IMG/VR virus record: IMGVR_UViG_3300043414_000372
Span: 64,001-128,000 of that record
From: a virus
Taxonomy: Duplodnaviria > Caudoviricetes
Direction: 5' to 3' (one strand)
DNA: 64,000 nt
Shown here: positions 1-64,000 of the stretch, in pieces
How positions within the stretch are numbered: position 1 is the stretch's first letter
How the letters are laid out: the number at the start of each line of letters is the position of its first letter
The notes under the pieces: model-generated
Told to the model about the DNA's origin: nothing
Database searches by the model: none
Seen by the model: only the letters and a program-made list of their open reading frames with translations
Program-made: the position numbers and the translations under genes

Positions 1-362
1 CCAGATGCAGCACTTGCTTGCTCAACAAAGTCCATTTGCTTCTGTAATTGTTGACCAACTAACTTAGATACACTGTTTGATGCATCGTCACGAATATTGA
101 TTGCCAATGTTTGCCATGTTGCTTTTCCAGCCAAATACATTGTTGAGTTGTATATTGGTATAGTAATTTCTTGGAACTGTACTTGCGGTCTAGCGCAATC
201 AATAACTTGTTTTGTTAATTCTACTGTGCTTGTGTCTGTTCCAAAATTCAAAAAGTTTACTCTGAATCTGAATTGTAGTTTTGGCATTAGTAGGCCCTGA
301 TTGCCACCGGCGTTATCAGATGCTACTGTCATGTTGAACAATGATTGTGAGGCTGTTGCCAT
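1..362 (-). CDS. Tail tube protein (gp19-like), N-terminal part, runs off window edge
   Basis: Not in ORF track. ATG at 362 after GGAG; reads MATASQSLFNMTVASDNAGGNQGLLMPKLQFRFRVNFLNFG...LTKQVIDCARPQVQF...YLAGKATWQTLAINIRDD, typical of myovirus tube proteins; directly downstream of the sheath gene. Confidence 0.8.
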   Translation of the reverse strand, partial: MATASQSLFNMTVASDNAGGNQGLLMPKLQFRFRVNFLNFGTDTSTVELTKQVIDCARPQVQFQEITIPIYNSTMYLAGKATWQTLAINIRDDASNSVSKLVGQQLQKQMDFVEQASAAS

Positions 363-384
363 TTTATATATCTCCTGTTAATCT

Positions 385-392
385 TATTTATC
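385..392 (-). promoter_or_regulatory. T4-like late promoter (GATAAATA) for tail tube
   Basis: ATAAATA core ~25 nt upstream of the tube ATG; same motif recurs upstream of many structural genes. Confidence 0.6.
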
Positions 393-403
393 TTAAATAA
401 ACA

Positions 404-425
404 GATAACCCCTTTCGGGGTTATC
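404..425 (-). terminator. Stem-loop after tail sheath gene
   Basis: GATAACCCC-GAAA-GGGGTTATC perfect hairpin just past the sheath stop. Confidence 0.6.
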
Positions 426-433
426 CTAGCTTA

Positions 434-3400
434 TTATAATGCTGCTATCTCACCTGTATTTAGAACACGAACCGGAACGTAGATGAATTCAGCAGCTTTC
501 ACTGGTTCAAGCGCAACGTCAACCCAAAGTTCATTTCTGTCTATTCTAGCTGGTGTGTTGTTACTTTCGTCACAGATTACCAAGTAGTCATAGATACCAC
601 GTTTAGCAACTAAATCAACCATCAATGTTTGAATTACACCAGCGATTTGATTACGTGTTAACGCATCGTTAGGCTCAAATACGAACGGTCTTGCTGCTAA
701 TGTCAATTGTCTACGAACGTAAGCAATTAATCGTGCAACGTTAGTTCTATCTAATGCACTTGAACTGTTAAAACTTGTCTTATTACCATAATTTAGTAAT
801 CCAATTCCAGTGAAGAACACTAATGGGTTAATAAAGTTAATATACAATACATCACGAATACCAATACGTGTTTTAGTAGTTACAAACTCACCCGTTGCGT
901 TGTCAATATAACCAATGTTTGTAGCATTGTCAATATTACCTCTACGTGTACCTGCTGCTGCTAACCAAGGATAAGCAATGTTATCATTTCTAATGAATGT
1001 ACGCAACATCATATGACTTGGTGGAACCGCAACTAAGTTACCACTTAGGTCACTTGTGATACCGCTTGGATAGAACAAGCCTAAGTATGTATTACGTGTT
1101 ACTAAACCTTCTTCGCCGGTTGCAGTCGCGCCTGCGGTATTATTTGCCCATGCTTGAATTGCGGTAGCATCAGATGGCAATCTCATTGGAGTGTCACCTA
1201 TGATGTAACCTGTTTCACCGCGATCTGCATTCAATACAACCATGTTAGGTTGTAGTTCTGGATAGTTAGGTGTAGCCATTAAGTTGAAGAAGTTATCTTC
1301 ATCACGAATGTCATAGTTAGTATCAACTGCTGAACGTAGTGATTTTACAACCATGTTACGTTGTGCCTGACGGCCCATATATGGACTACCGTTAGATTTT
1401 AAACCACTTTCGCTTAACCATGTGGCTTGTTCTAATGGTATTGTCTGATCAGGATATTTAGTACTTGTAAAATAGTTAGATTGATATGATTTAACATTAT
1501 AACCCGAACGGCGTGTGTTGAACAACAACATACCTGTTGGATATAATGATGGACTAGGTGCGTCTAAATCTAAGTAATCACTGGTTAACAAACTAGCAAT
1601 ACTTGGAATAGGATCATTAACAATATTTGTATCACCATTGGTTGCCCAACGTGCATCAGCAAACAATACACCCTTACTATCGGTTTGGTCAGCATTATCT
1701 ATTAACACCCATTGATCTACTCCAGATACACTTTGCCAACGACTAATCGTTGGATATAGTTCTAAATCAGTGGTATCAATCCATAAATCACCGTATGCCA
1801 ATGCTGTTGTACCATCACTTTGAGTTGTTGGCTCAGTAGCAGCAACAATTGGTCCGTTTGGATCAGTTAAACCAGGGGTCGCTGCCGGTGATGGGAAACC
1901 AGAACTGTCATAACCAATATTAGCATATCCGTTCCATTGACCACCAGATTGAACCATGATATCAACTTGATCAACAACACTCCAGAACCAATTTTGACCA
2001 TTAGCTGGCATTCCTACTGGAGCGCCTTCATTAGCAGTAAACATTAATCCGACCCAATTACTAATCTGTACACCCACCCAATACAATGGATTTGTGGCAC
2101 CAGATACGTAAGCAATGCTTGTTACACCGCCGCTTCCATCAACAGAAGCTACACGTACTACTAAATTGTTTGACGGAGTAGTACCTCCCAAAGAAACGCC
2201 AGGAATTGTTATAGTATTTCCTACTGCATATCCTGTTCCTGGAGTACCAACACCGTCTAATATATAAATTCCATTTAAAACATTTACATTTATAACAGCG
2301 TTAATACCAGTTCCTGAAGTAGCAGATTGCGTTACATTAAAATAACTTTCGGCTCCGTCTTGTGCCCATTTGCAATATGCAGTTTCATTTGCAACAAATC
2401 CTGCACCTGTTAATATTCCAGCAGAGAAACCTTGATTGGCTCCTGGAGTTTGAATGTTATCAGACATAATTATTTCGCCGCCCTGTGTGTGAGACAACAA
2501 CACAGATCCGGTCGCAGTTACTGATGCAACTGTATACTCAATATTTGCCGCTGACCATGCAGTTACAAACTGTGTTGGTGTGCAACCGTCAGGGATAGTG
2601 ACTTCATATGTACTTGATAGTGAATCACTATTTGGGATACTTGTTTGAACATACAGAATTGCTGATGATAAACTATTGTACAAACTAATAGTAAAATCAG
2701 TTTCTGTTCCTGTCGCTACAGTAGGACCTGTAACCGCTCTTTCATACAAATACGTAGGATACATAATTGCTACTGGATTTGAATTATATGTATAGGCCCC
2801 ATATATTGTTCCTGCCGGTATTGCTTGCCCACCGGTAGAATCTATCATGGAATTTACACTCCAATCATTAGGTGCCAATGTAACATTTTTGGCTCTCCAT
2901 GAACCAGTAGCTATACTATATTCAGACACCACTGGATTAGCACCTTGACCAGAACTACCAACCTTAACCCAAACCGAGCCAGTTGGGTGCGGCATATCTT
3001 GACCAGCACTCCATAGTGGCATTTCCGAAGAACTGCCAATTGAAACTGCCGGTTGATAATAATCACCGGCTGTTATTCCCAATGCACTTAATACATTATT
3101 TCCTGCCCCGCCGTCATCGATGATTGTTATCATTGCATCAGCATCTGATGTTATTAGATTAGGTTGTGAAGAATATATGCACAATTTACCTGATGTTACA
3201 CCTGCTGTTAGATACCCAAATCCTTTTGCATTAATTGCTGCTGCAACACCTGTTACAGTATTATTAGGGCCAGCTGGAACAGTAATTTGTGTAGTAGCAC
3301 CTGCTATTGAAATACTGAATGTATTTGCGGCTGTCAATGAAGGACTAGAATTAGTTCCTTGTACAGTAGGCCATGACTTTGCCCAACCAGAACCGGCTAG

Positions 3401-4033
3401 CGTTCTCCAAACATTAGAAGGAGATTTGTAATAATATTGGTTATATAAACTTGGGTATTCAATTGTAGCGTTTATTGCATAGTCACCGATATTACCTATG
3501 CTAGCAAGTGGTGTTCCGTTAAGTAAATACGCAGTATCAGTTATAACTATAGGAGTTTTATTAGTGAATTTAGCAGTAGTTGCATTCCATTCAAATATAC
3601 CCCAAGTAGAAGTAGTAGTATCTAACCAATAGTCACCGTTAGTTGGAGCACTTGACGGACGACCAACAGAGCCAACTAAACTTGACAAATCAATGTCAGC
3701 ACGTAAAGTATAGCAACGATTAGTAGCACCCAATAATGAATAAGCTGCCAATAGCCCATATTCATTTAATTCATAACCTTGTATTGGGGTACCAGCGGTT
3801 GTGTTATAGAAGAAAGGCACACCATAAAAATCTACCAAATCTTTCTGACTTGTCATTTGATATAATTTATTTGCGTTAGCCGCAGTAGTACCAGCGGCAA
3901 CGCCCGTACCAGATGGATTAGCTTTATTTTGTGCTGTTGCGAAAATTATAAGCGGAACAGTGCCGCCTGGGGCTGGTAAATATTGACTCTGGTCAATGAT
4001 CGTTACTTCTACGCCTGGTGATGTTAATGCCAT
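434..4033 (-). CDS. Tail sheath protein (gp18-like) with large central insertion
   Basis: N-terminal LTSPGVEVTIIDQS and C-terminal sheath motifs (YPWLAAAGTRRG, RTNVARL, FVFEPNDALTR, IDRNELWVDVALEPVKAAEFIYVPV). Confidence 0.93.
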   Translation of the reverse strand: MALTSPGVEVTIIDQSQYLPAPGGTVPLIIFATAQNKANPSGTGVAAGTTAANANKLYQMTSQKDLVDFYGVPFFYNTTAGTPIQGYELNEYGLLAAYSLLGATNRCYTLRADIDLSSLVGSVGRPSSAPTNGDYWLDTTTSTWGIFEWNATTAKFTNKTPIVITDTAYLLNGTPLASIGNIGDYAINATIEYPSLYNQYYYKSPSNVWRTLAGSGWAKSWPTVQGTNSSPSLTAANTFSISIAGATTQITVPAGPNNTVTGVAAAINAKGFGYLTAGVTSGKLCIYSSQPNLITSDADAMITIIDDGGAGNNVLSALGITAGDYYQPAVSIGSSSEMPLWSAGQDMPHPTGSVWVKVGSSGQGANPVVSEYSIATGSWRAKNVTLAPNDWSVNSMIDSTGGQAIPAGTIYGAYTYNSNPVAIMYPTYLYERAVTGPTVATGTETDFTISLYNSLSSAILYVQTSIPNSDSLSSTYEVTIPDGCTPTQFVTAWSAANIEYTVASVTATGSVLLSHTQGGEIIMSDNIQTPGANQGFSAGILTGAGFVANETAYCKWAQDGAESYFNVTQSATSGTGINAVINVNVLNGIYILDGVGTPGTGYAVGNTITIPGVSLGGTTPSNNLVVRVASVDGSGGVTSIAYVSGATNPLYWVGVQISNWVGLMFTANEGAPVGMPANGQNWFWSVVDQVDIMVQSGGQWNGYANIGYDSSGFPSPAATPGLTDPNGPIVAATEPTTQSDGTTALAYGDLWIDTTDLELYPTISRWQSVSGVDQWVLIDNADQTDSKGVLFADARWATNGDTNIVNDPIPSIASLLTSDYLDLDAPSPSLYPTGMLLFNTRRSGYNVKSYQSNYFTSTKYPDQTIPLEQATWLSESGLKSNGSPYMGRQAQRNMVVKSLRSAVDTNYDIRDEDNFFNLMATPNYPELQPNMVVLNADRGETGYIIGDTPMRLPSDATAIQAWANNTAGATATGEEGLVTRNTYLGLFYPSGITSDLSGNLVAVPPSHMMLRTFIRNDNIAYPWLAAAGTRRGNIDNATNIGYIDNATGEFVTTKTRIGIRDVLYINFINPLVFFTGIGLLNYGNKTSFNSSSALDRTNVARLIAYVRRQLTLAARPFVFEPNDALTRNQIAGVIQTLMVDLVAKRGIYDYLVICDESNNTPARIDRNELWVDVALEPVKAAEFIYVPVRVLNTGEIAAL

Positions 4034-4085
4034 TTTATTTTTCCTTTAGTAAAATTTTGAGGTTTACAACCTATTTGCATACTAT

Positions 4086-4092
4086 TATTTAT
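4086..4092 (-). promoter_or_regulatory. Late promoter (ATAAATA) for tail sheath
   Basis: Motif ~50 nt upstream of the sheath ATG. Confidence 0.55.
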
Positions 4093-4501
4093 GAATAAAT
4101 TGAAAAAAGTCGGTATTACCGTACCTTCGAAGGCAACTAAATATAATATGCTTCTACAAAGACCTATATGCAAACAGTGTAATAAGAATTACACCGCCAT
4201 AAATTACAAACGTAACGGTATTACACATTATAGAAGCACATGTGATGAATGCGGAAGAAAAAAGAATAAACTAAAGCCCAGAAAGGCTAACTGGACTAAC
4301 AGTGGGTACAAGAAAAAAACTGCATGTGATTTATGCGGCTTTAAGAGTCTATTCCCAACACAGATAACCGTGTTTCACGTTGATGGAAATTTAGAAAATA
4401 TTGAACAAACCAATCTACGCAGTATTTGCTTAAACTGCGTAGAGGTTGTCAAAAAGAAAGAGGTTACTTGGAAGAGAGGCGATCTACAGATTGATTACTA
4501 A
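4091..4501 (+). CDS. Zn-binding HNH-like protein (likely start 4148)
   Basis: Several CxxC pairs and CDLCG...VFHVDGNLEN...NLRSICLNC, a degenerate HNH signature. Confidence 0.55.
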   Translation: MNKLKKVGITVPSKATKYNMLLQRPICKQCNKNYTAINYKRNGITHYRSTCDECGRKKNKLKPRKANWTNSGYKKKTACDLCGFKSLFPTQITVFHVDGNLENIEQTNLRSICLNCVEVVKKKEVTWKRGDLQIDY

Positions 4502-5102
4502 TTATACTGTACATTGTATTGTGCAGCGCATCAATGGTTCCGTTGTTCTCTACAATAAAATCATAATTTAACCCTACACTACTGTACTCACTAGCATGGA
4601 TATTTAAATATTCAAGTGCTGCTTTATCACCCAATCCTCTATTATATGCTACAGCAGTATCATACCATATTGGATCTGGACCTCGTTTTACCCTGAGTAC
4701 AATCCCACCCGCATTTCTAATAGCGATTACTTCATTTGAAAATCTACAGTCTGTGATTACAACATCTTCTTTGGTGTTTATTAGTTTGTTCTCTAAACTT
4801 GCTACCCAAATATCATTGTGAAAGTGATTGCGACATACATCAGTTCCCCAATACTGTAGTATCCATCGTGGGGTAATATCCATTCCCAAACGATTGCTCC
4901 ACCACTCATCTTTTTGTTCACGCCAAACTCTGCTGGCTTTTGTTGTACCCTCAAGGTATTCACGATTCCACCCAAAGATTACTGCTATTGCATCTTTAAG
5001 ACTAGATGCAAAACTGATACGTTTAAATCCATGATGTGTAGTAAGATAGTCGGCAATAGTGTCCTTGCCCGACCCGATTAGTCCGGTGATTCCGATAATC
5101 AT
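4464..5102 (-). CDS. Deoxynucleoside monophosphate kinase (T4 gp1-like)
   Basis: MIIGITGLIGSGKDT P-loop, FASSLKD, LQYWGTDVCR, VVITDCRFSNE; start moved from 5150 to the ATG at 5102. Confidence 0.88.
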   Translation of the reverse strand: MIIGITGLIGSGKDTIADYLTTHHGFKRISFASSLKDAIAVIFGWNREYLEGTTKASRVWREQKDEWWSNRLGMDITPRWILQYWGTDVCRNHFHNDIWVASLENKLINTKEDVVITDCRFSNEVIAIRNAGGIVLRVKRGPDPIWYDTAVAYNRGLGDKAALEYLNIHASEYSSVGLNYDFIVENNGTIDALHNTMYSIISNQSVDRLSSK

Positions 5103-5165
5103 AAATGAAAATGCTCCTGAAGTACTTATTATACTACAGGAGCAACACAAAATAAACTGTTTAGG

Positions 5166-5963
5166 TTATCCCTGTACCCATGTCAATGGTTGACTGTAAT
5201 CTACATATTTCTTCAATTCTTCAATCAATAATTCCATTCCAGCTTTACCCTCTGCTTTCATAGCAGTACCATTCAATGTTGTACCACCACCTGGACCGGC
5301 GATAGTGCCAAATTTCTCACGGGCTTCACCAATCATAACTTTAAGATTAGCTAAAATAAAGTCACCAATCCATACTCCAGCACCCGGATCTTGTAGTAAT
5401 ATTTCTTCTGTCTTTTGTACATCAGCCCATATCAATACACGTTCACCAGATCCTTTTGGATCACGAACAATACGCAATATTTTAGATACTGGGTTGAATG
5501 TGTATGTTACATAACCACCGAACATACGTGCTGCTAATTCAACATAACCTGCATAAAAGTCATATGTTGCCATACCACCTGCATAGTTATAGTTCAATAA
5601 GTATGTGTTTAGGATCGCACTAGAGAACGGATCAAAAGAACTTGCACCCGGACCAGTTTCTAAACCAATTGTTCTACGGAAAATACTTCTTACATTGATA
5701 AACTCAGCAGGTAGAGTGTAAGTATCTACGTTCTTTTCAATGGTCATTAGAATATAAGATTCTTCTGTAGCGGCTTGTGCCCTTTGACGATAGACCTTGA
5801 TAGCGTAATTGTACGCTGCTTCATAATGTTGAGGATCCAATTCAATATCAATCATCCCGTCACCGAGACGATATCTAAGATTACTGAATAGTGCCTCTTT
5901 TAACTCTGATAGTGTTAACCCGGTCGGGGTTGAAAGAACAGAAGCGGTTGGATATGTTGACAT
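5166..5963 (-). CDS. Neck / head-tail adaptor protein (gp13-like)
   Basis: LRYRLGDGMIDIELDPQHYEAA, GEAREKF..IAGPGGGTTLNG motifs typical of T4-like gp13; late promoter at 5983-5989. Confidence 0.75.
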   Translation of the reverse strand: MSTYPTASVLSTPTGLTLSELKEALFSNLRYRLGDGMIDIELDPQHYEAAYNYAIKVYRQRAQAATEESYILMTIEKNVDTYTLPAEFINVRSIFRRTIGLETGPGASSFDPFSSAILNTYLLNYNYAGGMATYDFYAGYVELAARMFGGYVTYTFNPVSKILRIVRDPKGSGERVLIWADVQKTEEILLQDPGAGVWIGDFILANLKVMIGEAREKFGTIAGPGGGTTLNGTAMKAEGKAGMELLIEELKKYVDYSQPLTWVQG

Positions 5964-6012
5964 AAGTGTTACCTAATAATACTATTTATCAGGTAACACT
6001 ATGGTTCGTGTA

Positions 6013-6459
6013 TTACAAGTCGCCGTCTTTACGATTTTCGCTGTAAAATGCGTCAAACTTTCCACCGGGATAGCGTGACTCTAACTTGCGTATATTCTCA
6101 GCAATCACTTCGTTGGGGTCAAGATTCAACGCACGACATGCATTGACCCAGTACCACATAATGTCACCGAGTTCACGTTTCATATGAAATACATTTTCAT
6201 CAGTCAATGATTTACCCTGAAAAATGATCTTCTTGGGCACTTCAATAAATTCACCACTTTCAGCCGCTAATCCAAAACATGCTGTGATTAGTAGTGGAAT
6301 ATTAACATCAGGCCCATGCTTCATCTGATTGTCTGCTAAGTCTAGTTCATAGTTAGCATCTAACCGATCTATCGTATCATGGAATGTAGTCAAGTCATTA
6401 CTTGCTTGGCTTGTTACAGCCTCTACAAATTCTTGGTATTTATTTAAATCAATTTTCAT
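6013..6459 (-). CDS. mazG: MazG-like nucleotide pyrophosphohydrolase
   Basis: GLAAESGEFIEVPKK, KRELGDIMWY, NIRKLESRYPGG motifs. Confidence 0.85.
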   Translation of the reverse strand: MKIDLNKYQEFVEAVTSQASNDLTTFHDTIDRLDANYELDLADNQMKHGPDVNIPLLITACFGLAAESGEFIEVPKKIIFQGKSLTDENVFHMKRELGDIMWYWVNACRALNLDPNEVIAENIRKLESRYPGGKFDAFYSENRKDGDL

Positions 6460-6632
6460 GGTGTTGTTGCAGTATCAATTCCGATGACACCCCCCAAGAA
6501 AATTTGTAGCCAGCCATTCGCATTTTGTCCGCTAACAAGCAAACTCAGCCCGCTCAAAATATTGAGCCCGGCAACTGCATATCCAATCGTTTTGCGGTTA
6601 CGATCAAACCATATAAAAAATTTATCTGACAT
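6456..6632 (-). CDS. Small membrane protein (58 aa)
   Basis: Not in ORF track; MSDKFFIWFDRNRKTIGYAVAGLNILSGLSLLVSGQNANGWLQIFLGGVIGIDTATTP; stop overlaps the mazG ATG (ATGA). Confidence 0.6.
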   Translation of the reverse strand: MSDKFFIWFDRNRKTIGYAVAGLNILSGLSLLVSGQNANGWLQIFLGGVIGIDTATTP

Positions 6633-6634
6633 AA

Positions 6635-7801
6635 TTAAAACGCTTTCAAAATAATCATATTCTCATTAAAGCGACCATTCGGGACTGCCCCTACTGCTTT
6701 AATATCTTTGAAATACTTACGTGCTGCTGGCTTGCTTCCCATCACTTCTTTGATTTGCTCACCCGGTTTACGTAATGTTTTCATCTCGCTAGTATTTGCA
6801 TCAAACCCTAGCAATGTGTTACCTTTAACACTGAACACTTTGCTATAATCGTCAGCAATGTAATGATGTAATTTACGCTTACCTGTATCGTAAACCCACG
6901 CCTCACTTGCACCGTGAAGTTTTGTGGGATGCACACTAACTAAATCAAGTTTAGACTGAACATCCTTGAACAACTTCAAGTATTTCAGTTTAGCAACAAT
7001 CTTTTCTACAGGTACTGCTTTGCGTTTACGCGGAGCCTTGCTTGCTTTCTTAATGCTAATGTAACTATTCAAGTCACCTAGTACCCCGTCAATGAATTTG
7101 AGAATGTTGCGAATCTGAATCTTACCTAGGAACGCATATCCCTCTTTTAATGACTCGTCACCATCACTTAGTCGTTGAAATTCTTCTTGCTTACGCTTCC
7201 AAATATCAACAATGATTGGGATATGTTGCGGCATGACATTGTATTTTGCAACAATATCAACTGTCTTTTCTGACGCCTTGCCCTTAGTAACAAAATCGTC
7301 AATCATCCCTTCCATTTCACCTGCGGCATCTCGTGCTTTTTCTTTCAGAATTTCCTGAATGTTGGGACGTATTGCAACCACTTCTTCTTTTACAATACTT
7401 GTTGCGCTAGTTTTTACCTCAGTCTCTGTCAATGATTTTACAAGTCGGGTAATATCATTTTGCAATGTCAGTTCCTCATGCTCGGTTAATTCTAGTCCGC
7501 GCATTGTCATACGTGCTACCCAGCACAATGTAATAATGAATTCACTTTCATGGACCTTACGAATCTGTTTAGCTTCATCAGTTCGCTTATTGTAATCCAG
7601 ATATTGACACAATAGTTCTTTTGCGTCTTTTTTAGTATAGAAACGGGTATACCATGTAAAACTTCTAGCAAGTGCTGAAAATCTTGCTTCGAGTTCGGGC
7701 TGTATTGGGAAAAAGGGTTCTTCGCCCATATACTTTGTATCAGCGTCCCGGGGGTTTAGTGCTTTGACAAAATGATCGTCTGTATGCTTACGTGTAGCCA
7801 T
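6635..7801 (-). CDS. Hypothetical protein (388 aa), early-promoter driven
   Basis: Long ORF with GGAG RBS and a consensus sigma70 promoter upstream. Confidence 0.8.
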   Translation of the reverse strand: MATRKHTDDHFVKALNPRDADTKYMGEEPFFPIQPELEARFSALARSFTWYTRFYTKKDAKELLCQYLDYNKRTDEAKQIRKVHESEFIITLCWVARMTMRGLELTEHEELTLQNDITRLVKSLTETEVKTSATSIVKEEVVAIRPNIQEILKEKARDAAGEMEGMIDDFVTKGKASEKTVDIVAKYNVMPQHIPIIVDIWKRKQEEFQRLSDGDESLKEGYAFLGKIQIRNILKFIDGVLGDLNSYISIKKASKAPRKRKAVPVEKIVAKLKYLKLFKDVQSKLDLVSVHPTKLHGASEAWVYDTGKRKLHHYIADDYSKVFSVKGNTLLGFDANTSEMKTLRKPGEQIKEVMGSKPAARKYFKDIKAVGAVPNGRFNENMIILKAF

Positions 7802-7831
7802 GAATTACTCCAAAGTTTCAATTGAATACGT

Positions 7832-7860
7832 ATTATAGCACAAGAACCATTTAATGTCAA
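7832..7860 (-). promoter_or_regulatory. Sigma70 early promoter TTGACA-17-TATAAT
   Basis: TTGACA TTAAATGGTTCTTGTGC TATAAT; same spacer family as the cassette repeats. Confidence 0.8.
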
Positions 7861-7893
7861 GTTTTTGGTAATACGCCGTCGTCTGTATTTACG

Positions 7894-7900
7894 ATAAATA
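7894..7900 (+). promoter_or_regulatory. Late promoter (GATAAATA) for neck/tail-terminator genes
   Basis: Motif 20 nt upstream of ATG 7921. Confidence 0.6.
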
Positions 7901-7920
7901 AGTAATAAAGTGAATTAACT

Positions 7921-9624
7921 ATGCCTAGACTCTCGCTTTGGCGTCCCAATAAAACTAATGATTATAACTTTTTTGATAAGATAATATCAGAACAGTTCAC
8001 CGCAGGTTCCACGGATTTGTATGTACATAAATATATGGGTCCGACAAGCCAAGGTCCATCTATAGATGCCACTCAGCCACAATATGATGTATTAGCACCA
8101 ACTAACATACAAGATTTGTTATTCCTAGAAAACCGTGACAGAACATATGACCCAAATGTCTATCGTTTACGTGGACATTATAATGTACAGAATTTAGATT
8201 TTGATTTAAGTCAGTTTGGTTTGTTTCTAAACAACGATATCATTTTCATTACAGTTCATTATAATGATATGATTCAAATAGTTGGTAGAAAACTAATGGT
8301 AGGTGATGTAATAGAGTTGCCTCACTTATTAGATTACAATCCATTGAATGAAACTATACCCACTGCACTAAAACGTTTCATGCAAATTACTGATGCTAAT
8401 TATGCTAGTGAAGGATTTAGCCCAACTTGGTTCCCACATCTATGGCGCATCAAATGTGAGCCATTAGTTGATAGTGAAGAATTTACTCAGATATTAACTG
8501 CTCCAATTGACCAAGATACCTATCTTGGTATTTGGGACAAAGATAAAACATATCCTGCAGGGTATGTAATTACATACGGTGACAAAAATTACAAAGCATT
8601 GATTGATGTTCCTGCAGGGATATATCCCCCCGACCCAACATATTGGCAATTAGACACTGCGGATAACCTTAAAGATATCCTCGCTACTTACAATAAGAAT
8701 ATTGCAATCAATGATGCTGCACTAAGAGAAGCAGACCGTCTTGTACCTAAAGCAGGTTACGACAGAAACAATCTATACATTGTACCTACATATGGTGAAT
8801 ATTCAAGCGACGGGGTTTTCTCAAACGCTATAAATAATCCTGCACCCCCAATAGGGGTCAATACAAACGGTGGCACACCTACAACAACTGGCACTGTAAT
8901 GATGATTCGCAGCCCCAATTACAGAACCCCTAGTACTGTAATTAAAATTCCAAAAGCAGCAATAAAAAGTATTTGGGATATGACCTCTGATATGGGGTAT
9001 GATAAATTAGAAGTTTTCAACACTGCTCATTTAGAAACAATAAGACTAGCACCGGAAAGAACTGATACTAATTCAGGACCGGTTAGAGGTGATGTGATTT
9101 TAACAGTGGTTTCTAGTGGAACTATCACTGGTCCATACGGTACTGCGGATAACACATATGCCACTGCTGATGCTAACCCAGAACTACCCGGATTCACCGG
9201 AACAATAAGTCAACAAATGGATTGGAGAGCAGATTGTGATCCGGCATTCCAATTCATTGCACGTAGCAGCCCAAGAACATTTGGTTATAGCACAGGTTAT
9301 TTAGATGGAACAGCAGAAGCACCAAATGGATTCCCAACTGGTGCGGGTATAAGTTTCCCACAAAATCCACAAGTAGGAGATTACTTCTTGAGAATCGATT
9401 ACTTCCCACAATTATTATATCGCTGGGATGGTAAAATGTGGGTTAGAATTTCACAAAATGTAAGAACACCTACAGGAATGACAGCAGCAGATCAATCACA
9501 GAAGTCTAGTTTCATTAATGACAGGACAGAAACAAAACTTACAGATGGTACATTTGTGCCGCAACGACAAGCATTGTCAACTATATTAGGTTTGACTCCG
9601 GATCCCCTTCCACCAGTAATTTAA
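7921..9624 (+). CDS. Head closure / neck protein (gp14-like) with inserted CBM5/12-like module
   Basis: N-terminal region (DLLFLENRDR, LSQFGLF, LMVGDVIELPH, WFPHLWRIKC) resembles gp14; WDKDKTYPAGYVITYGDKNYKA...P...YWQ resembles a chitin-binding type 3 module. Confidence 0.65.
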   Translation: MPRLSLWRPNKTNDYNFFDKIISEQFTAGSTDLYVHKYMGPTSQGPSIDATQPQYDVLAPTNIQDLLFLENRDRTYDPNVYRLRGHYNVQNLDFDLSQFGLFLNNDIIFITVHYNDMIQIVGRKLMVGDVIELPHLLDYNPLNETIPTALKRFMQITDANYASEGFSPTWFPHLWRIKCEPLVDSEEFTQILTAPIDQDTYLGIWDKDKTYPAGYVITYGDKNYKALIDVPAGIYPPDPTYWQLDTADNLKDILATYNKNIAINDAALREADRLVPKAGYDRNNLYIVPTYGEYSSDGVFSNAINNPAPPIGVNTNGGTPTTTGTVMMIRSPNYRTPSTVIKIPKAAIKSIWDMTSDMGYDKLEVFNTAHLETIRLAPERTDTNSGPVRGDVILTVVSSGTITGPYGTADNTYATADANPELPGFTGTISQQMDWRADCDPAFQFIARSSPRTFGYSTGYLDGTAEAPNGFPTGAGISFPQNPQVGDYFLRIDYFPQLLYRWDGKMWVRISQNVRTPTGMTAADQSQKSSFINDRTETKLTDGTFVPQRQALSTILGLTPDPLPPVI

Positions 9625-9634
9625 AGAGTATATA

Positions 9635-11011
9635 ATGGCAGATTTTTTCTATGATAATCAGATACGCAGATTCTTAATTCAATTTGCAAAAATTTTTAGT
9701 AATTGGCAAGTTACTAAAGGTAAAGACCCGGCAGGTAATGAAATATTAGTTCGTGTACCTGTTATGTATGGCGATAGCAGTAGACAAGCAGCAACTATTA
9801 TTGCTAATAATAGTGCCAGTAACTTACCAAGTGCCCCTTTAATTACATATTACATAGGGGGATTGGAATATAATCAAAAGTGGACACAGGATCCAACGTA
9901 TGTAGATAAAATTAATGTGCGACAAAGAGCATACAACCCTGATACTCAAGAATATGACACTGTGCAGGGTCAAGCATTTACTATTGAAAGATTAATGCCC
10001 GTACCTTATACATTGCGTATTACTGTAGATTTTTGGACTACAAATTATAATCAAAAATTACAATTGATTGAACAATTAGGCACATTGTTTAATCCTGCAT
10101 TAGAAATACAAAGTACTGATAACTTTATTGATTGGACTTCACTAAGTGTGGTATATCAAGATGGACTAACGTTCAGTAGTCGTAGCATACCAGTTGGTAC
10201 AGGCAATCCAATTGATGTTATGAGTTGGAAATTCTCAATGCCAATATGGATTAGTACGGCAGCTAAACTTAAGAAGATGGGGGTAGTTGAGAAAATCATT
10301 ACATCTATCTTTAAGGGCACTGCCCTAACAGATATACAAGATGATGATTTGTTATTGGGTACTAGACAAAAAATTACACCCTATGGATATAAAATATTAT
10401 TGTTAGGTAACACGTTGCAAATATTGCCCCAAGCAATTGCATTTGATCCAACTAATGTTAATTTAGAGTTGCCCCCAAATCCAGATACAGATATATATTG
10501 GTCTAGTGTATTAAATGTATACGGGGCTATTAAACCGGGCATTAGTCAAATTTGGTTAGAAAATCCATACATGACAACTGATATTGTAGGTACTATAGTA
10601 CCTAATCCAAATGATGACAGATTGTTAATCTATAATATTGACCCAGACACATTGCCACAGAATACGTTATCACCAGTTGACGGAGTAATTAATCCTCAGT
10701 TGACGGGGCCAAACGCAGGATTACCCGGACCGGTTAATGGACGTAGATATTTGTTAGTAGACAATATAGGTTCTCCCGGTGATAGTACAGTTGCATGGGG
10801 TACTGTAGTTGCTTTTGCTAATGATATTATTGAATACAATGCAGGAACTGGACAGTGGTTTGTTAGTTTTGATAGCACTACAGCAACACCAACTACATTA
10901 GAATATGTAACAAACTTGACAACTAATGTTCAATATCGCTTTGTTGATGATACTTGGATGAAATCGTATGAGGGTTGGTATGATGCCGGGGATTATTCTA
11001 TAGTCATCTAA
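9635..11011 (+). CDS. Tail terminator / sheath stabiliser (gp15-like) with C-terminal extension
   Basis: FFYDNQIRRFLIQFAKIF, RVPVMYG, MPVPYTLRITVDFW, QLIEQL..LFNP motifs. Confidence 0.75.
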   Translation: MADFFYDNQIRRFLIQFAKIFSNWQVTKGKDPAGNEILVRVPVMYGDSSRQAATIIANNSASNLPSAPLITYYIGGLEYNQKWTQDPTYVDKINVRQRAYNPDTQEYDTVQGQAFTIERLMPVPYTLRITVDFWTTNYNQKLQLIEQLGTLFNPALEIQSTDNFIDWTSLSVVYQDGLTFSSRSIPVGTGNPIDVMSWKFSMPIWISTAAKLKKMGVVEKIITSIFKGTALTDIQDDDLLLGTRQKITPYGYKILLLGNTLQILPQAIAFDPTNVNLELPPNPDTDIYWSSVLNVYGAIKPGISQIWLENPYMTTDIVGTIVPNPNDDRLLIYNIDPDTLPQNTLSPVDGVINPQLTGPNAGLPGPVNGRRYLLVDNIGSPGDSTVAWGTVVAFANDIIEYNAGTGQWFVSFDSTTATPTTLEYVTNLTTNVQYRFVDDTWMKSYEGWYDAGDYSIVI

Positions 11012-11015
11012 TACT

Positions 11016-11447
11016 GTGATAAATCATAGTATGAGCAATACATCCGCAGGCGTTTTCTTTTATAGCAATAAAACAAATCGCTACTTATATCTATTACGCA
11101 CAGACAACAAGAACCCAGGAAACTGGGGTATTCCTGGCGGCAAGATAGAAGATGATGAAACTCTCTTTGAGGGTATTGCTAGAGAATGTCAGGAAGAGAT
11201 TGGACTATTCCCTGACAATGCAAAACTAATTCCCATACAAAAATTTATAAATCACACATTTACATATCATACATTCTTTTGTGAAATAGCAGATGAGTTT
11301 GTTCCTGTACTGAATGAAGAACATTGCGGATATGCATGGGTAGGGGATAATCAATATCCTAAGCCATTGCATCCCGGATTGTTTAGTACAGTAAATTTTG
11401 ATGTTGTACAAGAGAAGTTAAAGACACTTACAAAAAAAGAGACCTAA
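11016..11447 (+). CDS. NUDIX hydrolase
   Basis: Nudix box WGIPGGKIEDDETLFEGIARECQEEIG. Confidence 0.9.
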   Translation: MINHSMSNTSAGVFFYSNKTNRYLYLLRTDNKNPGNWGIPGGKIEDDETLFEGIARECQEEIGLFPDNAKLIPIQKFINHTFTYHTFFCEIADEFVPVLNEEHCGYAWVGDNQYPKPLHPGLFSTVNFDVVQEKLKTLTKKET

Positions 11448-11460
11448 GTCCCTTTTTTTA
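11436..11460. terminator. Probable bidirectional terminator between convergent genes
   Basis: A-tract, short inverted repeat (AAAGAGAC-CTAA-GTCCCTTT), T-tract. Confidence 0.45.
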
Positions 11461-11772
11461 TTTTAGTAATGCTGACACTGTATTGAATCCCAGTGAGCCG
11501 ACTATTACGCCTGCTCCCATCATCATCCAGCGCCATTTTTCTAATACTGAAATCTTACCAGCTAATTCGCCATGTTCCTTAACATCTTGTTCACGCATAG
11601 TTTTCAACATTTGTCTAGTTTCTTCTGCGTTCTCATCTAGGGTATCACGAATTGACTTCAAGTCCTGTCTAATCTCACCGATTTTATCTTCGATGTTTTT
11701 AACTTGGACTTGAAGTACCGCAATTTCAGTTTCAGGTTGCATTTTGGCTACTTTACTTGATGCGGTTGCCAT
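11458..11772 (-). CDS. Coiled-coil protein with C-terminal transmembrane helix
   Basis: Heptad-rich region followed by WRWMMMGAGVIVGSLGF. Confidence 0.65.
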   Translation of the reverse strand: MATASSKVAKMQPETEIAVLQVQVKNIEDKIGEIRQDLKSIRDTLDENAEETRQMLKTMREQDVKEHGELAGKISVLEKWRWMMMGAGVIVGSLGFNTVSALLK

Positions 11773-11774
11773 GA

Positions 11775-13049
11775 TTATGCGCTTGCAATAGTTACGATTG
11801 CGTAAGGTTGACCGTTATCTGCATTAGCAACTGCTGCTGTATTGAATGTTGCAAATACCGGAGCAGCATTTTGGAACACGATATTACCAGTAGCAATTGG
11901 GCCTGAAGTAGCAGTAAACAACTCACCAGTGTGGTCAGAAAGACTTTGAACTGTTTGAGTAGCACTATTAGCATATGTAGCAAGAATACGCATTGTGTTT
12001 GGTGTCAGTGCTGTATTTGCAAGATTTGCTGTATAACATTGATTTGTTAAACCAGTTACTGTTCCTGTTACTAGATATTTTTGTTTACCTTTTTGACGTA
12101 CAATATATCCTGCTTCATCATTTGCATAGACAAATGCTGCATTGCTAAAAGCAATTGGGCAGTTAGCATTTAATACGACACGATTGTGAATTGCATTACC
12201 AGTAACACTTGCATTAGATGTAATAGCTTTTGGTGCACCACCCTGAGTAGCAGAAACAGTAAATGCAGTTGCATTAGCTACAGTTTTAACAAAATATGTT
12301 GTACCTGAAGTTAAACCACCAAATGATGCATCAAATGTTAACGGCATATCAAGTTCTAGCAGTTGTGCATTACCTGATGTTCTAATAACATTGCCTGTTG
12401 CTGTCGTATTAGCAACAGCTACAGTAATATTACCATGTGTTCCAGATGCGAAACCAATGTTGGTATAGTCTGTAGTTCCATTATTATTTGCAACAGCAAC
12501 CTGAAGTGCTGCACCTGTAGCTAAATTAGCTAAGTCAGTACCTACTCCAAATACGCTTGCATTGGTGTTAGCTGCCAAATAGCTATATAATGTACCTGTA
12601 CCATTAATACCAATAGCAACTTGTGCTAATACTTGTTTACCAATGATTGCTGTATTACCACCAACTACAGAATATGTGTTACTGTTCGTAGTTGGGAAAC
12701 CTGCACCACCAACTGGGTTGTTAAAATATGCATCGACTACTGCAACAGATGCTTTAACTGATTGAGCAGATGTAGTTGTTAGTGAAGCAAGAACACGAGG
12801 TTGTACACTTAATTGTGTTGTTGATACTGTAAATGTATGATTGCCTGTGATAGCGTTAATGTAATAAATTGTGTTAGCAACTAATCCACCAACTGTAGAA
12901 GCAACTACGAATGGCATACCAACTGCTACACCAACAGTTGGTTCTGTAGTTAGATTATCTGATACTGTTACATTAGCACCTGAGCCTGAACCAGTTGCTG
13001 TGATTGTTAAGACTGCTTGAGCCTTTGCGATTTTTAGAGGACGTCCCAT
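11775..13049 (-). CDS. Putative virion structural protein (T/A/N/G-rich, internal repeat)
   Basis: Beta-rich composition; repeated GGL..(N/G)T.Y..(N/K).....FTVS.TQ motif; late promoter at 13132-13138. Confidence 0.65.
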   Translation of the reverse strand: MGRPLKIAKAQAVLTITATGSGSGANVTVSDNLTTEPTVGVAVGMPFVVASTVGGLVANTIYYINAITGNHTFTVSTTQLSVQPRVLASLTTTSAQSVKASVAVVDAYFNNPVGGAGFPTTNSNTYSVVGGNTAIIGKQVLAQVAIGINGTGTLYSYLAANTNASVFGVGTDLANLATGAALQVAVANNNGTTDYTNIGFASGTHGNITVAVANTTATGNVIRTSGNAQLLELDMPLTFDASFGGLTSGTTYFVKTVANATAFTVSATQGGAPKAITSNASVTGNAIHNRVVLNANCPIAFSNAAFVYANDEAGYIVRQKGKQKYLVTGTVTGLTNQCYTANLANTALTPNTMRILATYANSATQTVQSLSDHTGELFTATSGPIATGNIVFQNAAPVFATFNTAAVANADNGQPYAIVTIASA

Positions 13050-13065
13050 TTTTTTCTCCTTGAAA

Positions 13066-13124
13066 TATTAGTGAGTTCTAGTCACTACGCGGCGGGGACC
13101 GCATAAACTCGCCGAATGCGAATG
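13066..13124 (-). ncRNA. Candidate structured 5' leader (pseudoknot plus hairpin)
   Basis: GC-rich island in an AT-rich genome between late promoter and RBS: CGCAT/ATGCG stem, CGGCG/CGCCG crossing pair, TAGTGA/TCACTA hairpin. Confidence 0.4.
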
Positions 13125-13150
13125 TATAATATATTTATCTTAGAGGGTAA

Positions 13151-13175
13151 AAAAAGCGACCTAAGTCGCTTTTTA
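13151..13175 (-). terminator. Rho-independent terminator
   Basis: AAAAGCGAC-TTAG-GTCGCTTTTTT on the minus strand after the ORF ending at 13176. Confidence 0.65.
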
Positions 13176-13706
13176 TTATAGCATGTATCCATTTGCCATG
13201 TTAGCATGTGGCATACCCAATTCAGTAATACTGAATTCAGCAGGGGTTGCTGCGCTAGCTGTTAAGAACGCTACTACATTGCCTTGTCCACAATAAACAG
13301 TATTATATGATCCTACTGCATATGAATAAATTTCTGTATTTTGAGTAGCAATTGCGTAAGGTATACCGGCATTATTAAATGTGTAAGTTGTATTAGATAT
13401 TGCAACTCCGGCATTAGCAGTTAATGTTAAACTAGTAGCATTTGCAATATTTGATACAATTCCTACTGTAGTTCCGGTTGTGTTACCTATCCATGCACCA
13501 ACTGTCAGTTGTGTATTAAATGCTGTTCCCACTCCAGTGACTGTTTTGGAATTAGTTGCAGAAGTTGCTGTTCCAGTACCAGCTACTCTAGGGTAACCAG
13601 TTACAGCATGAATACTGGATGTTGTTAAAGATATTCTAATCTTATCAGTTCCTATATTTGCTGATTGTTGCGATACTGAATTCGCGGTATATACGTATGA
13701 TGTCAT
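13176..13706 (-). CDS. Putative virion structural protein
   Basis: T/A/G-rich; late promoter motif upstream; next to tail fibre. Confidence 0.6.
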   Translation of the reverse strand: MTSYVYTANSVSQQSANIGTDKIRISLTTSSIHAVTGYPRVAGTGTATSATNSKTVTGVGTAFNTQLTVGAWIGNTTGTTVGIVSNIANATSLTLTANAGVAISNTTYTFNNAGIPYAIATQNTEIYSYAVGSYNTVYCGQGNVVAFLTASAATPAEFSITELGMPHANMANGYML

Positions 13707-13733
13707 TTTATTATTCCTATATCTTATTTATTA

Positions 13734-16700
13734 TTAAAGTCTGCCAACTGCTACTTCAATAACGCCTTCGCCTTCAAAGTTTTCTAATGATTTGCCGATT
13801 ACTGAACCAATATATGGGTGAATCATTGGTCTCGCATAACCTTCTCCGCCGCTTACTAGCATATCACCTTTATGTATTGTTCCGCGAACTTTAACTGGTA
13901 CACGACCTTGTAATGCTAATGCTACAATATGTTCACCTTGACATTGTGAATTCATTACATAAGCTGGATCAGTTGATACTACCCCTGCAACTCTTGTTGT
14001 ACCATCTTCAGCGATAGTAACTTCTTTGTCACCACCAAACTCTACAACAGTGCCAGGTTCATATGGCTTATCTGCTTCATAATATTCTGCTAAGTCAGCG
14101 TATGTTGCATTAAGTCTTGAGCCTGTACTTAACGAGAAATTACCAGTAAATGTACCAGTGTTTGTGTTTGATCCAACTGAAATTATTGCAGCATTCGTTA
14201 GTGTTAATCCGGTCAATGTACCCACACTAGTAATATTTGGTTGTGCATTAGTTGTAACTGTACCCGCTGTACCTGAACTTACTGCGTAGGTTGCGTTTGC
14301 TACAGTACCGGTTACGTTAGCACCAACTAATGAACTTAATCCATTACCATTGCCAGTAAACACCCCTGTGTTAGCTGTAAATGCTACTGCGGTTACTGTG
14401 CCATTTACGCCGAGTGATGTTAGTGTGCCAACTGATGTAATATTAGGTTGTGCATTTGTTGTTACCGTACCCGCTGTACCTGAACTTACTGCGTAGGTTG
14501 CGTTAGCTACTGTGCCTGTTACGTTACCACCAGTGATTGAACTTAGATTAGCACCATTGCCACTTACATTAGTAAACACACCATTGGTTGCACCTATGTT
14601 ACCAACATTAGCATTACCACTTATATTTGCTGTGCCGGTGATATTAGCACCAGTACCAGTTACTACTAGTGTAGTGTTTCCTGCTACAACAGTGTTTACA
14701 TTTCCGCCTGATGCAGGTATACTCACATTACTTGTACCATTAACAATGCTTGTCCCGGCAGATATATTAAGGTTGGTGATATTACTGCCGTCACCTTTTA
14801 AGTAAGTTGCACTTAATATTGTAGTAGATAAATTACCAGTCGCGGCATTGAATGATAAGTTAGCATTTGCGCCGTGTGCTAAATTACCCGATGTTGCATT
14901 GACAAATACTGGATAGAATGTGCCAGTGCTTTGTACAGTTACTGCACCGTATGTTGTGACATTTGCATTTGGTACAATGCCGGTAACATTACCTCCAGCA
15001 AGTGCGGTTAATGAACTACCATTACCAGCGAATAAAGTCGCACTTAATGTACCAGTTGTTGAATTGAATGATAAGTTAGCATTGCTTGCCAATTGATAAT
15101 TAGCAGTAGTGTTGCCAGTAACAAATGTTGGATACCAAGTTCCATTTATATTAGTTACAACATTAGCATAGTTTGCTATATTAGATTGGTCAACATTTAA
15201 ATTAGCAACACGAGTTGTGCTAGTTACTGTAAACGGTGCAGTTCCGGTTGTTATCGTAGATATGATCTGTCCTGCTGTACCCAAGTTACCAACATTTGCA
15301 TTACCTGAAATGTTTGCTGTACCAGTAATATTTGCACCAGTATCACTAATAACCATTGTGCTATTACTCTTGGCTGTAAACGTAAGATTAGCGTTAGTTG
15401 TTATGGTAACATTGCTATTTCCATTCTGTAGTAACCCACTATTGATAGTAGTGATGTTGCCCGTAGTAGCAATTAAAGTTGTTGTACCTAGATTACCAAC
15501 ATTTGCATTACCACTTACATTTGCCGTACCAATAATATTCGCACCAGTATCACTAATAACCATTGTGCTATTACTCTTAGCTGTAAAGGTAATGTTTGCA
15601 TTTTGCGTTATAGCAATATTGCTATTGCCATTTGCATGCGGTCCAACTAAATTACCACCGGTGATATTACCAGTAACTGCTAGACTAGTTAATGTTCCAG
15701 TACTTGTTATGTTTGGCTGTGCTGCTGTTGTTAATGTACCAGTTAATAATGTTGCACTCAATGCACCAGTCGCAGCATTGAATGATAAATTAGCATTGGC
15801 TCCTTGTGCCAAATTGCCCGATGTAGCGTTTACAAATATTGGATACCATGTTCCAGTTGTTGTTAGTGCAGTGTTAGCATATTCAGAAACATTAGCCCTT
15901 GCTACATATAAATTAGGAACTAGTGTTGTACTTGATACTATTAAAGGTATATTACCGGAAGGTATATTTGATACGAATACCGGTGATGTAACACTGTATG
16001 ATGCATTTACATTTGCGGTAATAACATACCCACTAGCAACTGTTAGTGTGTGTGTTGACTTAACAAATGTAAAATTAGAATCACCTTGTATGAGACCGCC
16101 GTCATTGAACTGAACCTGAGTATCTGCACTAGGACCAATGTTTCCACCTCCGCCGGCAGAGGTTGTTGTAGCAATACCTGAATTTGCCACGTAACTAGCT
16201 ATCCCAGTACCCGGTACCGGATTACTGTTTCCTATATAATATAAAGAAACATTTCCAGTTGTTGGATAATTAGATGCCAACAGTATTTTAAATGCTTGTC
16301 CATTAACAATTGTGTTTGAAACTGAATTAACCCCTGTTATCGTAACTTCAGCATTATTTGTATATGGTGTGGTCGGGCTCACTGTCATTACAATTGGAGT
16401 AGCATTTGATAGTGCTATGATTGGAGTATATAGCGTACCCTGAGGAGTCCAAGATAAATTACCTGAACCGTCTGTCTGTAACACATATCCAATAGCTCCG
16501 CCTGTCATTGAAATGTTTGCTACATTACCTAATTGTAGTTTAGTCCCGTTAAGTTGAGAACTATTACCTTTATAATTTTCCCATGTATTTGTACTAGCAA
16601 CATAAGTTAGTATTTGTCCGGTCGACGGGGAAGTAATATTAAAATTACCACCACCGCTGCCGTTGATTTGACTAAAACTAATATCAGAATATGAAGTTAA

Positions 16701-16856
16701 TACTTCAATATTTTCGTCTGTATAGGTATTTCCTGTTCTTCCAATGAAAAGTCTATTTTCATCGGTTGCCCAGCCAAATTCACCGTTGTCTAATTGTGGT
16801 AAGTCAACTAGGTTACCTGCTCGTTGCTGTATCTTTGAGATTTGTACTATGGCCAT
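13734..16856 (-). CDS. Long tail fibre protein with C-terminal chaperone-like domain
   Basis: N-terminal LDNGEFGWATDENRLFIG anchor; G/N/T/A-rich repeats; C-terminal YADLAEYYEADKPYEPGTVV...VAGVVSTDPAYVMN...ALQGRVPVKV...IGKSLE typical of phage fibre tips. Confidence 0.8.
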   Translation of the reverse strand: MAIVQISKIQQRAGNLVDLPQLDNGEFGWATDENRLFIGRTGNTYTDENIEVLTSYSDISFSQINGSGGGNFNITSPSTGQILTYVASTNTWENYKGNSSQLNGTKLQLGNVANISMTGGAIGYVLQTDGSGNLSWTPQGTLYTPIIALSNATPIVMTVSPTTPYTNNAEVTITGVNSVSNTIVNGQAFKILLASNYPTTGNVSLYYIGNSNPVPGTGIASYVANSGIATTTSAGGGGNIGPSADTQVQFNDGGLIQGDSNFTFVKSTHTLTVASGYVITANVNASYSVTSPVFVSNIPSGNIPLIVSSTTLVPNLYVARANVSEYANTALTTTGTWYPIFVNATSGNLAQGANANLSFNAATGALSATLLTGTLTTAAQPNITSTGTLTSLAVTGNITGGNLVGPHANGNSNIAITQNANITFTAKSNSTMVISDTGANIIGTANVSGNANVGNLGTTTLIATTGNITTINSGLLQNGNSNVTITTNANLTFTAKSNSTMVISDTGANITGTANISGNANVGNLGTAGQIISTITTGTAPFTVTSTTRVANLNVDQSNIANYANVVTNINGTWYPTFVTGNTTANYQLASNANLSFNSTTGTLSATLFAGNGSSLTALAGGNVTGIVPNANVTTYGAVTVQSTGTFYPVFVNATSGNLAHGANANLSFNAATGNLSTTILSATYLKGDGSNITNLNISAGTSIVNGTSNVSIPASGGNVNTVVAGNTTLVVTGTGANITGTANISGNANVGNIGATNGVFTNVSGNGANLSSITGGNVTGTVANATYAVSSGTAGTVTTNAQPNITSVGTLTSLGVNGTVTAVAFTANTGVFTGNGNGLSSLVGANVTGTVANATYAVSSGTAGTVTTNAQPNITSVGTLTGLTLTNAAIISVGSNTNTGTFTGNFSLSTGSRLNATYADLAEYYEADKPYEPGTVVEFGGDKEVTIAEDGTTRVAGVVSTDPAYVMNSQCQGEHIVALALQGRVPVKVRGTIHKGDMLVSGGEGYARPMIHPYIGSVIGKSLENFEGEGVIEVAVGRL
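14221..14530 (-). repeat. Near-identical direct repeats inside tail fibre gene
   Basis: GTVANATYAVSSGTAGTVTTNAQPNITSVGTL encoded twice, 210 bp apart, with near-identical DNA. Confidence 0.8.
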
Positions 16857-16907
16857 AAGTGTAATTCTTCACGTTTACACTTATTTATCATAATTATGAC
16901 TTAACCA

Positions 16908-17594
16908 CTATAAGAATTTCATGTAATATTGCTCTACACGGTTAAACCACATGTCACTATACTTGTCAAATTCACTGCCCTCAATGATGAATTCCTGATA
17001 AACAACATCTGCGGTACACATGAAAATTACACCTTTACGTATTTTAGTCCCGTGTACTTCATTGTGTGCGTTAGCATATGCTGCTAATTGAACAAAGTAA
17101 TCATCAATCCACTCACGCTTTTTAAACTTGTTAGATTGCTTGTGGTCCATAATAGCATCACTCCCATCATGTACTCCGCACAAGTCAGTTGTACCAGCAT
17201 AGATTTTAGGGAAGTATAAAGGAACTTCTGTTCCCCAATATTCATTGCATTTCACTAAACCCTGTTCAATAATTTGCTTTGCCATTTTGTGACTTTGAAT
17301 ACTGTAGGGGTTAGAGCCTGGTTCGGTAACTATACCTGTCTTGATATAATCCTCAAGAAACTTGTGCATTCGTGTTCCTCGACCCGCTGCCTCAGTTGTA
17401 ATCTCTTGTGCTTTTTGAACCCCAACACGTTTGCGCCAGTTCTGTAATGCTTGTTTACTTTCTTCTGACTTGGTTGCGTCTAGTATTGTTGTAACGCTTG
17501 GAAGTTTCTCACCATCTGGTGTAGCATATCTGCGTTTACCTTCGATTTCTACCCTACTCATGGGTATATAGTTGTATTTGTTTGGATTGTACAT
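16908..17594 (-). CDS. PD-(D/E)XK exonuclease (Cas4/RecB-like fold)
   Basis: LPSVTTIL, GRGTRMH, YAGTTDL, IMDHKQS, QLAAYA motifs; start moved to the ATG at 17594. Confidence 0.8.
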   Translation of the reverse strand: MYNPNKYNYIPMSRVEIEGKRRYATPDGEKLPSVTTILDATKSEESKQALQNWRKRVGVQKAQEITTEAAGRGTRMHKFLEDYIKTGIVTEPGSNPYSIQSHKMAKQIIEQGLVKCNEYWGTEVPLYFPKIYAGTTDLCGVHDGSDAIMDHKQSNKFKKREWIDDYFVQLAAYANAHNEVHGTKIRKGVIFMCTADVVYQEFIIEGSEFDKYSDMWFNRVEQYYMKFL

Positions 17595-17602
17595 TATAGT
17601 CA

Positions 17603-17631
17603 ATTATAGTTGATTATAATACTAATGTCAA
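17603..17631 (-). promoter_or_regulatory. Sigma70 promoter TTGACA-17-TATAAT
   Basis: TTGACA TTAGTATTATAATCAAC TATAAT, 8 nt before the ATG. Confidence 0.7.
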
Positions 17632-17952
17632 TTAGATTCGGAAACTTTCTCCGCAACCACATTTATCACGTTCATTTGGGTTAAGAAACTCAAATCCTTC
17701 ATTAAGACCATTGCGGACATAATCTATTGTCATTCCTTGAAGATAAGCAGAACTCTTTGGATCAACATACAATGAGCATCCATCACATTCTATCTTTAAA
17801 TCTTCTGCCATTGGTTGATCAACGTATTCAAGTACATAGGCTAAACCAGAACAACCTGTCGTTTTGACGCCTATTCTGATTCCTAATCCTCTACCTCTTT
17901 TAGCAAGAGTTTGTTTTACTTTATTTGTTGCTTTATCTGTAACTGTTATCAT
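17632..17952 (-). CDS. iscA: Fe-S cluster assembly A-type carrier (IscA/HesB)
   Basis: TTGCSGLAY and CGCGESF motifs. Confidence 0.93.
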   Translation of the reverse strand: MITVTDKATNKVKQTLAKRGRGLGIRIGVKTTGCSGLAYVLEYVDQPMAEDLKIECDGCSLYVDPKSSAYLQGMTIDYVRNGLNEGFEFLNPNERDKCGCGESFRI

Positions 17953-18281
17953 TGTGTTGGCATAGCACTTTGTGCCATTTGTTGTACAACTTGTTGACTT
18001 TGTGATTGATCCTGCGCAGGTTGTGTTTCTTCTTGCCCTTTAAAAATTACTTGATCACCTTGAATATTAGATATAACGGTGTTTAACGGAGGGTTCTTTA
18101 TCATATCATACAAGTCGGTGACATCTAAAACGATATTACCTTTATCTTGTAAATAAGTTAAAAACTCTTCCGTCGTGTAACTACTAGGATCTATTATACC
18201 GTTATCTAAATCAGTTTTAAGTTGATTGACAAGAACGATAAGTTTAGCACTCGCCGGATCAGCAAGTTCAAAAAGAAACAT
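17949..18281 (-). CDS. Hypothetical protein
   Basis: ORF coupled to both neighbours; Q-rich C-terminus. Confidence 0.7.
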   Translation of the reverse strand: MFLFELADPASAKLIVLVNQLKTDLDNGIIDPSSYTTEEFLTYLQDKGNIVLDVTDLYDMIKNPPLNTVISNIQGDQVIFKGQEETQPAQDQSQSQQVVQQMAQSAMPTQ

Positions 18282-18282
18282 A

Positions 18283-19005
18283 TTATCTCTTTGCTCTGCC
18301 TACACCACCTGTCGGTGGCATTTCTGGTTCTTCTTCTGGGGGCATATCAGCGCCCATGCTCATATCAGCATCTACGTCAGCGCCGGCGTCTAATCCTGCG
18401 TCCATTCCAGCATCTACACCTGCTTCTGCTCCCATGTCAGCACCAGCATCAAATGCTGCATCTACTGCTTGACCAGTAAGACCATTCAACGCATTTTTCA
18501 ATGCAGTTGATACTTCTTTCAATGAAGCAGATAATGTATCTAGTTGACCAGAAACTTGATCATTGTATGTTTGACTTTCGTTAACACCAATTTCACTTTC
18601 AATGCTTGATACCAATGCAGGTAATTCTTTAACTTGCATTTGACCTACATCTTCAAGCATCTTCTGTACTTGGTCTACCATATCTTGTGCTGCTAGTACA
18701 ACTTGTGACTTCTCCACTTCTTCATTCTCAACCATGATTCTTGGCTGTGGAAGTGAACGTAATTCGTTGTAGTGGTCACTAAGTGCTTGCTCCATAAACA
18801 CCAACTTCATATAAGAATTTGATGCTTGACTATTGTGATAGTCAGGAGATTGCTTTGACTCACTCAATAAACCACGTACTTTTTGGAGCATAGTGCGGGT
18901 AGATGACATAGACATATTATCTACATTGAATGAAGTTTCATACTGTTCTTTCAATACTTTAGTAGAGAAAGAGCGGCGATTGTGGTTTAGTTCGGTTAGT
19001 TTCAT
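18283..19005 (-). CDS. Hypothetical, possible prohead core/internal protein
   Basis: Acidic helical protein with DAG repeats; late promoter at 19033-19039. Confidence 0.6.
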   Translation of the reverse strand: MKLTELNHNRRSFSTKVLKEQYETSFNVDNMSMSSTRTMLQKVRGLLSESKQSPDYHNSQASNSYMKLVFMEQALSDHYNELRSLPQPRIMVENEEVEKSQVVLAAQDMVDQVQKMLEDVGQMQVKELPALVSSIESEIGVNESQTYNDQVSGQLDTLSASLKEVSTALKNALNGLTGQAVDAAFDAGADMGAEAGVDAGMDAGLDAGADVDADMSMGADMPPEEEPEMPPTGGVGRAKR

Positions 19006-19053
19006 ATTTGTATTCCAGAGAAATATATAATATATTTATCTTTTCTTTCTTTA

Positions 19054-19527
19054 TTATGCGGATTTGTTAAATCGTTTATCTTGCCAAATTCTGGAACTAT
19101 TCACATAACCCGCTAATTCGTCGGTTATCTGCTTACGTTCCATCTTTTCTTCACCTAATTTAGCTAAGTAAATTAGTTTTTCTTCTAAGTTTTTAGCTTT
19201 TTTTACTAATTTCTGGTGCACTTGAATCTCACTATCCACACTAGCTAATCTAGTATCCAAATCTAAAATACGATTAGATTCGTATATGCTGTTCCGTTTG
19301 TCAAAGGTGCACCAAGATACAGCATTTTTTAATACGTTGAAGGTTTTAGTTCCTGCAATAGTATCCTTTTCTACTGTATAACAATCGTTATTCTTTTTAA
19401 TTGAATATTTGTTGAATAGATAATAAGAACCATCTGGTCCTTGAATTATAGTTAATTCACTTAACTTTTCCATTTCTTGATTGGATATAGTTTTTGTAAA
19501 TTTGTGTAGTAGTTTGTCGCTTATCAT
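19054..19527 (-). CDS. Hypothetical protein
   Basis: ORF with ATGA-type overlap to the upstream gene. Confidence 0.7.
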   Translation of the reverse strand: MISDKLLHKFTKTISNQEMEKLSELTIIQGPDGSYYLFNKYSIKKNNDCYTVEKDTIAGTKTFNVLKNAVSWCTFDKRNSIYESNRILDLDTRLASVDSEIQVHQKLVKKAKNLEEKLIYLAKLGEEKMERKQITDELAGYVNSSRIWQDKRFNKSA

Positions 19528-19970
19528 TTGGTTAACACTTTAAAATATATGTTTCTTAACTCATCACTGGTATCTAAAAAGGTGGGTAATTGATCCCATA
19601 CAGTATGACATTTAATCATTGGGACTTGGTCACAATCTCTATATAACGCTCCCAACTCACTTACCCCATCATAAAATACACTAGGATGCTGCACTGCAAA
19701 ATCAAAATACCAACATGGATAAGTCTCTGTATCTTGTTGCTCAAATAAGAATCCAAACTCAGTGAATTCGTTAAATCTTATTTCTATTTTTTCAGGGATA
19801 CGAACAAGTTCAGGCTGACTACGTAATGAGATTGCTTGTTGCACCGTATCAAAATTACTTTGTGTATTGCGTTTATGATGCCATTCTTTATCCATATCAG
19901 GACGATGGCGGTTTGGTACATTAGTTTGCGTAATATCAAATAACGTGTAGCAAGAGATAATGTAACTCAT
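19524..19970 (-). CDS. Hypothetical protein
   Basis: ORF; TTAAATA late-like motif upstream. Confidence 0.7.
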   Translation of the reverse strand: MSYIISCYTLFDITQTNVPNRHRPDMDKEWHHKRNTQSNFDTVQQAISLRSQPELVRIPEKIEIRFNEFTEFGFLFEQQDTETYPCWYFDFAVQHPSVFYDGVSELGALYRDCDQVPMIKCHTVWDQLPTFLDTSDELRNIYFKVLTK

Positions 19971-19990
19971 ACTACTATTTAACAGAGGTA

Positions 19991-20020
19991 AAAAAACCCT
20001 AGAAAATCTAGGGTTCTTTT
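19991..20020 (-). terminator. Rho-independent terminator
   Basis: AACCCTAG-ATTTT-CTAGGGTTTTTT after the ORF ending at 20034. Confidence 0.65.
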
Positions 20021-20033
20021 ATACAGATATTGA

Positions 20034-20423
20034 TTAACCTGTGAATGTAGCTGTAGCTGTAGTAACAGTTGTGTTACCAACACCACCTGCTGTCAATTCA
20101 GCAATGATAGCTGCGTTCAATGTAGTAGTTGTCCAAGCGCCAGTTGGATACACAGCCATTGCCAATGTATCAGGACCTGCAGTTGTAAACTCATAGATGT
20201 AAACTGTAGCTAATTGTTGTGTAGCTTGGATGATCAAGCTAACTTGAGTACCAGAGAAAGCACCTGAACTAGCTGCTGTAACTGTGAAGAAGTCTAGTTT
20301 AGGACCTTGAGGTTGTACTGTAGCAGCAGAACTAACTGCGTTTGCACCACTGTTGGTGTATGAGAATGAATCATAGTTGATTACCGGTAGAAAGTCACCG
20401 TTTGTTTTTGTAAATTGTGCCAT
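20034..20423 (-). CDS. Putative small virion protein
   Basis: T/A-rich; strong RBS, own late promoter (CTAAATA) and terminator. Confidence 0.6.
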   Translation of the reverse strand: MAQFTKTNGDFLPVINYDSFSYTNSGANAVSSAATVQPQGPKLDFFTVTAASSGAFSGTQVSLIIQATQQLATVYIYEFTTAGPDTLAMAVYPTGAWTTTTLNAAIIAELTAGGVGNTTVTTATATFTG

Positions 20424-20504
20424 TTTGAAATGCCTTTAAATAAGTTGAAGCCTACTGCTTCATATATTTATTTAGTCCTAGTACGAAAAAAAGTCGGTTT
20501 TGGT

Positions 20505-21656
20505 TTAGCGGCCGGCTAGATTTTGGCGACTAAATCCCATTCTATCAACGAATTTTAAGCCATTTGATACGAAACCTTCATGTGTTTCAGTTCCATCATC
20601 TAATTGCCCTTTGACAGGACTTGCTTCTGCTGCTTTATTAAGTTGGTCTACAATAGACATTTTTAACTTATACATCTCTACCCAAATAGTAAATGCTCCG
20701 GCTAATCCTGCTTGATTATTTGTAAGATGTTCAACTATCTTAGCTTTCATTTTATCTGTCATTGGTCTAGCTTCTACAAAATCCATAAAACCATCAAGCA
20801 TATTATTTAAATCACCAGCTACAATTTTTTTGTTTATATAAACTGTAAATAACTGATTAAATGTATTACGTGCTTGAGGTGCAGTATCCATCATTTGATC
20901 CACTGCTGCTCCGTACTTTTTAATAGCATTTTGAGTACTTTTAACTAATGCTGTGTCAATTTTCATTTTAGGAGTAATTGGCATAGCACTGGGAACAATA
21001 GCAACATTGCTATTATTTTTAAGTTGACCTATAGAACCATCTAATGTAGTAGCATCATCTGTTGTCATAGCGTTAGGTGCTAGATATTGATGTACCGCAA
21101 TACCCCCCTGTTTGCCAGCCATCAATTGCCCAATATCACTATCAGCAACTACTTTATAAGTAATACCGTTTGGATTTGCTTTGAATACATATAACCCATT
21201 CTGTTCCTTCAGTGGCTGACTGAATAACAAATCTCCCCAATAATATCCTTTAGCACCGGTTGATGCTTTTGTTAATCCAGGCCATAATTCTGCTATCAAA
21301 CCATATAATCCCGCACGGTTAACACCTCTGGCTTGATCGTATTGAACAAACTGTTCTGGACTGAATACTTGTCTGCCTGACCCGTCTTTCTTGTTGAACA
21401 TATGCTTGTCCATAATAGAAAACTGTCCACGACTATTACGACCAAATATCAATGCAGGATATCCGTCCCACTTAATAGTAACAGTCTTGGGATTCTTTAC
21501 AGTAGCTATACTTGCTTGTAATGCACGATTTGCACCCTGACTACCACCCAAAAATATCAAATCTTCAGGATGATCTAAGTGACCTTTATCTTCTTTTAGA
21601 GAAGATATCTTATCTACTTTGTCTCTAAGTATTGCTAACGATTCAGATAGGTTCAT
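20505..21656 (-). CDS. Conserved phage protein (DUF6267-like)
   Basis: HLDHPED, TIKWDGYPALIFG, GYYWGDLLF, HEGFV..G.KFVDRMGFS motifs recalled from T4-like phage hypotheticals. Confidence 0.55.
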   Translation of the reverse strand: MNLSESLAILRDKVDKISSLKEDKGHLDHPEDLIFLGGSQGANRALQASIATVKNPKTVTIKWDGYPALIFGRNSRGQFSIMDKHMFNKKDGSGRQVFSPEQFVQYDQARGVNRAGLYGLIAELWPGLTKASTGAKGYYWGDLLFSQPLKEQNGLYVFKANPNGITYKVVADSDIGQLMAGKQGGIAVHQYLAPNAMTTDDATTLDGSIGQLKNNSNVAIVPSAMPITPKMKIDTALVKSTQNAIKKYGAAVDQMMDTAPQARNTFNQLFTVYINKKIVAGDLNNMLDGFMDFVEARPMTDKMKAKIVEHLTNNQAGLAGAFTIWVEMYKLKMSIVDQLNKAAEASPVKGQLDDGTETHEGFVSNGLKFVDRMGFSRQNLAGR

Positions 21657-22684
21657 TTGCCTTGTGCCGCCATTGCTTGTTTAACTTTTTCATCAAACTT
21701 TGCTTGTTCTTCCGGAGTAACTCCACCTTCTCTAGCTGCTCTTACCTTGCCTTTTGGCATTCGTATAGTGTTATCTACTGGAGGGGATGCCGGAGGCGCT
21801 GCCGGCGAAGGTGTTTTTTGATTAGCAGTATGTACTACCCCGGTAGGTGTCGTTGTAGTTGACCCGCCGGTTGATGATTGTTTAGTATTTGATCCGGATA
21901 ATTGCCCTGCCATTTGTCCAAATGCGTTATTGCCGGCAGCCGGTGCTGAGGTTGCAGCAGTGGGTGTAGCACCGCGTCCTGCCAATGTATTATCAATATT
22001 TTTCTTAACACTTAACAAATCACGTTTACGCAATGTAGGTATAATCTTATTAATTTCTCTTACACCAACTTTAGATTGTCTTTCTGCTTCAGGAGAAACA
22101 GTCGGTGCAGGAGCCGGGCTGCTCTGCGGCGCTGTATTAGTTGGTGCTCCGGCGGGAGTAGTATTACTCAATCCGCTGCCTGCTCTTTGTTGTTTAGCTT
22201 GTTGAAATGTGTTCCATGCCCAAACTCCCATATTCTGTAGTGCTGCACGGCCTTTATCTCTAGGATAAGTTTTTTCTACTTCCTGAGCAAATTTTTGAAT
22301 CTCTGCTATATGAGCCGGATCTTGAAAAATAGGACTATTCATCTGCTTAATAAAATTCTGTGCTACCAAGTCACTCATTGATTGTGTAATACCTGTATTC
22401 TGAGCATTAGCTGCCACTTGATTTCTTCTACCTTGTGGAGTAAAGGCTTCATCAATTATACTTTCAAAAATATTATTTAATTTTTCAAATCTCTTACTCT
22501 CGGGGGTTACAGTTGGTGCTGCGGGAGCAGTAGCAGGAGCAGCAGGTCGCTGACTTAAACTAGGTTTTCCGGTTCTAGCCTGATATGATTTATCTATTAT
22601 TTTACCCAGTTCATCAACTAAATCATCTATAAATATGATTCTAGCATCGGAATCTACCGATTCTTTTAATTCACGTAATTTCAC
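21653..22684 (-). CDS. Hypothetical P/A/T-rich protein, possible internal head protein
   Basis: N-terminus MKLRELKES; low-complexity linkers. Confidence 0.6.
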   Translation of the reverse strand: MKLRELKESVDSDARIIFIDDLVDELGKIIDKSYQARTGKPSLSQRPAAPATAPAAPTVTPESKRFEKLNNIFESIIDEAFTPQGRRNQVAANAQNTGITQSMSDLVAQNFIKQMNSPIFQDPAHIAEIQKFAQEVEKTYPRDKGRAALQNMGVWAWNTFQQAKQQRAGSGLSNTTPAGAPTNTAPQSSPAPAPTVSPEAERQSKVGVREINKIIPTLRKRDLLSVKKNIDNTLAGRGATPTAATSAPAAGNNAFGQMAGQLSGSNTKQSSTGGSTTTTPTGVVHTANQKTPSPAAPPASPPVDNTIRMPKGKVRAAREGGVTPEEQAKFDEKVKQAMAAQGK

Positions 22685-22920
22685 GATTTTTTCCTCAATG
22701 ATTTGGAAAATCTCTGCTGGTCTTTGCTTTTAATAGCACTTAGCAACTTCCGCTCCAATATTTGTGCCTGTTCCTCAGGGTAATGTTTGTTAATTAACTC
22801 AAGTAAATTAATAGCACTAGTTATGATATTATGGGCTCTACTCTCAATAATGTGGCTAGTGTCACGGTTATTTCCAAGTGCTTCTAATTCCTGCAAGAGG
22901 GAGCGGGTTTGTTTTTGCAT
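22681..22920 (-). CDS. Hypothetical protein
   Basis: ORF with late motif CATAAATA upstream. Confidence 0.7.
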   Translation of the reverse strand: MQKQTRSLLQELEALGNNRDTSHIIESRAHNIITSAINLLELINKHYPEEQAQILERKLLSAIKSKDQQRFSKSLRKKS

Positions 22921-22959
22921 ATAATTATCCTACTAGTATTTATGCTATTTCCAGAATAA

Positions 22960-24402
22960 TTATTTCTTTAATGAATTCAATAAAGACTTAAACTTTGAAC
23001 CCTGTACATCAGCATGTACAGTCCTAGTCAAGGGTTCCATAGTGATTTCACCTGTAGTTTGATCAACTGTATAATCAGTTACTGTAGCTTGTGGTTTTAA
23101 GGTACTCATAATGTCATTTGCGCTTGGCTTAGGGGTATAACTTTGTTCTCCGTCAACTCCAGGATCACTTATACGCATAGTCTCAACATCATATTCTAAA
23201 TCAATCTTCATGCCCACACCCGTTGAACTACGACTTTTCATACATTGTATTTGATACTTGCCACGCTCACGCATACTGCGACTTGTGAAAATACCAAACA
23301 CATTGTCTGCTGTGTTAATCTTACTAATACCACCTGCAATGTGACTATGATCAAATTCAATTTCATCAACTGCACTACGATTCAATTGACTTGCAGTTAC
23401 TAATAGTATCCCAAGTTCCTTAGACAGGTTACGCAATTCTTCAGCAACATATTTGTCTTTGATAAACTGATCGTTTGGATTGACCTTAACAGACACTGGC
23501 ATAACTAAATCTAAGTAATCTACCATTACAAAATCAATCTTGATTCCAGTCTGAATCTGTACCTCTTTCAAATAAGCACGAATGTCATTGACATTACTTT
23601 GTGCTGGTAAATTCTTAACACGATACTTACCGGCCTTCTTTCCTGCCATCTTAACTCTAAGTTCTGTTGTGTCAATATCTTTGCGAATTGCTTTTGTTCC
23701 CATCATGGTTAACATTGCATCAGTACGCAAACTTGTTAGTTCTTCACTCAACTCTAAAGTGATATACACACCACTCATTCCCATCTGTAACCAGCTTAGT
23801 GCAATATTCATCATCACCAATGATTTACCTGAACCTGAACCACCTGCAAAGATATTCAACTCACCTCTACTCATGCCACCATACAGAATACGATCCATCT
23901 GAGGCCAGCCTGTACTTACTTGACCACCGCTGTTAAAGTATTTGTTGATACGACCTTTAGGATCAGCAAAGTAATCTGTACCCATGTCTTTCTGCAAACT
24001 AATCTGTACTGCATCTTTGATTAGTTTCTCAACTGGTTCAAACTCACCTTTCTCAAGTAAATCCGCTGCTTTGAGAATTGCTCTTTCTAGTTCTTGTCGT
24101 TTAGTAAATGATTCAAATTCATCAAAGAACCATTCATAATGCCCATCATTCAAATCAGGCACTGGGTCAATCTCTATTCCAGTTGTTGCTTTAATTTGTG
24201 TTGGGTCCGGTAATACTCTATATTTGTCTGTATGTGACTTAAACAATTCAGCCACTGGTCTGAGTGATCTATCAAAGTTCTCGCTATTCATAATATTCAT
24301 AACACGGGTATACAATTCCGCGTTAGTAACCATCATTCTCAGGAACAATTTCTGAACTTCAGGTGTATAATCTAACTGCTTTTTAGTTTCTTGTTTTGCC
24401 AA
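22960..24402 (-). CDS. Replicative DNA helicase (DnaB / T4 gp41-like)
   Basis: Walker A FAGGSGSGKS, YITLELSE, VMVDYLDL, VTASQLNRSA, MKSRSSTG. Confidence 0.93.
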   Translation of the reverse strand: MAKQETKKQLDYTPEVQKLFLRMMVTNAELYTRVMNIMNSENFDRSLRPVAELFKSHTDKYRVLPDPTQIKATTGIEIDPVPDLNDGHYEWFFDEFESFTKRQELERAILKAADLLEKGEFEPVEKLIKDAVQISLQKDMGTDYFADPKGRINKYFNSGGQVSTGWPQMDRILYGGMSRGELNIFAGGSGSGKSLVMMNIALSWLQMGMSGVYITLELSEELTSLRTDAMLTMMGTKAIRKDIDTTELRVKMAGKKAGKYRVKNLPAQSNVNDIRAYLKEVQIQTGIKIDFVMVDYLDLVMPVSVKVNPNDQFIKDKYVAEELRNLSKELGILLVTASQLNRSAVDEIEFDHSHIAGGISKINTADNVFGIFTSRSMRERGKYQIQCMKSRSSTGVGMKIDLEYDVETMRISDPGVDGEQSYTPKPSANDIMSTLKPQATVTDYTVDQTTGEITMEPLTRTVHADVQGSKFKSLLNSLKK

Positions 24403-25357
24403 TTTTCTTCCTCTGCATTTCTATTTTGATTTTACTATTTGTTGCGCTACGTAGTATACTCAATAGGGTAGGTAACTTACCATATTTTACTACTGCATCA
24501 TTTACATCTTTTACATGATCATCCCAATCCGGCAAACTAACACTATAGCCTAATTCTAATGCTCTATCACACAATGCTAAACCTGTCTTATCTCTATCTG
24601 GAACTAAAATAATTTGTTTATTCAATGTGCTTAATAACAATGCTTGGTCACTATTAATGTCATCATGCATTACCGCTACACCATCTATGCTTAGTGCATC
24701 AAATATACCCTCGGTTACAATACATACACTCCATTCTGCTTTCTGCATGTCTATATTAAACACATACCCGTGTTGTTGCTCATTAATGTATTTGGGAGTT
24801 TTATTGTCCAAGAATCTACTTGTGTGTCCTACAATTTTATTCTTATATGTATAGGGGATGATTACCCTGTTGCCCATCCTACCTTTTTCATACGGAGTGA
24901 TCAAGAAAGGATAGTCACTACTATCTATCTTCCTCGATTGCAGATACTCTGCGTATACTTTGTGTAATGGGTTATTGCTATCCACAATCTCACCCTCTGG
25001 GAGTTTGTGTTCATTGAATTTGATTTTAATCTTTTGTTTTGCTGGCTGTGTAAAGTCTATCAAGTCTTTATGTTGTAAACTTTCTAAACTCCATCTTTTA
25101 ACTTGCTGGTCATCTATACCACACCATACTAATAGATTGCGAGTTTTACTAGTGATTGTTCTGCCCAATACAAAGTTGCACTTGAATCCACAATTGAAAC
25201 AATGCATTGACCAGTTAGTGCCATCAAACTTGATACCACCGCGCATTCGTTTATCTTGTCTATGACCAAAGTGGGTACAACAGATAGCGTTAAAGCTAGT
25301 CCAGCCAGAACTTGTTTGTTTCTTTTTACCAGGTAATATAGACAGGATATCAAACAT
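24383..25357 (-). CDS. DNA primase (T4 gp61-like)
   Basis: Zn-binding C..C/HCFNC, RVIIP, TOPRIM VTEGIFDAL, PDRD, KDVND. Confidence 0.9.
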   Translation of the reverse strand: MFDILSILPGKKKQTSSGWTSFNAICCTHFGHRQDKRMRGGIKFDGTNWSMHCFNCGFKCNFVLGRTITSKTRNLLVWCGIDDQQVKRWSLESLQHKDLIDFTQPAKQKIKIKFNEHKLPEGEIVDSNNPLHKVYAEYLQSRKIDSSDYPFLITPYEKGRMGNRVIIPYTYKNKIVGHTSRFLDNKTPKYINEQQHGYVFNIDMQKAEWSVCIVTEGIFDALSIDGVAVMHDDINSDQALLLSTLNKQIILVPDRDKTGLALCDRALELGYSVSLPDWDDHVKDVNDAVVKYGKLPTLLSILRSATNSKIKIEMQRKKIGKTRN

Positions 25358-25363
25358 CTATTG

Positions 25364-25392
25364 ATTGTAACACAATCATAATGTTAAAGCAA
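25364..25392 (-). promoter_or_regulatory. Sigma70-like promoter, probably leaderless, for primase
   Basis: TTGCTT-17-TACAAT-6 nt-ATG; no SD. Confidence 0.5.
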
Positions 25393-25393
25393 A

Positions 25394-26158
25394 TTATCTG
25401 GTCAATAAATTAGCCACTGCGCCCGCATTGCTAGTAAATTGCATACGAACATAAGGATGGAATCCTTCAATTACATAACCAACCGTTTGTGTAACATTGG
25501 ATACTTCCTCAGTAGTTACAATGTCATACCAATCATTATCAACGATACTGCTACCTTGAATGGTTGTGTTTCCATAGAATTCAATGTATTCAGTTTGGAT
25601 AGTTAGTATTGGATTGTTATTGGTGCTCAATACGCTAGTAGTGTATGTGATGCTACTTCCATTAGCATTGGGACTATTAGGAAAGGCTTGTCCAGTTGGT
25701 ATCGTGATTTCGTATGATGGAACAAAGTTAGGCAATACACTATTAACAATATTCATCTCACCACGAGCACCGGCATTTTGATCAACAAACACAGGGAAGT
25801 CAAACTCATTAACCGGGATTTCTAATGTGTAATAGCATTTTTGAGCCTGAATATTTTCAAGGTCTGCTGCATTTAAATATAACGCACAAATACCAGTGGC
25901 AGCAAACTGCAAGGTTAATGCTTTCTGTATTAAGATTTCACTGCCGGTATAATTTAATATACGGCAAGTGATACTCTTTCCCGTGATATCTATGGGTTTT
26001 TGCTCCTGATTCAGGAATTGAAACTGGATTTGATTATCCACGCCCTTATGCAGGGTTAATGGTTTGGCATAGACTGGCATATATCTCCTCGGTGAATAGC
26101 CTGACAATAACACAACAATGTTGCGCTGAACGTAATAAAATACTGATGTTGAATACAC
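25394..26158 (-). CDS. Hypothetical, probable virion/baseplate-associated protein
   Basis: Beta-rich (HKGVDNQIQFQFLNQEQKPIDITG); late promoter CTAAATA upstream. Confidence 0.55.
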   Translation of the reverse strand: MYSTSVFYYVQRNIVVLLSGYSPRRYMPVYAKPLTLHKGVDNQIQFQFLNQEQKPIDITGKSITCRILNYTGSEILIQKALTLQFAATGICALYLNAADLENIQAQKCYYTLEIPVNEFDFPVFVDQNAGARGEMNIVNSVLPNFVPSYEITIPTGQAFPNSPNANGSSITYTTSVLSTNNNPILTIQTEYIEFYGNTTIQGSSIVDNDWYDIVTTEEVSNVTQTVGYVIEGFHPYVRMQFTSNAGAVANLLTR

Positions 26159-26245
26159 AAATGTAGGCTCCTATAACGTATTTAGTCTATATATTTTAAT
26201 TTAATTAACTTTGGTTACCCGATAAATAAACAGTTAACTAAAATA

Positions 26246-26626
26246 ATGATCCAAAACGAATTCTTTAAACGATTGACAGAAAATCATCCGTTCATCACAG
26301 TATGTTCATATGCCAACCAAGATTATGTTGGAATTGTTCAAAACCGTGATGAGATGGTGACCACTATCTATGATTATGGTGCTATCACAGATAATACAAT
26401 CAAAGAAAAGTTTCTCTCCCTAGGAGAAATATGGTGGTGGGAATCCAATAGACTAATCCCCATTAATCTGTTTTTAAAAGAAGATTGGATTCCCTTTAAG
26501 CCCTATCTCAGGACTTTCACTAACAAAAGTCTAATAGTAGTACACGGTCCAACTTGTAGTATGGCCGAATTAGGAAAACGTAGAAGTAAACGCCGTAGCA
26601 TCACCCTCGTCAAGCGTATGCCCTAA
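26246..26626 (+). CDS. Hypothetical protein
   Basis: ORF with GATAAATA late motif at ~26221. Confidence 0.7.
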   Translation: MIQNEFFKRLTENHPFITVCSYANQDYVGIVQNRDEMVTTIYDYGAITDNTIKEKFLSLGEIWWWESNRLIPINLFLKEDWIPFKPYLRTFTNKSLIVVHGPTCSMAELGKRRSKRRSITLVKRMP

Positions 26627-27181
26627 CAAATTTATGTGAACAACTACTAATTGTGCATATGCAATCGCATGTGCTTTCTTAAACACATAACCATCAGTTC
26701 CCTTATCCCATACAGTTCTATTAATCTCTGACCAGACTTTCCCAATCAAATGCTTTTTGCCAGGACGAATAACTGCTAGAAACATTGCTAATCTTGGGAT
26801 GCTGTCTATAGGTTCTGGCATCTTCTCTAAGTTATAGTACTGATTGTTCAAGTGAATCAGTTTCTCAACAAAAGATTTATCCTTAAGTTTACTCCAATCA
26901 GGCTCAACCATCAATTCAGTTAGATGTTGTTCATCTCTGACATTCTCATAGACATGAACATTTAGTAAATCTAGTTTGAAGTACCCACGCTTCTCTGCTA
27001 CTGTATAATCAATACTTGCTATATCATGTATCGGGTCATAGGGAATAGGTGTAACATATACACCAGTAGCATGTTTACGAATAGGATTGACATTACGCAT
27101 TGCCGCACTTGTGTGCTTAATCAATTCAAGCAATTTATCTCTTGAACCAAAATCAATGTCAATGTCACTATCTATTCTCAC
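26570..27181 (-). CDS. Minimal DNA polymerase III alpha (DnaE)-like protein
   Basis: Collinear DnaE motifs DIDIDF, KHATGV, FKLDLL, IRPG, YVFKKAHAIAY in only 203 aa. Confidence 0.75.
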   Translation of the reverse strand: MRIDSDIDIDFGSRDKLLELIKHTSAAMRNVNPIRKHATGVYVTPIPYDPIHDIASIDYTVAEKRGYFKLDLLNVHVYENVRDEQHLTELMVEPDWSKLKDKSFVEKLIHLNNQYYNLEKMPEPIDSIPRLAMFLAVIRPGKKHLIGKVWSEINRTVWDKGTDGYVFKKAHAIAYAQLVVVHINLLGHTLDEGDATAFTSTFS

Positions 27182-27738
27182 GGTGCCATTACTCCTGCTT
27201 TGATTAGTTTAGTATACGCTTTTTGTACAACAATAGCTTGTCTTTCGGCATCTTCTACTGCTTTGTGACTAGTAGAATGCCCGCCGTCACTTAGTTTGAC
27301 GCCTGCAACTTCATACAACGTTCTAGTGTCTCGTACGGTATAGAATGGCCACGGTATTCGCATTCCAAGTTGACGCCATGCGGTTTCCGCAACAACGACA
27401 TCAAATGAAGCCCCATTAGACCACACAGCGCGGCGATTCCAACAAAACTTATAAAGGGCTTCCATACATTCGCTATATGAAATACGTCCCTGATCTCCCA
27501 TTGCTTCTTCTCTTGCAGCTTCGGACTGCTCTCCCCACCATCTAATAGTATCTTCATTAATAACCCTATCATATTTTTCAGTTTGTTCATCAATCGTAGG
27601 ACGCAATTCTAATCGTTCTACTACACCATTCCCTTTAGGATCAAACCGTACAGCTCCTATAGTTAATATAACACAAAATGGACTTGTGTCAAGTGTCTCC
27701 ATGTCAATCATTATATCATTTGCCATTACATTTGCCAC
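27178..27738 (-). CDS. DEDDh 3'-5' exonuclease (RNase AS / Rv2179c-like)
   Basis: IMIDMETL, WSNGASFD, VRDTRT, HKAVEDA. Confidence 0.85.
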   Translation of the reverse strand: MANVMANDIMIDMETLDTSPFCVILTIGAVRFDPKGNGVVERLELRPTIDEQTEKYDRVINEDTIRWWGEQSEAAREEAMGDQGRISYSECMEALYKFCWNRRAVWSNGASFDVVVAETAWRQLGMRIPWPFYTVRDTRTLYEVAGVKLSDGGHSTSHKAVEDAERQAIVVQKAYTKLIKAGVMAP

Positions 27739-27998
27739 ATTTCATACATTGTTATTAATCTATCATCCCACAACTCTATTGTAACACATCCTCCAACTAA
27801 GGAGAAGTCCCAACCTTGGTGTCTTTCACCGAAATTTCTTCTCATCCATTTTACAATGATAGATGGATCTTCTTTGTGATATTTACAGTCTCTGTTGTAG
27901 ACTGTTCTGTTGCCATTTTTATATTTGTTATCTCTACAACCATTGATATAGACAGTCGGGGCAGCTAGGCCAAATGAGCCAGTGTTCATGTATGCCAT
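27726..27998 (-). CDS. Small paralogue-array protein 12
   Basis: IVKWMRRNFG...GWDF...IELWDDRLITMYEMW. Confidence 0.7.
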   Translation of the reverse strand: MAYMNTGSFGLAAPTVYINGCRDNKYKNGNRTVYNRDCKYHKEDPSIIVKWMRRNFGERHQGWDFSLVGGCVTIELWDDRLITMYEMWQM

Positions 27999-27999
27999 A

Positions 28000-28275
28000 T
28001 CATCCCCATTTCAATAAAAATATTAAGTAGAGTTTTTCATCTACTACTTCGTACCCATCAGTGATGTTACCATTAACTATATTCATTTTTACGCCATACT
28101 TCTGTTCTAGGTAATCTTCAAAATCATATGCGTCAAAATTAGTTTTGTTTTCCATGTACTCTACACGAACTTTTTTCAATGCTTCCCAATACTTCCAACG
28201 ATTCTTTCGTTGATGTAATGCTGGATCATCGTCATCATAATCTTGAAATGATTTTGATATATTGGTCATACCCAT
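28000..28275 (-). CDS. Small paralogue-array protein 11
   Basis: Ends VVDEKLYLIFLLKWG. Confidence 0.72.
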   Translation of the reverse strand: MGMTNISKSFQDYDDDDPALHQRKNRWKYWEALKKVRVEYMENKTNFDAYDFEDYLEQKYGVKMNIVNGNITDGYEVVDEKLYLIFLLKWG

Positions 28276-28469
28276 CTCAATGCAAAATAGGTGCTATATT
28301 CTTCTTTATAGAAATTAAATACTGCGCGGCGATCTCTTGTATCATATGTAGAAGAACGATGATATGCCCAATCAAAATCTACTCCATCAGTCCAGCCGTG
28401 TGCTTGCATTTGATGTACTATTTCTATTACTTCATTTGCGCTTTTGCCGTAGATGGTTACAGATTTCAT
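28266..28469 (-). CDS. Small paralogue-array protein 10
   Basis: Ends FYKEEYSTYFALRWV. Confidence 0.72.
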   Translation of the reverse strand: MKSVTIYGKSANEVIEIVHQMQAHGWTDGVDFDWAYHRSSTYDTRDRRAVFNFYKEEYSTYFALRWV

Positions 28470-28732
28470 TCCCAGCGTAGCAAAAACAATGTTAAATCTT
28501 CAGCACGGGTAAGCATTATCTCACACTGCTTAATGTTATCTACCCAACGATTACTTCCAGTTTCATCATCATAGCCTGAATTGCCATAATTCTTTTTACA
28601 CCATTTCTTTATTTCTTTAGTGTCAACATCATCTTGGTTCTTCCAAGAGATAGTATGTATATTAACTTTGCTACCGAAATAGCGTTCTGTTTTGTGTGTA
28701 AATTTACTCATGACCACCTTAAAATAAACCAT
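28466..28732 (-). CDS. Small paralogue-array protein 9
   Basis: KKWCKKNYG; ends AEDLTLFLLRWE. Confidence 0.72.
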   Translation of the reverse strand: MVYFKVVMSKFTHKTERYFGSKVNIHTISWKNQDDVDTKEIKKWCKKNYGNSGYDDETGSNRWVDNIKQCEIMLTRAEDLTLFLLRWE

Positions 28733-28956
28733 GCTGCCAATTTGGGATCTTTAACTGTGATAGTAGGCACATATCTGAGTCCCATGTTACGAGGGTCAAA
28801 CACTTCATGTCCTTGTGGATAAACACACTCACTCTTGTAGAACCAGGCATAATTGTCGCCGTCAGCGCCAATCATATTGCCCTTGCCCACATGCTGGTTC
28901 AACCATTCGGTACAACCTTCGGGCACCCCTTGTCTAAACTCTACTCTCATGACCAT
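28708..28956 (-). CDS. Small paralogue-array protein 8
   Basis: TEWLNQHVG; ends KDPKLAAWFILRWS. Confidence 0.72.
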   Translation of the reverse strand: MVMRVEFRQGVPEGCTEWLNQHVGKGNMIGADGDNYAWFYKSECVYPQGHEVFDPRNMGLRYVPTITVKDPKLAAWFILRWS

Positions 28957-29204
28957 CTCAATAAAAAAAATGTAGCATCACTACCTTCTTTGAAAGCAAT
29001 CGTGCTGTCCCAGGAATCATATTCAATTTTAGCTTCTTTTAACCAATCTTTCACATTACTAGACACACTAGGAATGTACCATGGATGCGGTATATTAACA
29101 ATAGTCCAACCCATAGCATTGTATAATACTTCTTTGTCAATGCTATCAGATATTTTTTTGGCAACTATATCAAGAATGTGTTGTTCTATATCCATCATGA
29201 CCAT
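28947..29204 (-). CDS. Small paralogue-array protein 7
   Basis: KDWLKEA; ends AFKEGSDATFFLLRWS. Confidence 0.72.
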   Translation of the reverse strand: MVMMDIEQHILDIVAKKISDSIDKEVLYNAMGWTIVNIPHPWYIPSVSSNVKDWLKEAKIEYDSWDSTIAFKEGSDATFFLLRWS

Positions 29205-29440
29205 CTCAATATAAAATGTGTAGCATCTTTTGCGTCTAAGAAATAGAATGTACTACCAGCCCACTCATTTTTTTGCAAACAACAATCACGCTTATGTTCA
29301 CTAACCCACCTAACCATTTCTGCAACTTGATCACACCAATCAGTCCAATCCATTCCCGGGCGTACTGTAAGATGTACCTTGTGATAATTCTTGTCAATAT
29401 CACGTTTTGCTTTTCTACGCTGCTTGCTATTCATGACCAT
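29195..29440 (-). CDS. Small paralogue-array protein 6
   Basis: VRWVSEH; ends YFLDAKDATHFILRWS. Confidence 0.72.
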   Translation of the reverse strand: MVMNSKQRRKAKRDIDKNYHKVHLTVRPGMDWTDWCDQVAEMVRWVSEHKRDCCLQKNEWAGSTFYFLDAKDATHFILRWS

Positions 29441-29754
29441 CTCAATATGAAAAAGGTTCTATCTTGTTCATCACGGAACCAATACTTACGATTACTGCCT
29501 ACCCACCGAGCGTTTTCTTTATGCCAATTATTATCACCCATTATGTTTAACAGCCATTTGTCCATGTCATACCACTCTTTTTCATCATAGTTACATGGAC
29601 GCACCCAGTAGGGCCATTTAGGTTGATTGTCAGCGTAACCAGTTTCAAGGCGTTTCATGTTGATTTCATCTATCCATTGATTTGCTAAATCAGTTACCCA
29701 TCTATTGTTAGCCATAGCACGTTTCTTTATCATTGCCAAACCAATCCAAACCAA
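29431..29754 (-). CDS. Small paralogue-array protein 5
   Basis: DKWLLNIMG; ends WFRDEQDRTFFILRWS. Confidence 0.72.
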   Translation of the reverse strand: MVWIGLAMIKKRAMANNRWVTDLANQWIDEINMKRLETGYADNQPKWPYWVRPCNYDEKEWYDMDKWLLNIMGDNNWHKENARWVGSNRKYWFRDEQDRTFFILRWS

Positions 29755-29963
29755 GTTGCATGTTCAGGGGTATCAAAATCTACTGTAATAACATTATTAC
29801 CTATAGCACCGCGTGGTGCTACATCTCGTCCCATTTTCATATGCCAGCCTTTACCATGCCAAAAGATTATTGGTTTACTATTTAATAGTGGACCAATGTT
29901 TTCTTGCAGCCAATGTAATATTGGTGCCCATTGTTTGCCATAAACTTTTACAGTAGCGGTCAT
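29730..29963 (-). CDS. Small paralogue-array protein 4
   Basis: LHWLQENIG; ends DFDTPEHATWFGLVWQ. Confidence 0.72.
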   Translation of the reverse strand: MTATVKVYGKQWAPILHWLQENIGPLLNSKPIIFWHGKGWHMKMGRDVAPRGAIGNNVITVDFDTPEHATWFGLVWQ

Positions 29964-30208
29964 TCAACCCAGTCTTTTTCCAAAAGTTTTAAATGTTTTT
30001 TCATTATAAAATGTATATCACAATAAGGATCACCATGGTTACCTTGTACTAATGTCATATACCAACCCTGTCCTTCCCAGGCAACAATAGGCTTAGCGGC
30101 AACTAATTTGCCTATGTTTTTCTGTAGCCAAATTAACAGGGCGGCATAGTCTGCGCCCCATAATCTGGCCACATATTTGTAAGTCACTTGTTTTGTTTTT
30201 GTTACCAT
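29960..30208 (-). CDS. Small paralogue-array protein 3
   Basis: LIWLQKNIG, closely similar to protein 4; degenerate C-terminus LLEKDWVE. Confidence 0.7.
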   Translation of the reverse strand: MVTKTKQVTYKYVARLWGADYAALLIWLQKNIGKLVAAKPIVAWEGQGWYMTLVQGNHGDPYCDIHFIMKKHLKLLEKDWVE

Positions 30209-30423
30209 CTTAAACTACAAAAAATGTAGTCTCGTTCATATCTAAATTTTATTCTTACTTCAAATTCATCCCAGGTGCACAATGTGTGCCTTTCATAATT
30301 TTCAATTTTATTACATAACCAATCTATCACTTCAATACGATGCAGTTGCCGGCGATTTTCATCTAGTTTAATAACACGTTCATGCCAACCCGGTCGTATA
30401 TCTTCCCATCTTCTCATAACCAT
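30202..30423 (-). CDS. Small paralogue-array protein 2
   Basis: IDWLCNKI; ends KFRYERDYIFCSLRW. Confidence 0.72.
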   Translation of the reverse strand: MVMRRWEDIRPGWHERVIKLDENRRQLHRIEVIDWLCNKIENYERHTLCTWDEFEVRIKFRYERDYIFCSLRW

Positions 30424-30650
30424 CTTAAACTAAAATGTATCGCATCACGCTCATCTTTAAATACAAAATCCATATAATCTTCTGTCATGTGTGTGTAAAA
30501 CTTCTCACCCGGCAAATCAAATTGTTCTATTGCCCAAATACAAGTTTCATCCCAATCACTAATTGTATCACCCTTCATCCAAGGGATACGAACCCTAGTA
30601 CCCTGCTTCGCCGAGGGTGTCTTTAATTCGTTTCGTAAGTTCTGCATCAC
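30414..30650 (-). CDS. Small paralogue-array protein 1
   Basis: CIWAIEQF; ends VFKDERDAIHFSLRWL. Confidence 0.72.
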   Translation of the reverse strand: MMQNLRNELKTPSAKQGTRVRIPWMKGDTISDWDETCIWAIEQFDLPGEKFYTHMTEDYMDFVFKDERDAIHFSLRWL

Positions 30651-31332
30651 GTTTAAACCTTATTGCCCACTGTTCTGGATTCACATAATCAATGATCATT
30701 TTAACATGGCCTTCATTTAATGTATCTAGAAAACGGACACCGCTGTCGCTTTGATACAACAGCCATGGACTAATCTTACCCGTTGTTATCGCATAACAAA
30801 TCTTATTTGCATTCCCATATCTTAATATGTCATGTGGTAATATTTTGGCATCAGTTGCCATTTCCATACAATACTCAATACTACGATGAATTGCATCAAA
30901 TGCATCTTCATGTCGCAAAAACTCAATTAGATATTTAGTATAGGTACTATCACTGCACCAATTGTCAATCTTAACTTGATTCTTTAACAACCAATCAACA
31001 AATCTTGGAATATTTATCGCATTGATATTGACACAATAATTACCAAACTTAACAAAAGCAATGTAATATGGATTCTTAATGAAATCTTCTTGCTTAAGGT
31101 TTTTTCTTTTTGATGTATTCTTTTTATAAAACTCTAACCAACATTGAAACCCAATTCTATTTCCATGATTATCTTTATCTAACCATCTACGTTTTGGTTC
31201 GCATACATGACTAAGCGTGGTTGATTCACGCAAAAACTCTCTCTTGCAAAAATCACAGCCATACTTTGCTGTCTTTTTAATTGCCGAGGTCTCTTTCATA
31301 TTGCTTAAGTTGTTCTTCAGTAATAGTGTCAT
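30595..31332 (-). CDS. Hypothetical protein with N-terminal Zn-finger-like motif (likely start ~31299)
   Basis: YGCDFCKREF...HVCE. Confidence 0.7.
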   Translation of the reverse strand: MTLLLKNNLSNMKETSAIKKTAKYGCDFCKREFLRESTTLSHVCEPKRRWLDKDNHGNRIGFQCWLEFYKKNTSKRKNLKQEDFIKNPYYIAFVKFGNYCVNINAINIPRFVDWLLKNQVKIDNWCSDSTYTKYLIEFLRHEDAFDAIHRSIEYCMEMATDAKILPHDILRYGNANKICYAITTGKISPWLLYQSDSGVRFLDTLNEGHVKMIIDYVNPEQWAIRFKRDAELTKRIKDTLGEAGY

Positions 31333-31870
31333 TTAATGTCTCAATGTCTGTTAGTTTCATATTAGGAAACAATTCTGCTAATTTAAGTTTGCGTTTTTGG
31401 TTAACTACAAATGCTTCACTTACTGCGTCAATATCATCACTATCTGCCCTAGGATATATCTTCTTGTAATACTCTTTGATATCTTTTAATTTTGCCGGTA
31501 CTTGTAACTTGCTTACTTTGGGACTGATGTTAGGTATCCACTGATGAAATTGTTTACCAACTCCCGGACTACTTGCACACATCATCAACCATTGTAGTTT
31601 AGGATGCTTCTGAATATTCTCATTGAATAGATACTTGTTTGCATACTCAGCCGTACTCATTACATAATATCTGCTCAGTCCTTCGCTACCTTTAATAGCA
31701 CTAAGCCATTGAATCATTGTAAACGGGACAAACTTCTTTTGTTGTTCAGGGCTTAGTCTGTCAAAGAAATCATAATCTTTCTTATCTAATGCGGCAAGGA
31801 CCTCAAACAAGTCTAAATCTTGTTTGTCAAATTTCTCATCAACGGGTACTGCTGCTTTTCTTGTTGCCAT
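31277..31870 (-). CDS. Putative clamp-loader small subunit (gp62-like)
   Basis: KKFVPFTMIQWLS...ANKYLF...KHPKLQW...KQFHQWIP...IKEYY resembles distant gp62 homologues. Confidence 0.5.
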   Translation of the reverse strand: MATRKAAVPVDEKFDKQDLDLFEVLAALDKKDYDFFDRLSPEQQKKFVPFTMIQWLSAIKGSEGLSRYYVMSTAEYANKYLFNENIQKHPKLQWLMMCASSPGVGKQFHQWIPNISPKVSKLQVPAKLKDIKEYYKKIYPRADSDDIDAVSEAFVVNQKRKLKLAELFPNMKLTDIETLNDTITEEQLKQYERDLGN

Positions 31871-32370
31871 TAGAATGCCTGACTATAATCTATTATCTCA
31901 CAATTACGACTAATCTCTTTTACAAAATATACACATTCGGGTTTAGGTCCATCATTCAATGGTACACATAGAAACTGTCCATTCTTTAATCTAGGAGCGT
32001 ACCATGTTACATCGTGATAGATATCTACAATTTCAATGGGTAAGAATGTAGGACTAAAACTTGTTAATGGATTAAACTCAAACGCATTAAACCCTCTATC
32101 ATTGATACTTGTTAGTGGTAACGTTTCCAAGTCACCATGCTCTTTTTCACCAATCAATATCTGCCAATCTACTGGCATCTTAATTGTATGCTTACCAATC
32201 TTTAGTACAAGTGCGGGTGCGTTAAAACTTTCTAAAAAGATTAATGGAATATAATGATAATCTACATTACTTGGGTTACTGTTATCTAGTATCGCAAATC
32301 GTAAATCATCTATCTCCTCTGGCAATGTCTCTAAGTTATAGTATTCGTTATCTAGGGTTAAAATTCTCAT
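31870..32370 (-). CDS. Hypothetical protein, possibly degenerate Hint-fold
   Basis: ORF with leaderless promoter; weak resemblance to Hint blocks B and F. Confidence 0.6.
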   Translation of the reverse strand: MRILTLDNEYYNLETLPEEIDDLRFAILDNSNPSNVDYHYIPLIFLESFNAPALVLKIGKHTIKMPVDWQILIGEKEHGDLETLPLTSINDRGFNAFEFNPLTSFSPTFLPIEIVDIYHDVTWYAPRLKNGQFLCVPLNDGPKPECVYFVKEISRNCEIIDYSQAF

Positions 32371-32376
32371 AGTATT

Positions 32377-32405
32377 ATTATATCATTTATATGTAAGTTT
32401 TTCAA
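32377..32405 (-). promoter_or_regulatory. Sigma70 promoter, probably leaderless
   Basis: TTGAAA-17-TATAAT-6 nt-ATG. Confidence 0.55.
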
Positions 32406-33870
32406 CATCAAATGGATAATTAGCCTCTTTATAAAATGCTTTTCTTTGTGTAAGATGCCGTTTTGCAAACTTACAATTACTTGTGATATCCCAAATCTGA
32501 ACAAAGTTCTTATCTTCGGCTTTACGAATACCACGTCCAATACTTTGAATCACCCGAACAAAACTCTTACCCGGTTCAATAAGAACAAGATTAAAGATTC
32601 GGGGAATATTAATACCCACTGCTGCCACACCATATGTAGCTATAATGATTTTGTTAGTTGCTGTTGCAACCTCGTCATATTGTTCTTTGCGTTCATCCAT
32701 ACCAGTGTTACCTGATACGAATACTACATCATATTCTGTTTTGAAATCTCTAAGTAGTTCGGCTAACCTATTATGTAGTTCTTTACCTGCTGCTACTCTA
32801 TCAACTAATATTAATGTGTTGCCACTATTCTTAATCACATCGACCAATTGAGTAATTTTATTTAATCGTTTATCATCTTCAAGCAAATGTTTTAGTTCAG
32901 ATTGGTAATTACTAAACTCAACCCCATCTTGTAGTTGTACAATGTTTACATGACATTGTGCCAATACACCTCTATCTTGTAATTCGCTAGCAGATAGTTT
33001 ATTAATAACATTTCCAAGACTGATAAAGATTGCTTGACTTGCGAATTTTTCTTTAGGGATAGTACCAGTTAATCCCCAGCGAATTGGTATGTTGCTCATT
33101 ACACCAGTCAATAATTCTTTTAGTGCGTCGGCCTTGGCCATGTGAACCTCGTCTACCATGACACAAACTACACCTTCCAAGAAGTCACCAATCTCAACTT
33201 CTGCTTCACCTGTTTTTGTTTTCTTAAGCATGTTATTCAGACTTTGCCAAGTACAGATTGTATGTGTCTTATTATATTCTTTTCTATCACCAAAGTATAC
33301 ACCAACGTCTAGTCCAAGATTAATGTAATCTGCTTCTGTTTGTGTTACAAGACTTTTGTTTGGTACGATAACAATACTGCGCCCGTAACTTTCAATAGAC
33401 CAACTTAATGCTGCTGTGATTAATGTCTTGCCTGCTCCTGTAGCAATCTCTTGTAGTGATTGTGGATTTTTTAGAAACTCATTAATGATTGATATTTGAT
33501 AGTCACGCAATACAACTGGTTGACCTTCAATAGGATGACCCTTGGGCCAATTCTTGTGTTTGAACGTAGCCTCGGACACTTCACTAAAATTGAATGTTGT
33601 ACTGTATGTACGAAGGTCCTCTAGTTCAATATCATAGTCTCGGCTATCAATAAAGGGAAGTATTTTGGGTAGTAGATTAACATAGCTACTGCCACCGAGA
33701 CTAAAGAAACTTACCTTACCATTCCATCTACCAAGACGGACCGCGGGAAGATACCTTGCTCCGGGCACTTCGTACTCAAACATCTTAACCAGTGCTTTAC
33801 GCTCGGTTAATTCTAAGCCTTCAATCTTTACATTGACTTCATCCCTGACGATTATTTTACATTGTTTCAT
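32383..33870 (-). CDS. uvsW: UvsW-like SF2 DNA helicase
   Basis: LRDYQ, ATGAGKT, VDEVH, GLTGT, IQSIGRGIR. Confidence 0.9.
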   Translation of the reverse strand: MKQCKIIVRDEVNVKIEGLELTERKALVKMFEYEVPGARYLPAVRLGRWNGKVSFFSLGGSSYVNLLPKILPFIDSRDYDIELEDLRTYSTTFNFSEVSEATFKHKNWPKGHPIEGQPVVLRDYQISIINEFLKNPQSLQEIATGAGKTLITAALSWSIESYGRSIVIVPNKSLVTQTEADYINLGLDVGVYFGDRKEYNKTHTICTWQSLNNMLKKTKTGEAEVEIGDFLEGVVCVMVDEVHMAKADALKELLTGVMSNIPIRWGLTGTIPKEKFASQAIFISLGNVINKLSASELQDRGVLAQCHVNIVQLQDGVEFSNYQSELKHLLEDDKRLNKITQLVDVIKNSGNTLILVDRVAAGKELHNRLAELLRDFKTEYDVVFVSGNTGMDERKEQYDEVATATNKIIIATYGVAAVGINIPRIFNLVLIEPGKSFVRVIQSIGRGIRKAEDKNFVQIWDITSNCKFAKRHLTQRKAFYKEANYPFDVEKLTYK

Positions 33871-33921
33871 AATTAGTACTTAGTATAACATAAACTAATT
33901 AGTAATTGCAAACATAAAGGC

Positions 33922-33948
33922 AAAAAAAGGGGAACAATTGTTCCCCTA
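33922..33948 (-). terminator. Rho-independent terminator
   Basis: AGGGGAAC-AATT-GTTCCCCTTTTTT. Confidence 0.65.
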
Positions 33949-33965
33949 TAAAACTTATATTTTAA

Positions 33966-35000
33966 TTAAGCATTCTTCATGCAAGTTGTACGTGCAAGAT
34001 TTTTCCAGTTTGCTGGGCTGATCTTAACTAGATCGGCAATCTTCAAACACATACGCAAACTCATTTCACGCAGTTTGCCGTGATTTTCCCACATGAAATC
34101 TAGAATTTCAGTTGATTGGGTTTCTTCAAAGTTGTAATCAACAAACAACCCACCTTCAGCATCACGATGGACCTGCTTGATACGCAACATTTTGTCACGC
34201 TCACTATTGATAGTGAGGTCCAGAAAGTGACAACGACTTTGCAATGCTTCCAAGTGATCTTGCAATTTCTTGCTTTTCACATTTTCAAATTTCAAGTTAG
34301 TAATAAAGATAGCACTACCATTGAAATTGAATTGATTTGGGATACCTTCATCACGTAGCAAACGACTGTCACTATTCCAGCAAATCTTGCGGGTCTTGCC
34401 ACTATCCAATGCTGCCTTAAGAATGTTCAAAGCCAATTCATCGGCGAACACACTATCGCAGTCATCAAAAATCAACACATTTTTAGTGTCAGAATATTTG
34501 TACAGTTGAGCATACAACCCTAGCGCAGTCATTGCACCTTTAACAACATTGAAACGAACACGCTTGCCGGCAATCTTGTCAAACATGCTTGATTTTTCCA
34601 TTTGCTTTTCAACGCCGTGCGACTTGCCAACTCCCGGAGGACCCGACACAATCATAGCACGAATGTCACCACTGATACAAGCACTTGCCATTTCATCAAG
34701 AATGCCGAAACGTAGTGCAATGCGATCCATTGCCTCAGTTTCAGTTTCCTTGGTCACTTCTGTCTTTGCTTTAAACTCTACTGTATTATCTGCCACTGTC
34801 TCTCCGTTCATAAATTGAATATCTTCTATCGTATCCACTTTTACTTTGACTTCGGCAATAGCAATAGCGAACTGGCCCTCGTTTTTAACAGTAACATAGT
34901 TACCTTTTTTACCTGTCTGAAATCCTTTGACTAGCGTAAACACTTCATCAACTACAGGTTGATTACGATAGGAGCCAGAAAGAATGCGAATTGTTGACAT
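33966..35000 (-). CDS. AAA-type ATPase, early
   Basis: Walker A SGPPGVGKS, Walker B LIFDDCD, ALQSRC arginine finger. Confidence 0.8.
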   Translation of the reverse strand: MSTIRILSGSYRNQPVVDEVFTLVKGFQTGKKGNYVTVKNEGQFAIAIAEVKVKVDTIEDIQFMNGETVADNTVEFKAKTEVTKETETEAMDRIALRFGILDEMASACISGDIRAMIVSGPPGVGKSHGVEKQMEKSSMFDKIAGKRVRFNVVKGAMTALGLYAQLYKYSDTKNVLIFDDCDSVFADELALNILKAALDSGKTRKICWNSDSRLLRDEGIPNQFNFNGSAIFITNLKFENVKSKKLQDHLEALQSRCHFLDLTINSERDKMLRIKQVHRDAEGGLFVDYNFEETQSTEILDFMWENHGKLREMSLRMCLKIADLVKISPANWKNLARTTCMKNA

Positions 35001-35032
35001 AGATAAAACCTTTATTTAACTGATAATCCGTT

Positions 35033-35061
35033 ATTTTACACTATAACCCATTTACTGTCAA
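35033..35061 (-). promoter_or_regulatory. Early promoter cassette a (TTGACA-17-TAAAAT)
   Basis: TTGACAGTAAATGGGTTATAGTGTAAAAT. Confidence 0.7.
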
Positions 35062-35240
35062 TAGTCAGTAAACCCTAGATTGTACATAGCACTACGAAAT
35101 GGCTCTGGGCTTTTCGGGTTGGCCCACATATAAACATCGTCACGTACCTGATCGGTGCAATTGAATTCAAACAATTCATAAATTTGATCGTTTGTGGACA
35201 CTTCACATTGTTGAATAAATTCTACGATACTAGTAATCAT
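35058..35240 (-). CDS. Hypothetical early protein
   Basis: Lies between two promoter cassettes; AAGGA RBS. Confidence 0.65.
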   Translation of the reverse strand: MITSIVEFIQQCEVSTNDQIYELFEFNCTDQVRDDVYMWANPKSPEPFRSAMYNLGFTDY

Positions 35241-35272
35241 TTTTGATTCCTTTATTAACTGAACAAGATTGT

Positions 35273-35301
35273 ATTATACACCCAATACCATTTATTGTCA
35301 A
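35273..35301 (-). promoter_or_regulatory. Early promoter cassette b (TTGACA-17-TATAAT)
   Basis: TTGACAATAAATGGTATTGGGTGTATAAT. Confidence 0.8.
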
Positions 35302-35321
35302 GTATTGGGTGTATGCTGTTT

Positions 35322-35588
35322 TTACTTTTGTGTACGCAAGAATGCAGCTTTGCTATTGTGAATGTCGTAAGACTTTTCACCAGTTTTCACTACAAACAAT
35401 TTTGCAGTCCCGCAACTGATTTTAGCTGGGCCCATATTGGGTGCTTTAGTCAGTACTGGGATATGCAGGCCCTGAAAGTTTTTCTCAAACAGAATGCGAG
35501 ACACTTGGCCCTCGCTTGTTGGCAGTTTAGAAAATACAGTGTTATATTGTGCAATCAAAGTATTGATTTCAACTAGAGACATTTTCAT
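35322..35588 (-). CDS. Hypothetical early protein
   Basis: Lies between promoter cassettes; AAAGG RBS. Confidence 0.65.
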   Translation of the reverse strand: MKMSLVEINTLIAQYNTVFSKLPTSEGQVSRILFEKNFQGLHIPVLTKAPNMGPAKISCGTAKLFVVKTGEKSYDIHNSKAAFLRTQK

Positions 35589-35615
35589 AGGTACCTTTCA
35601 AGTGATTAAGAGTAT

Positions 35616-35644
35616 ATTATATACCCAATTTCATTTATTGTCAA
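35616..35644 (-). promoter_or_regulatory. Early promoter cassette c
   Basis: TTGACAATAAATGAAATTGGGTATATAAT. Confidence 0.8.
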
Positions 35645-35709
35645 CTTTTCTTTTGTTGTTTTTATGCAACAAAAGTTATTCATAGATAAAATCAACTGAA
35701 TAAGCCGTA

Positions 35710-35738
35710 ATGATACACGAAAATCCATTTAATGTCAA
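35710..35738 (-). promoter_or_regulatory. Early promoter cassette d (no ORF before the next cassette)
   Basis: TTGACATTAAATGGATTTTCGTGTATCAT. Confidence 0.7.
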
Positions 35739-35760
35739 CCCTGATTCACTGAATGGCCTA

Positions 35761-37275
35761 TTATTTTTTATAGTCAATTTTCAATTTGTTGATCTGGTTA
35801 GTTGTAAATTTGCTAACAGTATACATACCTGTACGTTGACTGCCTAATAATTGTAACCCGATAAATCCGGATGTAGTATTACTTACAGGAATTATAGCAC
35901 CAACTTGATTATTAGAATCAACCAATTGAGGGAACATATCTGTTCCGTCTATAACTGTAAAATTACCATGTCCATCATTTATAAAGAATGATGTACCCCA
36001 TAATTGTTTATTCCTATTTGTCCAATAATGTGCTATTACATCCATATTACCATCACGATTAATATCATTTGGAATTAGATTAAAATAATACTTATATCCT
36101 AAGTTATTATTAGTTTGTGTAACCGATACAAATTTACGACCGTCTGTATTTGAAAGTACAGTATATCCTGAATCTTCTGACATTGATAGTCCACCGTTTG
36201 CCAGTATGCTATCATAGTTAGGTGTGTTTTTATCTGTAACAGTATTTGGCGGGTAGTATATTATATGAGTTGATATTGAAAATACATCAGGCTTGCCATC
36301 ATTGTTAACGTCAATTGAAATTGCGGACACTTCAGCAGTATTTGTAAGTTTCACTGGCCAGCCGGGAATTACAGGGTTTGTAATTCCTGAATGAAACCAA
36401 TCATAACCACCTTGCCCGAACGGACCAGTCGGTAAAGTATTTAGAGTTGAAACATCTAACCCATTTTGACTGCCATATACAATAACATGATTTTTTCCAG
36501 TCCAATCTCCTGTAATTAACAAATCATCATATCCGTCACCATTAAAGTCGGCAGTCACCATTGAAGTTTGCTTATCCAAATCATTATTAACCCAAGACGA
36601 TATCGGGTTTGCTGAGGTAGTAGCTTGACCATTGTTTAGTGATAGCAGCATTGTTGTCCCGGGCACACAACCACTTTCCTGCGCAGGTAATAAAATTTTT
36701 GTTGTATGACTACCATCAAATTTGCCTATCGCTATCGCATAAGACCTAGATGAATTTTCTGGAATTGAATTGCTGCTGTTTGTAAACACACCGTTGTTAT
36801 TAATAGCTACACCAATTTTTGACCCAGTCCACGGTGGCGCATCAAGTCCGGCTTCAGATGCAATAATATCTTTTGATCCATCACCATTAATATCAGCATG
36901 CCATATCCACGGTGAATGTAATACAGTTGGGGCTCCTTGTGGGAAATATTTATTAGTTAAATTGATTGTTGAATTTTGATCTCCGACAACCGTTAATGGA
37001 ATGGGCACTTGCGGATATGATGTTACACTAAAGACAAACTCATTTTTGCCGTCACCATCTAAATCTGCTAATAAACCTGAACGGAAATAATAACTTTTTC
37101 CTGAACCACCGTACATACTGTAATCAATTGTTGTTGAACTTGATATTAGGATGTCATTTATACCTAAAGAATTTAGTTGAGGATTATTGCTAGCAGAACC
37201 ACCACCACCGCCTCCGCAAGCAGATAAAAGTATAACTACTGCAACAGATATTATTGTAGGCTTAATCTTAATCAT
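35761..37275 (-). CDS. FG-GAP/VCBS-repeat beta-propeller lipoprotein
   Basis: Lipobox LLSAC then a G-run; repeated D(L/I/F/V)NGDGxxD motifs (ADLDGDGKNE, ADINGDGSKD, ADFNGDGYDD, DVNNDGKPD, DINRDGNMD). Confidence 0.85.
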   Translation of the reverse strand: MIKIKPTIISVAVVILLSACGGGGGGSASNNPQLNSLGINDILISSSTTIDYSMYGGSGKSYYFRSGLLADLDGDGKNEFVFSVTSYPQVPIPLTVVGDQNSTINLTNKYFPQGAPTVLHSPWIWHADINGDGSKDIIASEAGLDAPPWTGSKIGVAINNNGVFTNSSNSIPENSSRSYAIAIGKFDGSHTTKILLPAQESGCVPGTTMLLSLNNGQATTSANPISSWVNNDLDKQTSMVTADFNGDGYDDLLITGDWTGKNHVIVYGSQNGLDVSTLNTLPTGPFGQGGYDWFHSGITNPVIPGWPVKLTNTAEVSAISIDVNNDGKPDVFSISTHIIYYPPNTVTDKNTPNYDSILANGGLSMSEDSGYTVLSNTDGRKFVSVTQTNNNLGYKYYFNLIPNDINRDGNMDVIAHYWTNRNKQLWGTSFFINDGHGNFTVIDGTDMFPQLVDSNNQVGAIIPVSNTTSGFIGLQLLGSQRTGMYTVSKFTTNQINKLKIDYKK

Positions 37276-37448
37276 TTTTTAGCCGTAGCCGCTTCTGCCG
37301 ATTTTGCTTGTACGCAAGCAGCCTTGATATTTTGAGCCTTGAATTCCTGTGCGGCTTTAGCACAAGTTTCCTGTTGTTCAAACTGACCCACATACATTAC
37401 ATTGGTAGATGACAACCCTACACCAACTAGAACGATAGTCCAAAACAT
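37272..37448 (-). CDS. Small exported/membrane protein (58 aa)
   Basis: Not in ORF track; MFWTIVLVGVGLSSTNVMYVGQFEQQETCAKAAQEFKAQNIKAACVQAKSAEAATAKK; ATGA overlap with the lipoprotein gene. Confidence 0.65.
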   Translation of the reverse strand: MFWTIVLVGVGLSSTNVMYVGQFEQQETCAKAAQEFKAQNIKAACVQAKSAEAATAKK

Positions 37449-37450
37449 AA

Positions 37451-37669
37451 TTATGCCTTCAAAATGTTAACGATACGCTGATGGATCATATCCATCTCAT
37501 CCTGCTCAACATAAAAGTCCGTAGTCGGGTCATAGTACTGACCTTCCTTAGTATCGTAATACAGGACACGTCCGGAGAAATTGAAGGGACCTTCTAGCCC
37601 TTTACGCGGGCCGTATTTGGTACGCATTTCATCCATCTGAAACTTATCTGCGATAACTTTGTAGCCCAT
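37451..37669 (-). CDS. Hypothetical early protein
   Basis: AGGAG RBS behind promoter cassette e. Confidence 0.7.
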   Translation of the reverse strand: MGYKVIADKFQMDEMRTKYGPRKGLEGPFNFSGRVLYYDTKEGQYYDPTTDFYVEQDEMDMIHQRIVNILKA

Positions 37670-37702
37670 ACAAAACTCCTGTTGTTGACTGAATAAGACT
37701 CT

Positions 37703-37731
37703 ATTATATATCCGAAACCATTTACTGTCAA
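37703..37731 (-). promoter_or_regulatory. Early promoter cassette e
   Basis: TTGACAGTAAATGGTTTCGGATATATAAT. Confidence 0.8.
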
Positions 37732-37748
37732 GTTTAGGAATGCTACTT

Positions 37749-37964
37749 TTAGTTTACTTTTTCGGTAACGGTATAGTTGAAGCGCCAATAACTTATGTCC
37801 CGTGAACTGCCGTAGCCGGCAAATCCTCGGCTGTTTTCTACGAGAGTGGCACGACCTTCACGGACCATCTTGTTTGCTAGCTTAATCCACTTAGAGCCCT
37901 CAACAACGCGGCAATACCCATCGGCATTCATTACGTCCATCACATCAAAATTAAAACTACGCAT
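37749..37964 (-). CDS. Hypothetical early protein
   Basis: AAGGAG RBS. Confidence 0.65.
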   Translation of the reverse strand: MRSFNFDVMDVMNADGYCRVVEGSKWIKLANKMVREGRATLVENSRGFAGYGSSRDISYWRFNYTVTEKVN

Positions 37965-37975
37965 AATATTTCTCC

Positions 37976-38350
37976 TTACGCAACCTTACGAAAATACTGA
38001 TAGGGCAAGCCCAGATCATAGCACAGATATTCCCAATCTCCATTGGCGTTGCTAGCATCCATGATCCAGCGTAATGCTGTTTCCCGATCACGGGCACCCA
38101 TGCAAATTGTATCGGTGACATGCTTCTCAAACTTCTCAATAGCATCGGCCTCAAAAACCTTACGCTGGTTCTCATTGTCAGCAATCACACGACCCAGGTA
38201 CTCAAACTCCTGCTGGAACTGTTCCAGAGTCCAAGTGCTGGTGTCAATACCACGAGGACGAATACCATGTGCGTCCTTGTACATATCCCAGAAAATAGAC
38301 TGGGCCTGCTCCAAGTCAGACATTTGTTCCCAAGTAGTGAATTCAGACAT
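37976..38350 (-). CDS. Hypothetical early protein
   Basis: Start moved to ATG 38350 behind the AGGAG of cassette f. Confidence 0.7.
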   Translation of the reverse strand: MSEFTTWEQMSDLEQAQSIFWDMYKDAHGIRPRGIDTSTWTLEQFQQEFEYLGRVIADNENQRKVFEADAIEKFEKHVTDTICMGARDRETALRWIMDASNANGDWEYLCYDLGLPYQYFRKVA

Positions 38351-38354
38351 ATTT

Positions 38355-38414
38355 GCTCCTTTAATCAATCTAAGCCTCTATTATAGACCCAAAACCATTT
38401 AATGTCAACCGAAA
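38355..38414 (-). repeat. 60 bp promoter/RBS cassette f, identical to 38936-38995
   Basis: TTTCGGTTGACATTAAATGGTTTTGGGTCTATAATAGAGGCTTAGATTGATTAAAGGAGC. Confidence 0.9.
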
Positions 38415-38614
38415 GCGTATGCCCTAACCCACTCAAATTTGGTGTCAGCCGGCACCCACTTGAACTCGGTCCGCTTACGATAGGTCTTCTCAAAGTCGCA
38501 GCAGATCATGATCCAACCCCGGTCAGGGCTGAAGCCTACCTTGCTGGCGGCCCGGACGATTTCAACCACCCTACCGTCTGTCATCTTTGCTACTGTGATC
38601 ATTGTGTGCTCCAT
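38405..38614 (-). CDS. Hypothetical early protein
   Basis: Behind cassette g; start may be slightly downstream (MITV...). Confidence 0.65.
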   Translation of the reverse strand: MEHTMITVAKMTDGRVVEIVRAASKVGFSPDRGWIMICCDFEKTYRKRTEFKWVPADTKFEWVRAYAFG

Positions 38615-38632
38615 TAATCAATCTAAGAGTAC

Positions 38633-38661
38633 ATTATATACCCAAAACCATTTAATGTCAA
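38633..38661 (-). promoter_or_regulatory. Early promoter cassette g
   Basis: TTGACATTAAATGGTTTTGGGTATATAAT. Confidence 0.8.
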
Positions 38662-38930
38662 TCCCGTTTCATTACATATTCAAACAGAATCCACTTAGCA
38701 CGATTCAGACATTGACGGGCATCTTCAGCCCGCATATAGTCAACATCACCGTACTCGGTGTTAACCATTTCTTGGGCGTCACTCATGAGGCTAGCAACCA
38801 TCATAGCAGGACCGGACAGTTTGAAAGTGATGCTAGATTCCACAGACTCACGCATACCTGCTACGGTCACGCCGTACATACGAACTTCACGTTTTTCTTG
38901 CTCTGTCAAACGGTCGTAAACTTGTGTCAT
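38658..38930 (-). CDS. Hypothetical early protein
   Basis: AGGAG RBS within cassette h. Confidence 0.7.
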   Translation of the reverse strand: MTQVYDRLTEQEKREVRMYGVTVAGMRESVESSITFKLSGPAMMVASLMSDAQEMVNTEYGDVDYMRAEDARQCLNRAKWILFEYVMKRD

Positions 38931-38935
38931 AACTA

Positions 38936-38995
38936 GCTCCTTTAATCAATCTAAGCCTCTATTATAGACCCAAAACCATTTAATGTCAACCGAAA
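38936..38995 (-). repeat. 60 bp promoter/RBS cassette h, identical to 38355-38414
   Basis: Exact duplicate by direct comparison. Confidence 0.9.
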
Positions 38996-39014
38996 TTTTA
39001 GCTATGGCCATAAG

Positions 39015-39040
39015 CAAAAACCCCCGATATCGGGGGTTTT
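39015..39040 (-). terminator. Rho-independent terminator
   Basis: AAAACCCCCG-ATAT-CGGGGGTTTTT; insulates the early cassette region from the upstream operon. Confidence 0.75.
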
Positions 39041-39917
39041 ATGCTAATTTCCACTTAATCATTTTGTAATGGGAAATACTATCCCTATTGCTAAATCTAA
39101 TTACAGTATCAAGTGTTATCTCGTGAAACTTGCCCCTATCATAAAAGTAATCCCACAAGTGCATCAATTCATTATTTGAATCAATTTCAATTTTGTAAGG
39201 TTTATTTTCATTATCTTTCAACCAATACTCTACAAATTTTCTACTTTTGCGTTTTACTGTAAATTTCTTAACTGGAGTAAGTGTTTTTATTGTAGATAAT
39301 GATATTTGTGATCCTTCAAATCTAGTATCTAGTTCTAAAAACATTTCATCTAGCCCAACATCATACTCATAGAATTCAGGCAAACGATACACTAATGGCA
39401 TCATTTCTTCTTTGACTACTTTACAATCACCATGAATGAATGTGTTTAAATCTTTTCTATAACTAGTTAGTTGTTGACCCTTCAAGGTAAACATCATAAG
39501 TTTCTTACTGTAATAGTCACGGATAACATTAGCCTTTTCTCTATCTTCCTGAATCATTTCTTTGAATAGTATTTCATCAGTAAGTTTAGTTGGTCTATTG
39601 CTAGGATTCATTATGTTACTAATACCATGACTAATTAATGGGCGCAATCTATGCCAAGTAACACTCAATGCTAAAATATCTTCGGATGTTTCAAACACCT
39701 CATATTTCTTAACATTTTTATTACCAAAAATATCCCAATCATTACTTGTACCATTCAATCCACTAAGTGTAAGTGAAGTTAATGGTTGAATGTTACCCAT
39801 TGTGATTGTATGGTGACTACCGTTGGTAGTGGCAATAACACCAGATGATCTAGGATTTCTTGCTGCGAATTGTTTTTGTATATTTGAATTAGCCAATTGT
39901 AATATCTTCCATTCCAC
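39039..39917 (-). CDS. Hypothetical protein
   Basis: Long ORF downstream of uvsY; start uncertain. Confidence 0.7.
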   Translation of the reverse strand: MEWKILQLANSNIQKQFAARNPRSSGVIATTNGSHHTITMGNIQPLTSLTLSGLNGTSNDWDIFGNKNVKKYEVFETSEDILALSVTWHRLRPLISHGISNIMNPSNRPTKLTDEILFKEMIQEDREKANVIRDYYSKKLMMFTLKGQQLTSYRKDLNTFIHGDCKVVKEEMMPLVYRLPEFYEYDVGLDEMFLELDTRFEGSQISLSTIKTLTPVKKFTVKRKSRKFVEYWLKDNENKPYKIEIDSNNELMHLWDYFYDRGKFHEITLDTVIRFSNRDSISHYKMIKWKLA

Positions 39918-40350
39918 TTGTGCGTAGTCGCACGATATGACCCATCTGCCATTGTTTGGCCTCTAGGCCCTTCATTATACCAAGCCAACGATTTCTAAGA
40001 TAAGCGACTTCGTTAATCAATACTTCCATATCAATTACTTCATCTTCGCCTTCAGCATACTTTTCAGCATCACGGCTTGTCAATGCTCTATTATACGCTT
40101 CTAAATATTTTTGAAAATGAGTTCGGCGAATCTTCTTTAATCTAATATTGAGCAAGTTAAGTACCGCTTCTACTTCTTGTAATTGATTGAATCTATGTTC
40201 GGTGACACCAGGAATAGCAGCAATGTTCTTTTCAACATTGCCGTATACCTTTACTTCTTTTTTTGCTTGTTCTAACTCAGATTCAAAGTGTTGAATGAAA
40301 TCAGGTATCTCACCTAAGTTCACTGATACTCTTGTATACCAATTTGACAT
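39889..40350 (-). CDS. uvsY: UvsY-like recombination mediator
   Basis: YLEAYNRALTSRDAEKY.EGE, GIMKGLEAKQWQMGHIVRLRTSGMED; next to uvsX. Confidence 0.85.
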   Translation of the reverse strand: MSNWYTRVSVNLGEIPDFIQHFESELEQAKKEVKVYGNVEKNIAAIPGVTEHRFNQLQEVEAVLNLLNIRLKKIRRTHFQKYLEAYNRALTSRDAEKYAEGEDEVIDMEVLINEVAYLRNRWLGIMKGLEAKQWQMGHIVRLRTSGMEDITIG

Positions 40351-40596
40351 TTAATCCCATTCGTCTAAATCTTCTTCTTCAAATTCTTCGTAATCATCTT
40401 CTTGGAAATGTTCTTCGGCGTAACCTTTTAATGCTTTAGTGATATCTTTGTCCTTGAAGGCATCTTTGATATCATCTATCTCATAATTATTATCAATTAA
40501 AAAATTGACAAGTGTATCTGCCGCATCATCACGTTCACTTAAATCAATATGTTCACGTAATGCATCCCAAACTTCTGATATAACATCTAAACTCAT
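40351..40596 (-). CDS. Hypothetical acidic protein
   Basis: ORF coupled between uvsX and uvsY. Confidence 0.7.
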   Translation of the reverse strand: MSLDVISEVWDALREHIDLSERDDAADTLVNFLIDNNYEIDDIKDAFKDKDITKALKGYAEEHFQEDDYEEFEEEDLDEWD

Positions 40597-41663
40597 TCTG
40601 TAACTTCCTCCGATGGTGTTGTTACATTACTTATCACACTTTTAGTTTTTCCAGTATATTCAAGCATAACCTTGTCAAGTATTCCGTCTTTATTGGCTTC
40701 CCAGCCCTTACGAAATGCTTTAAGAATTTCACCATCTTCAGTTACATAAACTAAACTGTTGCCTTCTTTCTTCAATGCATTAGACTTCTCAAGCATATCA
40801 GTTAAACCACTATAAGGACTCATGCCTGTTTCATATGGAATCTTAACTTGAATACTTTCAAAAGGTTTTGCATAGCGAGTTTTCATAATCTTACAAGCAG
40901 CACGAATACCATTTACTTCAGCAACCTTGTTACCATCTTCATCCTCTTTGAGTTTGAGTTTCTTCATAGCAACTACGATTGAACTTGCGTAAACAAATCC
41001 TTGACCACCAGAGATTTTATCATCTGGGTCAAACATATCTTGACTTGCATATGTGTGATTAGTAGCAACCAATCCTACATTGTGACTACCAAACATATTA
41101 ACACAGTTACGAACAAGTGCGGTTAGTGCTTTAGGCTTACGACCCATGTCACCCTTCATATCACCTGCTTCAAACTGATTAACGTCAGTCGGTGTCAATA
41201 GCATACCAAGACTGTCAATGACAAACAATACTTTTGGTTTATCATCTTCTGCCATTGCTTTGTATGACTTCATAAATTCTGATATAGTCTTACCCACATC
41301 ATCAATCATAGCCATGTTTAGTTTAAGCAATTTAGTTTCGCTTGTATCTACACCCAATGCGTGTAGCCATTTTTCATCTAAGGCGTTTTCGCTATCAATT
41401 AGTACAACGTAGATTCCTTGTTGTTGTGCGTGTCTGACGAGGTTTCCTGAGCAGATGAATGATTTTCCTGATCCAGACTCTCCGGCAAAGACAGTAACTT
41501 TACCAAGAGGAACGCCTTTATTAAAATCCCCACTGATGAGATAATTAAGTCCATAATTTCCTGTACTGATCCAATCTGTTGGATCGTTATATCCTATGCT
41601 AAGTCCCTCAATAGACTTAGTAATTTCTTTTCTAAATTTTGATACGTCAAATGGTTTTGCCAT
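40593..41663 (-). CDS. uvsX: UvsX/RecA-like recombinase
   Basis: ISTGNYGLN, FAGESGSGKS, IDSENALD, VIDSLG, SGGQG. Confidence 0.93.
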   Translation of the reverse strand: MAKPFDVSKFRKEITKSIEGLSIGYNDPTDWISTGNYGLNYLISGDFNKGVPLGKVTVFAGESGSGKSFICSGNLVRHAQQQGIYVVLIDSENALDEKWLHALGVDTSETKLLKLNMAMIDDVGKTISEFMKSYKAMAEDDKPKVLFVIDSLGMLLTPTDVNQFEAGDMKGDMGRKPKALTALVRNCVNMFGSHNVGLVATNHTYASQDMFDPDDKISGGQGFVYASSIVVAMKKLKLKEDEDGNKVAEVNGIRAACKIMKTRYAKPFESIQVKIPYETGMSPYSGLTDMLEKSNALKKEGNSLVYVTEDGEILKAFRKGWEANKDGILDKVMLEYTGKTKSVISNVTTPSEEVTE

Positions 41664-41683
41664 TGATAATCTCTCTTTCTTTG

Positions 41684-41914
41684 TTATCTGTAAGTTCCGT
41701 TATTATAAACGTTGAACGGTTGTTTATCAAGTATATCGGGACATTTTTCAGCAATTGAATCAATTTCCCAATCTTGCGGATAGTGACGTAGTGCGGCTCT
41801 TGCGCGGTCTCTGATTAAACTAGGTACACGTGGTGTACGTCCAGGATCACACAACTCCTCTAATAATTTTTTACCTTGCTTTAAGGCACGATATCTTTCG
41901 TCTGGTAATGTCAT
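41684..41914 (-). CDS. Hypothetical protein
   Basis: GGAG RBS; MTLPDERYRA...LRHYP. Confidence 0.7.
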   Translation of the reverse strand: MTLPDERYRALKQGKKLLEELCDPGRTPRVPSLIRDRARAALRHYPQDWEIDSIAEKCPDILDKQPFNVYNNGTYR

Positions 41915-41928
41915 AGTGTTCTCCTAAG

Positions 41929-41948
41929 ATAGGGGCCGTAGCCCCTAT
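41929..41948 (-). terminator. Stem-loop after ssb
   Basis: ATAGGGGC-TACG-GCCCCTAT. Confidence 0.6.
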
Positions 41949-41953
41949 TTAGA

Positions 41954-42964
41954 TTAAGACTTGTTTTGTCTAGCACGAATCATTGCTAGAATGTCTTGCG
42001 CTTTGTCACTTGACGGAGCCGCTGTAGGAACTACTACAGGTGAACTATTGAAAGTTGCTTCTGCTGCTCCAACATCTTCTTCCCAACCGGGTAGACTTGC
42101 AGGTGCTGCTGGAGCAGTACGAGTTGGCAAGGGTGCTGCTTCAGGAGATGCTCCACCTGCTGGAGCATCTAAGCCCCATGGGCGATAGTAGTTACCCCAA
42201 CGTTCGTTGTCGTATGGTTGACCATCTACTGATGCTTCAAACATTTCTTTCAAAATACGCAATTCAGCTTCACCTGGCTTCTTAGGCAAGAAGTCAGTTA
42301 GATTAAACAATCCATGTGCTTCAATTGCTGCTTGTTCAGCATCAGTCAATGCTGTTTCTCTACGTGCCCAATTACTTGTACTGTAATCAGCATAGCCACC
42401 TTTACTAGATTTCTTAATATTGAAATCAAGACCACGTGTATAGTCTGTAGGCAATTCCATAATTTCAGGATCAAGCAATCCACTCTTAATGATTGGGATA
42501 ATTTGTGGACTGATAACGAATCTACGAATTGGATTAACTGGTGTCTTGTCATCACCAAGTGGGTTTTGACGTACAAAGCCTTGAAAGATATAACTACGCT
42601 TCTTCCAATACTTGTTTGCCATTTCTTTCAATGTCTCATCTTTATACCAAGGGCGAACCTCAGCCAAGATAGGACAAGTTGAACCATCGTTGTACATTTC
42701 AACGCACGGGACTTGTACTACAATTTGTTTTACATTGCTATCACCTTTAACTCCATTGAATGGAAGTTTGATGATTTGTTTTTCTACCCAGAAGAATTCG
42801 TTCTTGGTGTCGCCATCAGGCAAGAAACGAATTGCGGCTGTTGTGCCTTCGTCCATATTCCAGTGGGGGTAGATAGAATTATCTGATTGGGTGTTAGAAC
42901 CCTTTGTATTTGATTTTGTGTCTTGCGCTGCGATACGTGCGCGGATTTCTGCTAATGATGCCAT
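41954..42964 (-). CDS. Single-stranded DNA-binding protein (gp32-like)
   Basis: AAIRFLP, VPCVEMY...CPIL, DYTRGLDFNIKK, YADYSTS.W motifs. Confidence 0.88.
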   Translation of the reverse strand: MASLAEIRARIAAQDTKSNTKGSNTQSDNSIYPHWNMDEGTTAAIRFLPDGDTKNEFFWVEKQIIKLPFNGVKGDSNVKQIVVQVPCVEMYNDGSTCPILAEVRPWYKDETLKEMANKYWKKRSYIFQGFVRQNPLGDDKTPVNPIRRFVISPQIIPIIKSGLLDPEIMELPTDYTRGLDFNIKKSSKGGYADYSTSNWARRETALTDAEQAAIEAHGLFNLTDFLPKKPGEAELRILKEMFEASVDGQPYDNERWGNYYRPWGLDAPAGGASPEAAPLPTRTAPAAPASLPGWEEDVGAAEATFNSSPVVVPTAAPSSDKAQDILAMIRARQNKS

Positions 42965-43043
42965 AATATATATTCCTTATAAATTGAGATGGTCTCGTTT
43001 TTAAATTCGCCGCTTCACCATGAAACGACTAACACGATGAGAT

Positions 43044-43072
43044 AGTATAGCAGTACTTTCTTCTCATGTCAA
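43044..43072 (-). promoter_or_regulatory. Sigma70 promoter for ssb (TTGACA-17-TATACT)
   Basis: TTGACATGAGAAGAAAGTACTGCTATACT. Confidence 0.75.
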
Positions 43073-43094
43073 TAGTATTTATGCCTGATATGGC

Positions 43095-43120
43095 AAACCT
43101 CACCTTTTAAGTGAGGTTTT
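43095..43120. terminator. Stem-loop after dioxygenase gene
   Basis: AAACCTCAC...GTGAGGTTT inverted repeat. Confidence 0.55.
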
Positions 43121-43137
43121 TGATAGGTAATTTACCC

Positions 43138-43968
43138 TTATAATTTAACTGATTGTATTTCGGCTACTGTGAATGTATCTCTATTTGGTTCTTGTTCAAA
43201 CTTCTTAAAGAATCTTCTGTACCCATTTGGATCATTTTTAATAAATCTTTTTTTGGTTTCCCCACCTGATAAAAATTTATGTTTATCAATAATTGATTTA
43301 CTACTGCTACACCTAATGCTTAATGCTATTCGGTTATTATTATTTTCGGCTGTCTTGTGAATACAATCTCCGCGTTGAATTAATATATCACCTTCTTCAA
43401 TTTTCGGGATAATTTTGGTTTTAAATATATTGCCATTAATTTCTATTTTTTCATCTGTGTTGTCATCAACAATGGTAGTTTTAGTTTCGGAACTACTATA
43501 AAATCTTTGAGCACCTTTACCAATGATATATTTTTCAGTTTCGTTTGGGAACTTTTTCCTAAGCGCACCATGTGGTAATATCATAACACCATCTTCTTTG
43601 GCATTTGGTTTTACTATGGGAATCCAAAAATTTAAACTATTAATTGCGTCTTGCCATTTATAGAATACTTGATAGTCCTGATGCCATTCTAAGGTTACTA
43701 ATTCAGTATCAAAATATTCTCCATGAGCATTTACAATATCCAATTGAATTGAAGTTTGTTGTGATATGTCATTTAAAATATTTTTTATTTTATGTGACAA
43801 TGAATGTTTTGGTGCGGGTATTATATAATAGTTTTTATTTATACTTCCCCTAGATGATTTTACTTCATCATATTCTTGTTTTAAAAGTTTTAGTTCAGAT
43901 GAGTCTATAACATTTTTCAATACGACAAACCCATCTTCTTCTAAAGATTTAAAATTTGGCAAAGCCAT
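43138..43968 (-). CDS. Phytanoyl-CoA dioxygenase (PhyH)-family 2OG-Fe(II) dioxygenase
   Basis: EDGFVVLKNVI, WHQD (HxD), NFWIP, GDILIQRGDCIHKT, RIALSIR. Confidence 0.82.
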   Translation of the reverse strand: MALPNFKSLEEDGFVVLKNVIDSSELKLLKQEYDEVKSSRGSINKNYYIIPAPKHSLSHKIKNILNDISQQTSIQLDIVNAHGEYFDTELVTLEWHQDYQVFYKWQDAINSLNFWIPIVKPNAKEDGVMILPHGALRKKFPNETEKYIIGKGAQRFYSSSETKTTIVDDNTDEKIEINGNIFKTKIIPKIEEGDILIQRGDCIHKTAENNNNRIALSIRCSSSKSIIDKHKFLSGGETKKRFIKNDPNGYRRFFKKFEQEPNRDTFTVAEIQSVKL

Positions 43969-43971
43969 TTA

Positions 43972-46248
43972 TTACTTTCTAATGATTCTTAGAATAGCGT
44001 CTAAGTCCTCTTGACCTTCTTTGACTTCATCTTTTGGTATAGCTTGTTTTGCTAAATGCTTTGCCCTAGAATGACCACTGTGTTCAGAACCATCACTACC
44101 TTTAGAGTCTTTAGATTTTGATTCTTTCTTTTCACGTTCAGCAGCTTCATCATCAGTTTCCCAAGGTTCGGTTGTTTCATCTAATGTAGTATTACCAATA
44201 TTGGTATCTTTCATATTTGGCTCATGCTTTGGCTTTTCTAATCTCTTTAACATCCTTGATATTTTGTCATGGATGTTGCCAACTTTATCTTCTGGCTCAA
44301 AGTCATGTTCAAATTCATTAGCGCCAGGATTGCGGCCGCGCATTGCATGTTGAGTATGTTCACCCTCATCCATTTCACCTTCTTTAGCCATAGCAGCTTG
44401 AATAGGGTTTTTCCAATCTTGCTTTAACATTGGAACAACTTCATCCCATGCTTCTTTACCGGCTGCTTTGGCATCTTGACCAAATTGTTTCGCGCCTGCA
44501 ACGCCTTTCTTAATAGAATCAAGTACGCCTTCAGCCATTTCATCTTCTTCAGATACAACAGCCTGGTCAGCTTGATTGATAAAGTTTTCGTTGGCCGCAC
44601 CTCGTGATTGTTCCCATTGGTCATATACTGTTTCATAAGCACTATATAATGCATCAATTTCGGGTATACTAAGATCATACTTGTCAGGGAAATCACCTAT
44701 TGCTGACATTGCTTTGTCAACAGAATCATTGAATTTATTGTTTCTAATTCCGTATTTTGCTATATTGAACCAAGCTGTTTTTATAGGATCACCATAGTGA
44801 CCAACCTTTGCCCAGTTTCCTACTTCTCGTAGACCCAAATCAATTGGTGGATTTTCACCAGCCATTTTTTCATTATATGCGGCTAAACTTGCAACTTGAT
44901 CTTCATGTGAGCCTTCATCCATACTTGTTACACCTGCAGGACCTCTATCATCTTTGACACCACCGGCTTTATTCAATGCTGCACGGTCAGCATAGCTACC
45001 ACGCTTAACAAGTTTAGCAGCAGCTTTGATATCTGGTGTTTGATTTTTCTTTTCAACATGCTTTAATGGATCAAACGAACTTTCATCAACTTCTTTTGCT
45101 GGTGTCGCAGGTATTTTTTGATTACCTCTAGGATCATCTTTAAATCTTTTTAAAGAAGCACCTGTATTGATAGCTTCGTCAACTTCTTCCCCTTCAGGAA
45201 TACCAACTGGATTGTTAGATTTAATACTCTCATCTTCAACTAAACTATCAGCCCACTCTGCTAACTTGTTCATCTCTTTATCAACAACTGATTCAGATAC
45301 TTTCTTGTGTATTCTATTCAATATTGGCATTACGCTTTCAATGCGTGGATCTAATGTTTCTTGTACAAACAATTCGTTTAGATTGTTTTCTTCAGTTCCA
45401 TCTTCCATCAATGATGGTGTCCAATTTTCAAAGTAACTATTGTAACCACGTTTACCAGTCATACGACTTAATGATTCACGCAGACTTACATAGTGTTCTA
45501 GTCCTTCGTTTACTAATGCTTGTGCTGATTCGTTGAATTGTCCATTACGTGTAGCACGAACAAATCCAGCCATCTTTTGATATTCTTCACAAAGATTACC
45601 AATGTGACTCCAACGGTCATCATTGACTTTACCGCCTTCAGCAATATGTCTAGCATAAACACGGGCAATACCTGGCTTCTTAGTATCAAGTAAATAGCGT
45701 TCACCATCTTGATTCTCTAAGAAAATTCTATTGATGTTGCGATAGCGTTGTTCACCTTCTTCAATGACACGGCTATGTTCAATAACAATCTTTACGCTAG
45801 GTACAGCATCACTGTAACTGCGACTCTTACCCATTGGGTAGTAACCCTCTGCTATTTTATCTTTGTTTCTCATATGGTTCCTTCTTGCCATGTCATCTCC
45901 GACTCGGTCTTTGTTTTTTGTGTCAAATCCTTTAAGTCCCTTGGTCATTCTCCAAGCACTTAATTGATCATGTAATCCCCACCAAGTGTCATCATACCCC
46001 AATCCTGGGGTTATATCATCAGGACTATCAGATACATCATCACCGTAATATACAGTTAATACACGGTCCTCATCTATTGTTACATAAACTGTTCCGTAAT
46101 CTTCCCCGTCTTTAGTGAATTCAAATTTGAAAACGTCTGCTTCTTCTGGTACAGGGGTAACTTTACCCCCAGCATCTAATGGTTTTGGTTTATATTTAGA
46201 CAATAATCTAAACAATTCGCGGTTTAATGATTCTGAATTTGTTGGCAT
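43972..46248 (-). CDS. Large acidic hypothetical protein next to terminase, possible internal head protein
   Basis: 758 aa; many (L/V/M)xE sites; late promoter at 46254-46260. Confidence 0.6.
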   Translation of the reverse strand: MPTNSESLNRELFRLLSKYKPKPLDAGGKVTPVPEEADVFKFEFTKDGEDYGTVYVTIDEDRVLTVYYGDDVSDSPDDITPGLGYDDTWWGLHDQLSAWRMTKGLKGFDTKNKDRVGDDMARRNHMRNKDKIAEGYYPMGKSRSYSDAVPSVKIVIEHSRVIEEGEQRYRNINRIFLENQDGERYLLDTKKPGIARVYARHIAEGGKVNDDRWSHIGNLCEEYQKMAGFVRATRNGQFNESAQALVNEGLEHYVSLRESLSRMTGKRGYNSYFENWTPSLMEDGTEENNLNELFVQETLDPRIESVMPILNRIHKKVSESVVDKEMNKLAEWADSLVEDESIKSNNPVGIPEGEEVDEAINTGASLKRFKDDPRGNQKIPATPAKEVDESSFDPLKHVEKKNQTPDIKAAAKLVKRGSYADRAALNKAGGVKDDRGPAGVTSMDEGSHEDQVASLAAYNEKMAGENPPIDLGLREVGNWAKVGHYGDPIKTAWFNIAKYGIRNNKFNDSVDKAMSAIGDFPDKYDLSIPEIDALYSAYETVYDQWEQSRGAANENFINQADQAVVSEEDEMAEGVLDSIKKGVAGAKQFGQDAKAAGKEAWDEVVPMLKQDWKNPIQAAMAKEGEMDEGEHTQHAMRGRNPGANEFEHDFEPEDKVGNIHDKISRMLKRLEKPKHEPNMKDTNIGNTTLDETTEPWETDDEAAEREKKESKSKDSKGSDGSEHSGHSRAKHLAKQAIPKDEVKEGQEDLDAILRIIRK

Positions 46249-46267
46249 AATTGTATTTATCTTAAAC

Positions 46268-47827
46268 TTAACTTAGTACGGCAAAGAATGGTAAGGGTGC
46301 AAGAAATTCCTCGTGGTCCTTGACATAACTGTCCAATTCAAAGTGATATGACCCTAATTCCTGTATCATTCTGACAGATAATAAGCTAGCCATAATCAAA
46401 TCGTCTGTGTCCCCGATCTTAGCAGCATAACTGCCCGCATGTGCTACAAACGCTTTCAATTCACTGATAAGACTACGACTATTTACGGTTAGTTTTTTGC
46501 TTTCTAGTAAGGTCTTAAACTTAGCACAAGCGGTTAGTTTGCTCTTATTAGTAGTGTTAAAGCCCTTGCGCTTCTTGCCGGGTTCGCTAATGAATGTTCC
46601 CGGGATATTGTTTTCACCATATTCATTTAGTGATACTAATGATGCTTCACCGATGCTGTTATTCTCTACCGAATAATAAAGATTGTTTGGTTCACCTGTA
46701 CATTCAACTATGTATTTGTTTATCTGTGCGATAAGTTTAATCTGTGTTGGGATATCAGTTTTGTTATGTTTCCATTCACCGATTTGTGTAACTGTATTTG
46801 CTTCAAATATTTGTATTGCTGCCGGATCACTACCTGTACCAAGACTTGGGTCTAATGCTACTGTATAGATATTGCCCTTAGTTGGTTTTTGATACCAACG
46901 AACTTGTCCCATACGACTGACTGGTTCTATTCCCTCTAGCATTAATAATGTATTAGGATTGATAAGTGTTTCATCAGCGATAATGAATTCACAACCAATC
47001 TCTCGGTTGAAACGATCTTCGCCAAGCTGTGCTTTCATTTCATCAGCCCACTTTTGATCTCTGCCCGGTTGTTCATCCCAACTTGCTCTATATGCTCTAA
47101 AGCCATTGATACCTAATTCAGTAGTATTACCAAATTCATCTTCAGTTTTATTGGCACCTTTCCAGATGAAAGCAAACTGATCCTCATCACTGTTTGGGGT
47201 GCTTGTGATAATAGCTTTACCACCAGTACTTAATGTTGGGGTAATAGCAGTCCAGAATTCTTTGGCGATACTTGGTCTAACGAACGCAAACTCGTCTAGG
47301 TATAGTAATGTAATAGACATACCACGACCTGTATTTTCAGTAGTTGTAGCACTAACAATACGACTACCATTCTCAAAGTCTAATGAGCCTTTGTTATATG
47401 TTGTTACCCCTGCTTTGATGTAGTCTGGACAGTTTTCATATGCGTATCTTACACGCTGCATAATCTCTTGTGCGCCCGTGTACTTATGTGCTGCGATAAG
47501 AATTGTACTGTCTGGTACAAACATGGCGTACCACAGTAAGTACCCAGCAGCACTAGTTGATTTACCTGACTGTCGCGGCATCAAGCTGATACTATAGCGA
47601 TAGTTATGATAAGTATTGATTAATCTTTTCTGAAAGTCCCATGGGTGATATACCATGCTACCTTTTGTGGGATGCTGTATGTAGAAGAAGTTATCCATAA
47701 AGTATAGATAACCTGTGTCAGGATCGCAGCACTTTATAAAGTCCTGCAATTCCTTATCATTTTTAAATTTTGTCTTTGTATAGGGATCTTTAACTAAAGA
47801 TGCCTGTCCTGTTTTTGTCATACTCAT
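46268..47827 (-). CDS. terL: Terminase large subunit (gp17-like)
   Basis: PRQSGKS Walker A, LDEFAF Walker B, ITSTPN, ALDPSLG, DDLIMA; late promoter at 47834-47840. Confidence 0.95.
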   Translation of the reverse strand: MSMTKTGQASLVKDPYTKTKFKNDKELQDFIKCCDPDTGYLYFMDNFFYIQHPTKGSMVYHPWDFQKRLINTYHNYRYSISLMPRQSGKSTSAAGYLLWYAMFVPDSTILIAAHKYTGAQEIMQRVRYAYENCPDYIKAGVTTYNKGSLDFENGSRIVSATTTENTGRGMSITLLYLDEFAFVRPSIAKEFWTAITPTLSTGGKAIITSTPNSDEDQFAFIWKGANKTEDEFGNTTELGINGFRAYRASWDEQPGRDQKWADEMKAQLGEDRFNREIGCEFIIADETLINPNTLLMLEGIEPVSRMGQVRWYQKPTKGNIYTVALDPSLGTGSDPAAIQIFEANTVTQIGEWKHNKTDIPTQIKLIAQINKYIVECTGEPNNLYYSVENNSIGEASLVSLNEYGENNIPGTFISEPGKKRKGFNTTNKSKLTACAKFKTLLESKKLTVNSRSLISELKAFVAHAGSYAAKIGDTDDLIMASLLSVRMIQELGSYHFELDSYVKDHEEFLAPLPFFAVLS

Positions 47828-47846
47828 AATGAGTATTTATTACAAA

Positions 47847-48551
47847 TTATTTGATATCTAATGGTCGTTGCTTAGTAGCAACAATACAATAGAATTTCTC
47901 TTTTGCTTTAAGATTAGGTTCTCCTGGGTTCTCCTGATCAGGGAATTCAATATCAAATTCAAAATTATCAAATTTATCAATGTTGAATCCAGTTCTAACA
48001 ATCAATGCTGCTAGTTGAGTTTGACCCAAAATACTGTAATGATTTAAGTTATCTTCGTGGCGCCTATCACAATCGGGCTGAGGGACTTCAATGTAAATCT
48101 TACCGCCTTGCTTTAATATACGATTATATTCCATTAAACTAAAGATAGGATATGGGCTATGTTCTAATGCATGACGCAAGAATAAAAAATCTACTGATTC
48201 ATCGTAGTAACCTTCACTTTGCGGAATAAAAGTTAAATCATACTTTTTAATTGTATGCCCTTTATCCTCACAGATTTTGATGTCGCCGGGGCTTAATGTT
48301 ACTCCAGTTAAATCAGTATAACCTCTAGATTTCATCTCGTCTAAGAAATAACCCGGGCCACAACCTAAATCTAAGATTTTACTATTTTTGGGAAGTTCAA
48401 GTGGGTCAATGTATTGTTTAACTACAGTTTCGGTTAACCCTTTGTGTAGTTCGCTATCACCTTCTTCATAGATATGAGCGGTGTATAACCATTCGTTGTA
48501 AAATTTAAGTTTAATTAAATCTAGTGTTTTGTTAATATCGATTAGCATCAA
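47847..48551 (-). CDS. Class I SAM-dependent methyltransferase
   Basis: ILDLGCGPG, RHALEHSP, RILKQGG. Confidence 0.87.
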   Translation of the reverse strand: MMLIDINKTLDLIKLKFYNEWLYTAHIYEEGDSELHKGLTETVVKQYIDPLELPKNSKILDLGCGPGYFLDEMKSRGYTDLTGVTLSPGDIKICEDKGHTIKKYDLTFIPQSEGYYDESVDFLFLRHALEHSPYPIFSLMEYNRILKQGGKIYIEVPQPDCDRRHEDNLNHYSILGQTQLAALIVRTGFNIDKFDNFEFDIEFPDQENPGEPNLKAKEKFYCIVATKQRPLDIK

Positions 48552-48600
48552 GAATCCTATAATTTGATATAATTACTTATTCTAGGATTTGATGTTCTGA

Positions 48601-48975
48601 TTATTTTCGTTTGTAACCTTTAAAGGGTTTAACTAAACTTGTTGTGTTTGTATCTTCTGGCTCTTTACTCTTTGAATATGGAACAACATTCTTTTTATCT
48701 GTGGGTATAGTTTTAGTTGCTGAAATAAACATATTATGTTCTTCTTCAGTATATGGGTGAACCGTATTATATTTTTCAGCAAAACTTGAGTTATCCATTT
48801 GTACTGCATCTTTACTCTTCCCGTCAGCCATACTCATAGCCATCATCATACGATTCAAATGATATATGCGATCATATCCACCTATATCACGAGATTTATA
48901 AACACCCTGCGTAGCTTGAGCATGGTGATCATGCATTTTACCTTCGCCCTCAGTTAAAAACTCACTGGCTCTCAT
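48601..48975 (-). CDS. Putative internal head protein (paralogue of next gene)
   Basis: N-terminus MRASEFLTEG; ends VKPFKGYKRK. Confidence 0.55.
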   Translation of the reverse strand: MRASEFLTEGEGKMHDHHAQATQGVYKSRDIGGYDRIYHLNRMMMAMSMADGKSKDAVQMDNSSFAEKYNTVHPYTEEEHNMFISATKTIPTDKKNVVPYSKSKEPEDTNTTSLVKPFKGYKRK

Positions 48976-49364
48976 TTTGGATATCCTTTAAAGCCTTTAA
49001 CCGGGCTAACTTTATCTACGTCAGGTGCTTCTTCACTAGACATTGTACCAATCTGCACAGCATCACTGGGTGGCATACCCATAGATCGTAATGCATCATG
49101 TATGTAATCTTTTACGTGAGGGTCGTAACTTACAATTATTTCATTCTCACCAAATACTGATTCTGCTCCGTCAAATTCTGGCACACCGTCTTTGGCACGT
49201 TGAGCAGCACCTTTGGCACCTGCAATTGCTACACCAAAACGATATTGTAAATAAGGGTCTTGATTCTTAAGTGCAGGAATCTTAAATGCACCCGGCAATG
49301 CTAATCCAACATCACGAGTTATTGTTCCAGTGCGACCCTCATTTATAAATTCTTTTGCTCTCAT
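48972..49364 (-). CDS. Putative internal head protein
   Basis: N-terminus MRAKEFINEG; ends VSPVKGFKGYPK. Confidence 0.55.
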   Translation of the reverse strand: MRAKEFINEGRTGTITRDVGLALPGAFKIPALKNQDPYLQYRFGVAIAGAKGAAQRAKDGVPEFDGAESVFGENEIIVSYDPHVKDYIHDALRSMGMPPSDAVQIGTMSSEEAPDVDKVSPVKGFKGYPK

Positions 49365-49906
49365 ATTATAAGATCAGTCTCTGTTTGCATATCTAAATCG
49401 TTTTCTGTTTCCATGATACTATCAGGATAATCATTTAATTGAATATTCAATCCTGGAACAGGTTCTCCAATCCAGGTAACCTGTGATGAGATAAAGTGAA
49501 ATAATGTAGCAGCATTATCTGTCAATGGCGTAACCAATATACGAACATTTGAATCAAACACATCCATATCATATTGTGTAAGATAGTTACCGTTAAACAT
49601 TGTACTGTGACCATTCCATTTTACGCCGTCTAAGTCATTAAGTATACTGGCATTTAATGTAATGTTTTGACTATCCATGTTATCTACGTTTTGAGAATTA
49701 ATTTGAAATGTTGCCTGTGTAAATGCATTTGCAGGAGTTTCATATATAACTTGAATGGTGTTTCCCACTGTGTATGCATTGCTAGTAAAAAACCCAGTAC
49801 CGTATAATTGTGAAAAATTATTGTTAATCTTCTGAAAGGCTGTGCGTAACGGATCACCTTCCCCGTCATTGGGTTGTGCACCTATATTGATTATTTCTTG
49901 GGTCAT
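49361..49906 (-). CDS. Baseplate/fibre connector-like protein (gp9/gp10-type N-terminus)
   Basis: QEIINIGAQPNDGEGDPLRTAFQKINNNF motif. Confidence 0.7.
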   Translation of the reverse strand: MTQEIINIGAQPNDGEGDPLRTAFQKINNNFSQLYGTGFFTSNAYTVGNTIQVIYETPANAFTQATFQINSQNVDNMDSQNITLNASILNDLDGVKWNGHSTMFNGNYLTQYDMDVFDSNVRILVTPLTDNAATLFHFISSQVTWIGEPVPGLNIQLNDYPDSIMETENDLDMQTETDLII

Positions 49907-49939
49907 CTCTATATCCTAAACTATAGTGTATTTATCACT

Positions 49940-50212
49940 TTAGTCAGAATTGACCTGCTCAAAAATCTTCTTCTGCCCTGTGTACCACTCTAGTATTGCT
50001 TCCAATTGAGCCGCACATTCATGTCTTGTAGCGTAGTTTTTTGCTACAACTTCCATTAAATTGCTTAATGTTGTGGTTGTACCTTCAATTGTTTGTAAAG
50101 GTTTGCAGGTTTGTGTCAGTTGTTCCGGCAAATCAGGGAACTTTTGCTGCACAGGAACAACAGTGCTACATGCTGACAAAAAGATTACCGATAATAGTAG
50201 TAGTTTTTTCAT
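49940..50212 (-). CDS. o-spanin (Rz1-like) lipoprotein
   Basis: Lipobox FLSAC, Pro-rich region, C-terminal helices; follows the Rz-like gene. Confidence 0.75.
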   Translation of the reverse strand: MKKLLLLSVIFLSACSTVVPVQQKFPDLPEQLTQTCKPLQTIEGTTTTLSNLMEVVAKNYATRHECAAQLEAILEWYTGQKKIFEQVNSD

Positions 50213-50721
50213 TTCTTTGGCGCCAGTATTATCGGAGGATTAGCCAATTGATTGTGTAAATCAGTAGGAACTTCTATCTGTTTCTTTAACAAAGTAGGGT
50301 CATTCTTTGCTGCTGCGTTGTGAGTGGTGATAACTATCTCAGGGATATCGCAGATATTGTTGTATTTTACAATTTCTCTGTCAATAAACTGTACTATATC
50401 ATCACCCTTTTCTTTGATTACTTGCTTCTTAGTAAGTATCTTAGTGACAACTTCTGTGGTTACTTTCTGTGATTCAGTCTCAGCTTTAGCAACTTTAGCT
50501 TCCATTTCTTTGACTTTAAGCTGCCAAACTGCTTGGTCAGCTAATCCACCCTCTAAGTATAAGCCAAAACTTAATACTAATATACTGATAATCTGTATAG
50601 GGAGTTTGTATGTAGCAATAAAGGGGATGAAACCAAGAACAAACCCAGCGATAGTTCCTACAACTCCAACAAAAAAGATGATATGAGTTACGAAATCAGG
50701 AAGATATGATAGAATCCACAT
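50209..50721 (-). CDS. i-spanin (Rz-like)
   Basis: N-terminal hydrophobic helices then coiled coil with a Cys; 4 bp overlap with the o-spanin. Confidence 0.7.
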   Translation of the reverse strand: MWILSYLPDFVTHIIFFVGVVGTIAGFVLGFIPFIATYKLPIQIISILVLSFGLYLEGGLADQAVWQLKVKEMEAKVAKAETESQKVTTEVVTKILTKKQVIKEKGDDIVQFIDREIVKYNNICDIPEIVITTHNAAAKNDPTLLKKQIEVPTDLHNQLANPPIILAPKK

Positions 50722-51694
50722 TCATATATTTATCTTTATTGAAGTATGGATCATTAATTAACCATTCATAATACTTTTGAAAACCTTCAGCTACATCAAC
50801 TTTGGGGTCAAAGCCAAAGTCTCTACGTGCAGCATCAATGTTCAATGCTCCCCGTGATGGGAAATCACTATCCTTGGGATACACAGATAGTGTACCGCCA
50901 CCTGCTAATTTTAATGCCATTTGTGCTGCTTCTAATAATGTAACGCTATGGCTTTTTGTAATATTGTATGTTTTGTTTTCGGTGTTATCGCTTAGTGTGG
51001 CCGCAACAATTCCATCAGCAGCGTCATCAACATAAGTAAAGTCTAGTGTTTCTTTTTCACCGTTTACTTTTATTGCGTCACCTCGCATTGCTGTAAGTAA
51101 GAATTTACTGATAACTCTATCTTCTACATCAAGTGGTCCGTACACAGCACTTGGACGAATGATAGTATGAACAAGATTCGTTTTGCGAGAATAATCACGC
51201 ACCAGCCATTCGCCTGCTAATTTCATAATGCCATACTGACCTTGAGGTTTACAAATAGCATCTTCTTTTACATCATCAGTAAAGTCACCATATACCATTG
51301 AACTACTAAGATATATAAATTTACGGACTTCATACTTGTTACTTGCTTCTAACAGATTAAGTAATCCTTCGCTCATTGTACGACTACCCAATGCTGGATT
51401 AGCGTTAACTACTTTCTGTCTAGGGAAACTAGCTAAGTGAATAACAATTTCTGGTTCTTCAATACTAAAGATTCTATCTAATTCTTCACTATTTGAAATA
51501 TCTTTATTATAGACAAAACTTATATCGCCAATTTTTTGTTGACGTTCATTTATCAAGTGATTTATTTCAGCTTGAGGGATGATGCCATAGTTAGTCTTGT
51601 TATCAACTATTGATACTTGGTGACCTAGTTTTTGTAAACGTGATACTACATTGTGTCCGATAAGGCCTAGACCACCTGTTACTAAAATATTCAT
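50696..51694 (-). CDS. NAD-dependent epimerase/dehydratase (extended SDR)
   Basis: LVTGGLGLIG, SSSMVYG, YGIMK (YxxxK), DFTYVDD. Confidence 0.92.
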   Translation of the reverse strand: MNILVTGGLGLIGHNVVSRLQKLGHQVSIVDNKTNYGIIPQAEINHLINERQQKIGDISFVYNKDISNSEELDRIFSIEEPEIVIHLASFPRQKVVNANPALGSRTMSEGLLNLLEASNKYEVRKFIYLSSSMVYGDFTDDVKEDAICKPQGQYGIMKLAGEWLVRDYSRKTNLVHTIIRPSAVYGPLDVEDRVISKFLLTAMRGDAIKVNGEKETLDFTYVDDAADGIVAATLSDNTENKTYNITKSHSVTLLEAAQMALKLAGGGTLSVYPKDSDFPSRGALNIDAARRDFGFDPKVDVAEGFQKYYEWLINDPYFNKDKYMNVDSIISS

Positions 51695-51948
51695 TTAAAC
51701 TTTAAACTCCAGTAAGTATAATCTATTGATTTTAGAAAGGCATGTATTGTGTATGAATAACCATATATCATTGGATCGTGATATCTTTTCCAAATAGGAG
51801 CAGGTTTACTCTTTTCCATAATCCATTGTCCTTCTTCTGTTTGTTGCCATTTCCAAATTGGTTCAGCAACATACAAATCAGGATCTTCTACATCACCCAT
51901 CTTGATGGTGTGTACTACGCATTCAATTGTATCTGGTTCTAGTGTCAT
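51691..51948 (-). CDS. Small protein, possibly a distant member of the 27.7-30.7 kb paralogue family
   Basis: GQWIMEK...ends FLKSIDYTYWSLKFK; start moved to 51948 (overlaps thyA stop). Confidence 0.6.
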   Translation of the reverse strand: MTLEPDTIECVVHTIKMGDVEDPDLYVAEPIWKWQQTEEGQWIMEKSKPAPIWKRYHDPMIYGYSYTIHAFLKSIDYTYWSLKFK

Positions 51949-52856
51949 ACTGCCATATCTGCTTTGATAGCAGTATAGCATTTGTATTCAACTAACTCAA
52001 TATCTTCGGGTAAGAAATCATCTATGTTTTTTATAGCTTGATTAATCTTCAATGTGGGTAATGGTAATGGTTCACGACTCAATTGTTCTTTGACTTGCTC
52101 AACATGATTGGTATAGATATGTGTATCACCTGTGCTGATAACTAATTCAGCTACACCTAACCCACATACTTGTGCAATCAAATGAGTGAGTAACGCATAG
52201 CTAGCAATGTTAAAAGGTAACCCCAAGAAAACATCAACACTACGCTGATACATATGGCAAGATAATTCTTTATTCTTATTGACATAGAATTGGCATAATA
52301 CATGACATGGTGGCAATGCCATTTGGTCTAACTCACCTGGATTCCATGCAGTGAGTATATGTCTACGACCATTGGGGTCACTTTTAATACCCTCTATTAG
52401 ATTTTTTAATTGGTCAATTTCTTTATGATGTATACTACCTTTACGATTGTATGTTGAGCCAAACTCATCCATAAAGACTTCGCTTTTGTGTGATACGGGA
52501 GTAAGCCAATGTCTCCATTGTACTCCATATACACGACCTAGGTCACCCTCAAACTTTGCTTTAGATTTCCAGTAACTTGCTAATGCATTAGGTGTCCAAA
52601 TAGTTACGACACCGTCACGGGTACCATGTGTAAGTTCTGCTAATCTGCGTTCATCTCGGCTACCCTCAATGAACCAGATTAGTTCGCCTACACACGCTTT
52701 CCAAGCAAGTTTTTTAGTAGTGACGGCTGGAAAACCCCTACGCAAATCAAATTTTAACTGTCTAGCAAATAAAGAAATTGTACCAATTCCTGTTCGGTCA
52801 TCCTTAATTTCACCGTTATCTAAAATATCCTGTAAAAGTTGTAAATATTGTTTCAT
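51945..52856 (-). CDS. thyA: Thymidylate synthase
   Basis: DDRTGIGT, DLGRVYGVQWR, MALPPCH, YQRSVDVFLGLPFN, GDTHIY. Confidence 0.97.
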   Translation of the reverse strand: MKQYLQLLQDILDNGEIKDDRTGIGTISLFARQLKFDLRRGFPAVTTKKLAWKACVGELIWFIEGSRDERRLAELTHGTRDGVVTIWTPNALASYWKSKAKFEGDLGRVYGVQWRHWLTPVSHKSEVFMDEFGSTYNRKGSIHHKEIDQLKNLIEGIKSDPNGRRHILTAWNPGELDQMALPPCHVLCQFYVNKNKELSCHMYQRSVDVFLGLPFNIASYALLTHLIAQVCGLGVAELVISTGDTHIYTNHVEQVKEQLSREPLPLPTLKINQAIKNIDDFLPEDIELVEYKCYTAIKADMAV

Positions 52857-53149
52857 AGTCTATTCAATAGTTTATCTGTTTCAGGTTGTACTGCATCGGC
52901 AATATTTTGTACATTAAGTATAAACTCAACTCCAACAACCATGTCATCTAATTCTTGTAATTTTCTACTTACAACTTCTTCTATCTGGTCTGGTTCCAAT
53001 CCTTGAGTCAAAAACTTTTCAATGTTTATAGTATGTTGTTTTTTACCTTGTAGTTTGATTACTAATTTCTTAATAAACTCTACGGGTATTTTATTTTTCT
53101 CAACATCTTCAAGTATATGTTCCCACTTTTCGATGAATTCTGGGCTCAT
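52853..53149 (-). CDS. Hypothetical protein
   Basis: Coupled ORF. Confidence 0.7.
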   Translation of the reverse strand: MSPEFIEKWEHILEDVEKNKIPVEFIKKLVIKLQGKKQHTINIEKFLTQGLEPDQIEEVVSRKLQELDDMVVGVEFILNVQNIADAVQPETDKLLNRL

Positions 53150-53877
53150 TATGCACTAACTTTTGCTCTGGTTTTCTTTACTTTAGGTGCGGGTGTTGCT
53201 ACTGGCGCTTCAACTACAACTGCCTTCTTACTTGCTCTTGGCTTCTTCTCCATTACAGGAGGATCCATTTCTGCTGCTTGCTTTAATAGATTTTGACTTT
53301 CAGCCATCAACCCCTTGGCTTCAGCAGCCATTTTAGCAGCCTGTTGACGCAAGTTGTTTGCTATAGCATTATCACCCAATGCATCATTACTATTTGCTAT
53401 CAATGGTTGTGATTGAACCTTGGCATCACGAGTTTTTTGTTCACGCATTCTACGTGCTACATCACTTGGTGTTTGTAGTCCACGACTTTGATCAATGTCA
53501 GCCATGCGTTTAACTGCTTCTTCACCTTGTTTCATTTCGGTTAAAATCTTATTGAGTTCATTCAATTTGATTTTAGTTTGAGGATTTGGGGTGACAACAA
53601 TATTCTCTGTGTTTACTTTTTTTAGTAAACCTTCTCTATGCAATGTTTGTAGAATTGGAGTACCATCTAAACCCAAGGTGCGATTTAGTGCATCGGATAA
53701 TGATTCGGCATGTTGTCCAATATCACTTTCAATACAACGGATCAATGGATCGTGTATATGTTGATTTAGTGTTTCTGTATATGTTACAAGACACATGTGA
53801 GGTTCACCTGGAATCTCACGAAAAATGATAGCAACCTTACGATCACCTTGTTTACCGACATGTTTTAAAAAACTCAT
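53149..53877 (-). CDS. Hypothetical protein
   Basis: AGGAG RBS; basic C-terminal tail. Confidence 0.75.
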   Translation of the reverse strand: MSFLKHVGKQGDRKVAIIFREIPGEPHMCLVTYTETLNQHIHDPLIRCIESDIGQHAESLSDALNRTLGLDGTPILQTLHREGLLKKVNTENIVVTPNPQTKIKLNELNKILTEMKQGEEAVKRMADIDQSRGLQTPSDVARRMREQKTRDAKVQSQPLIANSNDALGDNAIANNLRQQAAKMAAEAKGLMAESQNLLKQAAEMDPPVMEKKPRASKKAVVVEAPVATPAPKVKKTRAKVSA

Positions 53878-53941
53878 ATTATTCTCCTAGAGTACATAGA
53901 TATTTAATATCTATCACACTCGATGAAATATTTTCTATGAG

Positions 53942-54355
53942 TTACGATTTGGTCAATGCGTCAAGCAATTTATATTGCTCATATGCTTGTACAACCGCAG
54001 GTGTAGTGTTACGATTCTTGGGTGATACTTCGACCCAAACATCATCACTTAGATCGGGGTGAATAAATTGACTACCCAAAAGTGCAAAATTTCTTGGTTG
54101 ATGGATCTTACCGCTTTTGTACAATCTACTAGCAAGTGCTTCTACTTCTTCCCATGGCTTGACTGCAAGATCATAATCTTCTGGACGAAGGGAAGACCAA
54201 TTACCATCCTCATAATATTGTTTTACAATAACAAGGAAACTTTCATAGTCCTTAGTTTGTGTCCGAGTAATAAGCAATAGTACATCATCCTCGGACACTT
54301 CGTCCATTAATATACTACGCAAACATCTACCCAAACTTGTTCCAATATACATCAT
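53942..54355 (-). CDS. Hypothetical protein
   Basis: Coupled ORF. Confidence 0.7.
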   Translation of the reverse strand: MMYIGTSLGRCLRSILMDEVSEDDVLLLITRTQTKDYESFLVIVKQYYEDGNWSSLRPEDYDLAVKPWEEVEALASRLYKSGKIHQPRNFALLGSQFIHPDLSDDVWVEVSPKNRNTTPAVVQAYEQYKLLDALTKS

Positions 54356-54723
54356 ACAATCACCTGCTGTTTCTTATTTGCTCTATCACTATAAAATTTA
54401 TGTCCAACATTACGAATAGCATCAGCCATTACTTGCGGACTATCTTCAAATGTTTCTCTAATATCTTGTTCAGATAATTCTGAATCAAAGGCATAGATTT
54501 CATAATGCCGTTGACTATTACATCTAGCCCTCAATATCATCATGTCTAATGGAACATGTGCTGGCTTAAGTGTTTTATCTTGATCCTTTAGGATACGAAA
54601 GATGTTTTTCTTTTCCCATTGTTCATGTTCTTTTTCAATTTGTGTAACATTGATTAAGGCTTCAAGCCCATGCATGTCCCACATTGCCACAAACCTAGTT
54701 GTTTTCTTTTTTGATGAGCGCAT
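54352..54723 (-). CDS. Hypothetical protein
   Basis: Coupled ORF. Confidence 0.7.
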   Translation of the reverse strand: MRSSKKKTTRFVAMWDMHGLEALINVTQIEKEHEQWEKKNIFRILKDQDKTLKPAHVPLDMMILRARCNSQRHYEIYAFDSELSEQDIRETFEDSPQVMADAIRNVGHKFYSDRANKKQQVIV

Positions 54724-54931
54724 ATACCATCTTTGCCTGATCTAAAATATCTGCTAATGTTTTGTTTGTTTCGGCTGCTCTGCGAATGTTGCCCCACAGT
54801 TGATCTTCCATCATACGTTCGTGTAAATCATATCCACGTTCACTCATACTATGTAAAGTACGTTCAGCAGAGCCAGTCTGACGGACATATATAGTCTCAC
54901 CTTTATCAGGAGATTCAAATATGTCCGTCAT
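54695..54931 (-). CDS. Hypothetical protein
   Basis: Coupled ORF. Confidence 0.7.
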   Translation of the reverse strand: MTDIFESPDKGETIYVRQTGSAERTLHSMSERGYDLHERMMEDQLWGNIRRAAETNKTLADILDQAKMVYALIKKENN

Positions 54932-54933
54932 TG

Positions 54934-56223
54934 TTACACTTCATCATACAGTGCATATGTACCGAACGGGGGATTCGGATTCTTGTCGCCATGAATGATC
55001 CATGTAGTATCGCAGTAGTCAGGGTCGCCCCATGAACCATTGGGATATCCATCAGTAAACACAATCAATCGCTTAGGGTCAATTGCATTATCTTTCAAGT
55101 ATTTAAAGATACATTCAAAGTCAGTACCTCCGCCGCCCATCGGCTCGTACTCGCTAATGTTGTCCATGTTATCACTATGAAAGTCTTGCGGGTTGTATGT
55201 ATCAGTATCAAAACAGAATACATGAACCTTATAACCATCAAACGAATCCATCATACCACCAATCTCACCCAAGAACGCCTGTGCTTGTTTGTTGCTGATA
55301 GAACCACTCATATCAAGTGTAACGACAACATCAATTTCTTCTCCGGGAGTCATGCCGGGCATGATAGCATCCATGTGCCAACCTCTACGTGAGGGACGCA
55401 TCCATGTATAGTCAGTACGAATACTGCTAGTCAAGTTAGTTTGAATCAGTTCACGCCAGGGCATGACTGGATCAGTATGTTGCTTGATTAATCGTTCAAC
55501 ACCCGCGGGCAATTGACCTGCTTCTGCACTTTGTGCCGCACTGATAATTGCTTGTTTCATTTCTTGACGAACACGTTCACGTTCCTCGTCAGACATTTTA
55601 GGACGACCTTTGCCTTGCTTGTTGCCATCGCCGTCACCATCACCGTCGCCCTCTTCGCCATCTCCATCCATGTGATCATCAATCATTTGGTCTAGTAAAC
55701 TATTGATATCAATCTGCTTGACATTCTTCATCAAGTCATCATAGATTTCCTCACTAGGCTTTCCGTCATATTTCTTTTCATACAAGCATGGGACACTAGT
55801 GATAAACTGACCAACGCCGTGACGTTTTAAGTCTGCATTAACTGCATAGTCATTAGCAATATTAAATATTTGCGGGTCACGTTTGCCAATACGGCCTATG
55901 TGATCATAGACCACATGCAACACTTCATGCCCAACTAGAAACTCTACTTCTTTGGGTTTCAATAGCATAATGAAACGGCTATTGTAATAGAATTTCAATC
56001 CGTCAGTAGCCGCAGTACTACACCATTCATCAGCATTAGTTAATTTGAGGCGTGTAGCAAGATTGCCAAAGAATGAATGACGCAACAACAAACCTACACG
56101 TGCCGAAATCAATCGTTCACGGGCCAGTGCATCAATTTTGGGATCAGTAGGTCCAACAAGTTTATCAAACTTGTCGCTACGCTTTTTATTTTTTGTCGGG
56201 GCAATTACGCTACTCATATACAA
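54934..56223 (-). CDS. DUF2201-type metallopeptidase + VWA domain protein
   Basis: TAATDG, HEVLH (HEXXH), NIANDYAVN, acidic linker, MIDAS DMSGS, GGGGTDF, VFTDG. Confidence 0.88.
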   Translation of the reverse strand: MYMSSVIAPTKNKKRSDKFDKLVGPTDPKIDALARERLISARVGLLLRHSFFGNLATRLKLTNADEWCSTAATDGLKFYYNSRFIMLLKPKEVEFLVGHEVLHVVYDHIGRIGKRDPQIFNIANDYAVNADLKRHGVGQFITSVPCLYEKKYDGKPSEEIYDDLMKNVKQIDINSLLDQMIDDHMDGDGEEGDGDGDGDGNKQGKGRPKMSDEERERVRQEMKQAIISAAQSAEAGQLPAGVERLIKQHTDPVMPWRELIQTNLTSSIRTDYTWMRPSRRGWHMDAIMPGMTPGEEIDVVVTLDMSGSISNKQAQAFLGEIGGMMDSFDGYKVHVFCFDTDTYNPQDFHSDNMDNISEYEPMGGGGTDFECIFKYLKDNAIDPKRLIVFTDGYPNGSWGDPDYCDTTWIIHGDKNPNPPFGTYALYDEV

Positions 56224-56316
56224 TCCTTTATCTAATATATGCTATAGTATAGCACACCTTTTATTTAACTGCAAGTAAAAAGAGTGAGAATGTTTACACC
56301 ATTCTCACCCATAAAA

Positions 56317-57423
56317 TCAATTACCTGCGTCTACAATGTACTTGCCGTACTTTTTGTGAAATTCATCAAAGTGTTTCAATTGACTAGGTTCAATCGGCAA
56401 CTTGTAAGTCTTAAGTGCAATCTTAGCACCCATCACAACCAATTCTGTTTCAAAGTTAGCCATGATGTATGTGAAGAAATTGTCAGCCATTTCGTGAAAC
56501 TTTTTGTTGTTCACTTTTTGTACTTCCAATGCATCCTTCAACTCATAGCACATTGAAATTGTCAATGAATACATTGCCGAAATTTCTTTCACAGACAATG
56601 TAGTTACTTTGCCAGAAAGAATATCTGCTGGGTCGGGCATTTTGCCTGATGTTTTACGATGGGCTGCAAACTTAACTGCGAGACCTTCACCAACACTACC
56701 TGCAATCAGATTGAACAATGTATCAGTATCAGTATCTGCCTCGTCATCTAGCAAGTCAGAAACAAAGCACCATGTGCGGGGTGTAGCGAATGCACGGCTT
56801 GAACTTTTGCTATCAAAATCGTACAAGTCTTGTTTAGCAAACGACAAGTAACCAACCACATCCTTGTGAATGCCTTTGTTCACTGCCCAGTTTTGCCATG
56901 CAGTAAAGTCAGGGCGCATTTCCAAGTGCAAGAAACGATTAGCAAGGGGCATCGGCATACGATAAGTAACACCTTTGTCAGATTCACGATTACCTGCCGC
57001 AACGATAACAACGTTATCAGGCAAGACATACTTACCTACACGGCGATTAAGAATTAGTTGATAGCCAGCAGCCTGTACTGCGGGTGATGCGCTATTCATT
57101 TCATCTAAGAAAAGAACAACGATAGGATATTGTGATGCAAGGTCCTCGTCAGGCAAGTCTACGGGAGACGCCCAATCCATCTTGTTGAGGTCTTTGTTGA
57201 AATATGGGATACCACGAATGTCAGTAGGCTCCATCTGTGCCATACGCAAGTCAATCATATGACCGCCAAGTTCAGCAGTTACTTCTGCTACAACTTCTGA
57301 TTTACCGATACCGGGAGGGCCCCAGAGAAAGAGTGGGCGCTTAGATTTGAATGCTTTCAGCATAGCCTTGCGGGCTTGTACTGAGGTAACTGTGAGATTG
57401 TCGCTAACTACTGAATATGCCAT
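56317..57423 (-). CDS. MoxR-like AAA+ ATPase
   Basis: WGPPGIGKS, DIRGIP, LFLDEMN, AAGNR, LANRF. Confidence 0.88.
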   Translation of the reverse strand: MAYSVVSDNLTVTSVQARKAMLKAFKSKRPLFLWGPPGIGKSEVVAEVTAELGGHMIDLRMAQMEPTDIRGIPYFNKDLNKMDWASPVDLPDEDLASQYPIVVLFLDEMNSASPAVQAAGYQLILNRRVGKYVLPDNVVIVAAGNRESDKGVTYRMPMPLANRFLHLEMRPDFTAWQNWAVNKGIHKDVVGYLSFAKQDLYDFDSKSSSRAFATPRTWCFVSDLLDDEADTDTDTLFNLIAGSVGEGLAVKFAAHRKTSGKMPDPADILSGKVTTLSVKEISAMYSLTISMCYELKDALEVQKVNNKKFHEMADNFFTYIMANFETELVVMGAKIALKTYKLPIEPSQLKHFDEFHKKYGKYIVDAGN

Positions 57424-57469
57424 TTTGTTTCCTTTAAGATATTTACTAACACTAACAAACTAAAAACAT

Positions 57470-57498
57470 AGTATAACAGAGACCTGATTTATCGTCAA
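57470..57498 (-). promoter_or_regulatory. Early promoter cassette i (TTGACG-17-TATACT)
   Basis: TTGACGATAAATCAGGTCTCTGTTATACT. Confidence 0.65.
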
Positions 57499-57815
57499 GT
57501 AATTTGCTGTACAATTTGGGCATATATATCTGCCTTGCTCATGTAATACGCATAATTTTCATCCTTTGGATGAAAATTACGCCATTGATTGGCCCGCGTA
57601 TTACGAAGGATATCATCCTTTAAGGAATTTTCCTTGTAATATGCAATGAACCCATTTTTATCATAATGAGCAATAAACCCGCTACATACATTAATATATT
57701 TGTATGCAGTTTCGTTTAATAGTCTAATGCTACCCACTGCCTTAACAATGTTAGCAACGATCATTTCCTTTTGTTTATCGGTGTAGGGTGCTAGTGCCAT
57801 ACTTACATGCTCCAA
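57495..57815 (-). CDS. Hypothetical early protein
   Basis: ORF overlapping upstream gene end. Confidence 0.65.
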   Translation of the reverse strand: MEHVSMALAPYTDKQKEMIVANIVKAVGSIRLLNETAYKYINVCSGFIAHYDKNGFIAYYKENSLKDDILRNTRANQWRNFHPKDENYAYYMSKADIYAQIVQQIT

Positions 57816-58081
57816 AAAGTTTCGCTAGCAGGTGAGCAGCACAGGGGAGTGTTAACATCTTCCTGATATTCAATCCCACTCAACAAGTTCTTGCGAGTTA
57901 CCATGCGCGGTTGATAAGTTTTGGTATCAACGATACTTAGTTCACCGGCAGACCAACCTGACTTGTTACACAGACGGGTCCGGGTCGCACGGGCAGACGC
58001 AAACGTTTTGTAAGTCTGGGTACGATTTTTGCCGTCTGAAACGATAAGTCCAGTGCCCCGAGCGATAACATAATAAGCCAT
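57803..58081 (-). CDS. Hypothetical early protein
   Basis: AAGGA RBS behind cassette j. Confidence 0.7.
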   Translation of the reverse strand: MAYYVIARGTGLIVSDGKNRTQTYKTFASARATRTRLCNKSGWSAGELSIVDTKTYQPRMVTRKNLLSGIEYQEDVNTPLCCSPASETFWSM

Positions 58082-58114
58082 TTTCTAGTCCTTTATCTAA
58101 CTGTCTAAGTCTAT

Positions 58115-58143
58115 ATTATAGACCCAAATCCATTTAATGTCAA
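58115..58143 (-). promoter_or_regulatory. Early promoter cassette j
   Basis: TTGACATTAAATGGATTTGGGTCTATAAT. Confidence 0.8.
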
Positions 58144-58397
58144 GCGAATTCGTAGAATTTCACTTTAGGATCCAGTTTTTTTAGTTCTTTTGCTGCTTTT
58201 GACAAGGAATTGTACTTTACGTTGACCTGACTACGGGACAATTCACCGTCACAAGTCAAGTTTTCAGGGCTGAGGTCACTGTCCAAACAATTAGCGACTT
58301 CCTGACGACCTTCGGCAGTTTGTATCTCATATTGCTTACCCTTAAAGATACTGTTCCAACGATTTTTCTGGTCTATGTATTTTTGCAATGCTGACAT
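58140..58397 (-). CDS. Hypothetical early protein
   Basis: GGAG RBS behind cassette k. Confidence 0.7.
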   Translation of the reverse strand: MSALQKYIDQKNRWNSIFKGKQYEIQTAEGRQEVANCLDSDLSPENLTCDGELSRSQVNVKYNSLSKAAKELKKLDPKVKFYEFA

Positions 58398-58430
58398 AAA
58401 TAACTCCGTTTGTTAACTGTTTAAGTCTCT

Positions 58431-58459
58431 ATTATAGACCCAAAACCATTTAATGTCAA
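58431..58459 (-). promoter_or_regulatory. Early promoter cassette k
   Basis: TTGACATTAAATGGTTTTGGGTCTATAAT, identical core to cassettes f and h. Confidence 0.85.
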
Positions 58460-58488
58460 CCTCGGAATTGCTTAATTTTTGAGCAATT

Positions 58489-59349
58489 TTAGATCATTTT
58501 TACTTTGTAGCCGTTCTCTATAAACCAATTTACAACATGATGTTCGCCGCCAATACCAACTGTATGTTTTTTGAAATGAACCTCATTGAGTGTAGCCAAT
58601 TTTCTAGTTGGGCCATGATGTCCCAGAGCATTATTAAGTGCTACATCAAATCCTTCAGTATGTAATGCAGGGAACAAATATTCTATACTAAAAGATTTTG
58701 CTACTTCAAGTGGCGCAAAACTATACCCAATCTTTTCTAATTTTGGTTTGAATAATGCAGTAAGATGTACATCCTCATTCCAAATTGGTTTCCAGGGTTT
58801 ATCGGTTCCATCGGGTTGTTTCATTGGAATAGATTCTACTCCCCAATGTGGTAATCCATGATTATTACAAGATTCTAAAAATCTTTTAGAACGTAAACTA
58901 AAACCACCATTCTGCACTATATGTAAATTTTCAACGTCAGCAAACTCAGGTTCAGTCCATCTAAAGTTAAGATAGATACCTGTTATTTCTGATTTCTCAT
59001 TTAATGTCAATGCACAATGTCCCGGGGATCCAATATAATCATAATTATAAAATTCAGGTTTAAAGTTTTTTCCATTTAATACCCATCCGTCATCTTGCAC
59101 AACTAAACAATATTCAGTTTCAATAAATGCATATAATGAATGCATCATAAAAACACTGTAACGATTATAGTTGAAGGGGTAAATATGTTTCCATTCAATT
59201 TCTTCAGGCAAGTCATCTGGTTTAATTACTGATAGTAGCAATCCACGACTACCCGGCAATTCAGTCATGCTTTTTACTATTGATGGTATTGCACTTGCTC
59301 CATTGTTGTGTCCGTATACGGCAACGATTGTTAATTCTGAATGATTCAT
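58489..59349 (-). CDS. DUF5672-like protein (glycosyltransferase-like fold suspected)
   Basis: LVVQDDGWVLN, YDYIG, NGGFSLRSKRFL, NEDV, FSIE, GHH motifs. Confidence 0.7.
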   Translation of the reverse strand: MNHSELTIVAVYGHNNGASAIPSIVKSMTELPGSRGLLLSVIKPDDLPEEIEWKHIYPFNYNRYSVFMMHSLYAFIETEYCLVVQDDGWVLNGKNFKPEFYNYDYIGSPGHCALTLNEKSEITGIYLNFRWTEPEFADVENLHIVQNGGFSLRSKRFLESCNNHGLPHWGVESIPMKQPDGTDKPWKPIWNEDVHLTALFKPKLEKIGYSFAPLEVAKSFSIEYLFPALHTEGFDVALNNALGHHGPTRKLATLNEVHFKKHTVGIGGEHHVVNWFIENGYKVKMI

Positions 59350-59600
59350 TTCATAAGTAAACCCATTAGAATTAATTTCTCTAAATGGTCTATTGCTTTG
59401 TTAATTTTTTCTAATGGTTCTTTAGTAAAGTTATCAGTATGCAATCTACGCCCATTTACTTCTAGTTTACTTAATTCTGATACCATAGTGTTGATGTTAT
59501 TAAACATCCGTTTTAAGTCCGGATTGTAACCAATGTTATTCAAATCAGTGCGTATTTTACTAGACACCTCTTGCCAATCCAAAGCCTTTTCTATTCTCAT
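59346..59600 (-). CDS. Hypothetical protein, leaderless early gene
   Basis: TTGACA-17-TATAAT (59607-59635) 6 nt before the ATG. Confidence 0.7.
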   Translation of the reverse strand: MRIEKALDWQEVSSKIRTDLNNIGYNPDLKRMFNNINTMVSELSKLEVNGRRLHTDNFTKEPLEKINKAIDHLEKLILMGLLMK

Positions 59601-59660
59601 AATAACATTATACTGTCCTGAGATATTTATGTCAAGTGTTTTCCCCTAACATAAATAGTT

Positions 59661-60308
59661 GTGATGAAACCCACAATCGCATTATTTCTATACGACCCAA
59701 AATGTTCCGTACAATCTGGAAATGGGATGATGAGGGCTTTGAGTGAATATTACAACTTCAAAATCTTTAGCAAGAACAAATTGGAATATGATTTCTTTGA
59801 TGATGTGGACATGATTGCCGTTCCCGGTGGAATTGGTGATAGTGATACATTCAAACAACTATTCAAAAACAATGGGAAACGGGTAACTGACTTCATACAT
59901 AATGGCGGTAGATATTTGGGTATCTGTATGGGAGCATATTGGGCAGGTAGTTATTATCTAGATGTATTGGATGAGGTTGATGCTGTTCAATATATTAAAC
60001 AACCCGGAACTGACACACGTAGACCACATGCTAAAAATTTACCAATAACATGGAAAGATGAACGCATGAATATGTTCTTCTATGATGGTTGTGCATTGGT
60101 TGGTAATAGACACAAATTCAAAACAATTGCTACATACGCCAACGGCGATCCAATGGCAATATATCAAAAACGCATAGGACTAATTGGTTGTCATCCTGAA
60201 TCAGAACCATTTTGGTATGATAGCTATAGTTATATGCGTGACAAATGGCACGGCGGTAGACACCATGAGTTGTTGTTAGATTTCACTAACGACTTAATGA
60301 AACGTTAA
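59661..60308 (+). CDS. Biotin-protein-ligase N-terminal (BPL_N) / class I glutamine amidotransferase-like protein
   Basis: VPGG, GGRYLGICMGAY nucleophile elbow, IGCHPE. Confidence 0.8.
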   Translation: MMKPTIALFLYDPKCSVQSGNGMMRALSEYYNFKIFSKNKLEYDFFDDVDMIAVPGGIGDSDTFKQLFKNNGKRVTDFIHNGGRYLGICMGAYWAGSYYLDVLDEVDAVQYIKQPGTDTRRPHAKNLPITWKDERMNMFFYDGCALVGNRHKFKTIATYANGDPMAIYQKRIGLIGCHPESEPFWYDSYSYMRDKWHGGRHHELLLDFTNDLMKR

Positions 60309-61015
60309 TTCCAATATTTGGACGAGTCTAAACTGTCCCAGTACTTCTTATTGTTGCGATTGACAAAGTTCTTAACTAGATACTTAGCCATTCCCATATA
60401 ACCCATCTTCTTAAATCTACGACTGTCTTGTCCAAAGTGATGTTTTACGATTCTAAACTTCTTAGGACTATATTTCCTAGACAAGAAATAGTCCTCTGAC
60501 GTTGAAAACTGTTCCGGGAATCCACCATACTCATCAAACTTATCTTTCCTAGTTAGCATAAATGCTCCAACCGCAAAGGGTGAGAAATATTTCAATGTGT
60601 GATTTATAGTGTTAAAAATAGTAAACCCAAACTTTGCTCTTATGTCATTGTCATAGCACTTGATGTTCAATCCAACAAGATCAAGGTTCATTGATTCAAT
60701 TTTATTGACAGCATCATGGATCACATCGTATTTAAAAAAACGAACATCAGCGTCAATGAATAAGATGTAGGGAGTAGTAACTAATCTTGCTCCATTGTTC
60801 TTGGCCACTGAAACAGGTCCTCCCTCAATGATCTCAACATTCAATTCAAAACTGGTATCACGTATAACTTGTCTGGTGTTATCCGTAGAGCAATCAGCAA
60901 TAATGACTCTAGTATCACCTATGTTTTGTGAACGTAATGAATCTAATAGATGATGAATATAATCTTCTTCATTCTTACAGGGTACAACTATAGTAATTTT
61001 ATCACTTAATTTCAT
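60305..61015 (-). CDS. Glycosyltransferase family 2
   Basis: IVVPCKNEE, IIAD..STD, LFIDAD (DxD), FDEYGGF, SEDY. Confidence 0.88.
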   Translation of the reverse strand: MKLSDKITIVVPCKNEEDYIHHLLDSLRSQNIGDTRVIIADCSTDNTRQVIRDTSFELNVEIIEGGPVSVAKNNGARLVTTPYILFIDADVRFFKYDVIHDAVNKIESMNLDLVGLNIKCYDNDIRAKFGFTIFNTINHTLKYFSPFAVGAFMLTRKDKFDEYGGFPEQFSTSEDYFLSRKYSPKKFRIVKHHFGQDSRRFKKMGYMGMAKYLVKNFVNRNNKKYWDSLDSSKYWN

Positions 61016-61763
61016 TGTCCTTCTCCTTAGTCCAAGTAACTATTTCCCAACGACCGTCCCAATGTTCTACAAGTGCTGTACAGGATTCAACCCAGTCACC
61101 ATCATTCATGTATTTAATACCATCAATGTCTTTAATCTCTGCATGGTGAATGTGTCCACAGATAACACCATCAAACCCACGTTTTTTACAATAGGTTGCG
61201 AGATTTTTTTCAAAGTGGAATATGAAGTCTACCGCTTTCTTTACTCTTGCTTTGAGATATTTACTAAGACTAAAATACCCAAAACCCATGCGATGGCGTA
61301 GCCAATTGAATTTGCTATTAACTGATAAAATGACATCATATGCTTTGTCTCCTAAAAATGCTATCCAAGGTGCCAATCTAGTTATACCGTCAAACATATC
61401 TCCGTGTACTACAAGATAATGTTTGCCGTCTGCACCTATATGTTCTATTTGATTATGTATCTCAATGAGTCCAAAACTGAACCCATAGGGTATCATGGGC
61501 CGCAAGAATTCGTCATGATTTCCTGCAATATACACGACACGAGTGCCACGTTTAGCATGACCGAGAACACGACGGACCACATTAGTGTGGCTTTGTTTCC
61601 ATCTCCATTTGTTTTGTTGAATTCTCCAGGCATCAATTATATCTCCTATTAAGTATAATGTATCACATGAATTGTGTTTCAAAAAGTTATTTAATTTTTC
61701 AGCTTGACTATCTTTTGTACCCAAATGAACATCGGATACAAATATTGATCGGTAAGTTTTCAT
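61002..61763 (-). CDS. UDP-2,3-diacylglucosamine hydrolase-like metallophosphoesterase (LpxH-like)
   Basis: SDVHLG, GDIID, GNHD, HGD, GHIH, NDGDWVES. Confidence 0.88.
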   Translation of the reverse strand: MKTYRSIFVSDVHLGTKDSQAEKLNNFLKHNSCDTLYLIGDIIDAWRIQQNKWRWKQSHTNVVRRVLGHAKRGTRVVYIAGNHDEFLRPMIPYGFSFGLIEIHNQIEHIGADGKHYLVVHGDMFDGITRLAPWIAFLGDKAYDVILSVNSKFNWLRHRMGFGYFSLSKYLKARVKKAVDFIFHFEKNLATYCKKRGFDGVICGHIHHAEIKDIDGIKYMNDGDWVESCTALVEHWDGRWEIVTWTKEKDNEIK

Positions 61764-61912
61764 ACATTGTTGTTCTCACTCTTATTGTTATAATAAAAAA
61801 GAGCCTTGCGGCCCTTAGTACTGGTTACGAGTTCCAGCTTCCGCTCAATCTTGCGGTCGGTTATTTGTATTGTATTTAGTGTCTTGCATATGACAATAAT
61901 ATGACATATGGT

Positions 61913-61933
61913 TAAAGGGGCAGTGCCCCTTTA
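61913..61933 (-). terminator. Terminator after porin
   Basis: AAAGGGGC-ACT-GCCCCTTT. Confidence 0.6.
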
Positions 61934-61955
61934 TAATCAATGTGATTAGATTGGA

Positions 61956-62840
61956 TTAGAAATTGTGTTCCATACCCAATGCATACTTAGTAGTTGTTGC
62001 TGTTGCATCTTCTTTGATGTAACGAGCATGAACTGTTGTACGCTTGCTTAAACTATAGCTTGCGCCTAAGTCTAATGCTTTAGTAGTATTGTTCTCGCCA
62101 TAGCTAGCAAGTGCCATCAATGCTGAAGATACTGGTTGATTAACACCAATACTTTTACCAGTTGAAGTTACGCCTGCAACTTTGTCATCAGAATAAGTAG
62201 CGAAAACAGTTGTACCTGTTTTTTCAACCTTAACTCTTGCACCATAGATTGTTGAAGTACTTGTTGTACCGTTATCAAAACTTGCTACAGTAGCACTGAT
62301 TGGACCACGAGTAAATTCAATACTAGCAGCTTGCGGGTTATTAACGCCTGCTACTTCGCTATTGCTATTGATGTAGTTAACAGTTAAACCAGCCATTGGA
62401 GTAGCTGAAACGAACAACGCATTACTGAAACGTGAACCTTGAGCAGCGTGAATGACTGCGGTACTAGAACCGTATACATTACTCATTGCGTCATAGTTAT
62501 CAAGTGTACGTGCGATTGTGTGCTTGTCACGACCAACATTAACTGAACCTAAACTGTTTGACAAACCTACAATCATAGTTCTGTCGCCCAATGTAGTTGC
62601 TGCTGGAGCATCTGCACCGATACCAGTTTCAATTGTGAAGTTAGCAGATAGTCCGCCACCTAATGCTTCAGTACCTTTAAAACCCAAACGACTTGTATCG
62701 TTAGTGAGTGCTGTTACTGCTGACGCAGATCCAACTGTTACTGATTCTTCATACACACGCATTTTACCGTAAACGGCTACTTGTGCTGATGCTGCAAAAG
62801 ATACAGCGGCTAAAATTGTCGCAAGTGCGATTTTCTTCAT
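61956..62840 (-). CDS. Gram-negative outer-membrane porin (betaproteobacterial type)
   Basis: Signal peptide MKKIALATILAAVSFAASAQ, SRLGFKGTEALGGGLSA..T.E.G, amphipathic strands, YSLSKRT, C-terminal GMEHNF. Confidence 0.9.
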   Translation of the reverse strand: MKKIALATILAAVSFAASAQVAVYGKMRVYEESVTVGSASAVTALTNDTSRLGFKGTEALGGGLSANFTIETGIGADAPAATTLGDRTMIVGLSNSLGSVNVGRDKHTIARTLDNYDAMSNVYGSSTAVIHAAQGSRFSNALFVSATPMAGLTVNYINSNSEVAGVNNPQAASIEFTRGPISATVASFDNGTTSTSTIYGARVKVEKTGTTVFATYSDDKVAGVTSTGKSIGVNQPVSSALMALASYGENNTTKALDLGASYSLSKRTTVHARYIKEDATATTTKYALGMEHNF

Positions 62841-62972
62841 ATTAAATTTCCTTTAAAAAAAACCTGATTGCTCAGGCTAGATTAATATTTAGCGGGAGAA
62901 ATACAGTCAAATAAATTATGTATTCTCGCAAAGTAAGTATACTGATTGCGTAATGTATGCTAGTTGATAAAG

Positions 62973-62996
62973 GAAAAGACACCGAAGTGTCTTTTC
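62973..62996 (-). terminator. Terminator of tmRNA transcript
   Basis: GAAAAGACAC-TTCG-GTGTCTTTTC perfect 10 bp stem with cUUCGg loop. Confidence 0.75.
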
Positions 62997-63157
62997 TGGT
63001 TGTTTCTTTTATACAGTAAGTCCTACTGCACCTTAGCCTTAAGCGGCTAAAGAATATAACTCATCGTTTGCAGTTATTGATTTTATGCGATTAACGGTCG
63101 TCATCTACCGAGTTGCCGTCGCTGACTATTTGCCCAATCGATTACCAGAGCAGGCCC
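62997..63157 (-). ncRNA. ssrA: Two-piece (permuted) tmRNA, coding piece
   Basis: 5' end GGGCCTG at 63157 pairs with CAGGTCC-ACCA including G3-U70; tag frame 63071-63039 = ANDELYSLAA-stop; stop codon in the loop of TTAGCC/GGCTAA; 3' boundary approximate. Confidence 0.88.
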
Positions 63158-63240
63158 ATCATAAACACATAACAAGGGTTCCAGTTACGTCATTCTGTTT
63201 ACCACCGTCAAATGACGATACTGCACGGTCTATGTGTTTA

Positions 63241-63305
63241 TGGTGGACCTGGCCGGATTCGAACCGGCGTCTTGAACACATCCTCTTTGAAGGAATTACA
63301 ACTAT
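63241..63305 (-). ncRNA. ssrA: Two-piece (permuted) tmRNA, acceptor piece
   Basis: GTTCAAGAC-GCCGG-TTCGAAT-CCGGC-CAGGTCC-ACCA T-arm and encoded CCA, located upstream of the coding piece; 5' boundary approximate. Confidence 0.88.
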
Positions 63306-63310
63306 CTTTT

Positions 63311-63318
63311 TATTTATC
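63311..63318 (-). promoter_or_regulatory. Late promoter (GATAAATA) upstream of tmRNA
   Basis: Motif overlaps the stop of the upstream ORF, just before the acceptor piece. Confidence 0.55.
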
Positions 63319-63643
63319 GTTGATAGCAATTACGCTCACGGTAAATTTGACCATCAGGTTGTTGAATCTCTTTCCAAGAAGTACAAACTGTTTGCGGTTG
63401 CTGAATAATAACTTGCTCACGTTGAACAACAACTGGTTGTTGATTGGCATTAGCAATTGCTGCTCCTGCAATTCCGCCGATGATTAATGGGGCTATCCAA
63501 TCATTACGTTCAACAATAACTGTGCGAGGTTCCCAACGAGGTCCGCAATTGTGATGACGATGATCTATTCCCCAACGACAATCTTGGGCAAAAGCCATGG
63601 TACTGACCATTAATGTTACTGCAACCAAAAGTAATTTTTTCAT
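63314..63643 (-). CDS. Exported/membrane protein with glycine-zipper-like segment
   Basis: Signal peptide MKKLLLVAVTLMVSTMAFA; APLIIGGIAGAAIA; AGGAG RBS. Confidence 0.7.
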   Translation of the reverse strand: MKKLLLVAVTLMVSTMAFAQDCRWGIDHRHHNCGPRWEPRTVIVERNDWIAPLIIGGIAGAAIANANQQPVVVQREQVIIQQPQTVCTSWKEIQQPDGQIYRERNCYQR

Positions 63644-63693
63644 ATTTTATCTCCTATACATATATAACGTGCTAGATATGTATTTAGTTGACA

Positions 63694-63885
63694 TTATTGG
63701 ACAACTAGGTGTCCAGTAGCATACATGATTGCCATAACTGGACCAGCAATGTGTTCGCCAATTTCATATAGTGCCCATACTGTTAATGCGACTGCCCACC
63801 ATGGATTGGTTTCGGCTTTGTGCCCTAACCACATAAAGAATTTGGCATGTGCTTGCCCAATTTTGTTTGCGAGTTTAACTATCAT
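63694..63885 (-). CDS. Small membrane protein
   Basis: Hydrophobic WWAVALTVWALYEIGEHIAGPVMAIMYA. Confidence 0.6.
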   Translation of the reverse strand: MIVKLANKIGQAHAKFFMWLGHKAETNPWWAVALTVWALYEIGEHIAGPVMAIMYATGHLVVQ

Positions 63886-64000
63886 AGTTTGTATTTAGTC
63901 TCATAGTATGTTCTTAACCAAGCCCAATCGTAACTCAATCGTAATTTCTCAAAGTCACCATTCACCTCATTGTAGTATTCTACAGCATGTTGCGCTGAAT
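63882..64000 (-). CDS. 3' end of a gene truncated by the window edge
   Basis: Open frame ...AQHAVEYYNEVNGDFEKLRLSYDWAWLRTYYETKYKL-stop overlapping the next ATG. Confidence 0.55.
   Translation of the reverse strand, partial: SAQHAVEYYNEVNGDFEKLRLSYDWAWLRTYYETKYKL

Follow-up and report, generated by a model that had tools for sequence, protein, structure and literature searches.

A tandem array of small, diverged F-x-L-R-W proteins in a variable slot of a freshwater jumbo phage

Twelve small genes between conserved neighbors

The 64,000-nt phage stretch analyzed here (the window) contains, at 27726–30650 on the minus strand, twelve back-to-back genes coding for proteins of 67–100 aa (Table 1). 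The host genome of this array is that of a freshwater T4-related jumbo phage. The twelve consecutive small ORFs listed in an earlier note on this DNA were all present on that strand, and the helix motifs quoted there (WMRRNFG, WCKKNYG, WLNQHVG, WLLNIMG, WLQENIG, and WLQKNIG) were seen in the translations, as were the quoted C-terminal endings. Neighboring genes of the array either abut or share 4 or 10 nt. The likely true starts of m04 (28711) and m08 (29733) are ATGA overlaps, slightly off those of the longest ORFs.

The note had also placed the array between replication genes and a DEDD exonuclease followed by a mini-DnaE, which agrees with the PF16473 and phrog_11778 matches of the two downstream genes. 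No terminator-like site was listed on the minus strand from the putative promoter to the array, and no strong promoter or terminator pattern was found between the array genes. One run labeled as RNA yielded just one contig of 229 nt, over the 3′ part of m01, which is too little to claim transcription; the remaining runs that might have been RNA are probably DNA.

Table 1 Genes of the array, bordering genes, and predicted signals. HMM E values refer to the profile built from sequences outside the window
Feature	Coordinates	Strand	Description
m12	30414..30650	−	78 aa; heads the array; best-supported family member, HMM E 3e-17; dN/dS 0.24
m11	30202..30423	−	73 aa; last residue is the conserved W; HMM E 1.9e-10; dN/dS 0.16
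m10	29960..30208	−	82 aa; diverged member, LRW ending lost; dN/dS 0.12
m09	29730..29963	−	77 aa; ending FGLVWQ; HMM E 6e-10
m08	29431..29733	−	100 aa from the ATGA-overlap start (107 aa from an upstream TTG); N-terminal extension; HMM E 6e-15
m07	29195..29440	−	81 aa; HMM E 8e-10; modeled with AlphaFold2
m06	28947..29204	−	85 aa; HMM E 6e-9; dN/dS 0.5, the most relaxed of the twelve
m05	28708..28956	−	82 aa; long insertion between helix 1 and strand 3; HMM E 1.8e-6
m04	28466..28711	−	81 aa from the ATGA-overlap start (longest ORF 88 aa, to 28732); HMM E 8e-15; dN/dS 0.12
m03	28266..28469	−	67 aa; minimal domain without extension; HMM E 4e-8; dN/dS 0.07
m02	28000..28275	−	91 aa; probable divergent member; acidic N-terminal tail; ending FLLKWG; dN/dS 0.11
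m01	27726..27998	−	90 aa; probable divergent member; last before the exonuclease; dN/dS 0.29
Junction 17-mer, three exact copies	28947-28963, 29195-29211, 29431-29447	−	End of one gene and start of the next
Rv2179c-like DEDD 3′-5′ exonuclease	27178..27738	−	PF16473 E 4e-34; fixed downstream border of the slot, also in related loci
DnaE-like "mini" polymerase protein	26570..27181	−	203 aa; next after the exonuclease; phrog_11778 "DNA polymerase" E 2e-55; Phosso homolog annotated DnaE-like
Conserved protein, phrog_11058	30595..31332	−	245 aa; fixed boundary of the slot on its upstream side; immediately precedes the array in related loci
Sigma-70-like promoter (predicted)	32377..32405	−	11/12 consensus matches, extended -10 TG; precedes a run of co-directional genes, array included; consensus match only

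Family membership and distribution

Membership was assessed using an HMM made from foreign sequences only, which was scanned over all 693 stop-to-stop ORFs of the window. Leave-one-out HMMs made from the window's own twelve proteins gave a modest separation from shuffled sequences because their alignment was poor, and the external profile was therefore used instead. With it, nine array genes took the top ranks (E 3e-17 to 2e-6), and m01, m02, and m10 ranked 10th, 12th, and 13th with E values of 0.007–0.05 (0.007 for m01 and 0.05 for m02). We counted m10, the C-terminus of which reads W-V-E without the L-R-W motif, as a member because it is linked to the family through m09 (BLAST 6e-14, over the N-terminal half) and because the profile of its orthologs matches the family profile (hhalign P 3.8e-6, probability 73%). 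The proteins m01 (hhalign P 2.5e-4) and m02 (P 1e-3, with a match spanning helix 1 to the C-terminus) are only weakly linked and are probable divergent members. The external HMM, BLAST, and hhalign thus place most members beyond chance similarity, in line with the earlier claim of one diverged paralog family. A 13th copy, proposed at 51691–51948, was rejected, as its HMM E value was 0.7 and it had no ortholog among the related loci.

Searches for relatives, copy number, and synteny, of the kind the note had suggested, revealed a large family with a recurrent slot and variable copy number. At E ≤1e-3, the family comprises 187 clusters at 50% identity, all of 55–160 aa, in which the domain is always C-terminal; fused forms above 176 aa were sought and none was found, which is weak evidence. 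The family occurs in phage contigs of freshwater, lake, and river metagenomes from about a dozen studies. The cultured 469-kb Sinorhizobium phage Phosso has 32 family matches in several clusters, and tandem copies occur elsewhere, with ten in L082 and nine in L001. Family alignments contain no conserved stretch of 7–10 columns, and related loci were sought with one protein as the query. Neither a nucleotide search with the array region nor a tblastn search with a typical relative (P0137) gave any match in cultured phages.

The note's author had not recognized this family, and neither did the libraries: none of the 12 array proteins or of 106 family members had a match at curated cut-offs in Pfam-A, PHROGs v4, or NCBIfam. 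A sequence profile search of the PDB gave only a marginal match of helix 1 to an oligoribonuclease helix (E 0.08), which we judged to be due to chance. A literature search found the family described nowhere.

Predicted fold and conserved residues

The domain of about 60 residues follows the consensus W[CL]xExxG ... FxFxxExDAxxFxLRW, in which W, F, L, R, and W are nearly invariant. AlphaFold2 predicted a beta-alpha-beta-beta-alpha arrangement for m07 (mean pLDDT 80.6) and an alpha-alpha-beta-beta-alpha arrangement for m02 (pLDDT 72), where a helix replaces strand 1 and the alpha-beta-beta-alpha core is kept. These models and the family alignment agree with the note's suggestion of a shared small alpha/beta fold having variable regions between conserved anchors. 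Fold searches of the PDB and of viral structures returned uncharacterized proteins only, and the neighbors of the m07 model were generic ferredoxin-like folds with Z ≤7.3, a level common by chance. The homodimer prediction for m07 scored 0.06, which speaks neither for nor against a dimer.

The note's view of the C-terminal motif as a docking motif was not supported. F-x-L-R-W forms the last amphipathic helix of the m07 model (residues 70–80, pLDDT about 82–92). With aromatic or aliphatic residues at the conserved positions, the motif is more simply explained as part of the core than as a free docking tail; in addition, the start of the next gene constrains its final codons as DNA sequence. Judging from the model, the conserved residues look buried in a hydrophobic core and do not appear to make up a patch on the surface. 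The family alignment shows no catalytic pattern of conserved His, Cys, or Ser.

A variable slot among replication genes

The order uvsW, three conserved genes, array, exonuclease, and mini-DnaE recurs in 52 complete slots of related phage contigs, which span 982–5125 bp and 4 to about 18 ORFs. Family matches per slot range from about 2 to 11, and orthologs of m12 head the slot in 79 IMG/VR loci. The m08 subfamily was found in nearly all related slots, and m05, m06, m07, m09, and m10 are present or absent depending on the close relative considered. For example, most related slots lack m05, and in metagenome contigs position 28717 is joined to 28957 exactly across this gene; likewise, m09 is absent from some close relatives, and one metagenome contig joins 29729 to 29960. 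In other phages, the slot carries a ROK kinase, radical SAM, PhyH, or endonuclease VII gene.

Small early genes that are shuffled among relatives are known from the hyperplastic (variable) regions of T4-like phages, for which a promoter-early stem-loop (PeSL) model has been proposed. The present slot resembles these regions in lying between core genes, in its co-directional and probably early genes, and in a small-gene content that varies among close relatives; however, it is mostly filled by paralogs of one family, and its repeated element is a coding 3′ end. In contrast to T4-type PeSL mobile ORFs, the array genes overlap or abut without spacers, and the 4–10-nt overlaps leave no room for a promoter and a stem-loop between them.

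Many copies of one small domain have also been noted in the jumbo Bacillus phage G, which encodes about 35 zinc ribbons with an only guessed function (PMC7824862). Unlike these, the array family has another fold, lacks metal-binding residues, and is found in coupled tandem arrays; it is not mentioned in that survey of domain expansions in jumbo phages (PMC7824862).

Gene junctions

The three exact copies of the junction 17-mer (Table 1) encode (I/L)-L-R-W-S-stop on the coding strand and, in a frame shifted by one base, the M-V-M with which the next gene begins. More generally, the protein ends 0–2 residues past a Trp in 11/12 array members, in 134/149 representatives, and at 189/206 unique 3′ ends from related loci. 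Exactly one residue follows the W at 168 of these 206 ends, and an ATGA-type stop/start overlap occurs at 125 (61%). AGA or AGG encodes the Arg preceding the W in 83% of cases, compared with 39% for Arg at other positions of these domains (Fisher p 3e-26; the 3′ ends include orthologs and are non-independent) and 35% in the R-W dipeptides of long ORFs. Both this dual-coding codon bias at L-R-W and the share of stops that overlap the next start are new here.

Given the AGA/AGG bias and the frequency of stop/start overlaps, the end of a gene probably doubles as the initiation signal of the next one. The L-R-W-x-stop codons would supply the next start codon and probably also the ribosome-binding purines; the predicted translational coupling is drawn from codon statistics, as the promoter is from a consensus match. 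Since the junction would carry the next start, whole genes could be gained or lost there without breaking expression.

Selection and divergence among paralogs

All twelve genes are under purifying selection, with dN/dS values of 0.07–0.5. Within the window, no two paralogs exceed about 46% identity, and this over part of the length, from which we conclude that the duplications are old; orthologs across many phages are 60–100% identical. The C-terminal 50 residues of m01 are very conserved in relatives, and m02 is also strongly conserved.

The idea that the members bind a common partner found no supporting evidence. Each paralog group has its own conserved segments, and the pI ranges from 4.7 to 9.3 among paralogs, which points instead to different targets.

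Some distant relatives carry a piece of the major capsid protein as their N-terminal extension; the extension of m08 itself has no detectable link to that protein. Resemblances of some relatives' extensions to DnaB Walker A, PolB motif A, and a tail-fibre motif, noticed by eye, were unconfirmed by Pfam and PHROGs, and a PolB motif B match in P0209 reached an E value of 1e-3 only.

Possible functions of the array

Our preferred reading, to which we give a probability of roughly 0.4, is that the array consists of old, diverged paralogs of one uncharacterized phage family, acting as small binders that are carried in an accessory slot and expressed in a coupled manner. The genes sit in a hypervariable slot, in a co-directional run behind the predicted sigma-70-like promoter, and most would be translationally coupled. 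The conserved residues would form the core; loops, N-terminal extensions, and charge differ by paralog, and each paralog is kept across phages. Such small non-enzymatic proteins would bind different targets, most likely proteins of the host or of competitors during early infection, and we infer a role in host takeover or counter-defense.

Phage anti-CRISPR and anti-restriction loci, like the multigene families of large DNA viruses, hold small accessory proteins that turn over quickly and cluster in variable loci. The array is similar to these in its paralogs with a conserved scaffold and variable surfaces, but the sequence and fold searches described above matched no member to a known anti-defense protein, and no aca-type regulator is present.

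The fold, being generic, would suit the binding of RNA or a ligand equally well. The array proteins could then be small regulators that bind nucleic acids or ligands and tune phage replication, transcription, or translation, for instance as RNA-binding repressors of particular messages, although we regard this as unlikely. The predicted fold is similar to that of ferredoxin-like domains (ACT, RRM, ribosomal protein S6, and the MESD core) in that two helices pack against a small antiparallel sheet and the elements follow one another in much the same order. It differs from them in having three strands rather than four and in showing no sequence similarity, and the Z values stay within the range given above; no RNP1/RNP2 or ACT ligand-site motif was seen in the family.

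The embedding of the array among replication genes, with the same replication-type flanks in about 80 related contigs and one scaffold common to all members, could suggest a replisome accessory role, in which the shared domain would dock accessory subunits or adaptors on a single phage partner (such as the exonuclease, the mini-DnaE, or the 245-aa protein), as in the note's idea of a common partner. This is rather improbable, as copy number varies from slot to slot, close relatives differ in the members they have, unrelated cargo fills the same slot in other phages, the conserved residues look buried, and the copies of Phosso and L082 sit in quite different neighborhoods (a tRNA region and a TROVE-like gene). 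Less probable still are selfish or neutral passengers that spread and persist with little benefit to the phage through easily recombining ends carrying their own translation signal: the conserved junction repeats, the unit-sized gains and losses, the 3′ end built for coupled translation, and the fragments of other genes acquired by some relatives (for example, the capsid protein N-terminus) would fit, but every member is under purifying selection, the old paralogs have well-conserved orthologs in many phages, and no nuclease or recombinase is associated with this array.

The small-binder reading can be taken further, to a picture that we consider doubtful. The family would then be a large, unnamed class of plug-in cassettes of freshwater and soil jumbo phages, each a small diversified binder directed against a host defense or takeover target, with its last five codons serving as the start signal of the next gene. 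Arrays would expand, shrink, and reshuffle by recombination at the junctions while expression is kept, and the capsid-N-terminus fusions would be decoys or assembly modulators.

Implications

The family, with at least 187 clusters at 50% identity and 32 matches in a single cultured phage, is unnamed in curated libraries. Multi-copy small early proteins are a good hunting ground for new host-takeover or counter-defense functions, and the family can be approached in the laboratory through Phosso on Sinorhizobium meliloti. The dual use of L-R-W-x-stop, as protein core and probably as the next initiation signal, gives a concrete and testable account of how tandem arrays may be both modular and coupled. 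Should the proteins prove ordinary, a new domain family would still have been defined for annotation.

Array genes and family membership

The small phage proteins ending in F-x-L-R-W form a real, large and uncharacterised family, whose genes here make up a tandem array, coupled and modular, within a variable slot; no description of the family was found in the literature searched. The array consists of twelve minus-strand ORFs of 67–107 aa, arranged head to tail between 30650 (start of the first gene) and 27726; adjacent genes either abut or share 4 nt (as ATGA) or 10 nt. An earlier note had described it from the sequence alone, and correctly so, as every motif that it quoted is present in the translations. 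All twelve ORFs have orthologues in related contigs, with pairwise dN/dS values of 0.07–0.5, and they are real genes.

The paralogues show weak pairwise similarity (maximum about 46%, over partial lengths only), and a profile made from the twelve proteins alone set only some members apart from shuffled controls. External relatives settle the question of membership. With a profile of nine members, 183 close orthologues were retrieved, all without a name, and when 1.8 billion representatives were searched exhaustively with HMMER, 187 clusters matched at E≤1e-3. The proteins in these clusters are all 55–160 aa long, and the match reaches the last residues in nearly all of them. The family alignment of 106 sequences (A2) has the consensus W[CL]xExxG ... 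W ... FxFxxExDAxxFxLRW. When an HMM made from foreign sequences only was run on all 693 ORFs of the window, nine array genes took the top ranks (E 3e-17 to 2e-6), and m01, m02, and m10 ranked 10th, 12th, and 13th. Gene m10 is clearly related to m09, and a profile of its orthologues gave a match to A2 (P 4e-6); m01 (P 2.5e-4) and m02 (P about 1e-3) are weakly linked to the family. The 13th copy that had been proposed at 51691–51948 reached only E 0.7 in this search and was rejected. Across the whole 230-kb record, the family is present solely in this array.

Source phage and distribution of the family

The source is a T4-related freshwater jumbo phage. Its IMG/VR record (229,851 bp, estimated completeness 61%), of which the window covers bases 64001–128000, includes a gene for a T4-type Gp23 capsid protein, and the UvsW-type helicase is 55.6% identical to its counterpart in Sinorhizobium phage Phosso (469 kb) and shares 49–50% identity with the helicases of Atu_ph07 and the GAP32 group. 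The region recurs across many metagenome studies of freshwater, lakes, and rivers.

Arrays also occur elsewhere: one locus (L082) has ten copies next to a TROVE-like gene, and another (L001) has nine. Phosso (PV764938.1) has 32 family-profile matches, grouped in several clusters, each match lying at the C-terminus of a protein annotated as hypothetical; some copies are interleaved with tRNA genes, and their endings vary (FKLRWS, FKLAIT, FKVAMS, FKLRFG). Five weak matches were detected in Atu_ph07 and no family-profile match in GAP32. A few relatives (P0127, P0145, P0152, P0247; P0196) carry two tandem family domains in one protein, and one (P0196) has a hydrophobic, probably membrane-spanning N-terminal extension.

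In some distant relatives, the F-x-L-R-W domain is preceded by a fused N-terminal fragment of a T4-type major capsid protein, and this fragment is the conserved segment that surrounds the V-Q-P-M motif. One such protein, P0258, matches Pfam Gp23 (E 7.6e-11) and shares 37% identity with residues 59–117 of the capsid protein encoded by the array-bearing phage itself; P0143 gives the same match more weakly. The same segment is matched by phrog_12830 of PHROGs ('major head protein', 128 positions), and 13% of the members of an Atlas cluster of viral proteins of about 114 aa have Gp23 hits. No capsid similarity was detectable in m08, of the extended subfamily.

A conserved slot with variable content

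With m12 as the query, 79 IMG/VR loci were collected, which share a constant order: helicase, three conserved genes (phrog_11279, phrog_11758, and phrog_11058), array, Rv2179c-like exonuclease, and a DnaE-like protein (200 aa). About 80 related contigs keep the exonuclease and DnaE-like pair on the downstream side of the array. Complete slots, available for 52 loci, span 982–5125 bp and hold 4 to about 18 ORFs each. The presence of m05, m06, m07, m09, and m10 varies between close relatives, and in metagenome contigs m05 and m09 have each been deleted as a whole unit (joins 28717→28957 and 29729→29960, respectively). More distant relatives have reshuffled gene orders and different family members. 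Unrelated cargo also occupies the slot in related phages: a ROK-family sugar kinase, radical-SAM/SPASM proteins, a PhyH-type dioxygenase, and an endonuclease VII-like protein.

Features of the window and of related loci
Feature	Position	Remarks
m12, first array gene	30414–30650	minus strand
m01, last array gene	27726–27998	minus strand
DnaE-like protein, 203 aa	26570–27181	phrog_11778, E 2e-55; DnaE-like by annotation in Phosso
Rv2179c-like DEDD exonuclease	27178–27738	directly precedes and overlaps the gene of the 203-aa DnaE-like protein
Sigma-70-like promoter	32405–32377	ahead of co-directional run; 11/12 matches plus TG; consensus match only
UvsW-type helicase	32383–33870
Terminator-like hairpin	33947–33928	strong
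Four sigma-70 consensus promoters	35033–35738	minus strand
Slot-cargo loci in related phages	L044:10930–11787, L048:2398–3642, L056:5268–7254, L072:9486–9899
Capsid-fragment relatives	P0258, P0143, L001:1022–1330	compare G000:C1:211907–212914 (L089)
Phosso cluster (example)	2896–14020	L088

Gene ends as probable start signals

Three array junctions have an exact 17-mer in common. Read on the coding strand as TTG AGA TGG TCA TGA, it gives L-R-W-S-stop; in another frame the same bases contain ATG GTC ATG A, with which the next gene starts. The window and the related loci together yielded 206 unique 3' ends of family genes: in 125 of them the stop overlaps the following start in the ATGA manner, and in 168 exactly one codon follows the Trp. 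The motif Arg is encoded by AGA or AGG in 83% of these ends, whereas these codons account for 39% of Arg codons at other positions of the same domains (Fisher p 3e-26, which overstates independence because the 3' ends include orthologues) and for 35% in R-W dipeptides of long ORFs. We infer from these patterns, as a new point, that the family gene end is dual-coding. The purine-rich AGR-TGG would supply an in-frame ATG/GTG, or a Shine-Dalgarno-like element 5–6 bases before the overlapping ATG, which would explain how cassettes could be gained or lost at junctions with downstream expression kept.

RNA evidence for the array comes from a single contig, too little to count as expression. Upstream of the hairpin, the four sigma-70 consensus promoters lie within 700 bp, with exact 17-nt spacers; two have 12/12 matches and two 11/12.

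The C-terminal motif and possible functions

The near-invariant residues of the family are W, F, F, L, R, and W. In the predicted structure, the last helix ends with F-x-L-R-W, which therefore reads as core structure rather than as a free docking peptide. The docking motif suggested earlier and the common partner proposed along with it are not supported, and replisome adaptors sharing one such partner are a doubtful reading. Nucleic-acid- or ligand-binding regulators are somewhat less improbable, although still unlikely. Largely selfish cassettes are the least probable of these.

We favor putative early-expressed binders directed at the host or at competitors (probability about 0.4). It can be argued that the array members are diversified binders with different targets, since the conserved residues are structural, loops and N-terminal extensions are variable, pI spans 4.7–9.3, each paralogue group keeps conserved segments of its own (such as a basic helix in m01 and an acidic tail in m02), purifying selection acts on every paralogue despite their age, and copy number is fluid. 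For such putative binders, an anti-defence role would be a reasonable guess.

Follow-up and report, generated by a model that had tools for sequence, protein, structure and literature searches.

A probably functional two-piece tmRNA gene of betaproteobacterial type in a giant freshwater phage

Two-piece tmRNAs are already known from bacteriophages. Buchholz et al. 2022 (PMC9004378) found 53 of them in a set of 133 unique phage tmRNAs, and 50 of the 53 come from aquatic phages, in which two-piece forms dominate; the tmRNA database holds 79 phage sequences. The carriers named in that paper and its Table S1 include the OM43 phage Melnitz, the pelagimyophages HTVC008M and Mosig, and cyanomyophages (S-CRM01, S-CAM1 and others), and Table S1 also lists Caulobacter phiCbK-like phages and the CcrSC/CcrBL9 jumbo phages. 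This survey (53/133 two-piece, almost all aquatic) dates the premise of our initial annotation that phage tmRNAs are mostly one-piece, and it also means that a two-piece tmRNA in an aquatic phage is no novelty as such. For the betaproteobacterial two-piece tmRNA, which Rfam models as RF01850 (beta_tmRNA), the reference is Sharkady & Williams 2004 (ref. 74 in PMC9004378). Phage-borne RNAs derived from ssrA, carried without a phage smpB, also include the one-piece tmRNAs of the mycobacteriophage Bxz1 group and Bacillus phage G and the RNA of mycobacteriophage DS6A, which consists of the tRNA-like domain only (PMC4131195).

The gene that we describe here shares with the Bxz1 group, phage G and DS6A the presence of an ssrA-derived RNA on a phage without its own smpB. 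Unlike those standard or truncated forms, which belong to phages of Gram-positive hosts, it is permuted and its tag frame is complete. It lies on the minus strand of a 64,000-nt window, the whole stretch of DNA that was analysed, which corresponds to bases 64001-128000 of a 229,851-bp IMG/VR virus record. CheckV puts the completeness of that record at 61%, implying a genome of about 380 kb. The GC content is even, at 37%. Among the proteins encoded in the window are a tail sheath of 1199 aa (phrog_10581, E 4e-201), another resembling a tail fibre and a structural protein of the virion; the nearest deposited relatives of the tail sheath are those of the jumbo phages PA5oct and Atu_ph07, at about 45% identity. 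Our preferred reading, to which we assign a probability of roughly 85% from the comparative sequence evidence, is that the gene is a functional circularly permuted ssrA of betaproteobacterial type carried by an uncultured freshwater jumbo myophage of about 380 kb.

The identification as a permuted tmRNA, first proposed from the sequence by eye, is borne out by two programs. ARAGORN reports a permuted tmRNA with the tag ANDELYSLAA at 62948-63333 (minus strand). This is its sole call in the window and across the full 229,851-bp record, which by the same program contains no tRNA genes. Rfam matches the locus to RF01850 at 137.1 bits (E 9.8e-42; curated gathering threshold 84 bits), with an alignment spanning all 331 model positions (1-331), and to RF04321 (tmRNA_permuted) at 126.3 bits (threshold 47 bits). 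Both calls are far beyond chance. Each element of the initial annotation was recovered at its place on the minus strand, including the acceptor stem with G3-U70, the helix 2a pairing, the ANDELYSLAA-UAA frame with its stop in a hairpin loop, the 83-nt spacer and the UUCG hairpin.

Read along the minus strand, on which all coordinates of the gene are given, the order is that of a permuted tmRNA: the T-arm and the 3' acceptor strand with its CCA come first, and the 5' acceptor strand and the tag frame follow downstream, after an intervening segment. The acceptor piece (63241-63305) comprises, according to the Rfam alignments, the helix 1 5' strand AGUUG, the helix 2a 5' strand UGUUCAA, a T-arm (GCCGG-UUCGAAU-CCGGC, with a GGUUCGAAUCC-type loop), CAGGUCC, the discriminator A and an encoded CCA; its 3' end at 63241 reads CAGGUCCACCA (CAGGUCC-A-CCA). 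We placed its 5' limit at 63305 from the boundary of homology with four related contigs (L009, L007, L014 and L015) and from the start expected of a late promoter. The intervening segment of 83 nt (63158-63240) is a non-coding hairpin with a closing stem of 11 bp (UAAACACAUAG / UUAUGUGUUUA), UGAU being unpaired before G1, and its fold in the window has an energy of -23.1 kcal/mol. No gene is present inside this spacer in the window, where its longest ORF has 13 codons.

The coding piece (62968-63157, aligned to RF01850 up to model position 331) begins with the acceptor 5' strand GGGCCUG (63157-63151), which forms seven of seven pairs with CAGGUCC and includes the G3-U70 alanine identity pair. 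There follow the D-loop analogue CUGGUAAUCGA, the helix strands, a hairpin, the tag frame and the 3' hairpins. Helix 2a pairs UGUUCAA (63278-63272) with UUGGGCA (63137-63131), and helix 1 is completed by the 3' strand GGCAACU. The tag frame (63039-63071; ARAGORN), preceded by UAACU, reads GCA AAC GAU GAG UUA UAU UCU UUA GCC GCU UAA, or ANDELYSLAA and stop, and the stop codon sits within the loop (6 nt) of a hairpin of 8 bp. The unit ends in a hairpin, GAAAAGACAC-UUCG-GUGUCUUUUC followed by CUUUAUC (62973-62996; Rfam and coordinates), which is a probable terminator. The terminator scan lists this hairpin on the plus strand only; the minus-strand tail is poor in U, with 4 T in 8, and falls just below the rule of the scan. 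The predicted transcribed unit is thus about 340 nt long, from about 63305 to about 62970, between the GATAAATA element and the UUCG hairpin.

Comparison with the bacterial model places the gene close to RF01850. The match is full-length and the helices are the same; the tag ANDELYSLAA is near the consensus of the model, ANDE-x-F-A-L/M-AA; the promoter element stands at the distance from helix 1 at which the -10 element stands in the bacterial genes; and a UCGG/UUCG hairpin closes the RNA in both cases. Several features set it apart from the model. The spacer is 83 nt long and closed by a stem (59-119 nt in the phage alleles), compared with about 40 nt in RF01850; the acceptor stem is GGGCCUG/CAGGUCC, where the consensus is GGGggUG/CAccUCC; the T-loop is UUCGAAU and not UUCGAUU; helices 1 and 2a are separated by a middle helix that pairs imperfectly (NC marks in the Rfam alignment); and a late-type promoter replaces TTGA...TATAAT.

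Among phage systems, the closest likeness is to the aquatic two-piece set of PMC9004378, with which the gene shares a permuted ssrA, a lytic-type aquatic phage, a T4 style of transcription and the lack of a phage SmpB; the role proposed there, sustaining the hijacked translation machinery, would be common to both. It differs from its counterpart in Melnitz, whose tmRNA is alpha-type, carries a glutamine riboswitch and follows an early promoter (PMC9004378), whereas the tmRNA described here is of beta type (RF01850), is preceded by the late-type GATAAATA only, has no riboswitch hit in Rfam and belongs to a PA5oct/Atu_ph07-like jumbo backbone. When the gene was compared by blastn with 50,697 deposited phage records, no match emerged. 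It adds a beta-type lineage to the two-piece tmRNAs of phages, of which alpha- and cyano-type examples were known; our current understanding of tmRNA itself is unchanged by it.

The 25-nt sequence spanning T-arm and acceptor strand occurs in 17 viral contigs, 16 of which were shown to have a permuted tmRNA; in the other, L011, it lies at the contig end. We aligned 16 alleles from related viral contigs with MAFFT and counted pairs on the helices derived from Rfam. The acceptor stem is canonical at seven of seven pairs in every allele, with G3-U invariant, and two of its pairs are flipped from GC to CG in L020 and L021. The T-arm likewise keeps five of five canonical pairs throughout, with GC/CG and GC/AU exchanges. 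Of the seven pairs of helix 2a, five are fully canonical and two have a single non-canonical pair each (15-16 of 16 alleles), and double changes are many. Helix 1 is more variable, its five pairs being canonical in 10-15 of the 16 alleles; its extension by 2 bp is weak, as is the middle helix. A hairpin, CGGU-loop-ACCG, lies at the position of the Rfam model and is canonical in only 10-11 of the 16 alleles of the MAFFT alignment; no clear pseudoknot pairing emerged between helix 2 and the resume codon. Compensatory changes of this kind across alleles point to selection on RNA structure, and not on DNA identity.

The spacer tells a similar story in spite of a sequence that is barely alignable and a length that varies from 59 to 119 nt. 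Compensatory changes allow 14 of the 16 alleles, folded alone, to form a stem of 9-13 bp from the spacer ends, with U(G/A)AU unpaired before G1. The spacers of L009 and L010 have end sequences identical to those of the window, yet fold otherwise when folded alone. In the precursor the spacer stem would extend the acceptor stem, as expected of a substrate for RNase P and the tRNA 3'-end enzymes.

Selection is also evident in the tag. The frame is complete in 15 of the 16 alleles, that of L010 being cut by the contig end. In 14 of these 15, it starts with A(A)ND or ATA and ends with (L/M/I)AA and a stop, and the same 14 have a GCN resume codon with UAA 2-3 nt before it; in L025 the tag ends in ANA and GAA stands upstream in place of UAA. 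L025 belongs to a syntenic trio of alleles (L023 1780-2140, L024 1509-1869 and L025 14-381) in which a non-canonical T-loop, GGCAGUG, replaces UUCGAAU; these have a 119-nt spacer, an extra insertion before the tag and lower Rfam scores, at 73-93 bits.

These features bear on the least improbable of the alternatives, in which the RNA acts as an SmpB decoy: its tRNA-like domain would soak up host SmpB and thereby block ribosome rescue or tagging in the host, as proposed for the DS6A RNA. In its favour, the records searched encode no SmpB, and inhibition of tmRNA by a DS6A-like molecule is cited in PMC4131195 and PMC11915505. A decoy would, however, need neither the complete tag frame of 15 of the 16 alleles, with its resume codon, its upstream UAA (GAA in L025) and its stop in a hairpin loop, nor the degron-like C-terminus found in 14 of 15. 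The retention of the tag frame argues for real trans-translation and against a DS6A-like decoy, which we regard as improbable. On these comparisons, the gene in the window is a real and conserved two-piece phage tmRNA that probably functions as such.

The initial annotation placed the gene under a late-type promoter. The element in question, GATAAATA (63311-63318, minus strand), overlaps the TAA stop of the upstream 109-aa ORF and matches the T4 consensus TATAAATA at seven of eight positions, differing in the first base. In the window and in L010, L019 and L020, its three nearest relatives, it stands 6-8 nt before helix 1 despite differing flanks. Across the genome, 20 of 28 copies of GATAAATA lie no more than 60 nt upstream of same-strand ORF starts. 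The shorter motif ATAAATA has 83 copies in the record, 43 of which lie no more than 80 nt ahead of an ORF start on the same strand; such 80-nt upstream segments make up 3.9% of the two-strand sequence. Its reverse complement is so placed in 8 of 83 cases, and the median for 7-mers of matched composition is 9.5%. The genes that ATAAATA precedes include those for the tail sheath, the tail-fibre-like protein and the virion protein, and the commonest base before it ahead of genes is G (20/43).

A factor that could read such promoters is encoded outside the window, at G000 196335-197186 (plus strand), by a gene for a gp55-family late sigma factor (phrog_12791, E 6.9e-74; phrog_234, E 4.4e-22; T4 gp55, E 7.5e-6), and homologues are also present in the L019 and L010 records. 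The protein has 313 aa compared with the 185 aa of T4 gp55, and its N-terminal half matches phrog_12791 only. A promoter scan found no sigma-70 site upstream of the tmRNA on the minus strand. A start 6-7 nt past GATAAATA would fall at about 63305, where the homology to L009, L007, L014 and L015 begins, and would also fit where the bacterial Rfam model has its -10 element. Taken together, the gp55 homologue, the directional enrichment of ATAAATA before genes and the lack of an upstream sigma-70 site lend indirect support to the promoter as first annotated, with a predicted start, and make GATAAATA a credible candidate for a gp55-type (T4-like) late promoter. Six lake metatranscriptome runs share 6-13% of the words of 61900-63700; in the four that were examined, all contigs fall on the upstream ORF, from 63290 upwards, and leave the tmRNA uncovered; being contigs, they are silent on expression.

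Late expression, as opposed to a late promoter in the window, does not extend to the whole family. In L014 (583-611, plus strand), whose acceptor piece is 98% identical to that of the window, and also in L015, the unit is preceded by a sigma-70 promoter, TTGACA-N17-TATACT, with an 11/12 match and AATAAATA in its spacer, which makes a dual early/late promoter possible in these two. The sigma-70-driven unit of L014 implies that late-only expression, where predicted, is specific to the sub-lineage of the window.

The distribution of similarity around the gene suggests that RNA and promoter have been exchanged separately. The flanking proteins of L019 and L020 are 93-99% identical to those of the window, and DNA homology to these two breaks off at 63331 and restarts at 62977; between these points their tmRNAs are only 63-79% (acceptor piece) and 69-73% (coding piece) identical to that of the window. 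Conversely, L009, L007, L014 and L015 have acceptor pieces 98% identical to that of the window, in flanks that are at most 60% identical or belong to a ribonucleotide-reductase neighbourhood. Homology to the window is confined to 63305-62994 in L009, L007 and L014 and to 63305-63061 in L015, and the breakpoints coincide with the promoter, the predicted start site and the terminator. Near-identical tmRNAs in distant phages and divergent alleles in close ones indicate that the transcribed unit moves as a cassette, with promoter and terminator exchanged separately. In five of the contigs (L002, L004, L006, L007 and L012), the tRNA-like domain lies a few kb from the nrdA/nrdB ribonucleotide reductase genes, and tags vary widely in this group (ATAITNEAYALAA, ANDESYRIAA, ANDEAFLMAA and ANAANDEVFALAA).

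A mosaic locus, with breakpoints at 63331/62977 and 63305/62994, is also what would be seen if the gene were kept as a stretch of DNA, either for its homology to host ssrA in the manner of an attP site or as a hotspot of module exchange among co-infecting phages, with any RNA function secondary. tmRNA genes are common integration targets, according to PMC4383910 and PMC11915505. The compensatory changes speak instead for selection on RNA structure, and no obvious host target presented itself: among one genome each of 185,579 bacterial species, the exact 25-mer was found in no tmRNA; its five occurrences are all in tRNA genes of Patescibacteria and Planctomycetota MAGs. A recombination or integration site in place of a working RNA gene is in our judgement less probable still than a decoy.

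It is tempting to speculate further that the tmRNA unit is a mobile cassette traded among freshwater giant phages independently of their backbones, re-wired to late-only or to sigma-70 plus late promoters, and propagated by phages as a lineage unseen as tmRNA in sequenced bacterial species, with allele and tag (LAA, MAA, IAA) tracking either the SmpB and protease set of the host or an arms race with host RNases. An exact-match scan misses near-identical host genes, so that its outcome is no more than suggestive of a phage-propagated lineage. We hold this wider proposal to be doubtful on the whole. If it were true, allele and tag would be determinants of host range or counter-defence, and not a passive copy of a host gene.

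That the gene is phage-borne, as first annotated, follows from the virus record, the tail sheath and virion proteins, and its recurrence in related phage contigs. Upstream lies the 109-aa ORF (63314-63643, minus strand), which has no Pfam or PHROG match; downstream lies a 294-aa porin homologue (61956-62840, minus strand; PF13609 Porin_4, E 2e-23). Both are syntenic with the tmRNA in relatives, and the slot between them is shared by at least nine other viral contigs from different samples (L010, L014, L015, L019-L021 and L023-L025). The recurrent slot and the phage genes make host contamination or mis-assembly very unlikely. Host DNA brought in by mis-assembly, or a recently captured passenger without phage function, could account for a gene of bacterial (beta) type on a metagenomic contig, but the recurrence of the slot in no fewer than nine related contigs, independent of one another and differing in sample, the phage-type promoter motifs at the gene, the lack of any bacterial genome with the 25-mer as tmRNA and the diversification of the alleles under structural constraint leave this the least probable of the explanations considered. 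The porin homologue is of Gram-negative type with a signal-like sequence at its N-terminus; nearly all of its 651 homologues come from contigs of freshwater metagenomes or of viruses, which suggests an outer-membrane porin that is widespread and carried by phages. The beta-type RNA, the beta-like tag and the Porin_4 neighbour hint weakly at a Gram-negative host of Burkholderiales type.

Phage tmRNAs normally rely on the SmpB of the host. We found no PF01668 match in the 230-kb record or in five related records, all of them fragments (11-69% complete), and since the record itself is 61% complete, a phage SmpB or other partners could sit in the missing part. The absence of SmpB is no argument against the identity of the tmRNA.

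The comparative data predict a primary transcript whose 83-nt stem-closed spacer is removed and whose tag is ANDELYSLAA, and they allow a mechanism to be proposed. Host RNA polymerase carrying the phage gp55-type late sigma factor would start 6-7 nt after GATAAATA, in which case the primary 5' end would be that of the acceptor piece. Host RNase P would cut before G1 and tRNA 3'-end enzymes would trim to CCA; the spacer would be discarded, and pairing in the acceptor stem, helix 2a and helix 1 would keep the two RNAs together. Charging by host AlaRS could then proceed via G3-U70, and host SmpB and EF-Tu would deliver the RNA to stalled ribosomes, where translation would resume at GCA and append (A)ANDELYSLAA, a degradation tag of the ClpXP/SspB type. 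As the phage would supply only the RNA, dependence on host SmpB is proposed. The likely benefit would be extra capacity for ribosome rescue during degradation of host mRNA and heavy late protein synthesis. The further idea of the initial annotation, that the RNA possibly replaces host ssrA cleaved or inactivated by defence nucleases, is a conjecture that draws no support from these results. On the proposed mechanism, giant phages of fresh water, too, put resources into ribosome rescue while relying on the SmpB of their hosts, and the separate exchange of RNA unit and promoter could be used to ask when in infection trans-translation helps the phage.

Two further elements lie in the window. At 62861-62878 (minus strand), between the terminator of the tmRNA and the start of the porin gene and about 20 nt before its AUG, there is a terminator-like hairpin followed by T8 (AGCCUGAGCAAUCAGGUU-UUUUUU). 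Farther away, the freshwater-2 motif of Rfam (RF02980) is matched at 13047-13123 (minus strand; 66.6 bits, cut-off 49.9), and the end of the matched segment coincides with the AUG of an ORF of 424 aa (11775-13049) with no Pfam match.
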